Below are positions 1 to 64,000 of a stretch of 64,000 nucleotides of DNA, one piece after another. The stretch comes from an uncultured Acidobacteriota bacterium (GTDB lineage: Bacteria; Acidobacteriota; Terriglobia; Acidiferrales; UBA7541). Position 1 is the stretch's first letter, and every line of letters starts with the position of its first letter. The stretch lies in assembly GCA_963774805.1 (NCBI GenBank), contig CAVZGK010000001.1, forward strand, positions 58,610 to 122,609, read 5' to 3'. The notes beneath the pieces were generated by a model that searched no databases, had not been told where the DNA came from, and saw nothing but the letters and a program-made list of their open reading frames with translations. The position numbers and the translations under genes are program-made.

Positions 1-87
1 CGGAAAATTTTCGAGTCCAACGCGCTGAAGGTATATCCGCGGCTTACAAGGCAAATGCAGAAGCAGGGAATAGCGGCGGGCGCCTGA
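1..87 (+). CDS. 3' end of a CDS entering from upstream; the C-terminus resembles amidohydrolase-2 family (metal-dependent hydrolase/hydratase/decarboxylase)
   Basis: Frame 1 is open from base 1 to the TGA at 85-87 (RKIFESNALKVYPRLTRQMQKQGIAAGA*). The ...F.xNAxKVY... ending is typical of amidohydrolase-2 C-termini. Only 28 residues are visible. Confidence 0.35.
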   Translation, partial: RKIFESNALKVYPRLTRQMQKQGIAAGA

Positions 88-251
88 TTCGGAGCATCCC
101 GAAGTCTGTCTCACTCCAAATTAACCAAGCGTTTGAATTTGCGAGTGATGCGACACTTCTGCTTGACGAACTCCGGGGCTTTTCGGACAATCTAGCCATC
201 CGCACTTCCTGAAAACACTTCGCGCACGTCGATGAAATCGAGGCAACGGCG

Positions 252-1464
252 ATGGGAAAAATCGTAGCGGCATTCGGAGTCGTTCACGCACCCCAGCTTT
301 TCGTCCGCCCTCCCAGCGAAGACCCGGCTCAGCTGGACGCCGACATCGCGGCCATGCGCCTGGTTGGCAGGGATCTGGACGAGACTAAGCCGGATGTGGC
401 CATCGTGATCGGCAACGATCACATGGAAACGTTTTTTCTTTCCTCCGTTCCCACCTTTGCCATCATGTCCGGCGAGCGCGCCCGCGCGGAATTCGCCGCA
501 CAAAAACTACGATCTCCCGGTGCATCAGGGGCTTGCCGAGGATCTTCTAGATAAACTAGTCAACGACGATTTTGACATGGCCTATTCGCAGGACGCGGTT
601 CTGGGCCACGCGTTTGCCGCGATGTACGAATGGGTGATTGAGGGCCGGAAAATTCCCGTCGTTCCGATTTTTGTAAATGCCTATCTTCCGCCGCTGCCCA
701 CCGCGCGCCGCTGCGCGCAACTGGGCAAAGCCATCGCCAAGGTGATTGCCGCGCGTCCGGAACGCGTCGCCGTGATCGCCAGCGGAGGCATGTCTCACTT
801 TCCGGGCACCTGGAAATATCCGCAGCCCGATTTCGAGTTCGATTACTGGGCCATCGCGCAAATGGAGAAAGGCAACCACGAAGCTCTGCTCAGCCTCACC
901 TCGCAGCAGCTGGACGTGGTGGGCAACACGGAAATGCTGTCCTGGATGATGATGTTCGGAATGATCGGCGACCAGCCGGGCGAGCTGATCACCTACCAGC
1001 CGACCTGGCACCACGGCCACGCCGTAATGCGCTTCCTGCCGGACAAGCGCACCGGGAAGCTATCCGAAGAGGGAACCAAGGGCCCGGCGCACTATCAATT
1101 TAAAAGCTTGAGTGCGGGCTCGGATGGCTACGAGTTTTACAAGCATCCCGCACCGTCGGCCTACAAACTGAACAAAATTCTTTACGACCTGCGATTCAAG
1201 CCGAGCCTGCGGGTTCGCCTGATCAATGATATTCCCTCGGTTGCGGCCGAATACGGACTGCCCATCGAAGAGGCTAAGGTTCTCGAAACTTTGCAGGACG
1301 AAGACATCGAGAAATTCCGCAATGGCACGGTTCATCCTTTGGTCGAAGCCGGAGCGCATCCCCTCGGAATGTGGATGAGCGTAATCGTATTCCACGCAGA
1401 GTTGCGGCGCCTGCGCGCGGCGGCCGCCAAGGGCGATGCCGAACCGTCCAGCGTCACTCAGTAG
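252..1464 (+). pseudogene. Class III extradiol ring-cleavage dioxygenase: LigB-like N-terminal domain fused to a LigA-like C-terminal domain (gallate/protocatechuate 4,5-dioxygenase type). The frame is broken by a -1/+1 shift near 490-500.
   Basis: ORF 252..554 (MGKIVAAFGVVHAPQL...VAIVIGNDHMETFF) continues in ORF 457..1464 (...VAVIASGGMSHFPG...TWHHGH...). The C-terminal roughly 100 aa (YEFYKHPAPSAYKLNKILYDL...GAHPLGMWM) look LigA-like. The two frames overlap at 457-554. Confidence 0.75.
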
Positions 1465-1491
1465 CAATCCTCGAGGAGCAAGCTTCAGTAG

Positions 1492-1519
1492 GACAGGCTT
1501 CAGCCTGTCTGCTTTCTCT
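1492..1519 (+). terminator. Hairpin GACAGGC-TTCA-GCCTGTC followed by a T-rich stretch; probable terminator of the dioxygenase gene
   Basis: Self-complementary 18-mer at 1492-1509, then tgctttctctc. A second hairpin of opposite polarity (ACAGGCTGAAGCCTGT) lies at 1544-1559. Confidence 0.45.
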
Positions 1520-1581
1520 CATAACGGACACACTCCAAGCCATACAGGCTGAAGCCTGTCCGAATCGAACCAGGAGAATTC

Positions 1582-2604
1582 ATGCCCACGATGCGCGTCG
1601 TGCAAATTCCCAAAGCCCACGAACCGTTTCAGCAAGTGGAGCGCGAGATTCCTGCGCCCGCGGCGGGAATGGTGCGCCTCAAGGTGCAGGCCTGCGGCAT
1701 CTGCCACAGCGACGAATACGCGAAGGAAGGCTCTCGGCCGGGAATCACTTACCCGCGCGTTCCGGGACACGAAGTGGCGGGCGTGATCGATGCGATCGGC
1801 TCCGGCGTCTCCGGATGGGAAGTAGGGCAGCGCGCGGGAGTCGGCTGGCACGGCGGACACTGCGGCTACTGCGATTCCTGCCGCCGCGGCGACTTTGTGA
1901 CTTGCAGCAAAGGCCGCCAGATCACTGGCCTGACCTGCGACGGCGGCTATACCGAGTACATGCTGGTGTCCGCTGTGGCACTGGCAGCGATTCCCCACGA
2001 AATTTCCGCTACGGATGCAGGTCCCTTGTTCTGCGCGGGCGTCACGACGTTCAACGCGCTGCGCAATAGCGGGGCGCGCTCGGGAGACACCGTAGCGATT
2101 CTGGGCCTCGGCGGACTCGGGCATCTGGGTGTGCAGTTTGCCGCCAAAATGGGATTCGAGACCATTGCCATCGCTCGTGGCAATGAAAAAGCGGAGTTTG
2201 CCAAAAAATTAGGAGCGAAACATTATCTCGACAGCGAATCGCAAAATGTTGCCGCGGAACTGGAAAAGCTGGGCGGCGCAAGAATCATTCTCTCGACCGT
2301 AACCAGCGCCAAAGCCGTGAACGCGGCGCTGGGCGGCCTGGGCATCAACGGTAAAGCCATTCTCGTGGGTAATCCCGATCAGCCGCTGGACATTACCGGG
2401 CGCCTGTTGATCGCCGGCCGCCGCTCCGTCAGCGGCTGGCCTTCCGGTTCGCCGATCGATTCGCAGGACACGCTGAAATTCTGCGCGCTGACCGGCATCC
2501 GGCCGATGACCGAAGTGTTTCCGCTGGAGCGCGCGCCCGAAGCTTACGAAAGAATGTTGAGCGGCAAGGCCAGGTTCCGGGTGGTCTTGGCAATGAATCA
2601 GTAG
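1582..2604 (+). CDS. Zinc-dependent alcohol dehydrogenase (MDR superfamily)
   Basis: 340-aa ORF with a GGAG RBS. Motifs seen: GICHSDE, GHEVAG, CGYCDSCRRG (structural Zn) and GLGGLGHLGVQ (Rossmann). Confidence 0.9.
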   Translation: MPTMRVVQIPKAHEPFQQVEREIPAPAAGMVRLKVQACGICHSDEYAKEGSRPGITYPRVPGHEVAGVIDAIGSGVSGWEVGQRAGVGWHGGHCGYCDSCRRGDFVTCSKGRQITGLTCDGGYTEYMLVSAVALAAIPHEISATDAGPLFCAGVTTFNALRNSGARSGDTVAILGLGGLGHLGVQFAAKMGFETIAIARGNEKAEFAKKLGAKHYLDSESQNVAAELEKLGGARIILSTVTSAKAVNAALGGLGINGKAILVGNPDQPLDITGRLLIAGRRSVSGWPSGSPIDSQDTLKFCALTGIRPMTEVFPLERAPEAYERMLSGKARFRVVLAMNQ

Positions 2605-2687
2605 GAATTATTTCCAACCCCTGCAACCGACTGATATTGGGAAATTGCTCCTTCAACGGCGTGCGAATAGGGTACGTATCTCTTCTT

Positions 2688-2774
2688 GTCATTCTGAGCG
2701 GAGCGAAGAATCTCTCTTCGATCTAAGTGCGAGCAAAAGAACAAAGAGAGATTCTTCGCTCCGCTCAGAATGAC
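2688..2774. repeat. Palindromic MITE/REP-like element, copy 1 (inverted relative to copies 2-4)
   Basis: GTCATTCTGAGCGGAGCGAAGAATCTCTC...GAGAGATTCTTCGCTCCGCTCAGAATGAC. Arms of about 30 bp surround a core of about 25 bp. The same family is at 23178, 46556 and 61241. Confidence 0.9.
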
Positions 2775-2920
2775 ATCATTCTTGATTTTCCCGCGGTCGA
2801 TTGACCCTGTAATTCCACGCAATTCGGAGGCGGCATAGTTGGTGCTGACGGAATTCCTTAACACGGAGTCCTCGGAATCTTCCACTGTCGGATAGAATAC
2901 TTGGCGAGCACTCGCGGTGT

Positions 2921-4887
2921 ATGACATCTCATAATCAACTCGGGAATTCTGATCTCGATCTCCTGACTCCTCTTCACCGGTATTGGGGCTACGACGCATT
3001 CCGCCCGTTGCAGGAAGGCATCGTGCGCAGCCTGCTCGAGGGCCGCGACAGCTGCGTCATCATGCCTACGGGCGGCGGGAAGTCGCTGTGCTACCAGCTG
3101 CCCGCGGCGATCTCGCCCGGCAAAACGGTAATCGTGATCTCTCCGCTGATTGCGCTGATGGAAGACCAGGTAGCGCAGCTCGGCCAGATGGGAATTTCGG
3201 CAGGGCTGCTGAACAGTTCGATTCCCGGCGCCCAGCAGTCTCGCGTAATCGAGAAGGCCAAGGCCGGCGCCTACCGGCTCCTGTATCTTTCACCGGAACG
3301 TCTGGCGCGCGAAGATACTATCGACTGGCTGCGCCAGGTTCCCATTCTGTTTTTTGCGATTGACGAAGCGCATTGCATTTCGGAGTGGGGCCACGAATTC
3401 CGACCCGAATACCGCCAGCTCAGCCGCCTGCGCACGCATTTTCCCGACCGCGCCATCGCCGCCTTCACCGCCAGCGCCACGCAGCGTGTGCGGCATGACA
3501 TTATTCGACAGCTCGCTCTCCGCGATCCGTACCGCTGCATCGCCAGCTTTCATCGGCCCAACCTGCGTTACGTGGTGCGCGCCTGCGATGGCGCGTCGCA
3601 GACCGAGCTTCTGCTGCGCGCGGTGCGCAGTTATGGGGATGAAAATCTCATCGTGTATGCGCCCACGATTGCCAGGGTCGAATCGACGGTCGATCTGCTG
3701 CAGGAAAACAATATTCCCGCCATCGGTTATCACGGGCAGATGAATCCCGCGGATCGCCGCCGCAATCAGGAACGCTGGATGGCGGATGAAGTGCGCGTGA
3801 TGGTTGGCACCATTGCTTTCGGACTCGGCATCAACAAGGCCGCCGTGCGCGCCGTGATTCACCTCTCGCTCCCCAAATCCATCGAACAGTATTACCAGGA
3901 AGCCGGGCGAGGCGGCCGCGATGGGCTGCCCGCGGATTGCGTGCTCCTGTGGCAGAAAAAAGACGCGGGCCTGCACGCCTATTTCATCGGGCAGATCAAC
4001 GACCCCGACGAAAAGAAGCGCGCCTGGCAGCGCTACGATGAGATCCGCGGCTTTGTGGAATCGAATGTGTGCCGCCACTTGCGCATTTGCGGGCATTTCG
4101 GAGAGAAAAAGAAATGGGCCAGTTGCGCGGCGTGCGACGTATGCGCGTACCAACCGGCGTGGCTGTCCGAACCGCTGCAAACGCGCGCGCCTCGCGGACG
4201 AAAGAAATCCAAATCGAGGGTCCCGTTGCGGCCGCTGCCGCACCGTCAGGTCGCCAATATGAAAGGACTCTACTCCCTCCTGAACCCGGGCGGCGGCAGG
4301 ATGCGGCGCAGGTCGATCCTGAGTTGCGTGAGTTTTTGCGGGAATGGCGACGAGAAATCGCCAAGGAACAAAACACGCCGGCATTCGTAGTGATGCATGA
4401 CACCACGCTCGATGCAATCTGTGCAGCCCGCCCCGCGTCGATTCAGGATCTCTTGCGAATCACCGGCATCGGCGAACGGAAGGCTGAGCTGTACGGCCGC
4501 CCAATTCTCGACACGCTGGCGAGATTCAAGGACGGCGCGCGCGCTGCACGCGATGAAGAACGAATCACGCCCACCGTGGAAACTATTCAACTCATCGCGC
4601 AAGGCAAATCACTCGAGGAAATCGCGGCGATCCGCGGCCGCCAGCGCACGACGATTGTGAGCATGGTCGCGGACTTGGTTGAGCGCGGACTGGTGAAATT
4701 CCGGGACGAATGGGTCAGCGCCGAAAAACGCGCAAAAGTCGAGGAGGCGGCAAGCCGGCTTGGCCTCGAGCGATTGACTCCAATCAAGGAAGCACTGCCA
4801 TCTGAAGTGACCTACGAAGACATCCGCCTGGTCGTCGCGTATCTTCGCCTGGGTAGTGACGAGCGTTCACTCGCTGCGGGGAATTGA
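2921..4887 (+). pseudogene. recQ: RecQ-family ATP-dependent DNA helicase (helicase core + Zn-binding region + HRDC + C-terminal HTH-like domain). The frame is broken once somewhere in 4190-4320.
   Basis: ORF 2921..4390 has YWGYDAFRPLQ, MPTGGGKSLCYQLP, DEAHCISEWGHEFRPEY and the Cys cluster CRH...CAACDVC. ORF 4069..4887 in another frame carries an HRDC-like segment (LREWRREIAKEQNTPAFVVMHDTTLDAI...ITGIGERKAELYG). No RQC winged-helix stretch is evident. Confidence 0.8.
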
Positions 4888-4941
4888 ACGGAGAGTTGCT
4901 CCGGCCTGAATTTGCTGGAGTAAGCCTAAGCCAAGCTGGAG

Positions 4942-6186
4942 CTAAGCCTGGGACGCGGCGAGCGACGCGGTTGGCGCTTGTTTCGCCTTCAGATTTACCA
5001 TCTCGAGGTCGCCCATCATGCGATGGATGATGAACCACGCGACAATGTAGAAAAGGCTCATGCCCATCAGCACCGGCACATAGCCCACGTGCGGAATCAC
5101 CGTTCCAGGAATAATTCCTGAAAACAGCGCGCCCCCCAACCCTCCCAGGCACACGCCGAACCCGTTGGCGCTGCCGACTGCCTGCGAAGGAAACACATCG
5201 GCCGGCGCAATAAATAAGTTGGTCATCCAGGCCTGATGCGCGGCCGTGGCGAGGCCAAAGAGCAAAACCGCCAACCGCTCATTCGGTACCACCACCCCGA
5301 GCGTGCAGGCGGGCATCACAATCGCGCAGAACAGCATGGTCATCTTGCGCGCCCTGCCCACGGTCCAGCCGCGCTTGATCAGAAAGCTGGAAACGATCCC
5401 GCCGAGCAGAGCCCCTACCGCTGAAATGCTATACACGATCATCAGCGCGGTGCCGCGCTGCGACGGATTGAAGTGGCGCACGTCCGTCAGATACGTCGGC
5501 AGCCAGAACAAATAGAACCACCACACCGGATCGGTGAGAAATTTTGCCAGGCCGTAGCCCCAGGCTTGCTTGTACCTCATCACTTCGCTGATGGAAATTT
5601 TTGCGCCAACCGGCACGGGCGCGCCGGCTTGCCTCGGCAGGCGGTACGTATGAAACCAGATCGGCAGCCACAGGAACCCGAGCCCACCCATAATCGCGAA
5701 GCAGGCCTGCCATCCAAGCGTGAACGCAATCAGAATAAATAGCGGAGGGCCAAAGATATTGGCCAGATTCGTTCCCGAATTGACGATGCCCATGGCCGTG
5801 GCGCGTTCTTCGGGAGGGAACCATTCGGCTGCGGCCTTACTGCAGGCCGGAAAATTCGCGGATTCGCCCAGACCCAGAATCGTCCGGAACATTCCGAATT
5901 GCAGCGCGCTCCCCGCAAACGCGTTCAGCGTTGCAGCCAGAGACCACACCGCCGCGGCTATCCCATAGCCGATGCGCGTTCCGTAGCGATCCAGCAGCTT
6001 CCCGCCGCAGAGCGATCCGCCCGCGTATGCCAACTGAAAAACCATCTGAATGGTTCCGTAGACCGGCAAACCGAAATGAAATTTGTCGCGAATCTCCGGA
6101 AGAATTACGCCCAGGATGGCGCGGTCCAGATAGTTAATGGTCGTGGCGAAAAAAAGAAGGCTGACAATCACCCAACGCATGCGCAT
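4942..6186 (-). CDS. MFS transporter (ACS/hexuronate-ExuT-like subfamily)
   Basis: Long hydrophobic ORF. The N-terminus MRMRWVIVSLLFFATTINYLDRAILGV is typical of the family. I chose the ATG at 6186 rather than the ORF-track start at 6294. Confidence 0.8.
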   Translation of the reverse strand: MRMRWVIVSLLFFATTINYLDRAILGVILPEIRDKFHFGLPVYGTIQMVFQLAYAGGSLCGGKLLDRYGTRIGYGIAAAVWSLAATLNAFAGSALQFGMFRTILGLGESANFPACSKAAAEWFPPEERATAMGIVNSGTNLANIFGPPLFILIAFTLGWQACFAIMGGLGFLWLPIWFHTYRLPRQAGAPVPVGAKISISEVMRYKQAWGYGLAKFLTDPVWWFYLFWLPTYLTDVRHFNPSQRGTALMIVYSISAVGALLGGIVSSFLIKRGWTVGRARKMTMLFCAIVMPACTLGVVVPNERLAVLLFGLATAAHQAWMTNLFIAPADVFPSQAVGSANGFGVCLGGLGGALFSGIIPGTVIPHVGYVPVLMGMSLFYIVAWFIIHRMMGDLEMVNLKAKQAPTASLAASQA

Positions 6187-6320
6187 TTGGCGGCTATCAT
6201 ACTGCAAGTTTCTTTGGGGAAGCGTTAAATCGGTTGGCAGGCGATGGAAATGAAAAAGGGCCGCACTGGGGAGTGGATCCTCCGACGAACCCACTCCGTT
6301 GCGCGGCCCGGGGACGACGT

Positions 6321-7037
6321 CTAGATATGGGCGAAATTCTCGAGGGCCGCGCGATTCGGGATCATGAGCGTCGATCCCTGAATGGTCACCAGATGGCGCT
6401 CCTTGAAATCGCTTAGTGTCCGCGTGACGGTCTCGCGGGTGGTGCCGATGAACTCCGCAATTTCCTCATGCGTGAGCGGCAGCTTGATGCGCGTGCCTTC
6501 CTTGGTCTGCTGAATTCCCTCGGACCAGGTGAGCAGCAGGCGCGCCAGCTTTTCCTGCGCGGAGGCCGACAGCCCGATGGTGTGCAATTGCTGGCACGCG
6601 CCGCGATACTGGGAAGCCATTTGCTTCACCACGTTCGGCGAGGCGTCCGGGTGCTTGGCGAGGAAGCGCAGGAAATCGTCCTTGCGCACAAACGCAACCT
6701 GGCAGGGATGGATGGTCTCGGCGGTCACTTCGTATGGCAGTCCGGCCATGGAGGCCATCAAGCCGAGCAATTCGCCGGCGCGCGCGATTCTCATGATCAG
6801 CGTCTTGCCTTCGGCCGAGCTGATCGAGAGTTTCACTTCGCCCTCGCACAGGACGTAAATTCCGCGCGCCTCCTGCCTTTCCACGAACAGCAGCGCGCCC
6901 TTGGGGTACGTGGCCGTGGATTTGATCGCATCGAAGTCTTTTAACGAGGCAGCCGGCAGCTGGCAGAAAAAGCCCGCCGCATTCCTCGTGCAGGTTTTGC
7001 ATCCATCGTTCAGTTCCAAGCCGTAGGGACCTTTCAT
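6321..7037 (-). CDS. Crp/Fnr family transcriptional regulator with an N-terminal Cys cluster
   Basis: 238 aa with a GGAGGA RBS. It has a cNMP-binding-like beta-roll and a C-terminal HTH (THEEIAEFIGTTRETVTRTLSDF). The N-terminus carries C-x2-C-x8-C. Confidence 0.85.
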   Translation of the reverse strand: MKGPYGLELNDGCKTCTRNAAGFFCQLPAASLKDFDAIKSTATYPKGALLFVERQEARGIYVLCEGEVKLSISSAEGKTLIMRIARAGELLGLMASMAGLPYEVTAETIHPCQVAFVRKDDFLRFLAKHPDASPNVVKQMASQYRGACQQLHTIGLSASAQEKLARLLLTWSEGIQQTKEGTRIKLPLTHEEIAEFIGTTRETVTRTLSDFKERHLVTIQGSTLMIPNRAALENFAHI

Positions 7038-7070
7038 ACTTCCTCCTCGCCACGCATAACTGCCGGGTCA

Positions 7071-7349
7071 TCAATCGTGGTGCTGGGCCTGTTCTGAAAA
7101 ATATTTCGTGAGCGGTGTATCGGCCATGAATTCGGCGCCCGTCGTGGCGTGAATCTTGCCAAGCAGACTGCGACCCGAGTCGTCAGCGTGCGTTACACCG
7201 CGGAGGTCGATTTTCAGCTTCTTTGTTCCGAGCGACGGCGCCAGATCCTGCCAAGCCTGGAGCAGTGTATTGACATTCTCTCCGGCGATCCTGCCTTCGA
7301 TCTTCAGGATTACGCTCTCGCCATTCGAAGCTTGAATCGTCACTCTCAC
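7071..7349 (-). CDS. STAS domain protein (anti-sigma-factor antagonist-like)
   Basis: 92 aa with a GTG start and a GGGAGG RBS. The DLRGVTHADDSGRSLL segment resembles the SpoIIAA/RsbV phospho-Ser loop. It sits 33 nt upstream of the Crp/Fnr gene on the same strand. Confidence 0.65.
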   Translation of the reverse strand: MRVTIQASNGESVILKIEGRIAGENVNTLLQAWQDLAPSLGTKKLKIDLRGVTHADDSGRSLLGKIHATTGAEFMADTPLTKYFSEQAQHHD

Positions 7350-7388
7350 CTGTTTACTTGACCTCCCGCATCGTCACACCTACATAAC

Positions 7389-7404
7389 TGCAATCAGTGA
7401 GCCA
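7389..7404 (-). promoter_or_regulatory. Sigma-54 (-24/-12) promoter upstream of the STAS-Crp/Fnr operon
   Basis: The minus strand reads TGGCTCACTGATTGCA. This matches TGGCAC-N5-TTGCA at all but one position, with exact GG-N10-GC spacing. It lies about 40 nt upstream of the GTG at 7349. Confidence 0.6.
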
Positions 7405-7534
7405 AACGACTGGCGGAAGGCAGCAGCGGGGTATTCCATTCTGAAACAGGGAGTTACGGGGAGTAAGGGTATTGTGTGCGGTGGCGCACCGAGTCAAGTG
7501 ACGACGATCACCGGCGGCTAATCGTCACGGCTGA

Positions 7535-9844
7535 CTACATATAGTCCGTGCGTTCGATTCCCAGCTTTTTGATCTTGGAGTTCAGTGTCGTGCGGATCAA
7601 TCCGAGGCGTGCAGCAGCGCCGTCCGTTCCGCCGATTTTTCCCTTGGTTTGGCGGAGCACCCGCAGGATGTGCTCCCGCTCGGCCGCCTCCAGCGAAACG
7701 CCCTCCGCGGGGCGGGGGTCCTCCACCGTTTCCAATTCGCTAAGTGGCGCCCGCAGGACAGTTCCCTTGGTCAGGATGACGGCCCGCTCGATGAAGTTCT
7801 CCAGTTCGCGGATATTGCCGGGCCAGTCCCAGCGGGACAGTGCCCGCATCGTTTCGTCCGTGATGGTCTCGATCTTTCGGTCCAGCTTGCGGGCATGGCG
7901 ATCGACGAAGTAGCGAACCAGAAGGGCAATATCCTCGCGGCGCTCGCGAAGCGGCGGCAGCAAAATGGGAAACACGCGCAACCGGTAGTAGAGATCGCTG
8001 CGGAATTGCCCGTCCGCCACCATTTTGGCCAGATCGCGGTTGGTGGCCGCGACCAGGCGCACATTCACCGGGATCGGTTTGGTGCTGCCCAGCCTTTCAA
8101 ACTCTCTTTCCTGCAGGGCCCGCAGAATCTTGGGCTGCAGTTCCAGCGGCAGGTCGCCGATTTCGTCCAGGAAAAGCGTGCCCTCGTTGGCCAGTTCCAG
8201 TCGGCCAATCTTGCGGTCAATTGCACCGGTATAGGCGCCTTTTTCGTGCCCGAAGAGTTCGCTCTCCAGTAGACCGGCGGGAATGGCCGCGCAGTTGAGC
8301 TTGACCATCACGTGGTTGCTACGAGGACTCAGTTCGTGAATGGCGCGGGCGATGACTTCTTTTCCCGTTCCGGTCTCGCCCAGAATCAAAACGGTCACAT
8401 CGGTGGCCGCCACGGTCTCCACCATTTTCAAGACCCGTTTCAGGGCAACGCTCTCGCCAATGATTTCATCAAATCTCGCTTCGGTGTTCAGCTCTTCCGC
8501 CAGATAGCGCTTTTGCAACTCGCTCTGGCGCAAAGCTTCCTCGGCGTTCCGCTTTTCCGTGAGGTCGCGGATCACGCTGAGCACGACTCGGCCCTGGGCC
8601 GTCTCGACCGGGCCGAGCATGATATCGGCGGGGAATTCGCTGCCATCCTTCCGCCGGCCGAACAGCTCCAGGCCGGCGCCCATGGGACGCACGCGCGGAG
8701 TCGATGAGTAATGGTCGCGGTGCGAGGGATGCGTGGGACGAAACCGCTCGGGAACGAGGAGGTCGATGGACTGTCCGGTCAGTTCGCCGCGTTCGTAGCC
8801 GAACAGGTTTTCCACCCGCGCATTAATTTCGCCGATCCGTCCGTTCAGATCGCTGACGATGATGGCGTCGGGAGAGGATTCGAACAGCGCCCGGAATTGC
8901 GCCTCGCTGCGGCGAACGGCTTCTTCCGCCGCTTTGCGATCGGTCAAGTCGCGGGTCACTTTCGCGAACCCGACCAGTTGCCCTTGCGGATCCCGTATAG
9001 CGGAGATTGCCACGCCGGCCCAGAATGTGCGGCCGCCTTTGCGAACCCGCCAGCCCTCGTCTTCGAATCTTCCTTCGGCAGCCGCCACCTTTAATTCCGC
9101 ATCCGGCTTACCGGAGTTCCGGTCCTGTTCCGAATAAAACTGCGAGAAATGTTTGCCGACAATTTCCTCCGTGCGGTAGCCCTTGATGCGTTCCGCTCCC
9201 TGATTCCAGGTGGAAACGCGGCCGGTGAGGTCGAGCATGAAGATCGCATAGTCCTTTACGTTCTCGACGAGGGTCCGGTATCGCTGTTCGATGTCGCGAA
9301 GGGCTGCGGTGCGTTCCTGCACTTCGCGGGCGCGCAGCACTACCTCCATTTCCATCCGTTGCGCCCGGGCCCGCAGTTCTTCGGTCTGTTCCTTCTGCAG
9401 GAGTTCCTGTTGCCGGAGCCGCGTGAAATCGGTGACGTCCTCCACGCGATGAATGATGTATTGCACTTCGCCGGTTTTACTCAGCACCGGCGTATTGACC
9501 GGGCTCCAGTGGCGTTCCTCGAACTGGCCGCCCTCGGATTCGGGCTTGCGGATGTCGTACTTCTGCACGGCCATGGTGTCCGGAATTTTGTATTGCAGCG
9601 TTCGCAGTAGCGAGGCCCGCAAGTTATTGACGCCCGTGGCGGCCGGGTCGTCCGGATTGTCGGGGAAAACATCGAAGATGCCGCGGCCCAGAATTTCTTC
9701 GCGTTTGGTCATGGTGGCCCGCAGGTAGGCCTCGCTGACCGCGACAATTATGAAGTCGGGCGACAGAACCAGGTACAGTCCTGGGGCGGACTGAAAGAGA
9801 GTTTGAAAGTCGGGCGTTTCTGGGAGTTTGGATAATTGCGTCAT
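7535..9844 (-). CDS. Sigma-54-dependent transcriptional activator (bEBP) with multiple N-terminal PAS domains and a C-terminal Fis-type HTH
   Basis: 769 aa. AAA+ motifs seen: [20 protein letters not shown]-like [14 protein letters not shown] and RxDLYYRL. Repeated PAS-like segments occupy the N-terminal 440 aa. Confidence 0.9.
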
Positions 9845-10074
9845 TCGTTTCGCAGTTTAGGCTCTACCGCTGGAGTGATCCGCGGATCGAAAACCTCGGG
9901 AATCATATCAAACCCGAAAGCCTCGGCCCACTTGGGATTTACTCTTGCGGTCTGACTGGAAGGAACTCAGGTAATGATCCGCGCCGGGGGCGAGTCCGTG
10001 TCCCGGTAAGCGGCTGTAGATCGTCCTGTTGTAGGAATCCGCGGCTACTGCGCCCGGCCTGCATCCGGGAACTC

Positions 10075-10112
10075 ATGCAAATTTCATGCAATTGTGATTT
10101 CCGTCATTGCAT
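10075..10112. promoter_or_regulatory. Inverted repeat ATGCAAT-N13-ATTGCAT preceded by a direct copy of TCATGCAA; candidate activator (UAS) or Crp-family site
   Basis: The IR arms are at 10086-10092 and 10106-10112. The interior contains TGTGA-N6-TCATT, which matches 8/10 positions of a CRP-type site. It lies about 100 bp upstream of the candidate -24/-12 element. Confidence 0.3.
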
Positions 10113-10193
10113 CGCTCCTGTACTGTGAGTAGAGTGAGCGCAGGTAATCGCAACAAACAAGTGGCTGGATGGCAACGGCCCCGACTCCGCTTT

Positions 10194-10209
10194 CGGCACC
10201 ACCCGCGCT
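10194..10209 (+). promoter_or_regulatory. Weak candidate sigma-54 promoter upstream of hsp20
   Basis: CGGCACCACCCGCGCT has GGCAC and GC at the correct GG-N10-GC spacing, but the -12 TTGC is degenerate. It lies 45 nt upstream of the ATG at 10253. Confidence 0.3.
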
Positions 10210-10252
10210 AAGCTGCCGCGGCCCCGCCCCACGCCACGGAAGGAGAATCGAA

Positions 10253-10783
10253 ATGACCCCTCAATCAGCAACCGCACTACAGCCCGTAAAAACGTCCGCC
10301 GTTTCAAAAGCAACGGACGCCCAGCAGACATTTGACCGGATGCAACAGATCTATGACTCCATCGCGCGAAGAGCGTTCGAGATCTTTGAAGGCAACGGGC
10401 GCCCGATCGGACACGACTTGTCCGACTGGCTCCAGGCCGAATCCGAGATGCTCCGCCCGCTGCACCTGGCAATCGCGGAATCGGACGACGCATTGACCGT
10501 GACCGCCGAAGTTCCCGGCTTTTCGGCGAGCGAACTCGATGTTCATGTAGACGGAAATCGCCTCATTATTTCCGGCCAGCACATTTTCGACAACGAAACT
10601 ACCAGCGGCAGGACCGTGTACTCTGAACGATCCGCGACAGAGATTTTCCGCGCCCTGGATCTTCCGACCGACATCGATGGTTCGAAGGTCAGCGCCCTCG
10701 TCAAGGACGGCCTCCTTAAGGTCGAGCTCCCGAAGGCCTTGCATGGCAAGAGCGCGAAAGTGGAAGCTAACCCCGCCAACTGA
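10253..10783 (+). CDS. Hsp20/alpha-crystallin family small heat-shock protein
   Basis: AAGGAG RBS before the ATG at 10253. The alpha-crystallin core is LTVTAEVPGFSASELDVHVDGNRLIISGQH...GLLKVELPK. Confidence 0.85.
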   Translation: MTPQSATALQPVKTSAVSKATDAQQTFDRMQQIYDSIARRAFEIFEGNGRPIGHDLSDWLQAESEMLRPLHLAIAESDDALTVTAEVPGFSASELDVHVDGNRLIISGQHIFDNETTSGRTVYSERSATEIFRALDLPTDIDGSKVSALVKDGLLKVELPKALHGKSAKVEANPAN

Positions 10784-10806
10784 CGGCAATTTGGCGAGAA
10801 TTTACG

Positions 10807-10849
10807 GAGGGCGTGCGGCGGTTGCGAGCGGCACGCCCTCTTCCTTTTC
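10807..10849 (+). terminator. Rho-independent terminator of hsp20
   Basis: GAGGGCGTGC ... GCACGCCCTC gives a 10-bp stem, followed by TTCCTTTTC. Confidence 0.7.
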
Positions 10850-11101
10850 GGCGTAAGGCGTCGATCCAGGAAAATTGCGAATTTCAATTCGGCTGCCCGA
10901 TTCCAATTGCAGGCGCGGTGCGGAACCGCTTCTCCGGTACGGGAATCTCGTAATTTGACGGGTCTGGTGATAACTTGAGTGGCTTCAAACCACGAAAGGC
11001 GCCAGACGTGAATGTTCCGCGGCAGTGATGGGACCGGGAAGTTGAACGCACGTCTCCGCGCATGCCTGCGCGAACCCCGGATTTCCTCAAGCTTTTTTCG
11101 A

Positions 11102-11794
11102 ATGGCCGCGTTCGCGTTCGCGGCGTGGCTCCTTGCTACAAGCGTTTCCGTTCGTGGAGGATCAGCGGGCGTCTCCGCGGATCGTCCGCGGGATTTCTCC
11201 GGCGTGTGGATGGAGCGGCAGAACGCCATCACTTTCAGTTCCGCCGAGCCGCCTTTCCTTCCGTGGGCCGCGCAGCGCTTCAAAAACGTCAAATCCGGCT
11301 ACGGCCCGCGCGCTACTCCTGATTCCGAAGACCCGATTTTGAATTGCCTGCCTCCGGGAGTGCCCCGCATCTTGCTGATTCCTTTTCCGATGGAGATCGT
11401 TCAGACGCCGGGCGAATTGGTGATGCTGTTTGAGTACGATCACAACGTGCGCCACATTTATCTGAATCGCCATGAACACCCCCAGGAATTGGATCTGACC
11501 TGGATGGGCGATTCCATCGGCCGGTGGGAAGACGACACTCTGGTGATCGACACGACAGGATTAAATGACCGGACCTGGCTGGATCAAGTCGGGCATCCTC
11601 ATTCGGATGCCCTGCACGTGATCGAGCGAATTCGAAAAGTTGACCGCGACACGCTGCAGGATGATGTGACGATCGACGATCCGAAGGCCTACGCAAAAAC
11701 CTGGAGCGGCCAGCAAATTTTCAAGCGCAGGCCCACCTGGCACCTGCTGGAATATGTTTGCGCAGATGAACGCTCGGGCTCACGGAAAAAATAG
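11102..11794 (+). CDS. Secreted uncharacterised protein ('X family', paralog of 23299..24102)
   Basis: Signal peptide MAAFAFAAWLLATSVSV. It shares about 50% identity by eye with 23299..24102. Shared blocks: DPIL(N/K)C.PPGVPR, (M/L)(L/I)FEYDH.VR.I, TWMGDSIG(R/K)W(E/D)(D/G)DTLV(I/V)DT, GHPHS..LHVIERIR, DDPKAY(A/T)K(T/P)W, VC.D. Confidence 0.7.
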   Translation: MAAFAFAAWLLATSVSVRGGSAGVSADRPRDFSGVWMERQNAITFSSAEPPFLPWAAQRFKNVKSGYGPRATPDSEDPILNCLPPGVPRILLIPFPMEIVQTPGELVMLFEYDHNVRHIYLNRHEHPQELDLTWMGDSIGRWEDDTLVIDTTGLNDRTWLDQVGHPHSDALHVIERIRKVDRDTLQDDVTIDDPKAYAKTWSGQQIFKRRPTWHLLEYVCADERSGSRKK

Positions 11795-11854
11795 TTCGCG
11801 CGCGGCGCGGTCGTTCGCCAAACCGATCAGCGCACGACGCGCGGCAGAAAACAC

Positions 11855-13615
11855 ATGAAGTGGCATTCCAGATTCGGTGCTGAGCTGATCGCGATTATCG
11901 CGATGATCGTGGTCGTGTTTATACTCGCGGTCTATCAATACCGCTGGACCGGCGAGATCAGCCGAACCGAGCAGGCGCGCCTGAAAAATTCCCTGGCAAC
12001 CAGCGTGCGCAATTTCGATCAGGAATTTTCCTACGACTTTCAGCAGCTGTGCGCCAGCTTGGAACTTGACCCGGAAACGAAACCTTCGGATCTTGAGGCG
12101 CACGCGTCGCGCCAACTCGCCGGCTGGCAGCGCACCGGCGCCCACGCCCCACTCGTCTCAGGCCTTTGGATTTGGAAAGGCTCGCCGACCCCGGAGGCAA
12201 TCGAATCGTTGAGCAGGAACGATCCCGAATTTCGCCCCGCATTGTGGCCATCTGAACTGGAATCGCTGCGTGGACCGATCCATCATCAACTGCAGCAGGC
12301 AGAACTCGTCAGCAGCGATCGTGAAGCCCTCTACTACGCATGGACCTTCTACAGCGATGGGCCGGCACTCGTTCGTCCCATCTTCCGAATTGTGCCGGGG
12401 GAGCGTAGATCCGGCCAGGCGGTTTCGCCAATTGGAATGCTGATCGTAAAACTGAACAGCGAATATTTGGCGAGCCACTACCTTCCCGATCTTGTGGATC
12501 GGCAATTCGGCGCCGCCGGCCAGAGAAGCTTCGTGGTAGCCGTGCGAACTTCGCAGCCGCCGTACCGCACCGTCTATATTTCCGATACGAATTTTTCACT
12601 CGCCGCGGGTTCTTCCGACGCCACGGTCAACCTCTTCGATCTCGTCGGGGAAGAGTCCCGGCGCCGCGGCCATGCTCCACTGCAGTCCAGCGCTCCCGGA
12701 GAACAATGGCAATTGATCGCGCAGCATCCCTCGGGATCCCTCGAGGAGGCGGTGGCGTCATGGCGGCGCCGTAATCTGGCCATCAGTTTGGGCTTGCTGG
12801 TGGTGCTCGCCGCCAGCATGGCGCTGATCTTCACCAGCGCTCGCCGTTCGCGTGCGCTGGCGCGCATGCAGATGGAATTTGTAGCGGGCGTCTCCCACGA
12901 GCTTTGCACGCCGCTGGCTGTGATCAACACGGCGGCGGATAACCTGGCCGATGGCGTCGTGGAAAACGCGGTGCAGATGCAGGAATACGGCAGCTTGATT
13001 CGCGGGCAGGGACGCCGGCTCGAACGTCTGGTCGACGAAGTGCTTCTCTTTACAGCCGGAAGGTTCGGCCTTTCCGGCTACAGGCTGGAACGGGTGGAAG
13101 TGGCCGAAATTATCGCCCAGGGCCTGGCGACATCCGAATCCAACCTGCGCGAGGCAGGGTTCGAATGGACGAAATCGATTGAAGACAATTTGCCGCCGAT
13201 TGTGGCTGACGCTTCCGCGGTGATCACCTGCATCGAAAATGTTGTGAGCAACGCCATTAAGTATTCGAACTCGAACAAGTGGCTGGCCATTCGGGCGACC
13301 GCAGCTTCTTCGGAATCGAAAATGGAAGTCCGAATCAGTGTTGCAGACAAGGGAATCGGGATTGCTCCGGAAGACCTCCCGCACATTTTCGAACCGTTTT
13401 ACCGCGTTCCCTCGGTTCGCGATCACCAGATTCGCGGCGTTGGCCTGGGACTGTACCTTGTGAAACGCATGATGGAAGAAATGGGCGGCCGTGTGAGCGT
13501 CACCAGCGAGCTGGGCCGCGGCACGACTGTCGTGCTGCATTTTGTGGCTGCCGGGAACGCTGAACAGTCTTCAGCGGAACCGCTTCCCGAAGTCCAGGAT
13601 TCACGGAAAACATGA
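11855..13615 (+). CDS. Two-component sensor histidine kinase with a large periplasmic/extracytoplasmic sensor region
   Basis: 586 aa with two TM segments. H-box FVAGVSHELCTPLAV; HATPase motifs NAIKYS, DKGIGI, GVGLGLYLV. Confidence 0.9.
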   Translation: MKWHSRFGAELIAIIAMIVVVFILAVYQYRWTGEISRTEQARLKNSLATSVRNFDQEFSYDFQQLCASLELDPETKPSDLEAHASRQLAGWQRTGAHAPLVSGLWIWKGSPTPEAIESLSRNDPEFRPALWPSELESLRGPIHHQLQQAELVSSDREALYYAWTFYSDGPALVRPIFRIVPGERRSGQAVSPIGMLIVKLNSEYLASHYLPDLVDRQFGAAGQRSFVVAVRTSQPPYRTVYISDTNFSLAAGSSDATVNLFDLVGEESRRRGHAPLQSSAPGEQWQLIAQHPSGSLEEAVASWRRRNLAISLGLLVVLAASMALIFTSARRSRALARMQMEFVAGVSHELCTPLAVINTAADNLADGVVENAVQMQEYGSLIRGQGRRLERLVDEVLLFTAGRFGLSGYRLERVEVAEIIAQGLATSESNLREAGFEWTKSIEDNLPPIVADASAVITCIENVVSNAIKYSNSNKWLAIRATAASSESKMEVRISVADKGIGIAPEDLPHIFEPFYRVPSVRDHQIRGVGLGLYLVKRMMEEMGGRVSVTSELGRGTTVVLHFVAAGNAEQSSAEPLPEVQDSRKT

Positions 13616-14319
13616 GCGCAAAAATTCTGATCGTCGAAGACGAACCGGGCCTGGTGACCACGCTGCGCGACCGTTTGCGCAAGCAGGGCTACAGTGTGAG
13701 CGTGGCGCGCGACGGCGACACGGGGCTTGCGATGGCGTTGCAAGAGCCGATGGACCTGATTTTGCTGGACCTCATGCTGCCCGGGCAATCGGGCCTGGCG
13801 GTGTGCCAGAAACTGCGCAAGGCGGGATCGACCACGCCGATCCTGATGCTCACCGCGCGGCGGCAGACGAAGGACAAAGTCTCGGGATTAAAAGCCGGCG
13901 GCGACGATTATCTGACCAAGCCGTTTCAGATGCCGGAGCTGCTGGCCAGGGTCCAAGCGCTGTTGCGTCGCGCGGCGACTCCACCCGAGCCGCAGTCGGC
14001 GCGATACCGTTTTGGCGTGGTGGCGATCGATACGCGAAGCACGGAGGTCACGCGAGACGGCCGCGTGGTTCCGATGTCCGCCAAGGAATTCCAGTTGCTC
14101 CGCTATTTTGCGGAGCATCCGAATGTAACGCTCTCGCGCGAAGAATTGCTGCGCGAAGTGTGGGGCTACGGCGTGCATACGCCAAGCCGCACCGTCGACG
14201 TGCACGTGGCATGGCTCAGGCAGAAGCTCGAAGAAGACCTGAAAACCCCGCAGTTGATCGTTACCGTGGTTGGATTCGGTTACAAATTCGCAGCGGAAAG
14301 AAATTTTCTTCCCCAGTGA
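13612..14319 (+). CDS. OmpR/PhoB-family response regulator
   Basis: ATGA overlap with the kinase stop. Receiver motifs ILIVEDEP...DLILLDLMLPG...KAGGDDYLTKPF, and a winged-helix C-terminus (RTVDVHVAWLRQKLE...VVGFGYKF). Confidence 0.9.
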   Translation: MSAKILIVEDEPGLVTTLRDRLRKQGYSVSVARDGDTGLAMALQEPMDLILLDLMLPGQSGLAVCQKLRKAGSTTPILMLTARRQTKDKVSGLKAGGDDYLTKPFQMPELLARVQALLRRAATPPEPQSARYRFGVVAIDTRSTEVTRDGRVVPMSAKEFQLLRYFAEHPNVTLSREELLREVWGYGVHTPSRTVDVHVAWLRQKLEEDLKTPQLIVTVVGFGYKFAAERNFLPQ

Positions 14320-14477
14320 GTCTGAGCGCCCTCACCGGCCGCCGCCACAGTGATCCGCAGGTTTAACTCCGATTTAACGCCGCAATGCCCCTTCTTCGCC
14401 GGATAATAGGGCAGGTCCTTTCCAATCACAGGCAGTGCCGATTCGAATTGGCGGGCACGCACCCGCGGAGGCTAGAG

Positions 14478-14873
14478 ATGCGGTTCAATAATTTTTCTGC
14501 GATGGTGGCTGGGATCGTATTGTTCGGTGCGTCGGTTTACCCGGCATTCGCGCATCATGGCCAGGCCAGCTTTGACGAGACGAAGGTTGTCACCATCATG
14601 GGGACCGTCGATTCGTTTGAGTTCAACAATCCCCACGCCATGCTGGTGATCGCCGTCAAAGGCGAAAAGAACACCACGCAAAAATGGTTCGGAGAAGGCA
14701 CCAGCCCCAATATGCTGGTGCGCGAAGGCTGGGACCGCAAAACCGTGAAACCCGGCGATCCGATCACGGCCACCGGGCATCCGGCTCGCAATGGCTCGTT
14801 CTCCATGCGCATCGAGAAAGTCGTTTTGCCGAATGGCAGGGAACTGACGTTTGAAGGCCCCGGGGGAACATAG
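14478..14873 (+). CDS. Small secreted 'HHG' protein a (resembles DUF6152-type proteins)
   Basis: GGAGG RBS. Signal peptide ...VYPAFA then HHGQASFDETK...GTV..FEFNNPH...GW..KTVKPGD...PARNG. Paralogs at 15592 and 24125. I chose the start at 14478 rather than the ORF-track start at 14385. Confidence 0.75.
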   Translation: MRFNNFSAMVAGIVLFGASVYPAFAHHGQASFDETKVVTIMGTVDSFEFNNPHAMLVIAVKGEKNTTQKWFGEGTSPNMLVREGWDRKTVKPGDPITATGHPARNGSFSMRIEKVVLPNGRELTFEGPGGT

Positions 14874-14989
14874 CGGCAGGGAAGAGGCGCATTCATTGGA
14901 AAGTGATTCGTACGGATTTTCATTGGATCTGCGTTTTCGCACGGCAATTACTGCCGCAATTTTAACGAAGCGTCGAAAGGCTTGAGGAC

Positions 14990-15481
14990 ATGCATTTAAT
15001 CAGTGTGATTTGCCAGTGGCTGGAACAGACCGGAGTGGGCACTTCCATCCGGGAATCGTTGTGGCTGTTTCCGATCATTGAGACCGTGCACATTTTCGGC
15101 ATCATTCTCCTGGTGGGCGCAACATCCATCCTTGACCTGCGGCTGATGGGGCTCACGTTCCGCGACGAATCCGTTTCCAAACTCGCGGAGCGCTTCATTC
15201 CCTGGGCTCTCGTCGGGTTCATCATTCAAGTGGTTACGGGGTTTCTCCTGTTTTCGTCCGAGGCGACCAAGATGTACGTCAATCTCGGGTTCCAGGTCAA
15301 GATGGTGCTGATCGTCATCGCCGGGATGAACGCGCTCATCTTCCACGCTGTTGCGTATAAAAGCGTCGGGACATGGGAGAACGATCGAGTGGGACCGCTC
15401 TCGGCCCGCGCGGCAGGATTGATTTCCATCCTGTTGTGGTTCGGGATCGTTGCGGCGGGACGCTGGATTGCTTACGTCTGA
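14990..15481 (+). CDS. Four-TM integral membrane protein (resembles DUF6644-type proteins)
   Basis: 163 aa with four hydrophobic spans. N-terminus ...IRESLWLFPIIETVHIFGIILLVG. It is sandwiched between two HHG genes. Confidence 0.7.
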   Translation: MHLISVICQWLEQTGVGTSIRESLWLFPIIETVHIFGIILLVGATSILDLRLMGLTFRDESVSKLAERFIPWALVGFIIQVVTGFLLFSSEATKMYVNLGFQVKMVLIVIAGMNALIFHAVAYKSVGTWENDRVGPLSARAAGLISILLWFGIVAAGRWIAYV

Positions 15482-15591
15482 TCCCGCTGGTACGGAATTA
15501 CTTTGAGAATTTCCGCCGCTATTTGTGGCGCGGTGTGCGAGCGATCGCTGCGCCGCGGTGAAGCGACGCCTGACCGCTGCCGAGGTGTGAC

Positions 15592-15984
15592 ATGAACCGT
15601 CGGACTTTCCTTTCGCCAGTTGCCGCCGCGGTTTTTTTTCTGGCGGCCACATCGATTTCCGCGCACCACGGCAATACGAACTACGACATGGCCAAAACGA
15701 TCGTCCTTGTCGGAACGGTTACGGACTTCGAATGGGCCAATCCCCATTGCCTGGCGCACGTGGACGTTGCCGACGACGCGGGAGCCATCCGGCACTGGAC
15801 GCTGGAAATGAATTCCACGATTGCGATGTCTCGCCGCGGATGGAATAAGGACACGTTGAAACGCGGAGACCGAGTCACCGTGGAGACGCACCCCGCGCGC
15901 AATGGCGTCTCCATGGGCATTACTTCCGGTCCGGGATTCGCATTAAAGGTCGCGGTGAATGGCAAAGAGCTTCCTGGGCTTTAG
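15592..15984 (+). CDS. Small secreted 'HHG' protein b (DUF6152-like)
   Basis: GAGGTG RBS. Signal peptide ...ATSISA then HHGNTNYDMAK...GTV.DFEWANPH...GW.KDTLKRGD...PARNG. Confidence 0.75.
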   Translation: MNRRTFLSPVAAAVFFLAATSISAHHGNTNYDMAKTIVLVGTVTDFEWANPHCLAHVDVADDAGAIRHWTLEMNSTIAMSRRGWNKDTLKRGDRVTVETHPARNGVSMGITSGPGFALKVAVNGKELPGL

Positions 15985-16091
15985 AGAAGCGCGAGCGAGT
16001 TTGCGGCGAACCCGGGGATGCGAGCTCCAGGCAATCCCAAACAGAATGGAAACGAATGCCCGTCCATCGAACTGAATCGGAGATTGTCTGA

Positions 16092-19000
16092 ATGATTCGG
16101 AATCTGTTTGCGGCGCGGCGCAGCTGGCATTTATTGATGCTGGTAATGTTATCCGGAATTTGCGTTCCGTGCGCGCTCTTGGCGGACACGGTCGGAAGCA
16201 TTTCCGGGACGCTGACCGATCAGTCCGGCGCCGTGATTCTGGACGCGACGGTCACTGCGCTCAATCTGGATACGGCTGTTCAACAGACCACGAAAACGAA
16301 CGGCAACGGCTTTTACAATTTCACGACGCTTCCCGTGGGCCGTTACGAAATTGAAGTGATTCGCGAGGGCTTCGAGCCCTACAAGCGCACCGGCCTGGTG
16401 GTGGACGTAAATTCGCAGCTGCGCGCGGACGTGACGCTCTCGATGGGCGGCCAGTCGGAAGAAGTGATCGTGTCCGAGGCCGGAGTGCACATCGAGACGC
16501 AGAGCACGCAAGTGGGAGAAGTGGTCACGGGAGACGTCATGACCGGCGTGGCGCTCAACGGCCGCAGCTTCACGGACTTGATGTCTCTGCAGCCGGGCAT
16601 CGTGCCGGTATCCACGCAAACGCCGGACTCCGTCGTGATGGCCGGGGCCTCGGTGGCGATCGCTCCGTCTGGCGGACTAAATCCCGGAAACCAGTCGATC
16701 TCCGGGCAGCGCGAGGATGCCAACGGATTTCTGGTCAACGGCGGCGACGTCAAGGAATTGATGAACGGCGGCACGCTGATCGTGCCGAATCTTGACTCCA
16801 TCGCCGAGTTCCGCATCCTCACCAATAATTTCGACGCCGAATACGGAAATTATTCCGGCGGAATCGTGAACGTGGTCACCAAATCCGGCACCAACCAACT
16901 GCACGGCAGCGCGTTCGATTTTTTGCGCAACACGGCGCTGGACGCCAAGAATTTTTTCGATCCCGTGGTCGGCACGTACCGGCAGAATCAGTTCGGAGCC
17001 ACCGTCGGCGCCCCCATTCGAAAGAATAAATTATTTCTCTTCGCCGACTACCAGGGAACACGCACCACGCAGGGTATTTCCACGGGGCAGATTCCGGTTC
17101 CGACGCTGGCCGACCGCTCCGGGAACTTGCTGGGCGATGCGGAACTGTTCGAAACGGGCTGCAACGGCGGGCCGTGCACAGTGTCCTCGTGCAATGTGGT
17201 CAGCACCTGCCTCGCGACGCAGCTGTCCAACAGCCTTTCGAACGCGGTTGGGCAGGCAGTCACCGTCTCACCGGGCGAGCCGTATTACACGGCGGGCTGC
17301 ACGACGTACGCGCAGTGCGTTTTTCCGAATGGCGTATTTCCGATGGACGCGTGGTCGGCTCCGGCGCAGCACCTGCTGCAATATATTCCCTCGCCGAATG
17401 TTGGCAGCGCAGTGTTTTCCAGCGGCTCGGAGTCCGAACGCGTGCGCGATGACAAAGGCAGCATTCGCGTCGACTTCGCCGCGACGCGCTGGGGAGATCT
17501 CTCCGCCTACTATTTTTACGACAAGTTTTTCGTCAGCAACCCGTATCCCACCGGGCAGGGCGGAGCGTCTGTTCCCGGATTCGGCGGATTAAATTTGGGA
17601 ACGGCGCAGCTTCTCAATCTCGGGGACACCCGAACTTTCGGCTCCTCCCGCGTGAATGAATTCCATCTAAGCTTCATGCGCACCTACAACAACGTCGGCC
17701 AGCCCGCCGGCGGAGTGGGGCCGAGCCTGGCGTCGCAGGGATTTGTTACCGGCGTGGGTACGCAGGGCATCGTTCCGCTCGCTCCGTCGATTGAGGGAAT
17801 TGAAAATCTGGCGTTCAATTCCTTCGTCATGGGCACTCCCATCACCAATCTTACGCAGGTGAATGACACTTACACGGCCGGCGACGATTTTTCCATCGTT
17901 CTGGGCAAGCACACGCTGAAAGCCGGAATCCAGCTGGTTGTCGATCAGGTGAACGTGCATCCCAATCCCGAATTCAATGGCGGCTTTTCATTTAACGGCG
18001 GGCAGACCGGCTCGGATTTTGTGGATTTTCTGGTGGGGGCGCCGAATCTTTACAATCAGGCCGATTCTCAGGCTTTTTTCCCGCGCCACAAATATGCGGG
18101 CGTCTTCGCACAGGATAGCTGGCAGATCCGTTCGAACCTGACGCTGAACTATGGACTGCGCTGGGAAGTGATGCGCTACTGGTCTGAAAAATACAACCAG
18201 ATTCCCACGTTTCTTCCGGGGCAGCAGTCGCAAGTGTATCCGACGGCGCCGCCGAGCCTGGTCTATCCCACGGACCGCGGAGTGCCGGCCACGCTCGTCC
18301 CGCAAATGAATCGATTTTCGCCGCGATTGGGCGTGGCCTATTCTCCGCGGGTTTCCATCGGCTGGCTCGGCAAGATCGTGGGAGGCCCGGGGAAAACCAG
18401 CATTCGCGCGGGCTACGGAATTTATTATTCGGTGATTCAGGGCAATACCATTGCGTTCGATGAGCCGCAGCCGCCCTATGGTCTCAGCTACACCAGTCCA
18501 CTCGCGCCTCTTTTCGCCACGCCGTTTACGGCGGCCAGCGGTGAGACGGCCATCAACCCCTTTCCACTGGTGTTTCCGCCGCTGAATGCGACCATAACGC
18601 ATCCAAATCCGACCATTGATTACTCGCAATTTCCTTCCATCGCGGGAATGACCGCGCCGCCTCCCTCAAACACATATCCCTACACGGAAAATTACTTTCT
18701 TTCCGTTCAGCGGGAACTGAATGTGAATACCGTATTGAATCTGAGCTACGTCGGTTCGCAGGCTCATCATCTGCTGGTGGTCTACTCGGCCAATCCCGGA
18801 AATCCCGCGCTGTGCCTGTCTTTGCCGGGTTGCGGGCCGGGCGGAGAAAATTCTTCGTACGTGAATTCCTCAGGCCAGACCATTGCCTGTACGCGGCAGG
18901 GACTCGGCTGCGCCTTCGGAAATGATGATTACGAGGGCAGCATCGGCAATTCCAATTTCAATTCGTTTCAGGCCACGTTGCAGCACAGCACCAAGAGCCT

Positions 19001-19667
19001 GGACCTGATGATCGCCTACACCTACAGCAAATCGATCGACCAGGCTTCCAGCCTTGCGGACGTCGTTAATCCATTCAACTTTGCGCAGACGCGCGCACTC
19101 TCGGCATTCGATCTGAAGCACAATCTGGTCGTAACCTACGAATACACGCTGCCGCTCGAGCGTTTTCTGCACCGTTCCAACGGCTGGACGCAGGGCTGGA
19201 TCATCTCGGGCATCACCCGGGCCAGCAGCGGGCTGCCTGTAACTCTCTCCGTCTCCGGCGACAACTCCCTGCAGGGCAGCAATCCAAACGGCGTGAATGG
19301 ACGCTACTTCGATCTGCCCGACGTAGCCGCCGGTCCCCTGAATCTGAATTCCCATCCAGGAAGCGGACAGCCGTACTTTGACACTTCGCTGTTCTCGGTC
19401 AATGCGCTGGGCACGCCGGGCAATGCGTCGCGGCGTTATTTCTATGGTCCCGGTTCGTTGAATACGGATCTGGCCCTGTTGAAAAGCGTGGCCATCGCGG
19501 AGACCAAGTCGCTGCAGTTCCGCCTGGAAACTTTCAACGTCTTCAATCATCCGCAGTTCTTCGGCCCGCAAGCCGTGAACGGCAATATCTCCAGCCCGCT
19601 ATTCGGACAGATCGTGAAGGCCGCGCCGCCCCGCCTGATGCAGCTCGCCGTGAAATTCGCATTTTGA
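16092..19667 (+). CDS. TonB-dependent outer-membrane receptor with an N-terminal carboxypeptidase-regulatory-like domain
   Basis: 1191 aa with a signal peptide. N-terminus GSISGTLTDQSGAVILDATVTALN...GFYNFTTLPVGRYEI, then a plug region, a long beta-barrel and a C-terminal ...LAVKFAF aromatic terminus. Confidence 0.9.
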   Translation: MIRNLFAARRSWHLLMLVMLSGICVPCALLADTVGSISGTLTDQSGAVILDATVTALNLDTAVQQTTKTNGNGFYNFTTLPVGRYEIEVIREGFEPYKRTGLVVDVNSQLRADVTLSMGGQSEEVIVSEAGVHIETQSTQVGEVVTGDVMTGVALNGRSFTDLMSLQPGIVPVSTQTPDSVVMAGASVAIAPSGGLNPGNQSISGQREDANGFLVNGGDVKELMNGGTLIVPNLDSIAEFRILTNNFDAEYGNYSGGIVNVVTKSGTNQLHGSAFDFLRNTALDAKNFFDPVVGTYRQNQFGATVGAPIRKNKLFLFADYQGTRTTQGISTGQIPVPTLADRSGNLLGDAELFETGCNGGPCTVSSCNVVSTCLATQLSNSLSNAVGQAVTVSPGEPYYTAGCTTYAQCVFPNGVFPMDAWSAPAQHLLQYIPSPNVGSAVFSSGSESERVRDDKGSIRVDFAATRWGDLSAYYFYDKFFVSNPYPTGQGGASVPGFGGLNLGTAQLLNLGDTRTFGSSRVNEFHLSFMRTYNNVGQPAGGVGPSLASQGFVTGVGTQGIVPLAPSIEGIENLAFNSFVMGTPITNLTQVNDTYTAGDDFSIVLGKHTLKAGIQLVVDQVNVHPNPEFNGGFSFNGGQTGSDFVDFLVGAPNLYNQADSQAFFPRHKYAGVFAQDSWQIRSNLTLNYGLRWEVMRYWSEKYNQIPTFLPGQQSQVYPTAPPSLVYPTDRGVPATLVPQMNRFSPRLGVAYSPRVSIGWLGKIVGGPGKTSIRAGYGIYYSVIQGNTIAFDEPQPPYGLSYTSPLAPLFATPFTAASGETAINPFPLVFPPLNATITHPNPTIDYSQFPSIAGMTAPPPSNTYPYTENYFLSVQRELNVNTVLNLSYVGSQAHHLLVVYSANPGNPALCLSLPGCGPGGENSSYVNSSGQTIACTRQGLGCAFGNDDYEGSIGNSNFNSFQATLQHSTKSLDLMIAYTYSKSIDQASSLADVVNPFNFAQTRALSAFDLKHNLVVTYEYTLPLERFLHRSNGWTQGWIISGITRASSGLPVTLSVSGDNSLQGSNPNGVNGRYFDLPDVAAGPLNLNSHPGSGQPYFDTSLFSVNALGTPGNASRRYFYGPGSLNTDLALLKSVAIAETKSLQFRLETFNVFNHPQFFGPQAVNGNISSPLFGQIVKAAPPRLMQLAVKFAF

Positions 19668-19677
19668 AAATCTGTGG

Positions 19678-19701
19678 CGCCGGCTTCAGCCGGCGAATTT
19701 T
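19678..19701 (+). terminator. Rho-independent terminator of the TonB-dependent receptor gene
   Basis: CGCCGGC-TTCA-GCCGGCG stem-loop followed by AATTTT. Confidence 0.6.
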
Positions 19702-19792
19702 GCTATTCGACGGAAACAAAACACACAAAAAAAATCCGGACCGAGCGCTACATCGGCTCGATCCGAATTCAGTAATTGGCGGCTGGCTTGGG

Positions 19793-21115
19793 TTAGTCTG
19801 CAGCCGGTTTCGGCGCCGGCGGCGAGGGCTTCATGAACTTCGCATCCTCCACCGCAGCGTTAGCGTCCACCTGGGCCCACTTGTAGACGCGATTGCCTTC
19901 CGCGCTGACGACCCGGTTAGTGAATGCCACCTTGACGCCGCTGACGTCGCGGTAGTCCTCGTAAAAGGTTTCCTCAGGGAAGGAACCGATCACGCTCTGC
20001 ATCGTGGTGTAGGAGCGCAGGAGCAGGCCGGTTTGCGCATCGAAGTTGAGGCGGTCGAGAACAAGGAAGCCGTCCTTGCGCGTGCCAACCACACGATAGG
20101 TATCGCGGTCGCCGATTTTTTCCATGGCGTCGACCTGCACGTTGGTGTGATCTTCACGAAATTCGAGGCCTGGAAACTTTTCTCCGAGTTCAACCAGCAG
20201 GCGCAATTCATCCCCCGTATCTTCGCGGATCGGAGTGTTGTGCCAACCGATGGTTCCGTCATAACCCATGGACACCGTGGGCCGCCCCGGAAATGTCACG
20301 GAGAGGACGCCTTTCATGCCTTTGACGTAGTGCTCGGCAGGCACCGTGCCCATTGCCGGAGGCGGCGCGGGCGTTCCCGGAGGTCCGGGCGGCGGAGGCA
20401 CGAGCATGTCAGCGGTCCCTTTCAAGGACAGCGAAGTTACTTTTTCCAGCGCGGCCTTTCCGCCGAGCGCACGTTCATATTCGCTGAAGACGCTGGTTAC
20501 CGTAGGCAGCGGGGCGGGAGCGGCGGCTTCCGGTTTCGGCGCGGGCGCAGGGCCGGACATTACGGTTGCGGGCGCCTTGCCTGGAGACATCGCGGCATCC
20601 AAATTGGTGTAATTCTTCAGAGCCAGCGCGGGAAAAATTTCCAGGGCCGATTTTTCCTTCGGCATTTTATCGCCGGCCAGCAGCAGTGTGGATTCCGCTT
20701 TGGCTACGCCGCGATGGCAGGTGAAGCAGGTCACTTCGCGCTTGCCGTCAAACACCGTTTGATTGAGCGCCATGGTCATTTGAATCATGCTGCGCGCCAC
20801 GTGTTTCTCGCGTTTGTCATCGGAATCGAAATGGCCGATCACGTGGCAGTAGCCGCAGCCCACGCCCAGGGCCGTGGTGATGTATTCCATCGCCGGATGA
20901 ACCTGATCGGCGGGAATGCCCTTGAGCGCTTCAATCTTTTTGTAGAACTGGTCGGCGGTTTTGCCCTTCATGTCAGCCGCGAGTGGGGCGGGGTTGGGAG
21001 GCGCGGCCGGGGCTTGCGCGCGCAGGCCGGGCGCACCCAGGCCGAACGCGGCGATCGATAGCGCAAGAATTCCGAGACCTTTGGAAATTGTGCGGACGGA
21101 TAATTTCTTATGCAT
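19793..21115 (-). CDS. Secreted di-haem c-type cytochrome (photosynthetic-reaction-centre cytochrome-c-subunit-like N-domain) fused to a roughly 250-aa C-terminal domain of unknown function
   Basis: Signal peptide, then two CxxCH motifs (CGYCH, CFTCH) within ...ITTALGVGCGYCHV...REVTCFTCHRG. A Pro/Ala linker follows, then a beta-rich C-domain. Confidence 0.8.
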   Translation of the reverse strand: MHKKLSVRTISKGLGILALSIAAFGLGAPGLRAQAPAAPPNPAPLAADMKGKTADQFYKKIEALKGIPADQVHPAMEYITTALGVGCGYCHVIGHFDSDDKREKHVARSMIQMTMALNQTVFDGKREVTCFTCHRGVAKAESTLLLAGDKMPKEKSALEIFPALALKNYTNLDAAMSPGKAPATVMSGPAPAPKPEAAAPAPLPTVTSVFSEYERALGGKAALEKVTSLSLKGTADMLVPPPPGPPGTPAPPPAMGTVPAEHYVKGMKGVLSVTFPGRPTVSMGYDGTIGWHNTPIREDTGDELRLLVELGEKFPGLEFREDHTNVQVDAMEKIGDRDTYRVVGTRKDGFLVLDRLNFDAQTGLLLRSYTTMQSVIGSFPEETFYEDYRDVSGVKVAFTNRVVSAEGNRVYKWAQVDANAAVEDAKFMKPSPPAPKPAAD

Positions 21116-21363
21116 ACCTTTTGATTAACCTCCCGCGGATTTTAGTGCCGGACGCAAAAATTCGCGCACGCACCGGACGAGCGTCTTGTTAGTGGGGCTA
21201 ATCCTAAGTCATACCGGGGAGCAAATGCAATGCGGCGACCGCGGTTCCGGCCCCGCGCTGCGAGCTCGCGCTAGTGACTTTGGGGACCGTTTGGGTCTAC
21301 TCTGTCATCGCGATTTATGGTTTTGCAACATAGATGGATGTTTTCCCCTCCGGAGGGACGCCA

Positions 21364-23088
21364 ATGAAAATTCGCAGGGAATGTTTTGCAGGCCTCCAGC
21401 AATTCGGGATGCGATTTGCACTGGTGCTGTGCCTCAGTGTGCCGCTCGCAGTGATCCCGGCGCGTGCCGAGTGCAACGTGCCGGCACTGAACGCGCTGAA
21501 CATCCCGAATCTTACGGTCGTCTCCTCGACGATCGTCTCCGCCGCCGCGCCCAATCCCGCCTATTGCGATGTGAAGGGCACGGTCACCACCACCAGCGAA
21601 GGCGCCGAGGCAGGCAGCGCGAATTTTGAAGTCATCCTGCCGCAAAACTGGAATGGAAAATTCATATTTCATGGCGTCGGCGGGCTGGCCGGAACACTCA
21701 CATCTTCGGCGAATCCCGCCGATCAGGCGCAGTTCCTGGTGAAAGGCTACGCTACGGCCATCACGGACACGGGGCATCTGGTCGCCAATCCGACGTGGGA
21801 ATACACCGCGCCGCGCGCTCCAGACACGCCGAAAATCGTCGATTATTTTTATCGCGCCGTGCATGACGTGACGATTGCGTCCAAACTCCTCGTCAAGGCC
21901 TACTACCACACCGAGACGATTCGCCGTTCCTACTTTGACGGCTGTTCGAACGGCGGGAAAATGGGGCTGATCGAAGCCACCCGCTTTCCCGCCGATTACG
22001 ACGGCATCATTGCCGGTTCGCCGTGGCTCGATCCGGTGGGCACGTCGCTGTGGAGCGTAAAAAACATCAAAGCCCTGCTGGATGCTTACATTCCCGCGGC
22101 AAAATTCGATGCCGTCGCCGCGGCGATCCTAAAACAGTGCGACAAGGCTGACGGCGTGGCCGACGGCCTGATTCAAAATCCCGCGAAGTGCGCGTTCGAT
22201 CCCAGCGCGCTGGTTCCCGAAACGCTCACGCAGGCGCAGGCCAATGCCTTGAAAACCATCATGAGCCCGGTGCGCGATGAACAAGGCAAGCTCATTTACC
22301 CTGGCGCGTCCGTCGGAAATCTGGGCCAGGTGAACATCACCGTCCGCGGCGCGACGAATTACCTCGACGCTCCGCCGTCCGATCCTTCCTCTGCCAAGCC
22401 GTGGGGCGACTCCACTGTTCCGGCTAACTGGTCGCTGGCGCAAAACATTCTGATGAAAATCGGCTATGCCGATGCCGGCGCGGACATGAACAATTCGCTG
22501 GAATCCAATGGCGTGGTGAAAACGGAGGCGCTGAACCAGGTCTATTCCCGTCTTGCGGATGACATCCCTGACGATCCTGCAGCCTTCGGAGACTTTTTTT
22601 CCAAAGGCGGAAAGTTGCTGATTTACCACGGCTATGAGGATCTGATTATTTCTCCGTATAGCAGCATCTGGTTCTACGAGGATCTGGCCCAGGAAAATGG
22701 CGGCTATGCCAAAGTGCAGCAGCATGCCCGCCTTTTCATGGTTCCCGGCATGCAGCACTGCGTTTTGGGCTCGGGACCGAACTCGTTTGACACACTCACT
22801 GCGCTGGAGAACTGGACTGAGCGGGGCATCCCGCCCGATGCGATTCCCGCGACCCATTCCACAAACGACGTCGTCGACCGCACCATGCCGCTGTGCAAAT
22901 TTCCCGAAGCCGCGCATTACAAGGGTACGGGCGATCCGAAGAGCGCGGGCAGTTGGTCTTGCCTGGAAACGGACAAATCACTTTTGGCGGTCGGCCCGAA
23001 TGGGATTCAGGCCGGAGCGAACGCCACGCCGCCCGCGCGGATCAGCGCGCCGGCAAAGTTGATTTCCAAAAACGGGAGCGTGTTTTAG
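21364..23088 (+). CDS. Tannase/feruloyl esterase family alpha/beta hydrolase (secreted)
   Basis: GGAGGG RBS before the ATG at 21364, and a signal peptide. Family motif YFDGCSNGGKMG (G-C-S-x-G-G). The late Cys residues are consistent with the family's disulfide. Confidence 0.8.
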   Translation: MKIRRECFAGLQQFGMRFALVLCLSVPLAVIPARAECNVPALNALNIPNLTVVSSTIVSAAAPNPAYCDVKGTVTTTSEGAEAGSANFEVILPQNWNGKFIFHGVGGLAGTLTSSANPADQAQFLVKGYATAITDTGHLVANPTWEYTAPRAPDTPKIVDYFYRAVHDVTIASKLLVKAYYHTETIRRSYFDGCSNGGKMGLIEATRFPADYDGIIAGSPWLDPVGTSLWSVKNIKALLDAYIPAAKFDAVAAAILKQCDKADGVADGLIQNPAKCAFDPSALVPETLTQAQANALKTIMSPVRDEQGKLIYPGASVGNLGQVNITVRGATNYLDAPPSDPSSAKPWGDSTVPANWSLAQNILMKIGYADAGADMNNSLESNGVVKTEALNQVYSRLADDIPDDPAAFGDFFSKGGKLLIYHGYEDLIISPYSSIWFYEDLAQENGGYAKVQQHARLFMVPGMQHCVLGSGPNSFDTLTALENWTERGIPPDAIPATHSTNDVVDRTMPLCKFPEAAHYKGTGDPKSAGSWSCLETDKSLLAVGPNGIQAGANATPPARISAPAKLISKNGSVF

Positions 23089-23091
23089 TAG

Positions 23092-23115
23092 AACAGGCTT
23101 CAGCCTGTTGGTTTT
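23092..23115 (+). terminator. Rho-independent terminator of the tannase-family gene
   Basis: AACAGGC-TTCA-GCCTGTT followed by GGTTTT. Confidence 0.65.
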
Positions 23116-23177
23116 GATCGTGTCCGGCGCGAACGAATGCAGGCAAACTAAACAGGCCGCGGAAAACCCATAACGCT

Positions 23178-23260
23178 GTCATCCTGAGCGAAGCGAAGGG
23201 TCTCTCTTTTTTTGCTCGCACTTAGATCGAAGAGAGATTCTTCGCTTCGCTCAGAATGAC
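23178..23260. repeat. Palindromic MITE/REP-like element, copy 2 (outer arms extend to about 23159..23281)
   Basis: GTCATCCTGAGCGAAGCGAAGGGTCTCTC...GAGAGATTCTTCGCTTCGCTCAGAATGAC. Outer IR: GCGGAAAAC / GTTTTCCGC. Confidence 0.9.
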
Positions 23261-23298
23261 AAGATGGGACACGTTTTCCGCAACTCGTGAAGCCGGTC

Positions 23299-24102
23299 CT
23301 ACTGGGTCGGCGCTTTGCCTTCCGATTTCTGCTGCATGTCTCCGTAGGTTTCGTTGTCTTCGCAAACCATCTCGCCGAGAGTCCAGTCCGGCTTCAAATC
23401 GTAAATGGCGTGGCCGCCCCAGGGTTTGGTGTAAGCCTTGGGATCTTCGATCGTGGTGTCGATGGTCAGCGTATCGTGATTGACGCGGCGGATGCGTTCG
23501 ATCACGTGCAGATCTTCGGAATGGGGATGCCCGTCGTTATCCAGCCAGGTTTTATCGTTGAACCCAATCGTGTCCACCACCAGCGTGTCGCCATCCCACT
23601 TGCCGATGGAGTCGCCCATCCACGTGGGATTCGGATCGCTGGGATGCGGGCGCCCGTCGGTAAAAATATTGCGCACAAAATGGTCGTATTCAAAAATCAT
23701 CAGCACCCGCCCGGGCAGGTTGGCGATTTCAATCGGCTCGGCGCGCACGAGATAGACGCGGGGCACGCCCGGCGGCGCGCATTTCAGGATGGGATCATTC
23801 GATTCCGAAAGCGATACCGAGCGAGGACCGATCTCGGGTTTATTGGCGTTGAATTTTTCTTCGGCCCAGGGAGTCATCGATGGCTTCTCGCTGGTAATTG
23901 CGAATGCCAATTCGTAGATGGTGTACTTTCTCGCTTTGTCCGGGGCGCGCCGCGAACGCCTCCAGACTCCGGAGAGATCCGCCGGGGGAGGGGGCGTCTG
24001 CGCTTTCAGGGCGGATATTTTTGTCGTCTGGGCGGGTGCGGAGGGCGCCGATGCCAGCATCGCCGCGCCAGCGAGCATCACTGCCAGTACTCGAAAAAAC
24101 AT
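23299..24102 (-). CDS. Secreted uncharacterised protein ('X family', paralog of 11102..11794)
   Basis: GGGAGG RBS before the ATG at 24102. Signal peptide MFFRVLAVMLAGAAMLASAPSAPA. The conserved blocks are those listed for 11102..11794. Confidence 0.7.
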   Translation of the reverse strand: MFFRVLAVMLAGAAMLASAPSAPAQTTKISALKAQTPPPPADLSGVWRRSRRAPDKARKYTIYELAFAITSEKPSMTPWAEEKFNANKPEIGPRSVSLSESNDPILKCAPPGVPRVYLVRAEPIEIANLPGRVLMIFEYDHFVRNIFTDGRPHPSDPNPTWMGDSIGKWDGDTLVVDTIGFNDKTWLDNDGHPHSEDLHVIERIRRVNHDTLTIDTTIEDPKAYTKPWGGHAIYDLKPDWTLGEMVCEDNETYGDMQQKSEGKAPTQ

Positions 24103-24124
24103 TTCGCAGCCTCCCGGGAGACGT

Positions 24125-24523
24125 TTATTCCGCATAGTCTTCGCTGCGATCGATTACCGATTCCTTGCCGTTGGGAAAAACCACTTTGCGCAGGCGCATG
24201 ATGTGTGAGCCGCTCTTGGCCGCGTTGCCGACAAACGTAAGCTGGTCGCCCGGCTTGAACATGCTCTTGCTCCATCCGAGGCGGGACATGGCGGTCAGGC
24301 TGGGCGCTTCACCCGTCCATTTGTCGGCCTTGCCGTCGGTGCCAGTCACGTCAAAAATGATTTCCGTATGGGGATTCATGAAATGAAATTCGGTGACGGT
24401 TCCTTTGAACGTAGTCAGTTTGGTCGAGTCATAGACCGAAGCGCCGTGGTGCGCCAGGGCCGGGGCTGAGAGCGACACCACACAAACCACCAGCGCCACG
24501 ATGGCCAGAAAATTTATTTTCAA
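24125..24523 (-). CDS. Small secreted 'HHG' protein c (DUF6152-like)
   Basis: TTG start at 24523 preceded by GAGGTG. This gives (M)KINFLAIVALVVCVVSLSAPALA then HHGASVYDSTK...GTV.EFHFMNPH...GW.KSMFKPGD. The ORF-track start at 24685 would add about 50 non-signal residues. The stop lies 22 nt before the X-family start. Confidence 0.65.
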   Translation of the reverse strand: MKINFLAIVALVVCVVSLSAPALAHHGASVYDSTKLTTFKGTVTEFHFMNPHTEIIFDVTGTDGKADKWTGEAPSLTAMSRLGWSKSMFKPGDQLTFVGNAAKSGSHIMRLRKVVFPNGKESVIDRSEDYAE

Positions 24524-24644
24524 GGAACACCTCGCGATTGGCGCGACTATCCCATTAGCGAGCAGTGCTGTCAATGCAAAACGCGCGGCGGCATTTTGCA
24601 AAGTTCTTTCGGGATTTTGTTGCTCCATCGCGTGTGGGGCGGAT

Positions 24645-25346
24645 TTATTTGGAGGAGTTGTCCGCAGCCGGTGCTTCCGGCGCATCGGCCGGAGTTGGTC
24701 CGACGCGCTCCACGGCCACGTGCTGAATGTGCACAGGAGTTACGGGTGTGTCTCCCGGATCGCGCGGCACCTGCGCGATGGCTTTCACCACATCCACGTT
24801 TTCGCACTGGCCCCAGATCGTATATTTTCCGTTGAAGGACGGAAAGGCCGACTCGGTGATGAAAAAGTGCGTGTCATTCGTGTCCGGTCCGCTGTTGGCC
24901 ATTGCCAACCGGCCCGGCGAATCGAATTTTAGCGAAGGCGCAATTTCACTCTTGTAGGGAAAACCCGGCCCTTCCGGGTGCCCCACGCCGGTGCCGAGCA
25001 AGTCTCCGCCTTGAATCATCACGCCTGGAATCACACGGTCGAAAACCAGGCCGTCAAAAAATTTCTTGCGCTCCGTCTGCTTGGTTTCGGGATGAACGTA
25101 GGAAATTCTTCCGATGGCCAATCCCACCATCATGCGCACGGTCACCGGAGCTTCGGTTTCAAACAGCTTGCAGGAAATGTTTCCTTTGTCAGTTTCGAGC
25201 GTCCAGTAGAGCCCCGGCTTGCGCTTGTCGGCGGGCGTCGCGCGAAGGCCTGCCGGCCAGAGCATCGGGGACAGGATTATCGCTGCGATGAGGAGTACGA
25301 CAGAAGTTTTCTGGGACGGTTTACTTCGGATACCGATTGGATTCAT
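24645..25346 (-). CDS. Cyclophilin-type peptidyl-prolyl cis-trans isomerase (secreted)
   Basis: FDRVIPGVMIQGGD, THFFIT and the WGQ..G motif. An N-terminal hydrophobic signal follows the ATG at 25346. Confidence 0.85.
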   Translation of the reverse strand: MNPIGIRSKPSQKTSVVLLIAAIILSPMLWPAGLRATPADKRKPGLYWTLETDKGNISCKLFETEAPVTVRMMVGLAIGRISYVHPETKQTERKKFFDGLVFDRVIPGVMIQGGDLLGTGVGHPEGPGFPYKSEIAPSLKFDSPGRLAMANSGPDTNDTHFFITESAFPSFNGKYTIWGQCENVDVVKAIAQVPRDPGDTPVTPVHIQHVAVERVGPTPADAPEAPAADNSSK

Positions 25347-25460
25347 TTGCGGGTTTCCTCTACGCTCTCGGCGCGTTCCTTGCGGCAAGCTGAAGCGCGC
25401 CGCATGGAGTTCCGTAGCAATCACGGAGCATCGCGGGCGCAGCGCGCGATTGAAATCCTG

Positions 25461-26537
25461 CTATTTTTTCACGTATTTTTTTAGATCCATCGGGCCGACT
25501 TCCGCCCCGTATACATTTCCCTGGTGGTCGGCTGCCACGCCTTCCGCTGCGCTCGACGGGCCTTTCGGATCAGGGTCGGGAATAAACGCCGTCACCTTGC
25601 CGGTTTTCGCGCTGCCAATGCGGATGCCGCGCTTGCAGCCGGGATTGTAACCATAGCCGGGCTGGTCCGTGGACTCCGAGTCCGCCACATACATGGCGTC
25701 ATCCTTATCGACATCGATAAAAATCGCGCTGGGGCGGCCGAACTGCTTCCATTCGGTGATGTACTTGCCGTCCTGCGTGAAGATCTGAATGCGGTTGTTG
25801 GAGCGGTCCGCGACGTACAGCCGGCCTTTGGAATCCAAAGCCAGCGCATGCGGGCCGCTGAATTCACCCGGCGCCGATCCCAGCTTGCCCCATTCCTTGA
25901 TAAATTTTCCGTCCTTGGAGAATTTCATGACGCGCGCGTTCACTTCGGAGCCCGGCGGAGAACCGTGCCCATCGGCCACGAAAATATCGCCGTTCGGCGC
26001 AACGATCACGGCCGATGGCCGGTTGAACGTGTCCGGAGTATTTCCCGGAACGCCGGCTTTTCCGAGCGTCATCAGAATTTTTCCGTCCGGGCTAAACTTG
26101 AATACTTGATGGCCTTTTCCGTGTTTCCCGGCATCGTCCGGCGTAAGCATTCCGCCCACGCCGTCCGTAACCCACACGTTGCCGTCTTTGTCCGCAAAAA
26201 TGCCGTGAGGCAATAGGAACATTCCCGCGCCGAAACTGTGCAGCACCTTACCGGATGGATCGAACTCGAAAATCGGAGTGAGATCGGAACCGGCGCAAGT
26301 ATTTTTGCCGCAGCGGTCGAAGGTCCAGATATTTCCCTCCGGACTGATGCTTACGCCGGAAGTCGCGCCCCATTTTCGCCCGTCGGGCAGCGGAGCCCAT
26401 CCGGTGATGGTGCGGTAGGGATTCGGCAAATCATTGGCAGGGGGATAGCTTTTCTGGGCGCGCGCATTTGGGCTGAACGCCGCAAGGATCAGGAAGCCCG
26501 CCAACCACTGGATTTTTACGCACCGTCGATGGTTCAT
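25461..26537 (-). CDS. Secreted NHL-repeat six-bladed beta-propeller protein (peptidyl-alpha-hydroxyglycine lyase-like)
   Basis: Signal peptide, then repeated blades of the type G.F..P(H/S)(G/A)(I/L)A.D..G.(I/L/V)(Y/W)V(A/T)D. Confidence 0.75.
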   Translation of the reverse strand: MNHRRCVKIQWLAGFLILAAFSPNARAQKSYPPANDLPNPYRTITGWAPLPDGRKWGATSGVSISPEGNIWTFDRCGKNTCAGSDLTPIFEFDPSGKVLHSFGAGMFLLPHGIFADKDGNVWVTDGVGGMLTPDDAGKHGKGHQVFKFSPDGKILMTLGKAGVPGNTPDTFNRPSAVIVAPNGDIFVADGHGSPPGSEVNARVMKFSKDGKFIKEWGKLGSAPGEFSGPHALALDSKGRLYVADRSNNRIQIFTQDGKYITEWKQFGRPSAIFIDVDKDDAMYVADSESTDQPGYGYNPGCKRGIRIGSAKTGKVTAFIPDPDPKGPSSAAEGVAADHQGNVYGAEVGPMDLKKYVKK

Positions 26538-26552
26538 CGTTCCTCGTCCAAT

Positions 26553-27008
26553 CTACTTGCTCTCAATATTGACGGCGTAGTACGCGATGTTTTTAGTGGA
26601 GAGCTCTTTCCACCAGTGCGGCGTTTTAGCCGGGATGGTGATCACGTCGCCTTTGGTCAGATGGAAAGTTTCGCCGCCATCGATCGACGTCGCGGTCATC
26701 TGCTCGGCGTTGGTGCGCTTCGCGCCAACCATCGTGCCTCCGGTGATCATCGTGCCCTCGCCCTCCACAATGATGAAAATATGGTTGGTGTGCTCGTGAT
26801 ACTCCACGGCGCCGGCTTCGCGGCGATTCGCCAGGACCAGCAGGCCGGGGTCGTTGATGATCGGCCCGCCCTTGGCCATGACCGTAGCCACCTGGTCATG
26901 CGGAATGTAGTGAACGGCGGCCGGCACGCCTTCGCCGGTGGAAGCGGCGGAAGCGGCGAGCAGGCTGGTAGCCACGAGCAAAGCAGTTTTCACGACTGAA
27001 AATTTCAT
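26553..27008 (-). CDS. Secreted cupin-domain protein (tandem paralog 1)
   Basis: Signal peptide. Cupin motifs EYHEHTNHIFIIVEGEG and GDVITIPAKTPH. It shares GG.(M/V)VG.KRTN....TSIDGG with the next gene. Confidence 0.75.
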   Translation of the reverse strand: MKFSVVKTALLVATSLLAASAASTGEGVPAAVHYIPHDQVATVMAKGGPIINDPGLLVLANRREAGAVEYHEHTNHIFIIVEGEGTMITGGTMVGAKRTNAEQMTATSIDGGETFHLTKGDVITIPAKTPHWWKELSTKNIAYYAVNIESK

Positions 27009-27045
27009 AGTGTCCTCGCTCCTGGTTCGGATTGTGTTCGCCGCG

Positions 27046-27609
27046 CTACTGCATTTCGCTGGCGGGCCGCGGTATGTGCAGCGTCATCAGCACTAAGGGG
27101 CCGCCGCTGGGCTTGAACTGGTGCGGAGTGCCCTCGGGAATAATCGTGAAGTCTCCCTTGTTGATTGCCTGCGCCGTTCCGCCGTCGATGGATGTGCCCG
27201 AAAGATTTTTAGGATTGGTGCGTTTTTCACCGACCACCTTTCCGCCCGTGGTCAACGTGCCGGTGCCGTCAATAATGTAAACCATCTCCGCTTCGGTTTC
27301 ATGCACGGCCACCGCGCCCTCCACGGGCCGGTATTCCAGATTGGCGATGTACGGGGGCAGGGAAAGAATGTGTTCGGCAACCATCACTTGGCCTTCCTTG
27401 TGTTCTGCCTTGGCCTTGGCCAGCAGCGCCTGCACGTCCGCTGCGGAAGAGAAAATTTTCATTGCCGAAGCATCCATCTGCGCGGCGGGCGCCTGAGCGG
27501 ACGGCAATGCCGTCGGTTGTGCTCCCGCCAGGTTGAGCGCCGGCTTTCCCGCCATGGTCATCGCCGCCGCTGTAAGTGCCAGCACCAAACTGAGTCCCAG
27601 AGTGCGCAT
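27046..27609 (-). CDS. Secreted cupin-domain protein (tandem paralog 2, with an N-terminal extension)
   Basis: Signal peptide. AVHETEAEMVYIIDGTG, GDFTIIPEGTPH. Confidence 0.75.
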   Translation of the reverse strand: MRTLGLSLVLALTAAAMTMAGKPALNLAGAQPTALPSAQAPAAQMDASAMKIFSSAADVQALLAKAKAEHKEGQVMVAEHILSLPPYIANLEYRPVEGAVAVHETEAEMVYIIDGTGTLTTGGKVVGEKRTNPKNLSGTSIDGGTAQAINKGDFTIIPEGTPHQFKPSGGPLVLMTLHIPRPASEMQ

Positions 27610-27813
27610 GCATTCCTCCGTTTGCCCGGCCGTCGCCGGGATTTCATCTGAAAATGTCCAAGTCCTGACACTTATACACCGCCAGCCGCCGTTGGAGAAT
27701 CCAAATCGGCGGGCGGCCCGCGTGTCGCGCCGAAGCGCCGTTGTTTAGCAGGGAAATGCTATGCGCCGAGGCCATCCCAGCGTACTATTTCACGGAATTG
27801 ATCCGACGAACGC

Positions 27814-27822
27814 GGGGGGGGG
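27814..27822 (+). repeat. G9 homopolymer occupying the ribosome-binding region of the next gene
   Basis: cgcGGGGGGGGGatctacATG. Nine consecutive G residues end 6 nt before the ATG at 27829. Confidence 0.95.
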
Positions 27823-27828
27823 ATCTAC

Positions 27829-28179
27829 ATGGTGAAATTACTGGCACACTGGATTCTGAGCGCGCTGTGCTTGCTCCTGGTGGCGCATTTTGTTCCCGGA
27901 TTTATCGTCACCGGCTTTGGCACGGCGCTGATCGCCGCGCTGGTGATCGGCCTGGTGAACGGCACGATCGGAATGCTGCTGAAGATACTGACGTTTCCGC
28001 TGACCATCCTGACCTTTGGAATTTTCTGGCTGGTGATCAACGCGCTGATGCTGAAGTTCGCGGCGATCTTCGTGCCCGGGTTCGTCGTGGTGGGTCTGTG
28101 GCCGGCGTTTCTGGGCGGGTTGATCCTCAGCGTCCTGAACATGATTGTGCGACATTTGCTGAGGTCTCGCGACGCTTAA
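27829..28179 (+). CDS. Small 4-TM membrane protein, phage-holin-4_2/DUF360-like
   Basis: 116 aa: ...LVAHFVPGFIVTGFGTALIAALVIGLVNGTIG.LLKILTFPLTILTFGIF.LVINALML... Confidence 0.75.
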   Translation: MVKLLAHWILSALCLLLVAHFVPGFIVTGFGTALIAALVIGLVNGTIGMLLKILTFPLTILTFGIFWLVINALMLKFAAIFVPGFVVVGLWPAFLGGLILSVLNMIVRHLLRSRDA

Positions 28180-28232
28180 TCGGCGCGTACTTCGGACTGC
28201 GGCCGTGTGGCGGCACCTTCGTTGCGGAATCT

Positions 28233-28562
28233 TCAGTAATCTTCGACAGGTTTTCGACTGAAAGGCGAGCGAGGCGTTCGGGGGGCGCGGGCAGTCCGGT
28301 AATCCTCAAGCTCCGCGTTGCTTACGGCGAAGTGCGTTTCCGGAGGATGATTCGCGTAAGTGGCCAGTTCCCGGCGCAGCTTGCGCGAGCAGACGTCCGG
28401 CGCGTCCTGAATGCTTAGCAGGCGTTGGTTGAAGGCAACCGTGGGAATGGTTACGGTGAATTCGCGAGGTTCGCTGGCCGTCTCTCGCACTGTGAACGTG
28501 TATTCGCGGACTTCCGCCTTCACTTCGTAGCCTTGGAATTGCACAATGGCTTCCTGGCTCAC
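28233..28562 (-). CDS. Hypothetical protein (109 aa), translationally coupled to the upstream gene
   Basis: The GTG start overlaps the upstream stop (GTGA). Coding-like composition. No family recognised. Confidence 0.55.
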   Translation of the reverse strand: MSQEAIVQFQGYEVKAEVREYTFTVRETASEPREFTVTIPTVAFNQRLLSIQDAPDVCSRKLRRELATYANHPPETHFAVSNAELEDYRTARAPRTPRSPFSRKPVEDY

Positions 28563-28831
28563 TTGGCTGCGGCAGCTTTGGCGCCGATTGGCGCGATCGC
28601 GGCGGGTGTTGCGACTAATTTTTTAATTTTCCGGGCGCGGCGTCGTTTCGGCGGGGTTCCCTCGGCGGCGTCAACCACCATCATGCTGGTGACGAACTTT
28701 TTCATGCCGTGCAGGTCAAAGTCGATGGATGTGCGCTCAGAATTGGATTCGGTGACTACGCCCAGGCCATATTGAAAATGCTTGATGTACGCGCCTTCTA
28801 CGAGAGCTTTCAACGTCCCTCCTCGCTCCAA
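28559..28831 (-). CDS. Hypothetical small protein: Tudor/SH3-like N-domain (DUF3553-like) with a basic Lys/Ala/Pro-rich tail
   Basis: ...YIKHFQYGLGVVTESNSERTSIDFDLHGMKKFV... then PPKRRRARKIKKLVATPAAIAPIGAKAAAAK. The start is uncertain: TTG at 28831, or TTG at 28813 just after GAGGAGGG. Confidence 0.5.
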   Translation of the reverse strand: MERGGTLKALVEGAYIKHFQYGLGVVTESNSERTSIDFDLHGMKKFVTSMMVVDAAEGTPPKRRRARKIKKLVATPAAIAPIGAKAAAAK

Positions 28832-29203
28832 CCGCTACCCTCAACGATTCGCCCGGGCGAACTACCGCGTTCCAGCGATCGACGCCCAAACAAAAATGGC
28901 CCGCAAGATTGAACTTGCAGGCCTCCAGAAAACTAAAGGTTTACAAGAGCAATTCAGCAACCATCATTTTAACACGTTCGAGGTTCGCAGCCTAACGATA
29001 TTGGCGCGGTTTTAGCGACAATCCTCTGCGTTTGGAATGATTTCGGGAGAATCTCGCTCAGCAAAGGAGGCCGGGGAACTGAATTCAAAAGCCGAGCCAA
29101 ATCGCCTTCTGGAAGAGACTTATCACACCGAAAGAAGCCGGACGGATCCTCGGGCCAGCGCAGTCAGGAGAGGCCGCTCCGGTGGTGGAGTCCAACCGAG
29201 CGC

Positions 29204-29434
29204 TTATCCGTTGGCTGGAGAGAAAATCCAGTCGAAAGGAAGGATCCTTAAAAGCCTTGTTTTCGACACTTTGCCGTGCCAGCCGCAGCGCGGATTGTCG
29301 CAGGCCAGTTCCTCTTCGCCGAAGACCTTCATGGCTTCACTCTCCGAGAGTGAGGGCCGGGCGTATTTCCGCTGTAAGTTAATGATATGACCGCCCTTAG
29401 GGCACGCAAACACGATTCTGTACGCTTTGCTCAT
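29204..29434 (-). CDS. Hypothetical small Cys/His protein (possible zinc-ribbon)
   Basis: 76 aa with paired knuckles CPKGGH and CDNPRCGWHG. The RBS is weak. Confidence 0.45.
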   Translation of the reverse strand: MSKAYRIVFACPKGGHIINLQRKYARPSLSESEAMKVFGEEELACDNPRCGWHGKVSKTRLLRILPFDWIFSPANG

Positions 29435-29456
29435 GCCTTATATTAGCATTAAATCG

Positions 29457-29572
29457 TGTTTCTGGCTAGTTCGAGAAGACCCAAATTACCGTTTTCTGGC
29501 AATTTAGGCGCCTTTTCCGGCAGTATTTGGCCCAAAAACGCCCATTTTCGGGCCGTTGGCAACCGGCAATTC
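29457..29572. repeat. Four to five imperfect direct repeats with core TTTTCYGGCA in the promoter region of the small Cys/His gene
   Basis: gTTTCTGGCt at 29458, TTTTCTGGCA at 29492, TTTTCCGGCA at 29513, aTTTTCGGGC at 29544 and aaCCGGCAATT at 29561. The local GC content is lower than in the flanks. Confidence 0.6.
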
Positions 29573-29582
29573 TCCGCCGGTC

Positions 29583-30644
29583 CTAGCGCTTAGCCGGGTA
29601 ATCCTTCTGGAAGCCATTTCGAGTGTTCTTCACGGAGAAGCTGCCATCGGGATGTGCCGTCAGATCGATGGTGTAGACGGTACCCTCGTTCGGTACGCCA
29701 GTCACCAGCGTGCCGCCCGTCCCCTGATTGGCGATGAATTTTTCGGGCACATTGTGTTCCTTGGCATCCGTCGCAAAGTGTAGTTGCCAAAGGTCTTCCA
29801 GACCGGGCGAGGTTTTCAGCGTTTCGAACGTGGGCACTGCGGCGCCCTTGTTCGCGCCGTTGTCCATGACGGCGACGCGCGGGTGCATGGCGTCCACCAG
29901 CATGGGAAGGCTGGAGATATCTTGCCCGTGGTGCGACACGACGTAAACGTCGATGGCTCCGACCAGGTTATTCGGGCAGGCCAGATCATGCTCCTTGTTC
30001 CAGGTGAGGTCGCCGAAATCCGCCAGCCGGAATTTCCCCAGTGCGATGACGATGCCCACGGATTGCTTGTTCTCGCCCGCCAGCAGGGGGTCCGCTACTT
30101 CGTCCTTGGATTTGAATCCGGAGCAGGTTGGGTTGGGCTGCCCTGCGCCGCGCAGCGGTTTAGAGATGGTTTGGGTGGCTGCGGAGACGACTTCGACGTC
30201 CAGCCCGGGAATGGGAAGCTTGTCTCCCGGCTTCGCCACGATGTGCTTGCCTTCGCCGCGGACCTTCAGATAAGCGGCATAAGTTTGAGGGACACCTAGG
30301 GTCTGCTCGCCGATAGGGCCATGGTCGATAAAAGTTCCGACCGGAATCATTCCGGCGAGATCGACGACACCGCCGGCGTGGTCGCCGTGGTAATGGGTCA
30401 GGAGGAGAAAGTCGATCTTGCTTAAGCCGGCGGCCTTGGCGACGCTAACGATGCGGCCTGCGTCCCGAGCCCCGGGCCATCCCGTATCCACCAGCAGTGA
30501 CTGGCCGCTGGGCGAGACGAACAGGGTCGACTGCCCGCCCTCCACGTCGATGAAATACGCGCGCAGCGCCGTCTTGTCCTGCGCATACGTGGTTGCTGAC
30601 GCCAGAACGACCGCAAGTGCAGCGAGGACGACTATTCTCCGCAT
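29583..30644 (-). CDS. Secreted MBL-fold metallo-hydrolase (ComEC/Rec2-related beta-lactamase-fold type)
   Basis: Signal peptide. LLLTHYHGDHAGG metal motif, and a later VVSHHG. Confidence 0.8.
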   Translation of the reverse strand: MRRIVVLAALAVVLASATTYAQDKTALRAYFIDVEGGQSTLFVSPSGQSLLVDTGWPGARDAGRIVSVAKAAGLSKIDFLLLTHYHGDHAGGVVDLAGMIPVGTFIDHGPIGEQTLGVPQTYAAYLKVRGEGKHIVAKPGDKLPIPGLDVEVVSAATQTISKPLRGAGQPNPTCSGFKSKDEVADPLLAGENKQSVGIVIALGKFRLADFGDLTWNKEHDLACPNNLVGAIDVYVVSHHGQDISSLPMLVDAMHPRVAVMDNGANKGAAVPTFETLKTSPGLEDLWQLHFATDAKEHNVPEKFIANQGTGGTLVTGVPNEGTVYTIDLTAHPDGSFSVKNTRNGFQKDYPAKR

Positions 30645-30882
30645 GTTTCCTCCACCCAGAATGGAAATGGCAAACTATCTGACGCTGGCACACGCCGCTG
30701 GAAGCCGGATCTCTAGTCACGGCGATTTCATCGCAATTCGTATCCGTGAGCGACCACCGAGCGCAGTCGGATTAGACGTCCCGCGCGATCGGAAAGTATA
30801 CTGAAAAAAGTCTGAAAATCATCTGGCGTGCCGCTGGATTTTTCTTGTCAGGGAAGCCCTGCAGACAGTACGCTTTTGGTCC

Positions 30883-32241
30883 ATGCCACACAAACGGGCC
30901 ATCTCGCGCATCGCAATTGCGCTGCTTGCAGTCGTCTCCCTGGCGCCAGCAGCTCGCCTCGCGGCTCATGACATACCGAATGACGCCACGGTGCAGATGT
31001 TTTTCAAGCCGGACGGAAATCATTTGAACGTGCTGGTGCGCGTTCCGCTGAAAACCATGCGCGACGTAGAGTTTCCGGAGCACGGCGACGGCTACCTGGA
31101 TTTCGATCGCGTCGATCCCACACTGCGCGAGGCCTCCACGCTGTGGGTTTCCGATTTCATCGATGTGTATGAGGGCGACCATTTGCTGCCCAAGCCGCGC
31201 GTCGTGGAGACGCGTCTCTCGCTGGAATCCGATCCGTCGTTCGCGTCCTACGACCAGGCCCTGGCGCATTTTTCCAGCCCCAGGCTTTCCAACGGCACGG
31301 CGATCTTCTGGAATCAGCTGATGCTGGACGTCAACTTCGAATATCCCATCCAGTCCGATCAGTCGCACTTCTCGATTCATCCGGGACTCGACCGCCTGGC
31401 TGCGCGGGTGGTTATTGCGCTGCGTTTCGTGACACCCGGAGGTTCGGTTCGGGCCTTCGAATTCCTGGGCGATCCGGGACTGGTGCATCTCGATCCGCGC
31501 TGGTTTCAGGCGGCCGGGCAGTTTGTGAAGCTGGGATTTCTGCACATTCTCGATGGGACCGACCACCTGCTGTTCTTATTTTGCCTGGTGATTCCGTTCC
31601 GGCGGTTCCGCGCGCTTATTCCCGTGGTCACCTCGTTTACGATCGCACATTCGATCACGCTGATCGCTTCGGCCTACAATTTAGCGCCGGACGCGCTGTG
31701 GTTCCCGCCGCTGATTGAGACGCTGATCGCCATGTCCATCGTGTACATGGCGCTGGAAAACATCGTGGGCGGAGCCACGGTGCAGCGGCGGTGGATGATT
31801 ACGTTCGCCTTCGGACTGGTTCACGGATTCGGCTTTTCTTTCGCTCTGCGGCAGACCATGCAGTTCGCCGGCTCGCATCTGCTGGCTTCGCTGTTGTCCT
31901 TCAACGTGGGTGTGGAGCTGGGGCAACTGCTGGTGCTGGCACTGCTGATTCCGGCGCTGGACCTGCTGTTCCGGTACGTGGTGGCCGAGCGCATGGGCAC
32001 GATCATTCTATCCGCGATTGTGGCGCATACCGCATGGCACTGGATGACTGACCGCTACGCCGTGCTGCGCCAGTACCAGATTCCGTTCCCGTCCCTGGAG
32101 GCCGCGCCGCTGGCCAAGAGCTTGCGGCTGCTGATGCTGATCGTCATCGCCGCGGGGCTGGTGTGGGTGGTGTTCGGCCTGCTATGGCCGCGAATCAGCG
32201 GCACGGAAGATGAGCCGGCCGTGCGCAGCCGCTCGCTGTAG
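30883..32241 (+). CDS. HupE/UreJ-family membrane protein, long form with an N-terminal extracytoplasmic domain of about 200 aa
   Basis: C-terminal half: HILDGTDHLLFLFCLV...TIAHSITLI...GLVHGFGFSFAL...GVELGQL, with six TM spans. A signal peptide sits at the N-terminus. Confidence 0.75.
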   Translation: MPHKRAISRIAIALLAVVSLAPAARLAAHDIPNDATVQMFFKPDGNHLNVLVRVPLKTMRDVEFPEHGDGYLDFDRVDPTLREASTLWVSDFIDVYEGDHLLPKPRVVETRLSLESDPSFASYDQALAHFSSPRLSNGTAIFWNQLMLDVNFEYPIQSDQSHFSIHPGLDRLAARVVIALRFVTPGGSVRAFEFLGDPGLVHLDPRWFQAAGQFVKLGFLHILDGTDHLLFLFCLVIPFRRFRALIPVVTSFTIAHSITLIASAYNLAPDALWFPPLIETLIAMSIVYMALENIVGGATVQRRWMITFAFGLVHGFGFSFALRQTMQFAGSHLLASLLSFNVGVELGQLLVLALLIPALDLLFRYVVAERMGTIILSAIVAHTAWHWMTDRYAVLRQYQIPFPSLEAAPLAKSLRLLMLIVIAAGLVWVVFGLLWPRISGTEDEPAVRSRSL

Positions 32242-32350
32242 AGCAGATGTGTCTTTGTTGGGGAGCTTGCCTCTAGATCGGTCTTCGCATTTCGCGAGAT
32301 CGAAACAGCAACACAGAACCAACGATGGCAGCATTCGGGCACGGCCCCGC

Positions 32351-32390
32351 TTGACATCTTTGGGAACGCGATTAAACTGAACGTGTTCAG
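32351..32390 (+). promoter_or_regulatory. Candidate sigma-70-type promoter (TTGACA-N16-TAAACT) with an overlapping palindromic operator CTGAAC-GT-GTTCAG
   Basis: -35 at 32351-32356, -10 at 32373-32378 and the palindrome at 32377-32390. It lies about 90 nt upstream of the MFS gene. Confidence 0.4.
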
Positions 32391-32477
32391 AATTAACTGA
32401 ATCGCTCTTGGGAAACGGCGGGCGGAGATGCGACGGCCCAGAAACCCCTCAGCGTTCCGCGACCCCGGGAAGCAGGT

Positions 32478-33837
32478 ATGCCTCGGATGATTGACGTTCG
32501 CGAAGAAATCGCCAACGCTCCGATCGGCGGCTACCATCGGTTTCTGGCGGTGCTTATTGGCCTGGTGGTCTTCTTTGACGGCTACGATACGTTTAATCCC
32601 GCTTACGTCATTCATTACGTGGCGAAGCCCTGGCATCTGGCGCCCAGCCAGGCCGGCCTGCTGGTTTCGAGCGGGCTGATCGGCTTCATGATCGGCGCCC
32701 TGTTGCAGGGGAAATTTTCCGATCGCTACGGCCGGCGCTCGACGCTGCTCGCGGCGCTGTGGATTGTGACGCTTTTCAGTTTCGCAACGGCGGCGTTCGG
32801 GCGTTCGTTCCTCAGTTTCTGCGGATTGCGTTTGCTCACCGGCCTGGGCATGGGGGCACTGTTGCCGCTGGGCGTGACGTACGTCAATGAATATGCGCCG
32901 CGCAGGCTGGCCAACACGTTTTCCATGTGGGGTTGGGCGCTCGGCTGGGCTACGGGCGGTATCGTGGCTGCGGCGATTGGAATTTATCTGACGCCCCTGT
33001 TCGGCTGGCCCGCGCTGTACTACGCGGCGTCGTTGTCGGTGGTGCTGGTACTGGTGTGTCACGCGGCGCTGCCGGAATCCCTGCAATTTTCGGCGATGCG
33101 AGGAGACTGGCGGGGCATCACGGAAATTCTGTGCCGGCTGAATCCCTCGCAATGCGCGCGCTACCGGGCGGCCGAATGGGAATTTCATGTTTCCGGAGCC
33201 GAGCGACCAGCCGGCACATGTCTCGTTGCTGCTGTCGGCCCGCTACCGGAAGACCACGCTGTCGGTCTGGGCTTCTGCCTTTTTTATTTTGTTTGGCATC
33301 TGGGGCCTGTCAGGCTGGGTGCCTACCGCCATGATGCAGCGCGGCGAGGGCTTCGCGACCAGCTTCAGTTTTGGCGCGTTGATCCAGGCGATGGCCTTCA
33401 TCGGGTCGTTGCTGTGCGGCTATCTGGCGGATCGCGGCGGAAAAGATCGCGAAGCGATGGCCGCGTGGTGGCTGGGCGGGGCGGTTTCCGTCGGAATTCT
33501 CGCAGCCGTCAATATTCACGCTTTGAACGTGATCTGCGTGGGCGCGGCCGGCTTCTGCATCCTCGGCGGGCAAAACGTTTTGAATAATTTCACGGCAGCT
33601 TCCTACGACACCGAGGTGCGCGGCACCGCGGTTGGAATGATGCTCGGGGTCGGGCGAGCCGGCGGAATTCTGGGGCCGTTTATTACCGGGCTGCTGCAGC
33701 AATACACGCCGAATACGTCCGGACTCTTTCTGGCGATCGGAGCAGCCTCGCTGATCGGGGGCGCAGCGATTTTATTCGCGAGTCCCAAGCCTTCGCGGGA
33801 ATTCGTGGCAGGCGCGAGCGCGCTGCAAGCGTCGTAA
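32478..33837 (+). pseudogene. MFS aromatic-acid:H+ symporter-type transporter (PcaK/benzoate-transporter-like). The frame is broken near 33150-33200.
   Basis: ORF 32478..33587 is transporter-like up to ...RLNPSQCARYRAAEWEF and then becomes Arg/Gly-rich nonsense. ORF 33187..33837 in another frame supplies TM7-12 (...RYRKTTLSVWASAFFILFGIWGLSGW...). Confidence 0.8.
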
Positions 33838-33866
33838 ACAAATTCGGCAAGCCCAAGGGGAAAAGA

Positions 33867-34628
33867 ATGACGCAGCAGAAGCCAGCCGCACTGGTGACCG
33901 GAGCCGCAACAGGGATTGGCCGGGCCGCGGCCGTGGCGCTGGCAGCGGCGGGCTACGACGTGGCCATCAACTACAGCCGCAGCGAAGACGCGGCGCGCGA
34001 AACCGCGGCGCTGGCACAGGCCAAAGGCGCGAAGACTCTGCTTTTCAAGTGCGACGTGAGCGATGACGCCTGCGTGCGCCAGATGCTGGCCGCCGTGGAG
34101 CAGGAGTTCGGACGGCTCGATGCGCTGGTCAACAATGCCGGCATCACATCGAACGTCAAGCCCGCCGACTTTGAAGCCATGACAGCCGAGGAATGGGATC
34201 GCGTCTTCGGCGTGAACGTGCGGGGGATGTTTCAGGTGACGCGCGCCGCCGCGCCGCTACTGAAAGCCGCGCGCGGCAGCGTCGTGAATACCGCCAGCAT
34301 CGTGGGACTGCGTCCCGGCCCGCAGCCGCTACCGTATGCGGCAAGCAAGGCGGCGGTCGTGAACCTCACGAAGTTGCTGGCGCTGAATCTTGCTCCGGAC
34401 GTGCGCGTGAACGCCGTCGCGCCCGGCTGGATGGAAGGCGACTGGATGCAGCGGATGCTGGGCGATCGCTACGAGGATCTGATGGCCCGCCGCGCCAAGA
34501 GCACGCCGCTGCGCCGCTGTGCGACCGCCGAGGATGTGGCCGAGGTGATCGTCAACCTGATCACCAGCAACCGCTTCGTCAACGGCGAAGTGATCGTGAT
34601 CGATGGCGGATATTCGGCTACGACTTAA
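33867..34628 (+). CDS. SDR-family oxidoreductase (FabG/3-oxoacyl reductase-like)
   Basis: TGAATGIGRA, NNAGI and the Y..SK catalytic motif (YAASKAAV). Confidence 0.9.
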   Translation: MTQQKPAALVTGAATGIGRAAAVALAAAGYDVAINYSRSEDAARETAALAQAKGAKTLLFKCDVSDDACVRQMLAAVEQEFGRLDALVNNAGITSNVKPADFEAMTAEEWDRVFGVNVRGMFQVTRAAAPLLKAARGSVVNTASIVGLRPGPQPLPYAASKAAVVNLTKLLALNLAPDVRVNAVAPGWMEGDWMQRMLGDRYEDLMARRAKSTPLRRCATAEDVAEVIVNLITSNRFVNGEVIVIDGGYSATT

Positions 34629-34737
34629 CAACTGGGTTCGTGTCACAGGTGCCGCGAGCGCGAGGCGTGATGGCTGGCGTTCTGCGGGAGACCGTCGGCC
34701 ACAAAGTTTGCGATAGGGACTGTTGGAGGAGAGCCAG

Positions 34738-36406
34738 GTGCTGGAAGGCGTTGTACCGTTTCCGCCGGAGTTTGCGCGGCGCTACCGCGAGCAGGGCTAT
34801 TGGATCGACCGAACCCTGGCGCAGGAATATCGAATTGCTTTCGGCAAGTACGCAAGCCGGGTCGCGCTGATCGATCGCGATCGCTCCATCACCTACGGCG
34901 AAATCGACCGGCTTTCCGACAATCTGGCGCTGAATCTGTGGCAAGAGGGTTTTCACCCGCTGGATCGGGTAGTGGTGCAACTGCCCAACGTCGCCGAGTT
35001 CGTGATTCTGTATCTGGCGCTGCAGAAAATCGGTGGGATTCCCATCGCGGCGCTCATGCCGCATCGCTTTGCGGAGATCAGCCAGTTTGCCGAACTTTCC
35101 GGCGCCGCCGCATGCGTCGTTCCTGACCAGCAGGGCGATTTCGACTATTGCGCCATGGTCGATCGCATTCGTCTGAAAGTTCCCAGTTTGCGCCAGGGCA
35201 TCGTGCTGGGCGCGCCGCGCCCCGGATTTTTGTCGCTGCCCGAAATGATTGAGAAGCCTGCCAGCCTGCCGAAGTCAGTGCTGTCGGAAATTCGCATCGA
35301 TCCCGATGATCCCGCGATTTTTCAACTTTCGGGCGGCACGACTGGAATTCCGAAACTGATTCCGCGCACGCACAACGATTACGCCTATAACTCGAAACTC
35401 GCTTCCGAAGTTTGCGGCGTCGGCGAGGATGGCGTGCTGCTGGTAATTTTGCCGATCGCGCACAACCTGCCGCTGGCGTGTCCCGGGATTCAGGGATTTC
35501 TGTTTCATGGCGGCCGCGTGGTGCTCAGCACCAGCGCGCGCGCGGAGGATGTTTGCGCTTTGATCGAGAAGCATCGCGTCACGCACATCAAGGTGGTGCC
35601 CGCGCTGCTGATCCGGTTGCTGCACGATCCCGCGGTAAACCGCCACGATCTTTCGTCGCTGAAACTGATTCAAAGCGGCGGCCAATCCATGCTGCCCGAG
35701 GTGCGGCTCCTGGCCAAGAAACTGATTCCCAGCGCGTTTGTGCAGGAAAATTTCGGAATGTCCGAGGGTCTGCTGATGTTTGTGCGGCTCGACGATCCTC
35801 TGGACGTCAGCCAGGAGACGGTGGGCCGGCCCGTTTCTCCCGATGACGAAGTGCGGCTGCTGGATGATGACGACCGCGAAATTCAGGGCGGGGAAATGGG
35901 TGAACTCTGCTGCCGCGGCCCCTACACGCTGCGGGGATATTTCGGCGTCCCGGAATACAACGCGCGCACGTTTACCTCTGACGGATTCTACCGCTCCGGC
36001 GATCTGATGCGGCGGCACCCGTCCGGCAACTACGTGGTGGAGGGGCGAAAAAAAGATCTGATCAACCGAGGCGGCGAAAAAATCAGCGCCGAGGAAATTG
36101 AAAATCTGATTCTTTCGCACTCCGCGGTGAAAAATGTGGCCTGCGTTCCGGTGCCGGACCCGGTGCTGGGCGAGCGCATGTGCGCCTGCGTTGCTGCTGC
36201 GCGAAAATGCCACGCTCAGTTTCGACGAGTTGAAACGTTTCCTGCTGGGCAAGGAAATCGCCAAGTTCAAGCTTCCCGAGCGGCTGGAAATTCTGCAGGA
36301 TTTTCCGCTGTCGCCATTCGGCAAGGTTTCCAAAAAAGCCCTGACCGAAATGTTCGCGAAAAGCTCGGCGGATGGGCATTTGGGCAGGGAAGGCGTGCGG
36401 CTCTAA
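34738..36406 (+). pseudogene. Aryl-acid AMP ligase (EntE/DhbE 2,3-dihydroxybenzoate-AMP ligase-like adenylating enzyme). The frame is broken near 36185-36195.
   Basis: GGAGGAG RBS before the GTG at 34738. FPPEFARRYREQGYW, SGGTTGIPKLIPRTHNDY, YRSGDL and GRKKDLINRGGEKISAEEIE. The C-terminal ...FKLPERLEILQDFPLSPFGKVSKKAL continues in ORF 36134..36406, one frame over. Confidence 0.85.
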
Positions 36407-36435
36407 CGTCCGGAAAGGCCGCATCCTAAAATTCA

Positions 36436-37279
36436 ATGAGAATTATCGACGTTCATTGCTATCCGAACACGCGCGAATGGATCGCCTGCCAGCAGCCGTA
36501 TGTCGATGCGCTGGCCAAATACTGGAACCGCGCCTGGGCGCCGAAATCGGAAGCGGAAGTTGTGCAGGAATTCATCGCCGCCGGAGTCGAAGCAATTTTG
36601 GTGGCTCTCGACCTGGAGACGACGATCGGCACCGCGCCTTGTTCGAACGATTTTGTCTCCGCGATGCAGAAGCGCCACCCCGAACGGATCATTCAATCCT
36701 GGGCGGCTGTCGATCCGTTCAAGGGCGAAGCCGGCGATGCAGGAAGCTCGCCATGCCATTCAGGATCTCGGCATGCTGGGATTTCATTTTCATCCCATCA
36801 TGGGCCACTTCGCGGTAAACGACCGTCGGCTGTACCCGCTGTTCGAACTGATTGACGCCATGAAGGTCCCGGTGATGATCGACGTAGGCACCACCGGCAT
36901 GGGCGCGGGAATGCCCGGCGGCATGGGCGCAAAAATCCGCCACGCGCACCCTTCTGCGATTGACGAACTGGCCGCGGATTTTCCATCGCTCACGATTCTT
37001 GCTGCGCATCCCGGCTGGCCCTGGGTGGATGAAATGACCGCCGTGGCGCTGCACAAGGGGAATGTGTACTGGGAACTCTCCGGCTGGGCTCCGCAGTATT
37101 TTCCGCCGCAATTGAAAAAAGATATTCGCGGGCGCTTGAAGGACAAGATCATTTTCGGCAGCGACTATCCGAGCATTCCCTACGAGCGGCTGCTGCGGGA
37201 ATGGGATGAGCTGGGTTATTCCGACGAGGTGAAAGAGCAGGTCTTCCACGGAAACGCGGAAAGAGTTTTGGGTCTGTAG
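36436..37279 (+). pseudogene. Amidohydrolase-2 family protein (ACMSD / o-hydroxybenzoate-decarboxylase-like). The frame is broken near 36725-36735.
   Basis: MRIIDVHCY... in ORF 36436..36855 continues as ...AMQEARHAIQDLGMLGFHFHP...ILAAHPGWPW...IIFGSDYP...VFHGNAERVLGL in ORF 36500..37279. Confidence 0.8.
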
Positions 37280-37336
37280 CAACTGCGTGTCTCGGCGGCC
37301 GGAGCGATCGAACACCTGCGTTCAAGGAGCAGTCAC

Positions 37337-37870
37337 TTGCCATCTCCCATCCGCCGCGTAGTCACCGGAAAAGATTCCTCGGGCAAGTCGATCGTGTTGA
37401 TTGACGCACCCGCCGCGGCCGTTCTTCACCGTCCAGAAGGCGGCCTCACCATCACCAATCTCTGGCTTACGGATTCTTCTCCCGCCGATCTATCGAAACC
37501 CGAAGACGCCGCCATGCGCAAAGTGGGCATCGCGCCATTTCCGAACGGCACCAACTTCCGCGTTGTGGAATTTGCTCCCGAGAAGGATATCGCGGCGGGC
37601 TATGACGACCGTCTGAAAATGACTCAGGGCATCGGCCTCGCGCCCGAAGGGCCGACGCGCGAACGTCCTCGGCATCCGTCCATGCATCGCACCGGCACCA
37701 TTGACTATGCGCTGATTCTTTCCGGCGAAATCGACATGCTACTCGACGATTCGGAAGTGCACCTGAAGGCGGGCGACGTGCTAGTACAGCGCGGGACGAA
37801 TCACGCGTGGGTCAATCGTGGCGACGCCCCGTGCCTTGTGGCGTTCATTCTGGTGGATGCAAAGGACTGA
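37337..37870 (+). CDS. Cupin-domain protein
   Basis: AAGGAG RBS with a TTG start. ...HRTGTIDYALILSGEIDMLLDD...GDVLVQRGTNHAW. Confidence 0.7.
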   Translation: MPSPIRRVVTGKDSSGKSIVLIDAPAAAVLHRPEGGLTITNLWLTDSSPADLSKPEDAAMRKVGIAPFPNGTNFRVVEFAPEKDIAAGYDDRLKMTQGIGLAPEGPTRERPRHPSMHRTGTIDYALILSGEIDMLLDDSEVHLKAGDVLVQRGTNHAWVNRGDAPCLVAFILVDAKD

Positions 37871-38001
37871 GGGACCCGCCGCTACCGGAAATATTTTCGC
37901 GGCATTTCCTACTGCACGTGCGCGTCAAATACTCCCGTTTCGATGTTTCCTGCTCGCTTGACCTGAACGAAAATGCGGCAAGGTTATTGTAACGCGTGCG
38001 C

Positions 38002-38039
38002 GCGCCCGCCGCCGACCTCGTGAGCTCGGCGGCGGGCGC
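38002..38039. other. Perfect 14-bp GC-rich hairpin without a U-tract
   Basis: GCGCCCGCCGCCGA - 10 nt - TCGGCGGCGGGCGC, located between the cupin gene and the degraded gene at 38180. Confidence 0.8.
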
Positions 38040-38179
38040 CGTCTGCAGAAATGCGGAACCACCGACTTTCGTAAGCGATATATCAGTAAGCTGCGCTCTG
38101 CGACGCCCGCGTTGATTACCTTGCCGGACAAGCATATATTGCTGGCAACAGGTAATCCGATTCCATCGTCCGCGAAGGG

Positions 38180-39901
38180 GTGAACTCCATGGACCGCAAG
38201 CTCAGGAATTCAGGCCTGATTCTGGCGCTCGAAGCGGCGCTCTTGCTCACAGCCGCGCCGCATGCTGGTGCGCAGGGACAATCACAGAAAAGTCCCGGCG
38301 GTGGCGCCGCCGCGAGCCCGCTGGCGGGGCTCGGGTCGATTTCCGGCACGGTCAAGGCTCCCGGGGAATTCAAAGCGGCGAAGGTGTACGCGAAAAATCT
38401 TGAGAAGAACGTGGTCTACATGGTGTTCACCGAAAACGGTCGCTACCAGGCGGTCGATCTGTTTCCCAGGCAAATATGAAGTGAGCGCCACGAAGAACGG
38501 TTTCACCGGCAGCGATGTGCAGAAAATCACCATCGCGTCCGGCGGCAGCGCCACTGCGGACTTGACTCTGAAAGAGGGAACCTACCGGCCCAATCAGCAA
38601 ATGCGCAGCGGCCTGCCGAAAGACGAACCGCTGGTTTCCTACGACGAATTGTATCCGCCGTCCCACGCGCGCCAAACCATCGAGCGCACCTGCATCATGT
38701 GCCACGGGCCTGACTTTCTTCCCAACAAACAGTGGGATGAATCGCAATGGAACGACGCAATCAATCTGATGCAGAACCCCGAATGACAATGCCGGCGCGC
38801 GGCTCGTGCCGGGAACTTTTGCGGCCGGAGAGCGCGAGGAACTGGTCGCCTATCTGGTGAAAAATTTCGGGCCGGACAGCAAGAAACGCGGGCTGGCCGT
38901 TCCCGACGAGCCGATTGATGAAAAGGCCTCGGGCAAGGCCATGTTCATCGAGTATCACATTCCGCCGCTGGCCAAGGGTGACCGCGGATTTCATGACGCG
39001 CATCTGAGCCAGAACGGCGACGTCTGGTACGTCGATGCGCGCGGCCTGCAGGTCGGGAAAATGGATCCGCGCACCGCCACCTGGACGGACTACCCGCTTG
39101 CTGGCGCCCAAGTATCGCGGGCATGGACTCACGCAGGATGCCAGCGGCGACATCTGGGTCGCGGGTCATACCGCCTTCGTGCGCGTCGACAGCAAAACCG
39201 GAGCGATCAAATATTATCCGTACGATCACGATGCCAAGCGGCCGCCGCACGGCAACACGCCGTTCGTCGATTCCAAGCAGAATATCTTGGAGTTCGCTCT
39301 CGTGCGCCAATTCCATCGCCAAGTGGGATCGCACCACCGGCGAAGTGTCCATGTACAAAACGCCGACGGACAACAGCTTCGCCTACGGCATGGTGATGGA
39401 CAAGAACGACAAAGTGTGGCTGGCTGACTGGTGGCGCTGCAAGGTCACGAAATTCGATCCCGTGGACAGCCAATGGATCGAGTACGCGCCTCTGACGAGG
39501 CCATGCACCATGCGCCGCGTCTTCGCCGATCACAACGGCATGATCTGGTACGCGCTGGAATGGCCCGGAAAAATCGGAATGCTCGATCCGACTACGAATA
39601 AGATCGTGGAATACGCGCTGCCGGTGAAGTGGTCCTTCCCGTACGACATCCAGCAGGATCACGACTCAGAATTATTGGATTGCGGATTCCGGGCAGGGCG
39701 GCGCGCTGATCAAATTCGAGCAGAAGATCAAAAACATTCACTTATTACCCGTACGTGCAGCGGACCGACATGCCCAAGATCGAAGTGTCGAATGAGAATT
39801 CGATCTGGTACACCACGCGATCCGCCGATTCAAAGGAACAGGCGCTCGGCGTGCTGTACCCGGACAAAGCGAAAATCCAAACCCTGGCCGCGACGTACTG
39901 A
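38180..39901 (+). pseudogene. Degraded gene: secreted carboxypeptidase-regulatory-like domain + CxxCH cytochrome-c domain + Vgb/streptogramin-lyase-like beta-propeller, with at least 5 frameshifts
   Basis: Consecutive homologous pieces sit in different frames: 38180..38479, 38262..38786 (CIMCHG), 38806..39396, 39035..39427, 39123..40067, and a final piece ...KTFTYYPYVQRTDMPKIEVSNENSIWYTTRSAD...LAATY* ending at 39901. Confidence 0.75.
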
Positions 39902-39963
39902 CTTGTGGCGCGGGCCTTCAGCCGGCGGCGGGCTGCATCTGGCCGCAGGCGAAGCCGCGCCAC

Positions 39964-41235
39964 TCAAACATCATCGCTACGGTTCACGTAAGTTTTCCCC
40001 GCGCGAATCGCGACCACACTCTGCAGTTTTTGTTTTCCCGTGCGCTTCATTCCCGTGCTGTCCGTGAACGTGAAGGGACCTTCGCGCACATCGAGAATGG
40101 TGATGTCCGCCACCGCGCCCGGCCGCAACGTTCCGATCTCCACGCCAAAATTAAACATGCGCGTCGGCCGCGAGCGTGACGCGTTCAATCACCTGATCCA
40201 GGGTCAGTCCCACAAGCAAAAATTTGGAGATTTCCGTGACCAGGTCGTACACCGGCCCGTTGTAGCTGATTCCGCCCAGATCCGTGCCAATCGTGTCCGG
40301 CAGGAAACCTTGCTGGATGCATTTTTCCGCCACGTCCAAGACTCATATGCGGGCCGCCATCGCCAACATCGAAAAACACTCCGCGGTCGCGGCATTCCTT
40401 CATTTCCGGAATCATTTTTCCGTTGGCGTCGATCGGACCGTTGGGCTCGCCCGTGATAGCAATGCGTCAGCACATCGCCTTTTCGCAATTGGCGCAGAAT
40501 TTGCGGCAGCGGGGAATAGGAATCGCCGACGTGTACCATCAACGGCAGATGGGAAAGTTCGGCCGCCTCCAGCGCGCGTTTCAGACACTTCCATATCATT
40601 GGGCCCGGTGATGGGCTTTGACAGCCGCACCTTGATCGCCACCACGTCCGGCTTGTTGGCTTCGGCTGCCCGCGCGGTGCGCTGCGGATTCACCCAATCG
40701 AGATTCGTATAATTTCCGGCCAGGCCCATCAGCGTGCCGCGCGCGCCGATGTCCACCATCGCAAACACGCGCGTGGCCGACGGCTTGATGACGTACTGCC
40801 GGAATCCGGCGATCGCAAACGATCCTGCCGAACCCGCGTCGATCGCCGTCGTAACGCCGCGCCCCAGGCAATACTGATCCACATTCACTCCGGTCGGGCC
40901 GATGCCTTCAAAAATGTGCATGTGCACATCAATCAGTCCGGGCGTGACGATGCTTTCCTTTGGCGGAGATCACGTTCTGCGCTCCGTCCGGCGGAAATGT
41001 CCGGCGCGATCTGCTGAATTTTTCCGTCCTTCACGGCCACGTCAAGCAGCGCGTGCAGTTTCTGGCTGGGATCGACGACCGTGCCGCCCTTGATCAGCAG
41101 GTCGCGGCTCTGCGAGAGCGCCTGGCTCATGTCCTGCGGAGGAGAAGCAGGTGCGGAGGACGGTTGCTCCAGGCCGCGCATGCCGAGCAGCGGCGCGGCC
41201 GCCATCAATTTGGAAAAATTCCGGCGTGTCAGCAT
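39964..41235 (-). pseudogene. Degraded gene: Tat/Sec-exported amidohydrolase (dihydroorotase/deacetylase-like metallo-hydrolase), with at least 5 frameshifts
   Basis: Ordered fragments on the minus strand: 40933..41235 (signal + LLIKGGTVVDP), 40412..40927 (HMHIFEG...), 40204..40599 (PLMVHVGD), 40185..40415, 40151..40339 and 39964..40188 (GTLRPGAVADITILD). Each is in a different frame. Confidence 0.75.
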
Positions 41236-41511
41236 GGTTCACTCCTTGAATTCTTTCCGTGCGCCTCCTGCTGCGCACGGCGTCCCGGCTGGGCCACGAA
41301 AGCTGAAGCCCGCTTGTAACTTGTTTCTTAATCGACTTTGGATCATTAATGGGGCTCATCATACTTCACTTGACAATCTTTTCCCGCCGTTTTTCGAATT
41401 GCGTCCCGCACTCTCCGGTCCGAATTTCTCAAGATTCTCCCGACCTGCGAGGATAGCTGAACGTGATATAAGTTCCGGTGACACCTGCGCCAATCAAGGA
41501 AGGAATCGCAA

Positions 41512-43002
41512 ATGTCGCAGACCATTGACCCGAAGACCGCCGACCGCAAATGGTTGGGGCTTTACGACCGCCCGCACCGCGACCTGCGCGAATTTCTGGA
41601 GCGCGCGGAAAGTCTGGGCGAAGTGGCTCGCGTCCAGGGCGCCAATTGGGACCTGGAACTCGGCGCACTCGCGGAAATCGTAAATCACAAGAAATCGGAA
41701 GCCCCTGCGCTGCTGTTTGAAAATATCGCGCAATATCCCCAAGGTTTCCGCGTCCTTTCCGGTTCCGGAAATTCTTCGAAACGCATGGCCTTAATGCTGG
41801 GCTTCCCGATGCCGAAGACCGCCATCGACGTGGTGCAGGCATTCCGCGATCGCATGAAGCTGCACAAGCCGATTCCTCCAGTGACGGTCAAGCACGGACC
41901 CATCCTGGAAAATATCGACCGCGACGAACAGGTGGACCTGTACAAATTTCCGGCGCCGCGCGTGCACGAACGCGACGGCGGCCGCTACATCGGCACGGAA
42001 GATCTGGTCATCATGCGCGATCCCGAAGAGGGCTGGGTCAATGCCGCGACGTACCGCGTGCAGGTTCATTCCAAAAACACCACCGGATTGTGGATGTCCC
42101 CCGGTAAGCATGGACGCCAGATTCGCGACAAATATTTCAAGCAGGGCAAGCCCTGCCCCGTGCTGGTCTGCTGCGGCCACGATCCGCTGCTGTTCCTGGC
42201 CGCGGCCAACGAAATCAAATTCGGAGTTTCAGAATTCGATTATGCCGGCGGACATCGCGGCGAGCCTTTTGAAGTAATTCCCAGCGAAATTCACGGCCTG
42301 CCCATGCCGGCGCACGCCGAAATTATTTTGGAAGGCGAAGTGACCGAGGGCGACGTTCACACCGAAGGCCCCTTCGGTGAATTCACCGGATACTATGCCA
42401 GCCCTTCGAGCCAGCAGTCGGTGATTCGCGTCAAGCGCGTTTATTACCGCAACGATCCTATCTTGACCATGGCCACGCCGATGCGTCCGCCGTCGGACAT
42501 GTCTTTCGGCAGGTCCATCGTGAAATCGGGAATGATCTGGGACGCCATCGAGCGCGCTGGAATTTCCGGCGTGCAGGGAGTGTGGTGCCACGAAGCGGGC
42601 GCCATGCGCCTATTCAATGTGATTTCCCTGAAGCAGGCCTATGCCGGGCACGCGAAGCAAGTGGGACTGGTCGCCGCCGGATGCCAGGCTGGAGCGTATC
42701 TGGGCCGGTTCGTTGTGGTGGTCGATGAAGACGTCGATCCCACGGATCTTTTCGACGTGGTGTGGGCGATCTCCACGCGCTGCGATCCGGCGTTGGACAT
42801 TGAAGTCATCAAGCGCATGTGGAGCGGGCCGCTCGATCCGATGATTCCGCACGGATCGCCGGTCAATTACAGTTCGCGTGGGTTGATCGACGCCTGCCGG
42901 CCTTTCGAGCGGCTTAAGGATTTTCCTCCGGTCGTGGGAGCCACGCCGGAATTGCGGGCCAGGGTGGCGGCGAAATTCGCGGATGTTCTAAGCAAGATTT
43001 GA
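41512..43002 (+). CDS. UbiD-family (prenyl-FMN-dependent) aromatic-acid decarboxylase
   Basis: 496 aa. N-terminus ...DLREFLERAESLGEVARVQGANWDLELGALAE..., with family-typical length and blocks throughout. Confidence 0.85.
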   Translation: MSQTIDPKTADRKWLGLYDRPHRDLREFLERAESLGEVARVQGANWDLELGALAEIVNHKKSEAPALLFENIAQYPQGFRVLSGSGNSSKRMALMLGFPMPKTAIDVVQAFRDRMKLHKPIPPVTVKHGPILENIDRDEQVDLYKFPAPRVHERDGGRYIGTEDLVIMRDPEEGWVNAATYRVQVHSKNTTGLWMSPGKHGRQIRDKYFKQGKPCPVLVCCGHDPLLFLAAANEIKFGVSEFDYAGGHRGEPFEVIPSEIHGLPMPAHAEIILEGEVTEGDVHTEGPFGEFTGYYASPSSQQSVIRVKRVYYRNDPILTMATPMRPPSDMSFGRSIVKSGMIWDAIERAGISGVQGVWCHEAGAMRLFNVISLKQAYAGHAKQVGLVAAGCQAGAYLGRFVVVVDEDVDPTDLFDVVWAISTRCDPALDIEVIKRMWSGPLDPMIPHGSPVNYSSRGLIDACRPFERLKDFPPVVGATPELRARVAAKFADVLSKI

Positions 43003-43005
43003 GTA

Positions 43006-43034
43006 GCACAGCCACTCCTGGCTGTGCGGTTTTT
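43006..43034 (+). terminator. Rho-independent terminator after the UbiD-family gene
   Basis: GCACAGCCA-CTCC-TGGCTGTGC followed by GGTTTTT. Confidence 0.7.
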
Positions 43035-43124
43035 GCAGACTACAGCCTTACTCGGTGAACTGGCAATTGCAAAAGGCGCACAGCGAAGAGTCGCTGTGCT
43101 ACGTTAACGTAAGGCCCAGACGCC

Positions 43125-44480
43125 ATGACTACGCCAGCGACGGTCAATGTTCCGGAACTGATTGACGGGCAGAAGGTCAGCCCGTTTCAAATTCGGATTC
43201 TCGTTCTGTGCGCGCTGGCCGCGCTGCTCGATGGCTTCGCGGCGCAGATGATCGGCTATGTGGCCCCCTCTGTCGCACGGGAAATGCATCTCGGCCCCAA
43301 AGCGATAACTCCAATTTTCGCCTGGGGGCTGGTCGGTTTGATGCTCGGCGCGCTGTCCTTCGGCCCGATCGCCGACCGATTCGGGCGCAAGCCGGTGATC
43401 GTGCTCTGCACTTTGTTTTATGGCGTGGTCACGCTGGCCACGGCCAAAGCGGATTCCGGCACGAGCCTCGCTGTCCTCCGATTCATCGCCGGCCTGGGTT
43501 TTGGTGGCGTGATGCCCAATGCCATTGCCATGACCGCGGAATATTCTCCGCACCGCCGCCGCGGCACGATGGTCACCATCATGTTTTGCGGCTTTCCCAT
43601 CGGCGCCACCATCGCCGGTTTTGCCGCGGTGCCGATCCTGCAGGCGTACAGCTGGCGAGGCGTTTTTGTCCTGGCGGGCTGCATGCCGATTCTGCTCGCG
43701 CCAATCCTCGCCGTGTTTCTTCCGGAATCCATCCGGCACATGGTGATTCACCGCGGCGATTCCCAGCGCATCTCGCAATTGCTGTCACGCATCAATCCGC
43801 AGCTTGTATTTCCGGCGGACACAGAGTTCGTGGTGCGTGAAGAGCGGGCGGACGGCTTGCCGGTGGCGCACCTGTTTCGGCAGGGCCGCGCGCTGTCCAC
43901 CGTTCTCCTGTGGGTCGGGTTCTTCATGAGCTTGATTGACATCTACCTTTTGACCAGTTGGCTGCCCACGGTGTTTCACAACGCAGGCATCACTCTTTCG
44001 TTGGCGGTGATCGCCACCGCTGCATTTCAGGCCGGAGGTGTGGCCGCTTCGCTCGTGCTGGGTTCGCTTGTAGACCGCTTCGGCTCCTATCGGGTTTTGT
44101 GCATCACGTATTTTCTCGGCGCATTTTTCGTAGCCGCGCTGGGGTATTCCCATTCCATCGTCGTGATCATGCTGTGCACCTTTTTTGCCGGCGCGGGAGT
44201 GATCGGCGGGCAGACCGGAGCGAATGCGCTGGCCGCATCGTTCTATCCAACCTACATTCGTTCGACCGGCGTCGGCTGGGCGCTGGGAATCGGCCGCATC
44301 GGCTCGGTGGTCGGGCCGGTATTCGGCGGCGTCATGCTTTCGCTGCATTTGCCGCTGACCACACTTTTTCTGGCGGGCGCCGCGCCATCGCTGATTGGCA
44401 GCGCCGCGATCTTCTTGATGGGCCGCGCGCAAAATCCATCGCAGGACGCACCGCGCCCACTAGAGGCCGCTGCATCGTGA
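43125..44480 (+). CDS. MFS aromatic-acid:H+ symporter-type transporter (4-hydroxybenzoate/protocatechuate PcaK-like)
   Basis: 451 aa with 12 TM spans. ...LLDGFAAQMIGYVAPS...IADRFGRKPV...RFIAGLGFGGVMPNA... Confidence 0.85.
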   Translation: MTTPATVNVPELIDGQKVSPFQIRILVLCALAALLDGFAAQMIGYVAPSVAREMHLGPKAITPIFAWGLVGLMLGALSFGPIADRFGRKPVIVLCTLFYGVVTLATAKADSGTSLAVLRFIAGLGFGGVMPNAIAMTAEYSPHRRRGTMVTIMFCGFPIGATIAGFAAVPILQAYSWRGVFVLAGCMPILLAPILAVFLPESIRHMVIHRGDSQRISQLLSRINPQLVFPADTEFVVREERADGLPVAHLFRQGRALSTVLLWVGFFMSLIDIYLLTSWLPTVFHNAGITLSLAVIATAAFQAGGVAASLVLGSLVDRFGSYRVLCITYFLGAFFVAALGYSHSIVVIMLCTFFAGAGVIGGQTGANALAASFYPTYIRSTGVGWALGIGRIGSVVGPVFGGVMLSLHLPLTTLFLAGAAPSLIGSAAIFLMGRAQNPSQDAPRPLEAAAS

Positions 44481-44519
44481 CCGCACGGATGGAGACCTGA
44501 AGAGTAAAGGGGCAATTTC

Positions 44520-45494
44520 ATGAAAGTGGGAATCATCGGAGCCGGCGGAGTCGGCTCGGCGTCGCTCTTATCGCTGGTCATGCGCGGAGTCGCCTGCCAG
44601 GTGGTGGTGCTGGATAAAAATCGCGAGCGCGCCAACGGCGTCGTCGCCGATCTGCAATATGGAGCGACGCTCTCTCCCGCCGTGGAGTTGCGCGCCGGAG
44701 ATTACTCCGACCTGGCGGATGCGATGCTGGTGATCGTCACCGCCGGCGTGAACGAGAAAACCGGCGGCGCCACCGATCGCAGCGATCCGGCAGGCCGGCT
44801 GAAATTGCTGGAGACCAATGCCGGCGTCTATCGCGAAATTATTCCGAGCGTGGTGGCGGTCGCGCCGCAGGCCCTGATCCTGGTGGTGACCGATCCGCCG
44901 GATCCGCTGGCCGACCTGGCACGCAGGCTGGCGGGGCATGAACGCGTGCTGAGCAGCGGCACGTTCCTCGATTCGCTGCGGTTCCGTTTGCATCTGGCGC
45001 GGCGGCTGAAAGTGAATCCGATGTACGTCGAGGCGCAGGTGATCGGCGAGCACGGCACGTCGCAGGTTTTTCTGTGGTCCGGGGCGCGAGTGGGCGGCAC
45101 GCCGATCGCGGAACTCCTGGAGCGCGGCGGGCAGGACCTGGAAACTTTTCGCCGCAGCGTCGAGCAGGATGTGCGCTACGCGAATATCACGATTATCGAG
45201 GGTACCGGCGCGAGCCAGCTTGGCATCGGGATGGTCACCGCCCGCATTGCCGAAGCTATTCTGCGCGATGAACACGCGGTAATTCCCATCGGTTCGTTTC
45301 AACCGGAGTACGGCGTGACGATTTCGCTCCCCAGTGTTTTGGGCCGCCAGGGCGTCAGTAGGATTTTGTGCCCGCAGATGTCCGAGCAGGAATCGCAGGC
45401 GTTTCAGCGCAGCGTCGAAGTGCTGAGAAACGCCGTCGCGCGAATCGCGACTCCGGCAGGGCAGAAGCCCGCGAGCCAGGGCGGGTCGCACTAA
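44520..45494 (+). CDS. L-lactate/malate dehydrogenase family (2-hydroxyacid) dehydrogenase
   Basis: MKVGIIGAGGVGSA Rossmann motif, ...VVTAGV..., and IGEHG with the catalytic His. Confidence 0.85.
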   Translation: MKVGIIGAGGVGSASLLSLVMRGVACQVVVLDKNRERANGVVADLQYGATLSPAVELRAGDYSDLADAMLVIVTAGVNEKTGGATDRSDPAGRLKLLETNAGVYREIIPSVVAVAPQALILVVTDPPDPLADLARRLAGHERVLSSGTFLDSLRFRLHLARRLKVNPMYVEAQVIGEHGTSQVFLWSGARVGGTPIAELLERGGQDLETFRRSVEQDVRYANITIIEGTGASQLGIGMVTARIAEAILRDEHAVIPIGSFQPEYGVTISLPSVLGRQGVSRILCPQMSEQESQAFQRSVEVLRNAVARIATPAGQKPASQGGSH

Positions 45495-45558
45495 CCGAAA
45501 CATCCCACGGCAATTTCATCCATTCGTTCGCGCAGCCGCGCTTAGCGGAGCGAGTAGG

Positions 45559-46389
45559 TCAGTTCATCGCCGGAGCGAGTTTTTCCGTCAACTCGATGCG
45601 TGTGCCCCAGGGATCGGTGAGGTAGGCGACTTTTGTCGTTCCGTTAGGCGCGAGGCGCACCGCTTCATCCAGCTTGATGCCCGCGGCTTCCAGTTTCTTG
45701 GTGAACGCATCCAGGTCTTTCACATCGAAGCCGATGTGATCGAGCGAGCGTCCCTTGGTCGGCAACAGCGCTGATTTTCCCGGCGAGAAGGAAAGATTCG
45801 AGCCTGGGATGTCGTCGCAATCGATCAGGCCCGGCGAAGATTGCCTCTGCCGCGTGCCCGGCACGCCGCCAAACATTTTCGCGTACCACGCCTGCATCCC
45901 CGGAATATCGACGGGATAAAAATGAATGTGGTTCATGGCCACGGCGGTGGGAAGGGAAGGATCGCCGAAGAATTCCACGCGAATGCCGTCAGGCCCGTGC
46001 ACGTAGCCCTGATTCGGATTCCCCGTCTGTTCGATTTCCACGCCTTCGGCTTTCCATTTTGCCAGCGTTTTGGGCAAATCTTTCCAGGCGAATCCAAAGT
46101 GATCGACTATCGATCCGGCGGGAGGGCCCGAGGGATCGGCCTGGCGCAGCATGATGTAGACGCCGGGAAATTGCACCAGCATCAGCGTGCCGTTCTGTAC
46201 GACCGTGCCGCCCATCGTGGCGGTCCAGAATTTCTTCTGGGCCTCCACATCCTTCACGAACAAGTGAATGTGCCCCATGCGCACGCCCGCATCGTTGGGA
46301 GGAGCAAGCTGCGCATGGGCCGGCGAAACCGCGAACGCTGCGGCCGCGAGAATCAGCACCGCTCGAACCATGGCGAAGTGGGATTTCAT
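45559..46389 (-). CDS. Secreted two-domain VOC (glyoxalase/extradiol-dioxygenase fold) protein
   Basis: Signal peptide MKSHFAMVRAVLILAAAAFAVSPAHA. Two repeats of the H(I/F)..V.D......(F/Y).. type. I chose the ATG at 46389. Confidence 0.7.
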   Translation of the reverse strand: MKSHFAMVRAVLILAAAAFAVSPAHAQLAPPNDAGVRMGHIHLFVKDVEAQKKFWTATMGGTVVQNGTLMLVQFPGVYIMLRQADPSGPPAGSIVDHFGFAWKDLPKTLAKWKAEGVEIEQTGNPNQGYVHGPDGIRVEFFGDPSLPTAVAMNHIHFYPVDIPGMQAWYAKMFGGVPGTRQRQSSPGLIDCDDIPGSNLSFSPGKSALLPTKGRSLDHIGFDVKDLDAFTKKLEAAGIKLDEAVRLAPNGTTKVAYLTDPWGTRIELTEKLAPAMN

Positions 46390-46555
46390 TGGGTTGTCCG
46401 TTTCGTTTCTAAGGATGCCGCGTAACATACATCGAATCCAGCGATACAACAACAAGCGATCCCCGCCGCTCGGTCGCGCACGCTTTGGCCCGTGGTGCTT
46501 GGCCGCAGTGCCAAACCCCACAGGCTGAACAGGCTCCGGAAAAACTCAAAACGCT

Positions 46556-46642
46556 GTCTTTCTGAGCGGAGCGAAGAATCCCTCTTTGTTCTTTTGCTCG
46601 CACTTAGATCGAAGAGAGATTCTTCGCTTCGCTCAGAATGAC
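46556..46642. repeat. Palindromic MITE/REP-like element, copy 3 (outer arms extend to about 46519..46671)
   Basis: GTCTTTCTGAGCGGAGCGAAGAATCCCTC...GAGAGATTCTTCGCTTCGCTCAGAATGAC. Outer IR: CGGAAAAACT / AGTTTTTCCG, and CACAGG / CCTGTG. Confidence 0.9.
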
Positions 46643-46691
46643 AAAAAGATGCAGTTTTTCCGCAACCTGTGAATCCTGCGCCACGGAATTC

Positions 46692-47612
46692 CTATTCCGT
46701 CACGAGGGTGGGCACGGCGGCGTCCGCCGCTACTTTCCATTGGCCGCCTTGTTTCACGAAAACGATCAGCGCGCGATGCGGTGTGCTTACGATCGCTCCG
46801 CTCGGGTCCGCAATTTTCCGGATCCGGCGATCCGTGGCCAGCGCCACGTCTCCATACACGGACATCAACTTGAACTGATCCGCGAACAATCCTTCGCCGG
46901 GTTTAAAATTGAGATGCGCGACGCGTTCCAGCGCGGCGGGCTTGGTCAATATCACGTTCGGAATCCACGCCAGAATCTCAAACCACTTGTCCGCATACAT
47001 CGATTTCAGGTAATCGACTTTCGCGGTGCGCACCGCGTCCATCCATTTCTGGTCGATTTCCGCGAGCTGCTTTTCCAGTTTTTCGTCCGGGCTCTTGGTG
47101 CTCACGGCCCCGCTGGTTTTGAAGTTCCCTTCGGACGGAGGAATTACCGGCACAAGTGCCGCCGCGGCCGGACGCCACTTGCCGTCCTGCTTCACGAAGA
47201 CGCGCAGGCAATGGCTGTCCGAAGTGAAGGCATAGCTGCCATCGGGCCGCAGCGTCTTGAAATCGGTGTGATCGGTTCCCAGCGCCACATCTCCGTAGAG
47301 CGCCACGAATTTGAAGTCCATGGGATAGGGACGAACGCCGGTTGCCGGATTCGCGGCCGATTGCGTGGCCACCATTTCTTCCTTGTTGCGCAATGTCCCG
47401 GCCGACTGCACCTCGAAAAATCCATCCGCCCAATACTGGCTGCGGAACTTGACGCATTCCTGGTAAGGCTTCTGATAAGGCCCATCGCACAGCCATTGCT
47501 GATCCACATCCCAAAGCGTGTCCTCTAGATTTGCCGGCTTGGCGCCCTGAGCCGCAGCCAGCGCCGGAACCGCCAGCAAAATTGCCACAACCAGTGTGCG
47601 AACCCTGATCAT
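46692..47612 (-). CDS. Secreted protein with two tandem NTF2-fold (SnoaL/DUF4440-like) domains
   Basis: GGAGGA RBS and a signal peptide. Internal duplication: ...CLRVFVKQDGKWRPAAAALVP... and ...ALIVFVKQGGQWKVAADAAVP... Confidence 0.6.
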   Translation of the reverse strand: MIRVRTLVVAILLAVPALAAAQGAKPANLEDTLWDVDQQWLCDGPYQKPYQECVKFRSQYWADGFFEVQSAGTLRNKEEMVATQSAANPATGVRPYPMDFKFVALYGDVALGTDHTDFKTLRPDGSYAFTSDSHCLRVFVKQDGKWRPAAAALVPVIPPSEGNFKTSGAVSTKSPDEKLEKQLAEIDQKWMDAVRTAKVDYLKSMYADKWFEILAWIPNVILTKPAALERVAHLNFKPGEGLFADQFKLMSVYGDVALATDRRIRKIADPSGAIVSTPHRALIVFVKQGGQWKVAADAAVPTLVTE

Positions 47613-47793
47613 TCCGTTCCTCCATGAATTGAGTTGCTATGCGCCGTACTATAAATCACTTTGCGGCGTTAACGAAATCCCGCGGGTCAGGCTGCCGCTA
47701 ATCCGCTTTCCTGCGGCGCGCTAAAATAGGAAATTCAAAAGGCAGTCGGGGAAAGTAAAGCAGGCTGCTCGCACACGATCCGGCCGGACTTCG

Positions 47794-48205
47794 CTACGCC
47801 CAAACGTCGTCGGGAAGGTTAACCACAATCGGCTCGGAAGAACCGCGGATTACCACCCAGCGGAACGGATTTTCACTGGACGGATTGGTTTCGCGGTGCA
47901 CCAGCCAGGCGGGGATGTGCAGAAAATCACCGGTGCGCGCGGTTTGCGAGTGCTCGCCGTGCTCGCCCCACTCGATGAACGATTCACCCTCGAGCACGTA
48001 GGCGATCGTCTCCTGCGATCCATGGTGGTGAATTCCGGGTCCGGGCGCCCGGTTCCACCAGAAACGTGCCGCCCCACAGTCCGGATTCTATGTTCAGTTC
48101 GGGGCAGACCGCGGCCAGGCGCAGTGATCCCGGCGTCTGTGAAGTTCCGCGGCGGAATTGATCGGGACGGACAATCGTCGCGGACAGGGAATTGTCTTTA
48201 CTCAT
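47794..48205 (-). pseudogene. Cupin-domain protein. The frame is broken near 48035-48045 by an apparent extra C.
   Basis: MSKDNSLSATIVRPDQF...LVEPGART (ORF 47984..48274) continues as ...YVLEGESFIEWGEHGEHSQTARTGDFLHIPAWLVHRE (ORF 47794..47997). Removing one C restores GIHHHGSQETIAYV. Confidence 0.7.
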
Positions 48206-48342
48206 TGCAATTATGATGTCGCGAAGCGCGGGAAGTTGCAACGCAGGAATTGGCGCGGCCGCTCCGTGTACCAAAGCAGAATCCCGCGCCGTTACACCGG
48301 ATATGTGGTTCGTAGCTGGTTTCCACTCTTCCCGTGCGGCTC

Positions 48343-48840
48343 TCAGTCGTTGCGCGTGGGCAGGTTGCGGGCGCTGTAGTCAAAATTTTTGGTTTCCAGC
48401 GCCACCGTGATGCGTGTAAGAGACTGCCCCAGCAGCGCATTAACGCGCGCCGGAAGTTCCGGATCGCCCGCCGTGTCTTTTTCCTTGCTGCATTCCAGCT
48501 GGGCTTTTTCCAGCAGGCGCAGACTTTCCGACATGCGGTTGGGCCAAGTCATCCGGGCGCTGACCTTCGGAACGGCATGAGATTTCTTGCGTTCCGGGCC
48601 CGCCTCCTTGTCGATCTCGGCCAGCACGTCGTCAATGTTGGCGATCGTCAGGCTGACTTCATCCTGCGAACTCTCGGCGAGTCCATTCGTGTTCGCGCGC
48701 TGTAACAGCACGCGAGCCAGACGCAGATCGTCCCGCGCCCGCAGGTAGCCAGGATGCTTGTTACCCGCCTGCGCGGTGCCAGCCAGGCACAGGGACATCG
48801 CCAGTAGCGCCCACGGGTTTAATCTCATGCGCCTCATCAT
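48343..48840 (-). CDS. Secreted hypothetical protein
   Basis: GGAGG RBS. Signal peptide MMRRMRLNPWALLAMSLCLAGTAQA. Helical, charged composition. No family recognised. Confidence 0.55.
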   Translation of the reverse strand: MMRRMRLNPWALLAMSLCLAGTAQAGNKHPGYLRARDDLRLARVLLQRANTNGLAESSQDEVSLTIANIDDVLAEIDKEAGPERKKSHAVPKVSARMTWPNRMSESLRLLEKAQLECSKEKDTAGDPELPARVNALLGQSLTRITVALETKNFDYSARNLPTRND

Positions 48841-49294
48841 CTCAGTCAGACCTCCGTCTGATACAAGCTTCAGGGATAGAACGGCGGCTGGCGATAGTAC
48901 GTAGGTCCCGAAAATGCCCGACCAGTACTAACGAACCGGAATCTGAATGTCATAATTCTGTGAAAGGAAACGAGTTCTGAGCAGAGTCAGTCGGAGGCTG
49001 TTCGTACTTCCTGACCGGGTGCCGTACGCTATGGGTTTCAACGGTGTGGCTCTAGACTCGAGGCTATCTCCGTCTTACCCTCGCGCACAACTTTTTGAAA
49101 GTTCTTCGAAATCGCAATCCAAGCCCGCACTCTTGAATTTCACGAGGGTGCGGCATCCGTCAGACTCGAGATCCAAAAATCGGCCCGTTCTCCGGTATTT
49201 TTTAGCTTGCCCGGAAGCGAAATCCATTAGAGAGTAGGAGGGTACTGGGGGGCAGGTTTCGGGATTTTGGGCCATCTGCAGAAGGAGTGCTACC

Positions 49295-50161
49295 ATGCCG
49301 CTGCAAAATTCAGATATCTGGTTTATTACGGGATGCTCGACGGGCTTCGGGCGGGAGCTCGCCAAGTTGGTGTTGGATCGCGGCTACCGGGCGGTAATCA
49401 CCGCGCGCGACCCCTCGCAGATTCAGGATCTCACCGCTCACCATGATGGCCGGGCATTTGTTCTTCCGTTGGACGTGACCGACAAGCAGCAGGTCGCCAA
49501 TGCGGTGGAGCAAGCGGAGCAGAAATTCGGGCGCATCGATGTCCTCGTAAATAACGCCGGGTTTGGTTACGTCGGCGCGCTCGAAGAGAGCGACGAAGCC
49601 GAAGTGCGCTCCATGATGGAAACCAACTTTTTCGGCCTGGCCCGCATGATCCACGAAGTTCTGCCCGGGATGCGCCGCCGCCGGCACGGCAGTATCGTCA
49701 ACATTTCCTCCATCGGCGGTCTGGTCGGATTTCCCGGTGTGGGCTACTACAATGCCACCAAGTTCGCGGTCGAGGGACTCTCCGAAGCTCTCTCCAAGGA
49801 AGTCGCTCCCCTGGGCATCAAGGTTCTGGTGGTTGAGCCGGGGCCGTTCCGCACGGATTGGGCTGGGCGTTCCCTGAAAAAGAGCACGCGCCAGATTGCG
49901 GAGTACGCGCAGACGTCGGGAGTGTTTCGCGAGCGCATCACCAGCCGCAGCGGCAAGCAGGCCGGCGATCCGGTGCGCGCCGCAGAAGCCATCGTCAAGG
50001 CGCTGGAGTCCAGCAACCCTCCGTTGCACCTGGTCCTGGGTTTGATCGCTCTGGAAACCGCGCGCACGCAAGTGGAAAAATTGCGAAGTGAACTGGACGC
50101 GTGGGAAGACACAGCGTTGAGCGCGGACTTTCCGGAAGCGCAAGCGGCTACCGCCGGATAG
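49295..50161 (+). CDS. SDR-family oxidoreductase (classical short-chain dehydrogenase)
   Basis: ITGCSTGFGRE, NNAGFG and YNATKFAVEG. Confidence 0.9.
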   Translation: MPLQNSDIWFITGCSTGFGRELAKLVLDRGYRAVITARDPSQIQDLTAHHDGRAFVLPLDVTDKQQVANAVEQAEQKFGRIDVLVNNAGFGYVGALEESDEAEVRSMMETNFFGLARMIHEVLPGMRRRRHGSIVNISSIGGLVGFPGVGYYNATKFAVEGLSEALSKEVAPLGIKVLVVEPGPFRTDWAGRSLKKSTRQIAEYAQTSGVFRERITSRSGKQAGDPVRAAEAIVKALESSNPPLHLVLGLIALETARTQVEKLRSELDAWEDTALSADFPEAQAATAG

Positions 50162-50208
50162 TCTCGACATAGGCAGGCGTCCCGGCCGCCTCTGGCCGGG
50201 ACATTCTT

Positions 50209-51480
50209 CTAAACCCACTCTCCTGAGCGCATCACCGGTTCCGTCGAGCCCGACGCGCTGATCCCGTCCACATCGATCTGTTTCGAGCCAATCATCCAGT
50301 CGACGTGAATCAGGCTTTCGTTGGCTCCGCGCGCGGCCAGTTCCTCGGGAGACATCTTGTCGCCGTCCTGAATGCAGCTGCTGTACGCCTGTCCCAGCGC
50401 AATGTGGCACGCGGCGTTTTCGTCAAACAGCGTATTCATGAACAGCAATCCGCTCGCGGAAATGGGCGAAGAGTGCGGCACGAGCGAAACTTCTCCCAGG
50501 CGGCGCGCTCCCTCATCCGTTTCAATCATCCGTTGCAATACCTGCTCGCCTCGCGCGGCGTGGGCCTCCACGATTTTTCCACCTTCAAATCGCACCGAAA
50601 TCTTTTCGATCATCGTGCCCTGGTGGGAAAGCGGCTTGGTGCTGGTCACTTGGCCTTCCACGCGGTCTTTATGCGGTGTGGTGAAGACTTCTTCGGTCGG
50701 CATATTGGCGATGCCGTACAATCCGTTGAGCGCCGTCTTTCCGCCGCCCAGCCACAAGTGCCCGTCGGACAGACCCACCCGCAGGTCCGTGCCCGGGCCG
50801 CGGAAGTGCAGCGTCGAGTATCGCTTTTCGTTCAGCCTGTTCGCGCTGGCATGCAGCTTCGCATCGTGTTCTTTCCAGGCTTTCACCGGGTCGGGCTGGT
50901 CCGCGCGGGACGCCGCGAAAATGGCCTTCCACAACCGTGCCATGGCTTCCTCCTGCGGCAAGTCGGGAAACACGGCTGCCGCCCAGGCCGGAGTGGCGCA
51001 GGCCACAATCGTCCAGTTAATTTCGTGGCGGGTGATCAGTTCCAGCGCCGGCCGGTAGGCCTTGGACATCGAGCGATTCGCCCGGCTGACCTTGTCCGGA
51101 TCTTCTTTAGAGAGCAGCGAGGGATTGTTCCCGGAAATCGCCAGGCGCGCTGCGCCGTTGCGGAAGGCCTGCGCCATTCCCTCGTACAGCCAGCCCGCCG
51201 CCGTATCGAATGCCGCGCCTTGCCCGTGCCGAAATCGCAGCAGCGCAGCCTCCTCGTCCACGAATAGCGTGGTGACCAGCGATGCGCCGGCCTTGTAAGC
51301 GTGCTCCGTGATGCGCCGCGCCAGTAGCGCCGAGTCCAGGGTCGCGGTCATCACCAGTTCCTGCCCCGGCGCCAGACCCAGGCCGGCGCGCACGGCCACT
51401 TCGGCCAGGCGATCCAGATTCTTTTCAAATTCGGGAGTGGAAAACGACTGTACTTTGGAGGATGCCGTCGTGGTGTTCAT
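50209..51480 (-). CDS. M29-family aminopeptidase (AmpS/PepS-like)
   Basis: About 420 aa from the ATG at 51480. Family-like blocks include ...NMPTEEVFTTP... and ...HIALGQAY... Confidence 0.75.
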   Translation of the reverse strand: MNTTTASSKVQSFSTPEFEKNLDRLAEVAVRAGLGLAPGQELVMTATLDSALLARRITEHAYKAGASLVTTLFVDEEAALLRFRHGQGAAFDTAAGWLYEGMAQAFRNGAARLAISGNNPSLLSKEDPDKVSRANRSMSKAYRPALELITRHEINWTIVACATPAWAAAVFPDLPQEEAMARLWKAIFAASRADQPDPVKAWKEHDAKLHASANRLNEKRYSTLHFRGPGTDLRVGLSDGHLWLGGGKTALNGLYGIANMPTEEVFTTPHKDRVEGQVTSTKPLSHQGTMIEKISVRFEGGKIVEAHAARGEQVLQRMIETDEGARRLGEVSLVPHSSPISASGLLFMNTLFDENAACHIALGQAYSSCIQDGDKMSPEELAARGANESLIHVDWMIGSKQIDVDGISASGSTEPVMRSGEWV

Positions 51481-51610
51481 GCGCACGATTATCGCGCGGC
51501 CCACAGGCGGTTGACAATCCAAAGAAGGCGAAGAAGGCAACTCCGATTTGAAGACGGACGCCCTACGGGATAACCAATCGCCGGCTGCCGAACTTTATTT
51601 GTTTGTTCGA

Positions 51611-51648
51611 AAACAAAAATGGGGAGAAAGGCCGTGGCCTTTCTCCCC
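51611..51648 (-). terminator. Strong Rho-independent terminator of the pilin gene
   Basis: GGGGAGAAAGGCC/GGCCTTTCTCCCC stem. On the minus strand it is followed by ATTTTTGTTTT. Confidence 0.8.
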
Positions 51649-51674
51649 AAATTTTTTCTTGTGCTGCGGCGAAC

Positions 51675-52160
51675 TTATCCGATTGGGGTGCTGGTAGCCG
51701 TCGGGGTCGTGCCGTCGGTGGTCTGACGAATCACGCCGCTCTCGTTCGTGAAGAATTGGCGCTGACCGGTGGAGCTGGAAGAGGGAACCGCCAGAATCGT
51801 GTACTGCGTAACCGGCGCCGTCGAAGTTGCTGGCGTGTAGGTAAAGGAATAGCCGCTCTTCACTGGATTTCCGGCAGCGCCGAGCAGGTTATCCACCAGG
51901 TCGGCCGAAGAAGCGCTCGGCGATCCACCACCGGATACCGGACCCAACTGCGAAAAGTCTGTGGTGGGATCTGTCGCGTAGGTCGTGTTATACGCCGCGA
52001 TCGCCGTATTGTACGTGCGCAGCGAAGCCACGGCAGACGCCTCATTGGCCGCCATTTTTGAGCGCAGCAGGTTCGGAATCGCGATGGCCGCGATAATCAG
52101 GATGATGGCAACCACGATCAGCAGTTCGATCAACGAAAAACCCTTCTGATTACTCCGCAT
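51675..52160 (-). CDS. Type IV pilin / pseudopilin with an N-terminal prepilin methylation motif
   Basis: MRSNQKG then FSLIELLIVVAIILIIAAIAIPNLL, the class III signal peptide. GGAGGAGG RBS. Confidence 0.85.
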   Translation of the reverse strand: MRSNQKGFSLIELLIVVAIILIIAAIAIPNLLRSKMAANEASAVASLRTYNTAIAAYNTTYATDPTTDFSQLGPVSGGGSPSASSADLVDNLLGAAGNPVKSGYSFTYTPATSTAPVTQYTILAVPSSSSTGQRQFFTNESGVIRQTTDGTTPTATSTPIG

Positions 52161-52233
52161 CTTTACCGCCTCCTCCGTCGCTATTCGACGCCGAGATATT
52201 TGTGAGCCGTGGCTCATTCATGGAATTCTCATT

Positions 52234-52249
52234 GGCAAAACAAGTTCCA
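52234..52249 (-). promoter_or_regulatory. Sigma-54 (-24/-12) promoter of the pilin gene
   Basis: The minus strand reads TGGAACTTGTTTTGCC, with GG-N10-GC spacing and an exact TTGC. It lies about 75 nt upstream of the ATG at 52160. Confidence 0.55.
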
Positions 52250-52444
52250 AATCGCACGAAGGACGGTTTTTGATTCGACACGCAGGCAACAAGTCACGAT
52301 CTATGAATTATTTGCAGGCGAGGTTGGCCCGGCATGGCATCTGCCGGAACCGCGCTGGAGGCGCAGAAAGTTCAAGTCTGTCGACAGAAAACGTCAGCCT
52401 GGATTGACGGAAAATGTCGATGCCCGCTAGTCATTGACGGAATT

Positions 52445-53788
52445 TTAGAGCTTCGACGCCGCTCGCCCGGCCAAGAAGCGATCCTGGATTATCACCGCTG
52501 CGTGTAGGACCAAAGAGTCCTGCGAAAGATCCGCCGTCAGTTGCAGGCCAAGCGGCAGACCGGCGACCGGCATTGGTACGGAGATCGCCGGCGTTCCGAG
52601 CGCGCTCCATGGCGCGTTCATTCGGGGATCGCCGGTGGTGTTCAGGCCCAGTGGTGCGGGTCCTGTGGCGGCGGGAGTAAGAATTACGGGCGTGTCCTTG
52701 AAGATTTCCGCCAGCTTCGAACGGCTTTCCGCGATGTACTTTTGGGATTTGCCGTACTCTTCGTCCGGAATTTTCAATCCTTTGCGAACCAGCGCCGCGA
52801 GCTCCGGATCCAGTCGATCGCCAAACTCCTGCAGGCGGGCTTCATGGAAGCGCGCGCCCTCATAGAACATCAGCGTGTCGTTCGCGGCGTCCAGTTTCTT
52901 GAGCATTTCCGCAATACCGATGCTGCGAATTTCCAGGCCCGAATGGCGTAACGTCGCCAGGCTTCGCTGAAATTGCGCCGCCATTTCCGGATCGCACTCG
53001 GGCGCGGGATCGGGGGCCGCGAAAACAAAATGTTCCCGGCGATCCTCGGCGTGGCCGAGCGCTTTCCACAGCGCCAGCATATCCGCCGGGGTATGCGTGA
53101 AAAATCCGAGCGTATCCAGACTTTTGGATACCGGCAGCATTCCCTCCGTTGGCAGCAGATCGAACGTCGGCTTGAATCCGGTGACTCCGCAATAGGACGC
53201 AGGGCGAATGATCGATCCGCGCGTTTGCTCTCCGACCGCGAAGGGAATCATGTTCGCGGCGATCGCCGCCGCTGATCCGCTGGAGCTTCCGCCGGGGGTG
53301 TGTTCCAGATTTCGCGGGTTTCTGGTCGGCCCCGGCGTGCGATAGGCAAACGCGGTGGTGACCGTCTTGCCCAGCAGCACCGCGCCCCGTTCGCGCAGCT
53401 CGCGAATGAGGGCAGCGTCCTCGGTTCCCACGCGCCCCTTGTACAGCGGGGATCCGTACTCGGTGGCAAGCCCCTTCGTCTCGAGAATGTCTTTCGCGCC
53501 GAAGGGAATTCCAAAGAGCGGACCGTCTCCCGTGGGCTGCTCGGGATGCACCTCCACCCAGGCGTGGATGGATGGCTCCATTTCCTTGATGCGGTTGAGG
53601 CATTGCTCCACGCCGCGTTTGCGCGAATCGCGATCCGCGGCCAGCCACTGCCGAAAGGTTTCAAGGCGCGGAGGTTCCGCGGCGGCGCCGCGCGCTACCG
53701 GCGCGCCAGCCATTTCGAACATCCCCGCGGCAGCGCCTGCGGCGGCGCTGGTCTTTAGAAAATCACGCCTCGTAAATTTCATGATCAT
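52445..53788 (-). CDS. Amidase-signature family amidase with a Tat-type signal
   Basis: MIMKFTRRDFLKTSAAAGAAAG and the GGSSSGSAAAIA signature. Confidence 0.85.
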   Translation of the reverse strand: MIMKFTRRDFLKTSAAAGAAAGMFEMAGAPVARGAAAEPPRLETFRQWLAADRDSRKRGVEQCLNRIKEMEPSIHAWVEVHPEQPTGDGPLFGIPFGAKDILETKGLATEYGSPLYKGRVGTEDAALIRELRERGAVLLGKTVTTAFAYRTPGPTRNPRNLEHTPGGSSSGSAAAIAANMIPFAVGEQTRGSIIRPASYCGVTGFKPTFDLLPTEGMLPVSKSLDTLGFFTHTPADMLALWKALGHAEDRREHFVFAAPDPAPECDPEMAAQFQRSLATLRHSGLEIRSIGIAEMLKKLDAANDTLMFYEGARFHEARLQEFGDRLDPELAALVRKGLKIPDEEYGKSQKYIAESRSKLAEIFKDTPVILTPAATGPAPLGLNTTGDPRMNAPWSALGTPAISVPMPVAGLPLGLQLTADLSQDSLVLHAAVIIQDRFLAGRAASKL

Positions 53789-54031
53789 TCGCGCCCCTTT
53801 GCGCGATACGTACTGCGGTCACGTTCCTGCTCGTACATTGCGGAGACTTCAGCTTCACAGGCAGCAGACGATGCTCAAAATCTCTCACACTTGCCCCGCG
53901 CGTGTCACCGGATTCCAGCACGGCTGTAAAACCGTTGCCTCTACCGGCTGGCGTCGAAGAGAGTCATTCACGCCCGCACTTGCCCGAACTCGCGCCGGCG
54001 AACTAAAATCCGCCCAGAGGACTTTCCAGAC

Positions 54032-54928
54032 ATGACGCTACCCATGAACCCAGGCAGGAGAAGTGTGATGAAGTGGGGAATCGCATCGGCGGGCATTCCA
54101 CTTGCTGCGCATGCGCTGGCGCCCGCCGCGGCGGCAAGTCCAATGCCGGACGACTCGTCTGAGCGCGGCGGTGCCTCCGTGACGCTGCGTCCTGGCCTGC
54201 AAATCCATTACAAGGACGAATGGTTCGGCGCGCCATGGCTCGATCCCCAGGCTGTCGTTTTCCTGCACGGCAATCTGGAAACGAATTCGATCTGGTACGG
54301 CTGGGTGCCGCGCATGGCGCAGCGCTATCGCCTGCTGCTGCCCGATCTGCCGGGATACGGCGGCTCCACGGCGCCCGCGGATTTCGAATGGTCGCTCGAG
54401 AATTTTGCCAAGGTCACTGCGGAATTTCTGGACAAGCTGGGCCTGCAGTCCGCGCACATTGTCGGCGCGAAAACGGGAGGCGCGATCGCCATGCAGTTCG
54501 CGGCCATGTACCCGCAGCGCACTCGGAGCATCGTGGTGGCCAGCGGGCCGTTCACGGCCGTGGGGCCCAGCGTGGAAAACAACTCGCAGCAATTGCGTCT
54601 CGGGACGTCCGCCTCGAAGGAAGAGATCGCCTATTTCGACAAAATGAGGGACGACACCCGGCCGGAAACACGGAAGGGAATGGGGAAGGTGATTACATCG
54701 ATCAATGTCGAAGGTCTGCTGCCGCTCATCACCGCTCCCGCGCTGATCATCACCACGGACCGCAATGCGTTGCAAACCATCGAAACGGTTCTTCGCTACC
54801 AGCCGAAAATTCCGAATTCGCGCCTGCTCGTCGTCACCAGTGATGCGTACCATGTCGCCGTTTCCAACCCCGAGGAGTGCGTCACCAGCGCTCTGGCGTT
54901 TATGGAAGAGAGCAAAAAGCCGGCCTGA
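54032..54928 (+). CDS. Exported alpha/beta-hydrolase-fold protein with a non-canonical nucleophile elbow
   Basis: VVFLHGN...LLPDLPGYGGS...HIVGAKTGGAIAMQFA. The G-x-S-x-G position reads G-A-K-T-G. Confidence 0.7.
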   Translation: MTLPMNPGRRSVMKWGIASAGIPLAAHALAPAAAASPMPDDSSERGGASVTLRPGLQIHYKDEWFGAPWLDPQAVVFLHGNLETNSIWYGWVPRMAQRYRLLLPDLPGYGGSTAPADFEWSLENFAKVTAEFLDKLGLQSAHIVGAKTGGAIAMQFAAMYPQRTRSIVVASGPFTAVGPSVENNSQQLRLGTSASKEEIAYFDKMRDDTRPETRKGMGKVITSINVEGLLPLITAPALIITTDRNALQTIETVLRYQPKIPNSRLLVVTSDAYHVAVSNPEECVTSALAFMEESKKPA

Positions 54929-55026
54929 TCCCGCCGCTTTGTTTTCGCATGCCTTTTCCGGGCGGGAGCGTACGATAACCGTAGGGGACGCCTCGATGGA
55001 AGGCTCCTCCCTGTGGGAGATATCCA

Positions 55027-56436
55027 ATGACGGAATTTCGCACGGAACGGGACAGTATGGGCGAGGTGCGCGTTCCGGCCGACAAACTCTGGGGCGCGCA
55101 AACGCAGCGGTCGCTGGAACATTTCAGCATCGGCCGGGACTTGATGCCCGCCGAAATGATCTCGGCCTATGCCATTCTGAAAAAAGCCTCGGCCCTGGCG
55201 AATTTTACGTTGCGCCAGCTCGATCAATCGCGTTGTGACCTGATCGTAAAAGTCTGCGATGAAATCCTTGCCGGCCGGCACCAGGATATGTTTCCGCTGC
55301 ACGTCTGGATGACGGGCAGCGGCACGCAATTCAACATGAACGTGAACGAAGTGATTTCCAATCGCTGCAGCCAGCTGGCTGGAAAGGCGCTCGGGAGTAA
55401 AACTCCCGTTCATCCCAACGACCACGTCAATCTGTCGCAGTCCTCGAACGATTCCTTTCCCTCGGCGATGTACATCGCCGTGGCCATTGCCGTGAAGCAG
55501 CGACTTCTGCCATCGGTAACACAACTGCGCGACGCGATCGCCGCCAAGGCCGTCGAATGGAACGATATCGTGAAGATCGGCCGCACGCACATGCAGGACG
55601 CCACACCGATGACGCTGGGGCAGGAGTGGTCTGGCTACGCCAGCATGCTGGCGGACGATCTTGATCTCCTGGAGAATGCGCTGAAGGGAGTCTATCTCCT
55701 GTCGCTCGGCGGCACAGCAGTCGGCACCGGAATCAACGCGCCGCCCGGATTCGCCGAGCTTGCCGCGGCCGAGATCGCGCGCCTGACCGAGCTTCCGTTT
55801 GTCACCGCGCCCAATAAATTCGCGCTTCAGGGCGCGCACGATGCGCTCGTGCAATTCTCCGGAACATTGCGCACGCTGGCCGTCTCGCTCTACAAAATCG
55901 CCAATGACATTCGCCTGATGTCCTGCGGTCCGCGGGCCGGCTTTGCCGAACTGATCCTGCCGGAAAACGAGCCGGGCTCGTCCATCATGCCGGGAAAAGT
56001 GAATCCCACGCAGGCCGAGGCGCTGGCGATGGTCGCCGTGCAGGTGATGGCCAATGACGTGGCCGTGGGATTTGGCGGCGCCGGCGGGTACCTCGAGATG
56101 AACGTCTATAAGCCGCTGATCATTCACAACCTCGCGCACTCGATCGATATCTTGACCGACAGCTGCGCGAATTTTCGCAAGTTCCTGGTTGAGGGCACCC
56201 GTCCGAACTTGAAAAAAATGAAAGAAGACGTGGACCGTTCGCTGATGCTGGTGACGGCGCTTTCCCCGGTGATTGGTTACGACCAGGCCGCGAAGATCGC
56301 CCACTACGCCGCCGAGCACGATCTGACTTTGAAGGAAGCTGCCCTCAAGCTCGGCCTCGTGAGTGAGGCCGACTTCGATCGCCTGGTCGATCCTCGAAAA
56401 ATGGCTAAGCCGGATTCGGAGAGCCCGCCCGAATAG
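55027..56436 (+). CDS. fumC: Class II fumarate hydratase
   Basis: 469 aa. [13 protein letters not shown] signature and [10 protein letters not shown]. Confidence 0.95.
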
Positions 56437-56579
56437 AGCCCCCGCCGTTCCTCAAGCTGTCCCTCCGCCGTCTACATAAGCACTGCCAAAAGCGGGTTCA
56501 TCGGTAATTGTGCCGGTCACGCCGTGATGAAGCGCGGCAGGGGAGAAGGATTCCCGCGCGTTTTGTGCCTAAAAATCGC

Positions 56580-56608
56580 TTGCACAATATTACACCATAT
56601 GGTGTAAT
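56580..56608 (+). promoter_or_regulatory. Sigma-70-type promoter (TTGCAC-N17-TGTAAT) overlapped by a perfect 20-bp palindrome; probable ArsR-family operator
   Basis: ATTACACCATATGGTGTAAT at 56589-56608 is perfectly self-complementary. The -10 ends 7 nt before the ATG at 56616. Confidence 0.6.
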
Positions 56609-56615
56609 GTAAGGC

Positions 56616-56948
56616 ATGGATCAACTGACCGACGTGCTCCTGGCCATTTCTCATCCCACCCGCCGCGCCATCATCGGCCAGTTGGCAAACGGGCCCGCCC
56701 GCTTCCTCGATATCGCCAAGCCGTTTGACACGGCGTTGAACGCCACCACCAAGCACCTCAAGGTGCTCGAACGGGCCGGACTGATCGGGCGCGAAAAGCG
56801 GGGCCGCGAGGTTCTGATTTCCTTTCGCGGCGAACCGCTGCGCGAAGTGGCGGGATGGATGCACGAATACGAGCGATTCTGGAACGAGCGCCTCGACGTG
56901 TTTCAGCAATATTTCAAGGACAAAAAGAGAAAGGAGAAGAAGCGATGA
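56616..56948 (+). CDS. ArsR/SmtB-family transcriptional regulator
   Basis: LLAISHPTRRAIIGQLANGP...HLKVLERAGLI. Confidence 0.85.
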   Translation: MDQLTDVLLAISHPTRRAIIGQLANGPARFLDIAKPFDTALNATTKHLKVLERAGLIGREKRGREVLISFRGEPLREVAGWMHEYERFWNERLDVFQQYFKDKKRKEKKR

Positions 56949-57376
56949 GCGATTTCAAGAAGACAATTGAGTTCAAGTTCGAGCGAACCATTCCCGCGCC
57001 CCTGGCCGAGGTGTTCGACGGCTGGCTCGATCCGAAGGTCCCCGGCAATCCGTGGAACATGGCCGAAAAACTGCTCCTCGATCCGAAAGTGGACGGCTTT
57101 TTTTACTGGCTCATCAGGGGAAATTCGCACTACGGCAGATTTACGGAGATGCAGCGGCCCCATCGGATGCAGCACACTTGGATGTCGCGCAGCACGGCGG
57201 GCGAAGAGACGACGGTCACATTGACCTTCAAACAGGAGGGAGAGAACACCGTGATGACTCTCCTGCATACCGGCATTCCCGACACGGACGCGGGAAAAGG
57301 GCACGAAAAGGGCTGGAACTACTTTTTGGATCTATTTCCGAAACATTTTGCGAGTGTTTCGCAGAAGAAGGAGTAG
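56945..57376 (+). CDS. SRPBCC/AHSA1 (Aha1-like) domain protein
   Basis: ATGA overlap with the arsR stop. ...FKFERTIPAPLAEVFDGWLDP...VTLTF.....T.MTL.H.G... Confidence 0.8.
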   Translation: MSDFKKTIEFKFERTIPAPLAEVFDGWLDPKVPGNPWNMAEKLLLDPKVDGFFYWLIRGNSHYGRFTEMQRPHRMQHTWMSRSTAGEETTVTLTFKQEGENTVMTLLHTGIPDTDAGKGHEKGWNYFLDLFPKHFASVSQKKE

Positions 57377-57511
57377 TTTATGGATTCACTCAACACCCAA
57401 ACCACGAAACTCGGGACTAGGTAAAGCCAGGGATTATTGCAGACCAGCCCGGAGTGGTATCGAGCCGACGGATTCCGCGCCGCCATCGCCTCCAAAGGCG
57501 CGGTTAAGCTT

Positions 57512-59866
57512 TCACTGCGGCGAAAGCGTCAGCTTGTGCGCCGACTGCTTCTCGACAGCCGGGCGCGTGAACGGCAGATTGAAGTAGACGCCGTCTGCGA
57601 GCTTCTCCCGCGTGTTCCCGTAATATGGACTTCCGGGCTGCGCGGATTCTCCGGGCGCATTGGTCGCCATCGTCTTGTCCACGTCCGATAAGTCAATGAT
57701 GCGCCGGAAGTTCGCGCCGGTGGCGTTGACGTCGTTGAACCCTCCCGGCCGCTCGACGGGCTTCAGGCTGAACTGGTCGATGAACATATGCTGCAGCGCG
57801 CTTTGGTTGATGCGGCCGTAGCGCCACTGCGATTGGTCGGAGCCCCAGTCCTTGGTCACCTGCTGCAGCGCCTCTAATAAACCTTGCTCGACGAGTGCAT
57901 GCTGCTCCTGGCCTGCCGCGGCTGCCACCGCTTTTCGGCCGGCGTCCGTGGTCGTCCATCGGACATAGATCGCGCCGGGCGTTGTGTCCTTGGTGAGAAT
58001 CCGATCCCAGCTCTCGATCATGGCGCGTGCTTTCTCGGCGTCAGGATTCTTCGCTGTCCAACCCTTGAAGAGCGGGGCGTCGCGCTCGGCGTGGAGCGAG
58101 TACGTGTCCTGCTGGATACGCTCCATATCCTCGATCGTGAATTTCTTGTGATCGGCGATCTGCTTATCGAGCAGTTGGTGAAGTCGCGTGATGCGAGCGA
58201 TATCGGCGTCCCTCGTGGTGTTGTAGAAGACCGGCCGCCCGGTGTAGCCCTGCGGGTGGGTGTTGTTGTTAGCGGTCGCGATGTAGCCGCGCGCCGGGTT
58301 GTACTCGCGCGGCAGATCGCTGCGAAATCCCTTCCACTCGTATTTTCCCGTCCCGGGGACGGGCAGCCGCCCGGTCCATCCGTCGCGGTCGGGCGCAAAG
58401 CCTGAGACCTGCAACGCGATGTTTCCCTTCTTGTCTCCGCAGATCAAATTGTGAGCCGGCAGCTTCCACGCCATGGCGCGATCGAAGAAGTCTTCGCAGC
58501 TGGTCGCTTGCGCCAGCCTCAAACTCCCCCTGAGGGGCGCGGTGCCGGGCTCCTGGTCTGCGGACCTGGCGGCGAACGCGAGGTGCCGCACCTGATCCTC
58601 GTAAAACACCGGACCGTGCTTGGAGAACTTCAGCTCCACCGTCCGAGGCTTTGCCTCGCCCTTGACCGTGATCTCTTCGCGGATGATCTTCATCGGTACC
58701 CAGGTGCCGTTGAACATCGTCTCGTTCGGATTGGCCGGGTTGGTTTGCTCGACATACGTGTCCACTTCGTCGATGCCGGCGAAGGTCACACCCCACCCCA
58801 TATTCTCGTTGTTGCCGAGGTCCACGCCGACAAACGGCGGTTCGCCGCCGCCGATCACGTGCCACCCTGGCGCATCGAGATGCACGAAGTACCGCAGCGA
58901 AGGCATCGAGATCGTGCGATGTGGATCGTTCGAAACGATGGGAAAGCCGCTGGCCGTGAGCTTTCCGCTGACCACCCAGTTGTTGCTGCCGTCCATGTCC
59001 TGCAGCTCGGGCATCAGACGCGCGGCCTGCCTGGCGGGCACCAGCGAACGGTACGGTTCCACAATTTCAGGCGATGGCAGTTTTCCGGGCGCGAACGGGT
59101 CGTCATCGCCTTTGCGCGCGGCTGCCAACGCCTCTTCCGTGATCCAGCTAAGGTCGAGACCCTCCGGCACTTTCAGGTCGTCGTAAGGATCCGGAGCCGC
59201 GCGCCGGTTGGCCTCCTCGGCCCCATATTTCTTCACGTTCAACGCGAGCTGAAGCTCCGCGGCGGGAGCCGCGCTCGTGCTGTCGATGCCGAGTTCCGCC
59301 CAACGCAACGTCACCGTTTTGGCCGTCCATGGCTCGGGCTTGATGCCAGTCAGCTTGAATTCAACCGGCAAGTTGTCCGCGTTCATGGCGATGTACGCGT
59401 TGTGGCCGTTGGCCCACGCCGTGAATAGCCGTTCCGCGTCGGGGTGATAGCTCACCCATTCTTTCGCGTCCCATGGGCCACGGAACATCATCAGCCGCGC
59501 GCGCGCGTCGTTGTCGAAGGCCTTCGGGCCGAAGATCTCCGCGAGCCGACCCTCACGCCAGCGGCGCCACATTTCCAGTTGCCAGAGGCGATCCTGCGCC
59601 ATCACATACCCCTGCGCGAAGAATAAGTCGTCCTCGTTCTGCGCAAAAATATGGGGAATGCCTTGCTGGTCACGGATGATTTCCACGCGTTGTTTCAATC
59701 CGGGAACGTTCAGGCTTCCGTCGATCGTCGCCAGCGACTGGCGTGCCAGTTCGTTGAGCGACGCTGGCGCCGGCGCGCCCTGGATCGAGCGCTGCGAACA
59801 CCCCGCAGTGAACGAGACGAGGGCAACCAAACACAGGACACATGCGTGAGTACGCGGCAGAGACAT
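57512..59866 (-). CDS. Penicillin/AHL-acylase family Ntn-hydrolase (secreted)
   Basis: GGGAGG RBS before the ATG at 59866. Signal/lipobox-like ...LVSFTAGC. GSNNWVVSG contains the Ntn Ser nucleophile, and SNDPH is also present. Confidence 0.85.
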   Translation of the reverse strand: MSLPRTHACVLCLVALVSFTAGCSQRSIQGAPAPASLNELARQSLATIDGSLNVPGLKQRVEIIRDQQGIPHIFAQNEDDLFFAQGYVMAQDRLWQLEMWRRWREGRLAEIFGPKAFDNDARARLMMFRGPWDAKEWVSYHPDAERLFTAWANGHNAYIAMNADNLPVEFKLTGIKPEPWTAKTVTLRWAELGIDSTSAAPAAELQLALNVKKYGAEEANRRAAPDPYDDLKVPEGLDLSWITEEALAAARKGDDDPFAPGKLPSPEIVEPYRSLVPARQAARLMPELQDMDGSNNWVVSGKLTASGFPIVSNDPHRTISMPSLRYFVHLDAPGWHVIGGGEPPFVGVDLGNNENMGWGVTFAGIDEVDTYVEQTNPANPNETMFNGTWVPMKIIREEITVKGEAKPRTVELKFSKHGPVFYEDQVRHLAFAARSADQEPGTAPLRGSLRLAQATSCEDFFDRAMAWKLPAHNLICGDKKGNIALQVSGFAPDRDGWTGRLPVPGTGKYEWKGFRSDLPREYNPARGYIATANNNTHPQGYTGRPVFYNTTRDADIARITRLHQLLDKQIADHKKFTIEDMERIQQDTYSLHAERDAPLFKGWTAKNPDAEKARAMIESWDRILTKDTTPGAIYVRWTTTDAGRKAVAAAAGQEQHALVEQGLLEALQQVTKDWGSDQSQWRYGRINQSALQHMFIDQFSLKPVERPGGFNDVNATGANFRRIIDLSDVDKTMATNAPGESAQPGSPYYGNTREKLADGVYFNLPFTRPAVEKQSAHKLTLSPQ

Positions 59867-60092
59867 CAGAGCCTCCCGACGTTCCGGCACCATGGTATCT
59901 TTTTTCATTCCCTGAGACGCTACTTTAATGACGTCCTCGAGCCGAGAATTGGTGCAGCCTTCTTCGTGACGTGCTTTCCTTTCTCCGTGCAATTAGCTGG
60001 ACCCTAGCTCCTCCCGTCGGTCCGTCATCTGTGAAGCTAGGTGCATGACGTAATATCAAGGAGCCGTGTGTCTCGCGCCGGGAGGGCGCGCC

Positions 60093-61118
60093 ATGTCGAA
60101 AAAAATAGGTTTTCTCTCGTTCGGGCATTGGACCGATTCCCCCGGCTCTCAGGTACGCTCCGCAGCCGACTCCTTGCTTCAGTCTGTCGAGCTCGCTGTT
60201 GCCGCGGAGAATCTGGGCGCTGACGGCGCATACTTTCGCGTTCACCACTTCGCTCGCCAGCTCAGTTCGCCGTTTCCGCTCCTCGCTGCGGTCGGCGCAC
60301 GCACGCATAGGATCGAGATCGGCACGGCCGTAATCGACATGCGCTACGAAAACCCGCACTACATGGCCGAAGACGCCGGGGCAGCCGACCTGATCGCCGG
60401 CGGCCGACTGCAGTTGGGCATCAGTCGCGGCTCGCCGGAACAGGTGATCGACGGCTGGCGTCACTTCGGTTTCACTCCGGCGAAAGGCGAGAGCGATGCG
60501 GAAATGGGACGCCGCCATGCTGAGGGGCTTTTAGACCTGCTGAAGGGCGAGGGCTTCGCCGAGCCTAATCCGCGGCCGATGTTTCCGAATCCGCCCGGGC
60601 TGCTGCGCCTCGAACCGCATTCGGCGGGCCTGCGCGATCGCATCTGGTGGGGCTCCGGCTCAAACGATACCGCGCGCTGGGCCGCGAAACTCGGGATGAA
60701 TCTTCAGAGTTCGACGCTGAAGGACGATGAGAGCGGCGAACCGCTGCACATTCAGCAGCGCAAGCAGATCGAGACGTTTCGCGAGGCCTGGAAAAAGGCC
60801 GGGCACAGCCGCACCCCGCGCGTGTCGGTCAGCCGCAGCATCTTTCCGCTGGTGAACGACCTCGACGTCGCCTATTTCGGAAGGGAGAAACACGATCGCG
60901 ATCAGATTGGCTTTATCGACGCGAACACACGCGCCATTTTTGGCCGCTCCTATGTTGGTGAACCCGGTGTACTGGCCAAGGAACTTGCCGCAGACGAGGC
61001 CATTGCTGCGGCAGATACGTTGCTTATGACAATCCCGAACACACTAGGAGTGGAGTACAACGCCCACGTGGTTGAAAGCGTCCTGAAGTTCGTCGCCCCG
61101 GAACTGGGCTGGCGCTGA
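60093..61118 (+). CDS. LLM-class (luciferase-like) flavin-dependent oxidoreductase
   Basis: GGAGGG RBS. MSKKIGFLSFGHW...AENLGADGAYFRVHHF... Confidence 0.8.
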   Translation: MSKKIGFLSFGHWTDSPGSQVRSAADSLLQSVELAVAAENLGADGAYFRVHHFARQLSSPFPLLAAVGARTHRIEIGTAVIDMRYENPHYMAEDAGAADLIAGGRLQLGISRGSPEQVIDGWRHFGFTPAKGESDAEMGRRHAEGLLDLLKGEGFAEPNPRPMFPNPPGLLRLEPHSAGLRDRIWWGSGSNDTARWAAKLGMNLQSSTLKDDESGEPLHIQQRKQIETFREAWKKAGHSRTPRVSVSRSIFPLVNDLDVAYFGREKHDRDQIGFIDANTRAIFGRSYVGEPGVLAKELAADEAIAAADTLLMTIPNTLGVEYNAHVVESVLKFVAPELGWR

Positions 61119-61240
61119 CGCGAGGGGCAGAAAACCCCCGAACGCAGCAGATGGCCCTGCAGTCGCGGTAGCAGCCGCGGAGCAGTAGCGCCGCCTTCAC
61201 ACGCTGCGGAAAAACTCAATTTGGTGTCATTGAAGTTGCA

Positions 61241-61327
61241 GTCATTCTGAGCGAAGCGAAGAACCTCTCTTTGTTTCTTCGCCTTCACATCGATCGAAGA
61301 GAGATTCTTCGCTTCGCTCAGAATGAC
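61241..61327. repeat. Palindromic MITE/REP-like element, copy 4 (outer arms extend to about 61206..61348)
   Basis: GTCATTCTGAGCGAAGCGAAGAACCTCTC...GAGAGATTCTTCGCTTCGCTCAGAATGAC. Outer IR: GCGGAAAA / TTTTCCGC. Confidence 0.9.
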
Positions 61328-61447
61328 AAAACGAAGCATATTTTCCGCGGACTGTTCAGCCTGCCGGGGTTGATGGATGGGCGCAGAGGAGTGTTCCGGC
61401 AAGAAACCTCTAAGCGCAACGGCGGCTCCGGGAAACGGACACTTTGT

Positions 61448-61636
61448 TCAGTCTCGCGTTTCATAAACCCAAAGTTCCGCACCTCGATCGGCCCGCGCCG
61501 GGACGGCCAGATAGATGGGGATGATCCGGACAAGGACGAGCGGCGCGGTCTCGTCCGTCGGGAGTTCCTGTGCCCCCGCGCCCGCAGAACTCAACAACAC
61601 GAGCATCGACAGACACGCCAGCCGAATTAACCTCAT
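61448..61636 (-). CDS. Possible small secreted protein (62 aa)
   Basis: GGGGA RBS 6 nt before the ATG. Signal peptide MRLIRLACLSMLVLLSSAGAGA. No homology recognised. Confidence 0.3.
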   Translation of the reverse strand: MRLIRLACLSMLVLLSSAGAGAQELPTDETAPLVLVRIIPIYLAVPARADRGAELWVYETRD

Positions 61637-61807
61637 TCATGTCCCCTTGGTTAAAAGTTTTGTACACACCATATTGGGCTCTGCAAACCTCGATCCCAGC
61701 ACGATATCAAACCCACACTGCTGGGCCCTTGTCCGGTGCATAGGGAACTGCCGGATAAATTCAGTCCAGTCCTTCCACTCCTACCCTCGGCGCAGGACGC
61801 TCTTTTT

Positions 61808-62881
61808 TCAATTCGACGGGGTCCCCGGCGGCGTTGATTCTTGGACGGTGTAGATCCTAACTTCAGCGTTCGAAGTCGCCGTTGCAGAAACTGCCAGGTA
61901 GAACCGGTCGAAACCCTTTCCCTGCCGTCCGAAATAACCAGCTGTTCCCGCGCCGACTACCGTCGGAATCTTGGAGATGAGCGTGTAGTGATCGGGATCG
62001 TTTTGTTGATAGACCCAGATCGAGCCTTCTCGTCCAGGCACGAAAAGGCGCTTTTTCTCCGCGCTGTAGTACAGATCATCCGTGTCCTGAACGGTCGGGA
62101 GGGAAGCGACCATCTTGCCTGTAGCGGTATCGAAAATCGAAACGGTGGCCGGTTCCCGTGTGCCGACGATCACCCGGTGGTTGCCTTCGTCCAGCGCCAT
62201 AGGGAAATTCTGCAGGTTGGTGACGGGCCACTCGGTGATCTGCTTGGTCTGGCGGTTGAGCACCTTGATTACCTTCAGATCCGGCACGTTGACGTAGATG
62301 TTGGGACCATTCTTTTCGAGTTGAAACGATTCCGGCTCGCCACCCAGCTTGTATTCCTCGTCAGTACGCTTGTTGGTCATGGCATCGATGGTCGCGATCG
62401 CGGAATTCTTTTCGTCGTCACCGCATCCGACGTACACGCGTTTCGTGGCAGCGTCATAGCGCAAATTGTCGGCGCCGCCTGCGAAATCAACGGTAGCGAG
62501 TTGTTTGTATGACTCTCCATCGTAAATGTAGACCTTGCCCTTTTCACTGGCGACAAAGAGCTTGTTCGCTTCCGGAGAAAACGCCACGCCCTGGGGGTTC
62601 GGCACCCCGGTTATTTCGTGGGCGCGGGCCCCTTGAAACAGGTCGATGATCTCCACGGAATTGTTGCCGAGGCCCGAGAGGAAAACTTTGCCCTTGCCGG
62701 TCGCGAAGTGATCGAAGCGCCCCTTCACGCCTTCGAGTGGAACGGTAGCGGTCAACACCATTGGGGGCGCAACTTCGGCCGCAGGCTGTGATGCCGGGGG
62801 CGCGGTGGCTTGCTGCCCGTGACATGCCGTAAGCGTAATTCCCAGCAACACAAGAAAGCGGAAACCAAAGGGAATTTTCAT
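61808..62881 (-). CDS. Lipoprotein with a YncE/YVTN-type beta-propeller
   Basis: MKIPFGFRFLVLLGITLTAC lipobox. Repeated ...V.(V/I)(I/F)D..T.K... blades. Confidence 0.7.
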   Translation of the reverse strand: MKIPFGFRFLVLLGITLTACHGQQATAPPASQPAAEVAPPMVLTATVPLEGVKGRFDHFATGKGKVFLSGLGNNSVEIIDLFQGARAHEITGVPNPQGVAFSPEANKLFVASEKGKVYIYDGESYKQLATVDFAGGADNLRYDAATKRVYVGCGDDEKNSAIATIDAMTNKRTDEEYKLGGEPESFQLEKNGPNIYVNVPDLKVIKVLNRQTKQITEWPVTNLQNFPMALDEGNHRVIVGTREPATVSIFDTATGKMVASLPTVQDTDDLYYSAEKKRLFVPGREGSIWVYQQNDPDHYTLISKIPTVVGAGTAGYFGRQGKGFDRFYLAVSATATSNAEVRIYTVQESTPPGTPSN

Positions 62882-63275
62882 TGGATCCTCCGTGGGATTT
62901 GAACTGATCAACCCGAACCGTTACTCGACAAGCCCGTGAGAAAATACTCGCAATCGTCGACCGAAGTCCAACGATTGTTTCGGCGGTTCCGAAAGGACGA
63001 GTGAGCCGGGAATCCGCTCGATCCGCGGCTTGGGATGGTCAGCCGTGTTCGCAGTCAAAAACAAGCGCGGAGGGCACCAACGCGAGCGTATTTGCTTAGG
63101 GCTTACAGCCGGTGATCAATCTCTGATCTCAATTTAGTGAGATCATTTCGAGCTTTTAGAGAATTGAACGGATTTTCTGCGGGTGCTGAAAACGCGCAAT
63201 GGCCTGCTCTCCTTGGAAAGCAGACCGTTGCGTAGGATGATCGGAAGGTGACAGATCTTCCGCTATCATGAATTT

Positions 63276-63773
63276 CTAGCGATTGTCGTCGTGGCGCTGG
63301 TCCTGGTCCTGGTTTTGGTGTTGGTCTCGATTTTGGAGTTGGTCTCGATTTTGACGTTGATCGTAGTTTTGGCCCTGGTCCTGGTTTCGACCTTGGTCGT
63401 GGTACCGGTCTCGGTCCCGGTTACGCTCTCTATCCCAGTGGTGATCGTGTTCAACCCTTCCACGATCGCCTTCCCAATAGCCCGCATAATACTGGTGGCT
63501 CTCGTAGCGGGGCCCTACCCATCGAGCGCCCGCATATGGAGTTCGCGTGTAGTACCCCCCATGCCATTTGTAGCGTCTTCCGGATGGATACCAATACCCG
63601 TCGATCCAAATGTAGCCCTGGCCCGGACTTCGAGGCACAACTCGATAGCTTCGGGGTTGCGGCGGCGGACCGATGTTGATGCCGAATGAAACTTGGGCTC
63701 GGGATGTCGATGCACCGGCCATCAACAAGACCGCGACGAACAAGGATGCCCAAAGGATAACTCGCAACCGCAT
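63276..63773 (-). CDS. Secreted YXWGXW-repeat-type protein with an Arg/Asp/Gln/Asn-rich low-complexity tail
   Basis: Signal peptide. GYIWIDGYWYPSGRRYKWHGGYY...ARWVGPRYE...YYAGYWEG. The tail reads RERNRDRDRYHDQGRNQDQGQNYDQRQNRDQLQNRDQHQNQDQDQ, encoded by imperfect tandem DNA repeats at 63291-63420. Confidence 0.75.
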   Translation of the reverse strand: MRLRVILWASLFVAVLLMAGASTSRAQVSFGINIGPPPQPRSYRVVPRSPGQGYIWIDGYWYPSGRRYKWHGGYYTRTPYAGARWVGPRYESHQYYAGYWEGDRGRVEHDHHWDRERNRDRDRYHDQGRNQDQGQNYDQRQNRDQLQNRDQHQNQDQDQRHDDNR

Positions 63774-64000
63774 TGAATCTTTTTTTGCAGCGTTGTCGAA
63801 TTAGTTGGTTCAAAGTACCCTCCAGTGAATCACGAGTACGCCTGATGGTGGGCCTCGGGACCAATCTCGTCTGTGCAGTAGTGAACATGCCGCGTAATTC
63901 CGGAGCTGCTGTCAGACCAACTGAATGCTTCATGGATGAGGCGATTTCCTGTAATGAATGTCTGGTTGTTGGGATGACTCACTGACCGGCTTGGCACATC

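Follow-up and report, generated by a model that had tools for sequence, protein, structure and literature searches.

What do a two-component system, a TonB-dependent receptor and several exported proteins of no assigned function do side by side in 13 kb of the window, the whole 64-kb stretch of DNA that was analysed? The initial annotation read them as a periplasmic uptake or processing pathway, with uncharacterised exported families grouped around the receptor under the sensor pair, with a metal or a plant phenolic as possible substrate. Re-analysis of open reading frames and domains recovered all eleven genes on its list at the same coordinates. The locus and its context contain:

11102-11794, + strand: X1, exported protein of about 230 aa with a signal peptide, kinase-adjacent subtype of the unnamed X family
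11855-13615, + strand: sensor histidine kinase (HisKA and HATPase_c); two transmembrane segments, periplasmic domain (about 280 aa) unclassified
13612-14319, + strand: OmpR/PhoB-family response regulator (Response_reg and Trans_reg_C)
14362-14378, + strand: candidate response-regulator operator TTTAAC-N5-TTTAAC, roughly 100 nt ahead of the DUF6152a start codon
14478-14873, + strand: DUF6152a, predicted exported OB-fold protein (PF19649, 102.7 bits)
14990-15481, + strand: DUF6644, inner-membrane protein of 163 aa with four hydrophobic segments (PF20349, 47.5 bits)
15592-15984, + strand: DUF6152b, directly upstream of the receptor (PF19649, 100.2 bits)
16092-19667, + strand: TonB-dependent-receptor-like outer-membrane protein, 1191 aa, with N-terminal CarboxypepD_reg (PF25183, PF13620, PF00593)
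19793-21115, - strand: exported di-haem c-type cytochrome; CytoC_RC-like N-terminus, C-terminal domain (about 240 aa) unclassified
21364-23088, + strand: exported tannase/feruloyl-esterase-family hydrolase (PF07519, 317 bits)
23299-24102, - strand: X2, exported X-family protein, 267 aa, translated right after DUF6152c
24125-24523, - strand: DUF6152c, paired with X2 (PF19649, 80.4 bits)
24645-25424, - strand: context, exported cyclophilin PPIase (Pfam), co-oriented with DUF6152c and upstream of it
25461-26537, - strand: context, NHL/SGL-type beta-propeller (Pfam), likewise co-oriented with DUF6152c and upstream of it
30883-32241, + strand: context, HupE/UreJ-2 permease; its mature N-terminus, read from the sequence, is the His of HD... 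after AARLAA

The open reading frame of X1 begins at 11012, and its signal peptide agrees with Met 11102 as the start. Apart from the response regulator, all proteins of the locus carry a signal peptide or transmembrane segments. The PPIase and beta-propeller genes recur in the relative loci L001 and L002, and the Pfam assignment of the permease was taken from precomputed hits on its orthologues in these two loci.

Protein Families of the Locus

The small secreted 'HHG' proteins had been called DUF6152-like, but at 80-103 bits they are true DUF6152 members. DUF6152a, b and c share 36-44% pairwise identity (E 1e-16 to 1e-30) and X1 and X2 share 45% (E 1e-65), far above chance, which bears out the paralogy proposed for both families; no additional copy of either was found across the 64-kb window. 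A third multi-copy family had been proposed, and this part did not hold, as DUF6644 is single in the window (elsewhere it is frequently tandem). These families indeed lack an assigned function: Pfam offers DUF names only, no paper found mentions DUF6152 or DUF6644, and X is neither matched nor named anywhere.

The X family gave no match in Pfam, NCBIfam or PDB, and its members are annotated as 'hypothetical' throughout the databases; X2 has more than 6,200 homologues, all without a name, and the family comprises 14,979 clusters at 50% identity. The AF2 model of X2 (pLDDT 74.7) is a roughly 9-stranded beta-barrel for which Foldseek returned only weak calycin/FABP barrel matches (E about 1e-3), with retinol- and fatty-acid-binding barrels at the top. 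X1 forms its own orthogroup, always upstream of the kinase and regulator genes. Its identity is 75% with the member in L058 and 60-64% with that in L008, and X copies that pair with DUF6152 reach no more than 50%. X also occurs fused to a metallo-beta-lactamase domain, and P0257 is a natural fusion of a signal-peptide-bearing HHG DUF6152 with X.

Residues H34, R51, G54, G84, F101, K104 and W150 of DUF6644 are invariant among 11 diverse members, and the hydropathy profile, with its four hydrophobic segments, places His34 in TM1. No haem-binding motif beyond this single histidine was seen. Profile comparison gave no similarity between DUF6644 and CopD (hhalign probability 0.07%).

The receptor scored 591 bits against PF25183 (OMP_b-brl_4), 68 bits against PF13620 (CarboxypepD_reg) and 30.1 bits against PF00593 (TonB_dep_Rec_b-barrel; cutoff 27), and had no Plug model match and no relative in PDB. 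The cytochrome, which has a CytoC_RC-like N-terminus (66 bits) and two CxxCH motifs, CGYCH and CFTCH, also matched NF033196 (70.2 bits, cutoff 70); its PDB matches were confined to residues 40-139 and the C-terminal half had no match. The tannase-family esterase carries the GCSNGG and HC motifs, and by solved structure it is closest to MHETase (E 1e-51) and feruloyl esterase B.

Conservation of the Core Module

Among 59 distinct DUF6152 genes from species-representative genomes, the next gene encoded X in 34, a receptor in seven, DUF6644 in four and another DUF6152 in two. When the scan was anchored on DUF6644, DUF6152 was present in 30 of the 43 loci, X in 15 and a tandem DUF6644 in 22, the typical operon being X-DUF6152-DUF6644-DUF6644. 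Such gene sets are found in Acidobacteriota, among cultured Sphingomonadales (Alphaproteobacteria) and in a Caballeronia (Betaproteobacterium); Croceibacterium atlanticum and Novosphingobium humi are cultured carriers. The three families are directly adjacent on the same strand in at least three phyla, whether the scan was anchored on DUF6152 or on DUF6644, and position-specific orthogroups are kept for both DUF6152 and X (that of DUF6152b lies at the identical position in L006, L009 and L015). The co-location is conserved well beyond close relatives. The receptor is not what the locus is built around: 21 of 48 DUF6152-anchored loci have one within 10 kb, and 7 of 43 DUF6644-anchored loci have one within 6 kb. 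A receptor within 10 kb is unremarkable in itself, since Acidobacteriota have TonB receptors in abundance. The conserved core is X, DUF6152 and DUF6644 (often in tandem); the receptor, the two-component system, the cytochrome and the tannase accompany it optionally. The locus is an elaborate version of this widespread module, which acts outside the cytoplasm.

Regulation and Transcription Units

The start of the response regulator gene overlaps the kinase stop by 4 nt. The transmembrane segments of the kinase span residues 8-26 and 308-326, and no NCBIfam equivalog reached its cutoff for either protein. The candidate operator is a direct repeat with an 11-bp period that scores 28.8 bits, against 12.2 bits for the next best site in 64 kb; this only strong site precedes the DUF6152a-DUF6644-DUF6152b-receptor operon, which is followed immediately after the receptor stop codon by a hairpin and T-run (19678-19695). 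The box precedes the DUF6152/DUF6644/receptor operon in L001, L008, L012, L016, L021, L023, L058 and L060 as well, mostly as two direct repeats inverted relative to each other. In L058 and L060 the same box also precedes PepSY_TM, the FoxB/CrpH reductase family.

No box was found upstream of the cytochrome, the tannase or DUF6152c-X2. Each has its own conserved promoter of the sigma-70 type: a separate block for the cytochrome, a separate -35/-10 promoter for the tannase, which ends in a terminator hairpin at 23092-23109, and TTGACA-17-TGnGATAGT at 24546-24574 for DUF6152c, common to 12 relatives. The 13 kb thus divides into four or more transcription units. The box supports two-component control of the operon that bears it; a single regulon over the whole 13 kb is unsupported, because the cytochrome, the tannase and DUF6152c-X2 have promoters of their own and lack the box.

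A Candidate Metal Site and the Substrate of the Module

Signal-peptide cleavage is predicted after AFA in DUF6152a, ISA in DUF6152b and ALA in DUF6152c, each followed by HHG. All 85 full-length DUF6152 copies have a His-His-...-His triad, its first two residues immediately after the A-x-A cleavage site and the third within Asn-Pro-His. P0321, the sole copy internal to a fusion, has lost all three histidines together. Because the His-His mature N-terminus and the third histidine are invariant, the sequences point to a candidate N-terminal-histidine metal site. The AF2 model of DUF6152c (pLDDT 84.5) is an OB-like barrel; it retained the signal peptide, and its Foldseek matches were weak (E about 1e-3). 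A histidine exposed as residue 1 by signal-peptide removal has been shown to predict metalloproteins irrespective of fold, and serves copper in CopC, YcnI and LPMOs (PMC12537917). N-terminal-His 'Ang' domains of the HupE/UreJ-2 family bind Cu2+ and Ni2+ (PMC12537917).

Metal and redox proteins recur as partners of the module in independent contexts. DUF6644-DUF6644-cytochrome c is present in L071, L081, L110 and N. humi; in L071 and L110 it forms one operon with PPIase and a HupE/UreJ-2 permease that has His1. In the window, L001 and L002, the His1 permease lies 6 kb away. We tentatively propose, at rather less than even confidence, that the module captures a metal (Cu/Ni-type or an Fe chelate) and hands it off by redox. 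The substrate evidence leans towards a metal because of the invariant processed His-His N-terminus and the recurring c-type cytochromes, HupE/UreJ-2 and PepSY_TM; the His1 precedent and the box upstream of PepSY_TM were counted for it too. Counted against it were the place of the permease here in a separate transcription unit, the hydrolase-rich neighbours, the dissimilarity of DUF6644 and CopD, the weak Foldseek matches, the lack of TonB and PepSY_TM genes in 64 kb and the fact that no metal-responsive riboswitch was found.

Alternative Explanations

A serious rival, though a less likely one, is that the module takes up an organic nutrient and processes it in the periplasm. The receptor would import a large ester, lactone or polyphenol from plants, for instance a hydrolysable tannin, and the exported tannase, beta-propeller lactonases and metallo-beta-lactamase-fold enzymes would cleave it. 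Calycin-like X would carry the product, hydrophobic or aromatic, which DUF6152 and DUF6644 would move to or across the inner membrane, and X1 would show the ligand to the kinase. This alternative persists because hydrolases are enriched around the module: in non-syntenic genomes, the 149 neighbours of DUF6152/X belonged most often to hydrolase and dehydrogenase families, led by the propellers SGL (8), Vgb_lyase (4) and NHL (3), with metallo-beta-lactamases (3), PQQ dehydrogenases (2-3), Amidohydro_2 (2), IclR regulators (2) and a carboxylesterase, and no classic copper, nickel or iron gene was among the 25 commonest. A tannase-family esterase with intact CS...HC motif adjoins the receptor in all close relatives, MFS transporters are repeatedly near DUF6644, and the Sphingobium module lies within an organosulfur-ester utilisation cluster. 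An organic ligand would also fit X, since X resembles lipid-binding calycins and has been found fused to a metallo-beta-lactamase. However, the tannase has its own promoter without the box, and adjoining hydrolases vary between loci and therefore imply no single substrate. An organic substrate also leaves the absolutely conserved histidines of DUF6152 unexplained, as well as the recurring cytochrome c, cytochrome b561, PepSY_TM and HupE/UreJ-2.

It seems unlikely that the module is a periplasmic redox enzyme system, with DUF6152 as a copper (histidine-brace-type) oxidase or oxygenase subunit and X holding the substrate. In catalytic histidine-brace proteins, too, the signal peptide is followed by His1; the DUF6152-X fusion suggests both proteins to work as a single unit, and a peroxiredoxin gene is directly upstream of the Sphingobium module. 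With its single invariant transmembrane histidine and a gene usually in two copies, a DUF6644 dimer or tandem pair could ligate haem b, one His per protomer, and pass electrons with the c-type cytochrome of the recurring triads from the quinone pool, in parallel to MsrQ, which feeds electrons to MsrP. Still, the OB fold is unlike all known histidine-brace enzymes, the one histidine is all the haem motif that DUF6644 offers, and no substrate is indicated. Moreover, most N-terminal-His families tested had weak oxidase activity only and were judged binders or carriers (PMC12537917).

Envelope protection, by sequestration or detoxification of excess metal, reactive quinones or peroxide under a stress-sensing two-component system, is quite improbable. 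The regulator box has the architecture of the published PmrA box, and the kinase of PmrA responds to acid and to Fe3+ and Al3+. The source lineage is one of acidic soils and peat, and peroxiredoxin and exported cupins are found nearby. Periplasmic binders of the CusF and CopC types act in resistance too. The neighbour survey, however, linked no efflux pump, P-type ATPase or multicopper oxidase to the module, and its coupling to a TonB-dependent importer here and to a HupE/UreJ-2-family permease elsewhere indicates uptake. Chance co-location of unrelated exported proteins, which would be in line with abundant receptors and with the independent promoters, is effectively refuted for the core module by its same-strand adjacency across phyla under both anchorings, the gene fusions, the common operator box and the position-specific orthogroups.

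Proposed Mechanism of Metal Capture and Hand-off

For metal capture we envisage the following route. The receptor would carry a chelated metal through the outer membrane. Cleavage of the signal peptide, as predicted from sequence, would expose the N-terminal His-His of DUF6152, and His1, His2 and the Asn-Pro-His histidine may hold the metal on the face of the OB fold. Cu(II) or Ni(II) is our best guess and Fe is possible, as sequence alone cannot name the metal. DUF6644, with its transmembrane histidine, and a c-type cytochrome would carry out a redox reaction or a transfer at the inner membrane, while X may dock with DUF6152 or bind the organic chelator. The X1 subtype beside the kinase could act as a periplasmic co-sensor, and the phosphorylated regulator would switch on the DUF6152a-DUF6644-DUF6152b-receptor operon via the conserved box. 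Lastly, the separately transcribed tannase-family esterase and di-haem cytochrome may release metal from phenolic-ester chelators, much as PfeE, itself an esterase, does with ferric enterobactin.

Gene Content of the Locus

Open reading frame listing and translation of the 64-kb window, followed by Pfam and NCBIfam scans, reproduced the eleven genes listed in the initial annotation:

11102-11794 (+), X1, member of the unnamed exported protein family X
11855-13615 (+), histidine kinase with two transmembrane (TM) segments and a periplasmic domain of ~280 aa
13612-14319 (+), OmpR-type response regulator (Pfam/NCBIfam scans)
14478-14873 (+), DUF6152a (PF19649)
14990-15481 (+), DUF6644 (PF20349)
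15592-15984 (+), DUF6152b (PF19649)
16092-19667 (+), 1191-aa receptor with CarboxypepD_reg, OMP_b-brl_4 and a weak, above-threshold TonB_dep_Rec barrel match
19793-21115 (-), di-haem c-type cytochrome with an unclassified C-terminal half
21364-23088 (+), tannase-family esterase (PF07519)
23299-24102 (-), X2, second member of family X
24125-24523 (-), DUF6152c (PF19649)

Apart from the regulator, all products of the locus carry a signal peptide or TM segments, and therefore the whole locus acts outside the cytoplasm. By tblastn inside the window, X1 and X2 share 45% identity and DUF6152a/b/c share 36–44% among one another, and no further copies of X or DUF6152 were found in the 64 kb. Three multi-copy families had been claimed initially; only X and DUF6152 are multi-copy here, because DUF6644 is single. 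The DNA belongs to an acidobacterial genome of Terriglobia, 'Acidoferrales' type.

Several flanking features were also observed. Just upstream of X1 are a sigma-54 activator with PAS domains (7535-9844, -) and an Hsp20-family chaperone (10169-10783, +), with no visible link of either to the locus. Encoded at 26553-27609 (-) and 29583-30644 (-) are two exported proteins with cupin domains and one exported protein with a metallo-beta-lactamase fold; these belong to usually metal-dependent families and are kept beside the locus in two relatives (L001 and L002). An intergenic palindromic element of ~85 nt (arms GTCATYCTGAGCGRAGCGAAGR) is repeated at 2688-2774, 23178-23260, 46621-46642 and 61241-61327; seven arms were counted in the window versus none in shuffles. 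One copy is situated between the tannase and X2 and another in the cytochrome-tannase spacer of L001. The repeat resembles a REP or MITE element and gave rise to a spurious sub-threshold 'mir-515' Rfam match.

Three Families Without Assigned Function

Pfam lists DUF6152 and DUF6644 as families of unknown function. Pfam and NCBIfam scans with X were empty even at E ≤ 10, and its members are labelled 'hypothetical' or 'uncharacterized' throughout NCBI and UniRef. Single-sequence and profile searches of the PDB with X, DUF6152, DUF6644 and the receptor returned nothing significant, and a literature search found no mention of DUF6152, DUF6644, PF19649 or PF20349. The initial statement that these families lack an assigned function was borne out, as none of the three matches a characterised protein in Pfam, NCBIfam, the PDB or the literature. 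X is nevertheless a large family: a profile search over 1.84 billion cluster representatives found 14,979 clusters at E ≤ 1e-3 and 8,352 at E ≤ 1e-10.

DUF6152a, b and c score 102.7, 100.2 and 80.4 bits against PF19649 (cutoff 27), and their predicted cleavage sites are AFA/HHG, ISA/HHG and ALA/HHG, respectively. In 85/85 full-length copies from 50 loci, the A-x-A end of the signal peptide is followed at once by His-His, and then usually by Gly or Ser; the third histidine, within an Asn-Pro-His motif, is equally invariant (85/85). On the A-x-A pattern, from which cleavage is predicted, the mature protein starts with a strictly conserved histidine. Further invariants are Asp32, Trp69, Glu72, Arg81, Trp84 and Gly92-Asp93. 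The AF2 model (pLDDT 84.5) is a small barrel in which the Asn-Pro-His histidine occupies the loop between strands 1 and 2, with Glu72 and Trp69 on strand 3. The side formed by the strand 1-2 loop and strand 3 is the usual binding face of OB folds. The one DUF6152 copy that was met inside a protein, in the fusion P0321, has no His-His and carries NPY in place of the third histidine motif. This loss of all three histidines suggests that they act together.

In the AF2 model of X (pLDDT 74.7), a helical extension at the N-terminus precedes a barrel of about nine strands. Its closest PDB matches in Foldseek are retinol- and fatty-acid-binding proteins (E 2.3e-3), a weak match with a TM score of 0.55 on the target and 0.32 on the query; DUF6152 matched generic OB folds alone (E ~1e-3), and both the calycin and the OB matches indicate fold class only. 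Bacterial calycin-fold binders include ZinT/YodA. As a predicted antiparallel beta-barrel, X would resemble the FABP/CRBP type of calycin binder, but it is twice as long, carries the helical extension, and has no sequence relation detectable by PDB sequence or profile searches. Its invariant residues comprise His141, His153, His194, several Asp/Glu, five Trp and the pair Cys108/Cys247, a probable disulfide that likewise sets it apart from calycin binders.

DUF6644 matches PF20349 at 47.5 bits (cutoff 27) and has four hydrophobic segments; residues invariant across diverse members are His34 in TM1, Arg51, Gly54, Gly84, Phe101, Lys104 and Trp150. Kinship with CopD was considered and rejected at the sensitivity of a Pfam scan, which gave no CopD (PF05425) match at E ≤ 10, and of hhalign against five CopD sequences, which gave a probability of 0.07% with thin profiles on both sides.

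Receptor, Cytochrome and Tannase

The receptor barrel scores 591 bits against PF25183 and 30.1 bits against PF00593 (cutoff 27), which places it above threshold for the C-terminal 22-strand barrel of TonB-dependent receptors. The Plug domain (PF07715) had no match even at E ≤ 10; plug-like motifs (LNGRSF..L..L.PG and AEYG...GG.VNVVTKSGTN) can be discerned by eye at residues ~150-262, and residues 233-268 match PqqU faintly. No TonB gene was found in the 64-kb window, and in L001 and L002 a TonB_C gene is located three to five genes from the locus, between the cupins and an NHL propeller. The tannase scores 317 bits against PF07519 (cutoff 29.8) and carries the Cys-Ser/His-Cys catalytic motif, as GCSNGG (residue 193) and HC (residue 465); among solved structures it is closest to MHETase and FaeB. 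The C-terminal domain of the cytochrome (19793-20500, -; ~240 aa) has no Pfam or PDB match and is kept along with the tannase in every close relative.

Conservation of the Neighbourhood

The whole arrangement is kept in close relatives with 75–83% identical proteins. A DUF6152-anchored scan, with one genome per species, returned 48 loci, mostly from Acidobacteriota with a few from Steroidobacteraceae and other Gammaproteobacteria. X was present within 10 kb of DUF6152 in 43/48 loci, a receptor in 21/48 and DUF6644 in 8/48, and the next same-strand gene after DUF6152 was X for 34 of 59 distinct genes, a receptor for 7, DUF6644 for 4 and a further DUF6152 for 2. A DUF6644-anchored scan of metagenome contigs, built on a three-sequence seed alignment, gave 80 loci with 36–54% identity to the query. 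Forty-three of these loci spanned at least 4 kb; DUF6152 was present in 30 of them, X in 15, a tandem DUF6644 in 22 and a receptor in 7, and X-DUF6152-DUF6644-DUF6644 was the recurrent operon. A large protein search seeded with DUF6644 added little diversity because it returned only close relatives (68–97% identity).

Cultured bacteria carry the module as well. Croceibacterium atlanticum 26DY36 (WYH_RS16150-16165) has DUF6152-DUF6152-X-TonB receptor. In Novosphingobium humi, DUF6152-X is accompanied by a divergent DUF6644-DUF6644, after which comes a small protein with a C-terminal CxxCH. In Sphingobium TomTYG65, X-DUF6152-X-DUF6152 adjoins two DUF6644 genes and a receptor, and Caballeronia grimmiae has a bare DUF6152-DUF6644 pair with 2 nt between the genes. 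One protein (P0257) is a fusion of DUF6152, complete with signal peptide and HHG, to X; other fusions are a tandem X-X protein and X joined to a metallo-beta-lactamase domain. The kinase-side X is 75% identical to its counterpart in the homologous locus L058 and 60–64% to that in L008, versus at most 50% to DUF6152-paired copies; X is kept in position-specific orthogroups.

The conserved core consists of X, DUF6152 and DUF6644, with DUF6152 as the hub; the receptor, two-component system, cytochrome and tannase are optional partners. The repeated co-location noted initially is found in other genomes too, with the module neighbourhood conserved across phyla: it is present in Acidobacteriota, Alphaproteobacteria and Betaproteobacteria, and also on contigs binned as Gammaproteobacteria and Verrucomicrobiia. 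Three loci (L015, L027 and L033), whose bins carry the label Saccharimonadales or Verrucomicrobiia, were left out of the phylum count, since they are possibly mis-binned acidobacterial contigs.

Regulation and Transcription Units

X1 and the kinase gene are separated by 60 nt, and the kinase and regulator genes overlap by 4 nt. One candidate response-regulator operator, hereafter the box, was identified:

14362-14378, TTTAAC-N5-TTTAAC direct repeat with 11-bp period, ~100 nt upstream of DUF6152a

It is the sole strong site in the window and the sole one of at least 13 bits in the 64 kb, on a PWM built from the box sites themselves, so that scores are partly circular. A search of all fetched loci, allowing up to two mismatches, found the box upstream of the DUF6152/DUF6644/receptor operon in eight others (L001, L008, L012, L016, L021, L023, L058 and L060), in the same relative place and usually as direct repeats paired in inverted orientation. 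In a PWM scan of ~1.1 Mb, which is partly circular for the same reason, sites of that strength occurred almost only in such intergenic positions. In two of these loci (L058, 7067-8623; L060, 108-1664) a PepSY_TM gene is inserted between the regulator and DUF6152a and has its own copy of the box. The PmrA box has the same architecture, two hexamers 5 bp apart with a TTAA core (PMC3973317). Because a conserved PmrA-like box stands upstream of DUF6152a, we infer that the regulator controls the 14478-19667 operon, which ends in a clean hairpin with T-run at 19678-19695.

The box is absent upstream of X1, the cytochrome, the tannase and DUF6152c-X2. Footprinting across 11–13 relatives gave the cytochrome, tannase and DUF6152c-X2 each their own conserved -35/-10 promoter, and a shared operator was not found in the cytochrome-tannase spacer and the region upstream of DUF6152c, which showed ordinary -35/-10 blocks with the exception of a small inverted repeat in the DUF6152c leader. 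This repeat, TCGCG-N5-CGCGA at 24532-24546 (-), is placed between the conserved -10 and the ribosome-binding site, is kept with small changes in 12 relatives, and may serve as a repressor operator or form a leader hairpin. The 13 kb therefore comprise at least four transcription units, with two-component control supported for one. The initial annotation had placed the locus as a whole under the two-component system; this is supported for the single operon, apparently co-regulated through the box. In part the genes are transcriptionally independent, with the tannase, cytochrome and DUF6152c-X2 as separate units. A riboswitch search found none that would name the substrate.

Putative Function of the Module

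Metal capture and hand-off is the best, if still tentative, explanation of the module. Metal chelation by the free amino group together with the imidazole is the one established rationale for a strictly conserved His1 in a secreted protein, and is known in CopC, YcnI, LPMOs and Ni-SOD. A 2025 study reports that a 'signal peptide + His' search finds new metalloproteins whatever their fold, among them the N-terminal domains of HupE/UreJ-2 permeases, which bind Cu2+ and Ni2+ (PMC12537917). The window encodes a HupE/UreJ-2 permease (30883-32241, +) 6 kb from the locus, with the predicted mature start AARLAA/HDIPND, and L001 and L002 do likewise; its N-terminus is predicted to be an 'Ang'-type metal-catching domain of the kind described in that study (PMC12537917). 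In the metagenome loci L071 and L110, on unrelated contigs, DUF6644-DUF6644-cytochrome c-PPIase-HupE/UreJ-2 (AQA/HTKSETH) form a single tight operon. A DUF6644 pair is followed by a cytochrome c in four loci and in N. humi, and cytochrome b561 occurs in two loci. PepSY_TM is the family of the ferric-siderophore reductase FoxB and the copper-linked CrpH. Together, His1, HupE/UreJ-2, the cytochromes and PepSY_TM speak for metal capture that includes a redox step. In that case DUF6152 would be a periplasmic metal carrier, DUF6644 with a cytochrome its inner-membrane partner in the redox step, and X could bind the chelator or dock with DUF6152; the tannase, acting on galloyl-ester chelates, may be the counterpart of a Pfe-type periplasmic esterase.

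In other genomes, however, the genes most often found near DUF6152/X encode exported hydrolases and dehydrogenases (SGL, NHL and Vgb_lyase propellers, metallo-beta-lactamases, esterases, Amidohydro_2 and PQQ enzymes, with recurrent IclR regulators), and none of the 25 commonest neighbour families is a classic metal gene. The X fold and its metallo-beta-lactamase fusion also suit an organic ligand. Processing of an organic nutrient would account for these points, and we regard it as a serious but less likely alternative. PQQ-dependent dehydrogenases were seen beside DUF6152/X in four loci (including L050, 11545-13494), and a lanthanide-dependent PQQ type would matter if the module handles rare-earth metals.

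The cytochromes and the N-terminal histidines would also fit a catalytic copper/redox system, which seems unlikely. In its full form, DUF6152, X and DUF6644 would make up a previously unrecognised cross-phylum periplasmic copper enzyme system: the OB-fold DUF6152 would hold a histidine-brace-like copper centre at its N-terminal His-His and oxidise aromatic or phenolic substrates, which TonB-dependent importers would deliver and the X barrel would hold, while a haem-bearing DUF6644 dimer and a c-type cytochrome would supply electrons. This proposal is quite improbable. A protective role is very unlikely, and chance co-location is excluded for the core module.

Three families without an assigned function form a single conserved extracytoplasmic module, one of them, X, with ~15,000 clusters at 50% identity and neither a Pfam model nor a name. 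If DUF6152 is a metal carrier, the module would constitute a new outer-to-inner-membrane metal route, analogous but unrelated to CopC/CopD, in dominant bacteria of acidic soils and peat, where polyphenols tie up metals. Were DUF6152 a catalyst instead, the histidine-brace enzymes would gain a new fold. Since cultured Sphingomonadales and Caballeronia carry the module, its function is directly testable there.

Comparison with Known Systems

The kind of system, a TonB-dependent uptake locus under a two-component system, is already known; the accessory module that it carries is new, its function remains putative, and one of its families, X, is still without any database model. In Pseudomonas aeruginosa, PfeS/PfeR-PfeA-PfeE uses a periplasmic esterase to free iron from a catecholate ester chelator (PMC8001512). 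The locus shares with it an OmpR-type two-component system beside a TonB-dependent transporter and an esterase, but its esterase is of the tannase family (PF07519) with its own promoter and without the regulator box, its receptor is of the CarboxypepD_reg/OMP_b-brl_4 type, and ~280 aa of its kinase form a periplasmic domain. DUF6152, X and DUF6644 are all absent from the Pfe system.

FoxA/FoxB for iron and CrtA/CrpH for copper combine an outer-membrane importer with a haem-containing inner-membrane reductase of periplasmic metal. The PepSY_TM genes under the same box in L058 and L060 resemble this arrangement, whereas no PepSY_TM gene is present in the 64-kb window, and DUF6644 is much smaller than FoxB and CrpH, unrelated in sequence, and only conjecturally haem-binding.

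In CopC/CopD and in YcnI/YcnJ of Bacillus subtilis copper import, an exported beta-protein with a metal-binding N-terminal His on the mature protein hands metal to an adjacently encoded multi-TM partner with conserved histidines (10.1101/2021.06.11.448128, PMC12362106). DUF6152 is likewise a small exported, predicted beta-protein with an N-terminal His, whose gene adjoins the multi-TM DUF6644. However, CopC and YcnI have a cupredoxin-like or DUF1775 sandwich, whereas DUF6152 has a predicted OB fold, His-His and the Asn-Pro-His histidine; DUF6644, with 4 TM segments and one invariant His, has no profile similarity to CopD, and these systems have no counterpart of X.

Lastly, DUF4198, DUF6702 and the HupE/UreJ-2 Ang domains are 'signal-strapped' metal binders of the periplasm with links to permeases; the families that the study's section headings, and the section consulted, name do not include DUF6152 (PMC12537917). 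It differs from them in its predicted fold and His-His start, and its metal binding is putative. Still, DUF6152 shares with these metalloproteins, as described there, a fully conserved His1 right after the signal peptide (PMC12537917).

Follow-up and report, generated by a model that had tools for sequence, protein, structure and literature searches.

N-terminal-histidine metal centres form a small and heavily studied set (LPMO, CopC, YcnI, X325), and each family found so far opened new copper biology. In LPMO (AA9/AA10 and others), cleavage exposes His1 on an Ig/FnIII-like sandwich whose substrate face is flat, and a distal invariant His and conserved aromatics accompany it. The periplasmic Cu(I)/Ag(I) chaperones CusF/SilF are small OB-fold proteins, and the CusF ligands are His36, Met47 and Met49. 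The periplasmic Cu(II) proteins CopC (for example E. coli YobA) and YcnI, both of which neighbour CopD, are exported and have a cupredoxin-like beta-sandwich and a mature N-terminal His in an H-x-H or DxH arrangement (YobA reads ...VWA↓HAH), and are often encoded beside a small polytopic membrane protein. Their ligand set combines the amine and imidazole of the first residue with another His, a carboxylate or both, and includes a conserved Trp; in YcnI (formerly DUF1775), Cu(II) is bound through the His at the N-terminus together with Glu and a conserved Trp (PMC12154828).

The window (the whole 64,000-nucleotide stretch of DNA that was analysed) encodes three small DUF6152 proteins, P1, P2 and P3, whose predicted mature His-His terminus and downstream NPH, judged from sequence, look like an undescribed metal-binding site. 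Predicted export, a predicted mature N-terminal His and the presence of a small polytopic membrane protein gene next door are shared with CopC and YcnI, and the conserved carboxylates (E48, D69) and Trp residues (W45, W60) of DUF6152 approach the ligand inventory of the YcnI/CopC Cu(II) sites (PMC12154828). In contrast to these families, DUF6152 is modelled as an OB-fold, carries His-His rather than H-x-H or DxH, and has a soluble barrel protein, X, as its main partner instead of CopD; no Pfam or profile similarity was found between DUF6152 and CopC/YcnI. The LPMO likeness extends to the (predicted) exposure of His1, the distal invariant His and the conserved aromatics, whereas the 106-residue OB barrel, the equally invariant His2 and the absence of carbohydrate-binding modules and of a polysaccharide context set DUF6152 apart.

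With CusF/SilF, DUF6152 shares a small periplasmic OB-fold; the CusF ligand set is absent from it, and cusCBA genes were not found nearby. Homology to CusF was rejected: hhalign, which places CusF Trp44 on DUF6152 Trp45, gave a probability of 3%, PF11604 matched 0/119 members, and the alignment of these 119 members contained no conserved Met. A literature search combining "histidine brace" and OB-fold found nothing, and a mature His-His on an OB-fold would carry the N-terminal-histidine type of site to a new scaffold.

Three DUF6152 paralogs and their locus

The coordinates of the features in the window are collected in Table 1. The preliminary description had placed three HHG/NPH paralogs within positions 14478–15984; all three were found, with pairwise identities of 37–41%, and P1 and P2 lie inside this range, but P3 is located 8.1 kb downstream of its end on the opposite strand. 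The Pfam DUF6152 scores of P1 and P2 (103.5 and 100.2 bits) compare with a gathering cut-off of 27. P3 was assigned to the family by its 40% identity in the alignment and because relatives found with a profile of the three paralogs carry PF19649, which was matched by all 119 aligned relatives, P1–P3 included.

Table 1. Features of the DUF6152 loci in the window.
Feature	Position	Strand	Evidence or remark
X1	11012..11794	+	about 230–260 aa, secreted; own X profile matches ORF 11012–11791
Sensor histidine kinase	11855..13615	+	Pfam HisKA + HATPase_c
OmpR/PhoB-type response regulator	13612..14319	+	Pfam Response_reg + Trans_reg_C; start overlaps kinase stop
P1, DUF6152 protein	14478..14873	+	PF19649, E = 6.9e-30
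P1, predicted cleavage AFA↓HHG	between 14552 and 14553	+	NPH at 14628–14636
DUF6644 four-TM membrane protein	14990..15481	+	PF20349, E = 2.8e-12
P2, DUF6152 protein	15592..15984	+	PF19649, E = 7e-29
P2, predicted cleavage ISA↓HHG	between 15663 and 15664	+	NPHC at 15739–15750
TonB-dependent-receptor-like outer-membrane protein	16092..19667	+	CarboxypepD_reg + OMP_b-brl_4, Pfam E = 5e-177
Intrinsic-terminator-like hairpin	19678..19695	+	7 G-C pairs plus T-run; closes the module
X2	23299..24135	-	directly downstream of P3; X profile matches ORF 23302–24153
P3, third DUF6152 paralog	24125..24523	-	predicted cleavage ALA↓HHG
P3, HHG and NPH	HHG starts at 24451; NPH at 24376–24368	-	

The P1 gene has the ribosome-binding site GGAGG 6 nt 5' of its ATG, and P3 starts with TTG at 24523, 4 nt downstream of GAGGTG. 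The predicted signal peptides MRFNNFSAMVAGIVLFGASVYPAFA (P1), MNRRTFLSPVAAAVFFLAATSISA (P2) and M/LKINFLAIVALVVCVVSLSAPALA (P3) are each followed directly by HHG. The AxA/SxA sites proposed immediately before HHG thus hold as predicted Sec-type peptides ending in Ala, except that P2 reads I-S-A at -3 to -1 and not SxA. A Tat-like RRTFL motif is present in the P2 signal peptide. NPH follows HHG after 27 residues in all three paralogs, which share A-HHG, D, K, GTV, F, NPH, W, E, S, R-GW, K-GD, T and A..G; the invariant columns listed previously agree with this alignment, although the proposed GW-x-K reads GW-D-R in P1. A P3 ortholog (P0149) has the same synteny in locus L001.

The gene immediately 5' of the histidine kinase gene is X1; the large sensor region of the kinase has no Pfam match. 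NCBIfam yielded generic kinase-core matches only, all below the cut-offs, for the kinase and no equivalog at cut-off for the regulator; both are generic, and a heavy-metal two-component system was considered unsupported. The trio DUF6152-DUF6644-DUF6152 followed by a TonB-type receptor gene recurs in loci L121 and L123, each of which also has an X1-like gene without a Pfam match upstream of the kinase. From this we infer a conserved module of X1, kinase, regulator, DUF6152, DUF6644, DUF6152 and TonB-type receptor, regulated by the two-component system.

Conservation, mature N-terminus and fold of DUF6152

DUF6152 comprises ~14,000 clusters at 50% identity (13,949 with E ≤ 1e-3), is often multi-copy per genome, and occurs in receptor-rich heterotrophs of soil and sediment, including dominant bacteria of these habitats. 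RefSeq already labels homologs as "DUF6152 family protein" and "DUF6644 family protein", the Pfam entries PF19649 and PF20349 carry no function, and a literature search on DUF6152 and DUF6644 found neither name in the library of papers covered. A PDB sequence search returned no relatives of DUF6152, and a solved structure is absent for the family.

Conservation was assessed in 119 DUF6152 members that are mutually ≤50% identical, with a mean column identity of 19%; a degenerate nucleotide pattern encoding GTVTxFx[FW]xNPH served to gather their loci, so that the sample is biased to this sub-motif. Mature His1, His2, N26, P27, His28, W45 and G68 are invariant across these diverse members, and Ala(-1), Glu48, Gly59-Trp60 and Asp69 are nearly so. 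Since the HH and NPH columns are invariant against this background, their conservation is not due to chance. Besides His1/His2, the (nearly) invariant His28, Glu48 and Asp69 are candidate ligands.

HH(G/S/A) immediately following the predicted cleavage site, combined with (N)PH, was found in 162/173 genes of unrelated genomes and in 144/149 cluster representatives, which bears out the family-wide occurrence envisaged earlier. The spacing from His1 to His28 is constant at 27–28 residues, the -1 residue is Ala in 145 of the 162 genes, and only S, G, A or N occurs at +3. Predicted signal peptides of 273 members have a median length of 24 residues, a positively charged n-region in 93%, Ala at -1 in 259 and A, L, V, I, M, T, S or G at -3; A↓HH after a canonical Sec signal peptide is predicted for 3/3 paralogs and ~95% of the 273 relatives. 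The lack of a lipobox Cys and the presence of His as residue 1 led us to drop a lipoprotein or Ntn-hydrolase-type reading.

The DUF6152 domain is N-terminal in 28/28 natural fusions, 27 of which retain HH and NPH, while the internal DUF6152 copy lacks HH or the NPH His in 5/5 tandem-domain proteins. Because the domain comes first in all fusions and internal tandem copies lose the full set, a free N-terminus seems important for DUF6152.

The AlphaFold model of P1 is an OB-fold (pLDDT 88), with residues 1–4 at pLDDT <50. Its best structural matches in the PDB are SSB, PriB and the LysRS anticodon domain, and weak Pfam matches of the 119 members beyond DUF6152 fall in OB families only. The likeness to the Cu sites of LPMO, CopC and PmoD-type proteins drawn in the preliminary description does not extend to the modelled fold, which is no beta-sandwich; on this modelled OB-fold, DUF6152 is not a member of the LPMO, CopC, PmoD or YcnI families.

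In the mean-field DCA (Neff 278), gap artefacts towards the C-terminus prevailed, and the analysis is uninformative on the invariant His residues. Weak couplings (D8-R79, with R79 in loop L45, and F7/T10-G37) place the N-terminal arm close to loops L45 and L23, with none for residues 1–3. By our reading of OB-fold topology, these loops lie at the barrel end opposite the NPH loop, so that either His1/His2 would have to be fully extended over the beta2-beta3 face to come near His28, or the site would have to form between molecules.

Partner protein X, DUF6644 and further neighbours

X is a secreted beta-barrel protein of about 260 aa with two copies in the window, X1 and X2. An X gene adjoins (≤400 nt) or is fused to DUF6152 in 71 of 91 interior genes (78%); X, and not the 4-TM protein, is the main partner of DUF6152. 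X1 likely starts at an internal Met at 11102, and the database gene call for X2 gives 267 aa with a start at 24102 and a predicted signal peptide ending APA↓Q. The AlphaFold model of X2, built on a shallow alignment (sequences of ≥63% identity plus X1), is a beta-barrel with pLDDT 74. Foldseek returned weak matches to lipocalin/FABP barrels (best E = 0.014, TM 0.45–0.58 relative to the target), and the first strand carries a G-x-W motif. No match to X was found in Pfam (lipocalin included), NCBIfam or the PDB, and the X family has no conserved His. Arrays of 3–4 tandem DUF6152-X pairs occur in four loci (L036, L043, L089 and L023). Several recurrent clusters of apparent neighbour ORFs proved to be artefacts read antisense to X or DUF6152 genes and were discarded.

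DUF6644, the adjacent 4-TM protein proposed earlier as the membrane partner, is a genuine recurrent neighbour (beside DUF6152 in 15/119 loci) but a minority one, present in 9–13% of loci. His34 (TM1), Arg51, Gly84, Lys104 and Trp150 are invariant among the 24 homologs aligned; of the ETVH described as conserved in helix 1, IIETVHIF is present and the His is invariant, but Glu, Thr and Val vary across the family. DUF2214 was matched by 8 of the 24 homologs (best E = 3.4e-4), and single weak matches were to SirB, UPF0093 (which we take to be the HemJ family), DUF2269 and CopD, with E = 0.03–0.45 for HemJ and CopD; CopD, DUF2214 and HemJ/UPF0093 presumably form one clan. An hhalign comparison of DUF6644 with E. 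coli YebZ gave a probability of 0.6%, which is not significant; the hints of a relationship to CopD-like families are weak.

Neighbours of DUF6152 are otherwise heterogeneous and include tannase, cytochromes c, PQQ dehydrogenases, monooxygenases and peroxiredoxin. TonB-type receptors are the commonest annotated neighbours, yet lie within reach in ~10% of loci. No copper or zinc homeostasis gene (cop, cus, znu) and no multicopper oxidase gene is recurrent near DUF6152 loci. One DUF6152 locus lies inside a sulfonate-scavenging cluster.

Possible roles of the His-His terminus

A new N-terminal-histidine metal centre in DUF6152 is plausible from the sequences. For P1–P3 as Sec-exported OB-fold proteins of ~106 residues, we put a metal site on His-His that works together with X at slightly short of an even chance. 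Signal peptidase I would free the alpha-amino group of His1, and a mononuclear metal site could then form from this amine together with the imidazole rings of His1 and His2; His28 and a carboxylate would probably contribute as well. The CopC and YcnI precedents would make Cu(II) the best guess, with Zn or Ni possible. The metal-loaded OB domain may act in the periplasm as a 1:1 complex with X, and the basic unit in the window would be the P3-X2 pair; the P1/P2 module would reach from the outer membrane through the periplasm to the inner membrane, and this span suggests that it may capture or process something imported by the receptor.

Several observations argue against a metal site: arrays of 3–4 DUF6152-X pairs exceed the needs of a simple metal chaperone, cop, cus, znu and multicopper oxidase genes do not recur, kinase and regulator are generic, X has no conserved His, residues 1–4 are unplaced, and the weak arm couplings point away from NPH. 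The absence of metal-homeostasis genes nearby would suit a metal-free module that captures or escorts cargo of TonB-dependent receptors, with His, Trp, Glu and Asp binding an organic ligand or X and the +1 His-His serving for docking, as would the rank of receptors among annotated neighbours, the locus within a sulfonate-scavenging cluster and the receptor-rich soil and sediment hosts. We regard such a module as unlikely, with a receptor in reach in just ~10% of loci, the full set lost in internal domain copies, and HH placed exactly at the mature N-terminus with small +3 residues, a pattern that makes little sense unless the alpha-amine plays a part. If no metal binds, DUF6152 would still be a very common, unexplained envelope module.

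The arrays, with many paralogous copies per locus, would instead fit substrate-diversified enzymes, in which an LPMO-like copper centre of DUF6152 activates O2 or H2O2 on a small or hydrophobic substrate in the X barrel, with electrons from DUF6644 or periplasmic cytochromes. The weak resemblance of X to ligand-binding calycin barrels, the invariance of both His1 and His2, and the tannase, cytochrome c, PQQ dehydrogenase, monooxygenase and peroxiredoxin neighbours are in line with this; we nevertheless judge it quite improbable, as the catalysis is purely putative, the Foldseek matches of X have E > 0.01, the neighbours are heterogeneous, and no conserved redox partner is fused. Its specific form, a two-component, sometimes fused, periplasmic copper oxidase/oxygenase with a His-His/His28 centre on the OB-fold, small hydrophobic substrates in the calycin-like barrel of X and copper or electrons supplied from the membrane side by DUF6644, appears very improbable; if true, histidine-brace enzymes would gain a previously unrecognised fold class that is widespread in Acidobacteriota and Proteobacteria of soils. 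The N-terminal amine ligates haem in cytochrome f, and haem or tetrapyrrole handling would have a His or the N-terminal amine of DUF6152 ligate haem held with X, and DUF6644 act as a membrane protein akin to HemJ/CopD that binds haem through its TM1 His. The single invariant TM1 His, the stray weak matches of DUF6644 to UPF0093, DUF2214 and CopD and of X to nitrophorin/lipocalin-type proteins, and the linkage to TonB receptors agree with it; the chance is slight in the extreme, given that these similarities are all weak (HemJ/CopD E = 0.03–0.45; hhalign probability <1%), that haem-uptake ABC and haem oxygenase genes were not found nearby, and that X has no conserved His.

For the proposed N-terminal-histidine metal centre, as for the family at large, handles for study are the partner family X, for which Pfam has no model, the natural fusions such as L036:4087-5112:+ and L053:5550-6875:+, suited to structure prediction or crystallography, and, for genetics, cultured Sphingomonadales with the full set of DUF6152, X, DUF6644 and a TonB receptor. 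In cultured Sphingobium and Novosphingobium, DUF6644 accompanies DUF6152 and X.

The DUF6152 paralogs and their conserved N-terminus

An ORF listing, motif scan and alignment confirmed the three small paralogs (P1, P2 and P3) that had been proposed to combine His-His-Gly, directly after an Ala cleavage position, with an NPH motif. P1 and P2 lie within 14478-15984, the stretch to which all three had been assigned, but P3 lies outside it, on the opposite strand. Pairwise identity was 37–41%, and the shared positions comprise AHHG (cleavage predicted after Ala), (F/Y)D, K, GTV, F, NPH, W, E and S, together with R-GW, K-GD and A(R/K)xG. The motifs listed in the preliminary description largely match this alignment, except that the P2 cleavage site is I-S-A rather than SxA and P1 has GW-D-R instead of GW-x-K. 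All three N-termini have a positive n-region, a hydrophobic core (maximum Kyte–Doolittle 10-residue mean of 2.4–3.5) and Ala at −1.

Features of the DUF6152 region and its surroundings
Feature	Position	Strand	Remark
Sigma-54-dependent PAS-domain activator	7535-9844	-	just upstream of X1
Small heat-shock protein (Hsp20 type)	10169-10783	+	just upstream of X1
X1	11012-11794	+	directly upstream of histidine kinase
P1	14478-14873	+	ORF listing and motif scan
DUF6644 (4-TM protein)	14990-15481		between P1 and P2
P2	15592-15984	+	ORF listing and motif scan
P2 signal peptide	15592-15663	+	Tat-like twin-arginine motif MNRRTFLS
P2 NPHC	15739-15750	+	Cys right after invariant His
Strong terminator-like hairpin	19678-19695		closes X-kinase-regulator-DUF6152 module
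Conserved block	19793-27609	both	gene order conserved in L001, another Acidobacteriota genome
X2	23299-24135	-	directly downstream of P3
P3	24125-24523	-	ORF listing and motif scan; TTG start at 24523, GAGGTG ribosome-binding site 4 nt upstream

P1 and P2 matched Pfam DUF6152 (PF19649; E ~1e-29), and the three genes are new members of this catalogued, uncharacterised family. The literature search returned no paper naming DUF6152 or DUF6644, and no PDB relative of DUF6152 was found by sequence. When 1.84 billion cluster representatives were searched with a profile, 13,949 clusters scored E ≤ 1e-3, of which 6,453 reached E ≤ 1e-10; NPH is present in 144 of the 149 top representatives, nearly all with xxA-HH(G/S/A) straight after the signal peptide. 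Among 173 DUF6152 genes from 119 unrelated genome loci (Acidobacteriota, Gamma- and Alphaproteobacteria, Verrucomicrobia), 162 carry HH and NPH, and the others are incomplete at chunk ends or have MPH/GPH. Within the 162, position −1 is A (145) or G (12), position +3 is S (87), G (61), A (12) or N (2), and the spacing from H1 to the motif His is 27 in 112 genes and 28 in 44. An alignment of 119 sequences (mean column identity 19%) has H1, H2, N26, P27, H28, W45 and G68 invariant, counted from predicted mature His1, and Ala(−1), G40, E48, G59-W60, D69, G81 and G95 nearly so. Because the motif is conserved across such diverse loci, it is a property of the whole family and not of three genes.

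A twin-arginine (RR) motif occurs in only 13 of the 162 members, so the one in P2 may be due to chance or mark a Tat-exported subgroup. The NPHC variant recurs in many members, forming a subgroup; its Cys, the only one in P2, might serve as an additional ligand or be sensitive to redox state. One protein from the profile search, P0160 (4832 aa), matches profile positions 81–118 only, in 28 repeats that resemble the KPGD...G hairpin but are probably unrelated.

Domain arrangement bears indirectly on the N-terminus. In five two-domain proteins AHH...NPH is complete in the first domain but in none of the internal second ones: there P0157 and P0237 lack HH, and P0168, P0218 and P0231 keep HH but have NPH changed to NPR or KPR or lost. 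In 28 natural fusions to X, the secreted partner family, DUF6152 is always N-terminal, behind the signal peptide, and 27 of these 28, which may not be independent events, retain [AGS]HH[SGAN] and (N/M/G)PH. Unfused pairs occur in either order (DUF6152 first in 71, X first in 31). The N-terminal arm is constant in length, and +3 is almost only G, S or A. Fusion order, tandem domains and arm constancy are as an alpha-amine site would predict, indirectly suggesting that DUF6152 needs a free N-terminus. The 28 fused genes (signal peptide, DUF6152, X core) are proteobacterial.

Predicted fold

An AlphaFold2 model of mature P1, built on a 58-sequence alignment (mean pLDDT 88, pTM 0.80; residues 1–4 at pLDDT below 50), shows an OB-fold: five strands, with a helix separating the third from the fourth. 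Foldseek against the PDB recovered only generic OB domains (SSB, PriB, LysRS anticodon-binding; E ~5e-4, TM 0.5–0.6), and weak Pfam matches across the family are likewise to OB families (DUF4131, tRNA_anti-codon, TOBE, MCM_OB). LPMO, CopC, PmoD and YcnI are beta-sandwich families, and the DUF6152 proteins therefore do not belong to any of them. CusF is a known periplasmic OB-fold copper chaperone; hhalign gave a probability of 3%, no detectable relation (the CusF query sequence agreed with PDB 2vb2).

Read against OB-fold topology, the helix-capped barrel end would carry N26-P27-H28 in loop L12, E48/S51 where strand 3 ends, R57/G59-W60 following the helix, and G68-D69 where strand 4 begins. 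A weak coevolution signal (D8-R79, F7/T10-G37; Neff 278) suggests that the conserved arm lies at the barrel end opposite NPH, close to loops L45 and L23. From there His1/His2 would have to stretch out along the beta2-beta3 face to reach His28; failing that, the site would be intermolecular.

Partner X, DUF6644 and gene neighbourhood

Clustering of ORFs around DUF6152 genes at the 119 loci identified X, a secreted protein of about 250–280 aa, as the commonest neighbour. The 4-TM protein proposed as membrane partner matched DUF6644 (PF20349; E 2.8e-12) and does recur near DUF6152 (15/119 loci), often directly downstream and often as a tandem pair, but of 91 DUF6152 genes away from chunk ends 8 have it within 1.5 kb, whereas 71 have X no more than 400 nt away or fused to them. 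This near-obligate DUF6152-X partnership appears to be undescribed in the literature searched. Across loci L002–L120, X adjoins DUF6152 in most genomes; four loci (L036, L089, L043, L023) have arrays of three or four pairs or fusions.

X homologs form more than 6,200 clusters, none with a Pfam domain, and 75 diverse members had no match in Pfam, NCBIfam or the PDB even at E ≤ 1. Conservation extends to C108 and C247, a Cys pair that presumably forms a disulfide, and to PxGxP, R144, D149, GxSxGxWxGDTLVV, E202-R203, D220-P221 and an N-terminal D..GxW; X has no conserved His. AlphaFold (pLDDT 74) predicts a beta-barrel of antiparallel strands accompanied by helices, for which Foldseek gave weak calycin-type matches only (SAHS, CRABP2, FABP, lipocalin, nitrophorin; E 0.014–0.1).

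In DUF6644, H34 (TM1), R51, G84, K104 and W150 are invariant; of the ETVH described as conserved in its first helix, the His held, but E, T and V are kept among close relatives only. Eight of 24 homologs weakly matched DUF2214, and single weak matches were to SirB, UPF0093, DUF2269 and CopD, all of which we take to belong to a CopD-like clan. An hhalign comparison with E. coli YebZ was not significant.

The order X, kinase, regulator, DUF6152, DUF6644, DUF6152, TonB-type receptor is kept in two other Acidobacteriota contigs with differing upstream flanks; kinase and regulator match generic cores only. The P3-X2 pair is syntenic in another genome, and the conserved block encodes a cytochrome c (CytoC_RC domain), tannase/feruloyl esterase, X2, P3, cyclophilin, an NHL beta-propeller and two secreted cupins. 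Cultured Sphingomonadales have window-type parts: DUF6152, DUF6152, X, TonB receptor and MarR on a Croceibacterium atlanticum plasmid; two DUF6644 genes adjoining X, DUF6152 and TetR in Novosphingobium humi; and X, DUF6152, X, DUF6152, two DUF6644 genes and a TonB receptor, within a tauD/sulfonate-monooxygenase region, in Sphingobium sp. TomTYG65. In a Pfam census of the 122 nearest other neighbours, TonB-type outer-membrane proteins were commonest (~10%), followed by NHL/Vgb-lyase propellers, and the remainder were mixed; the families listed included no cop, cus, znu or multicopper-oxidase genes.

A candidate metal site and its rivals

The most economical reading is that DUF6152 would be an OB-fold module that is exported, needs its processed His-His N-terminus for function and works in complex with the barrel protein X. 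Together with His28 and/or Glu48 or Asp69, the N-terminus would most likely make up a mononuclear metal site next to Trp45 or Trp60, although we hold the metal site itself only tentatively, a little short of an even prospect. The histidine-brace-like site first envisaged is partly supported: His/NPH conservation and the free-N-terminus pattern fit, but the modelled fold is not of LPMO/CopC/PmoD type. CopC binds through its N-terminal His and DxH, YcnI/DUF1775 through an N-terminal His, Glu and a conserved Trp, and both adjoin CopD membrane proteins (PMC12154828). The candidate ligand inventory of DUF6152 parallels these, and the mature form of E. coli YobA similarly begins H-A-H; the likeness is one of mechanism, not membership. 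If real, a His-His centre at the N-terminus of an OB scaffold would add a new form to a known type of site.

Three observations speak against DUF6152 simply trafficking copper: paralog arrays, TonB-type receptors recurring nearby, and no metal-homeostasis genes among the neighbours. On these grounds an oxidative enzyme, a metal-free cargo escort and tetrapyrrole handling stand as less probable rivals.

On the Sphingobium sp. TomTYG65 plasmid (AP027331.1, 290879-309400; L126), the DUF6152/X/DUF6644/TonB-receptor set sits inside an organosulfur-scavenging cluster with tauD, alkanesulfonate monooxygenase, sulfonate-binding protein and peroxiredoxin genes, a setting suggestive of some connection with nutrient limitation.
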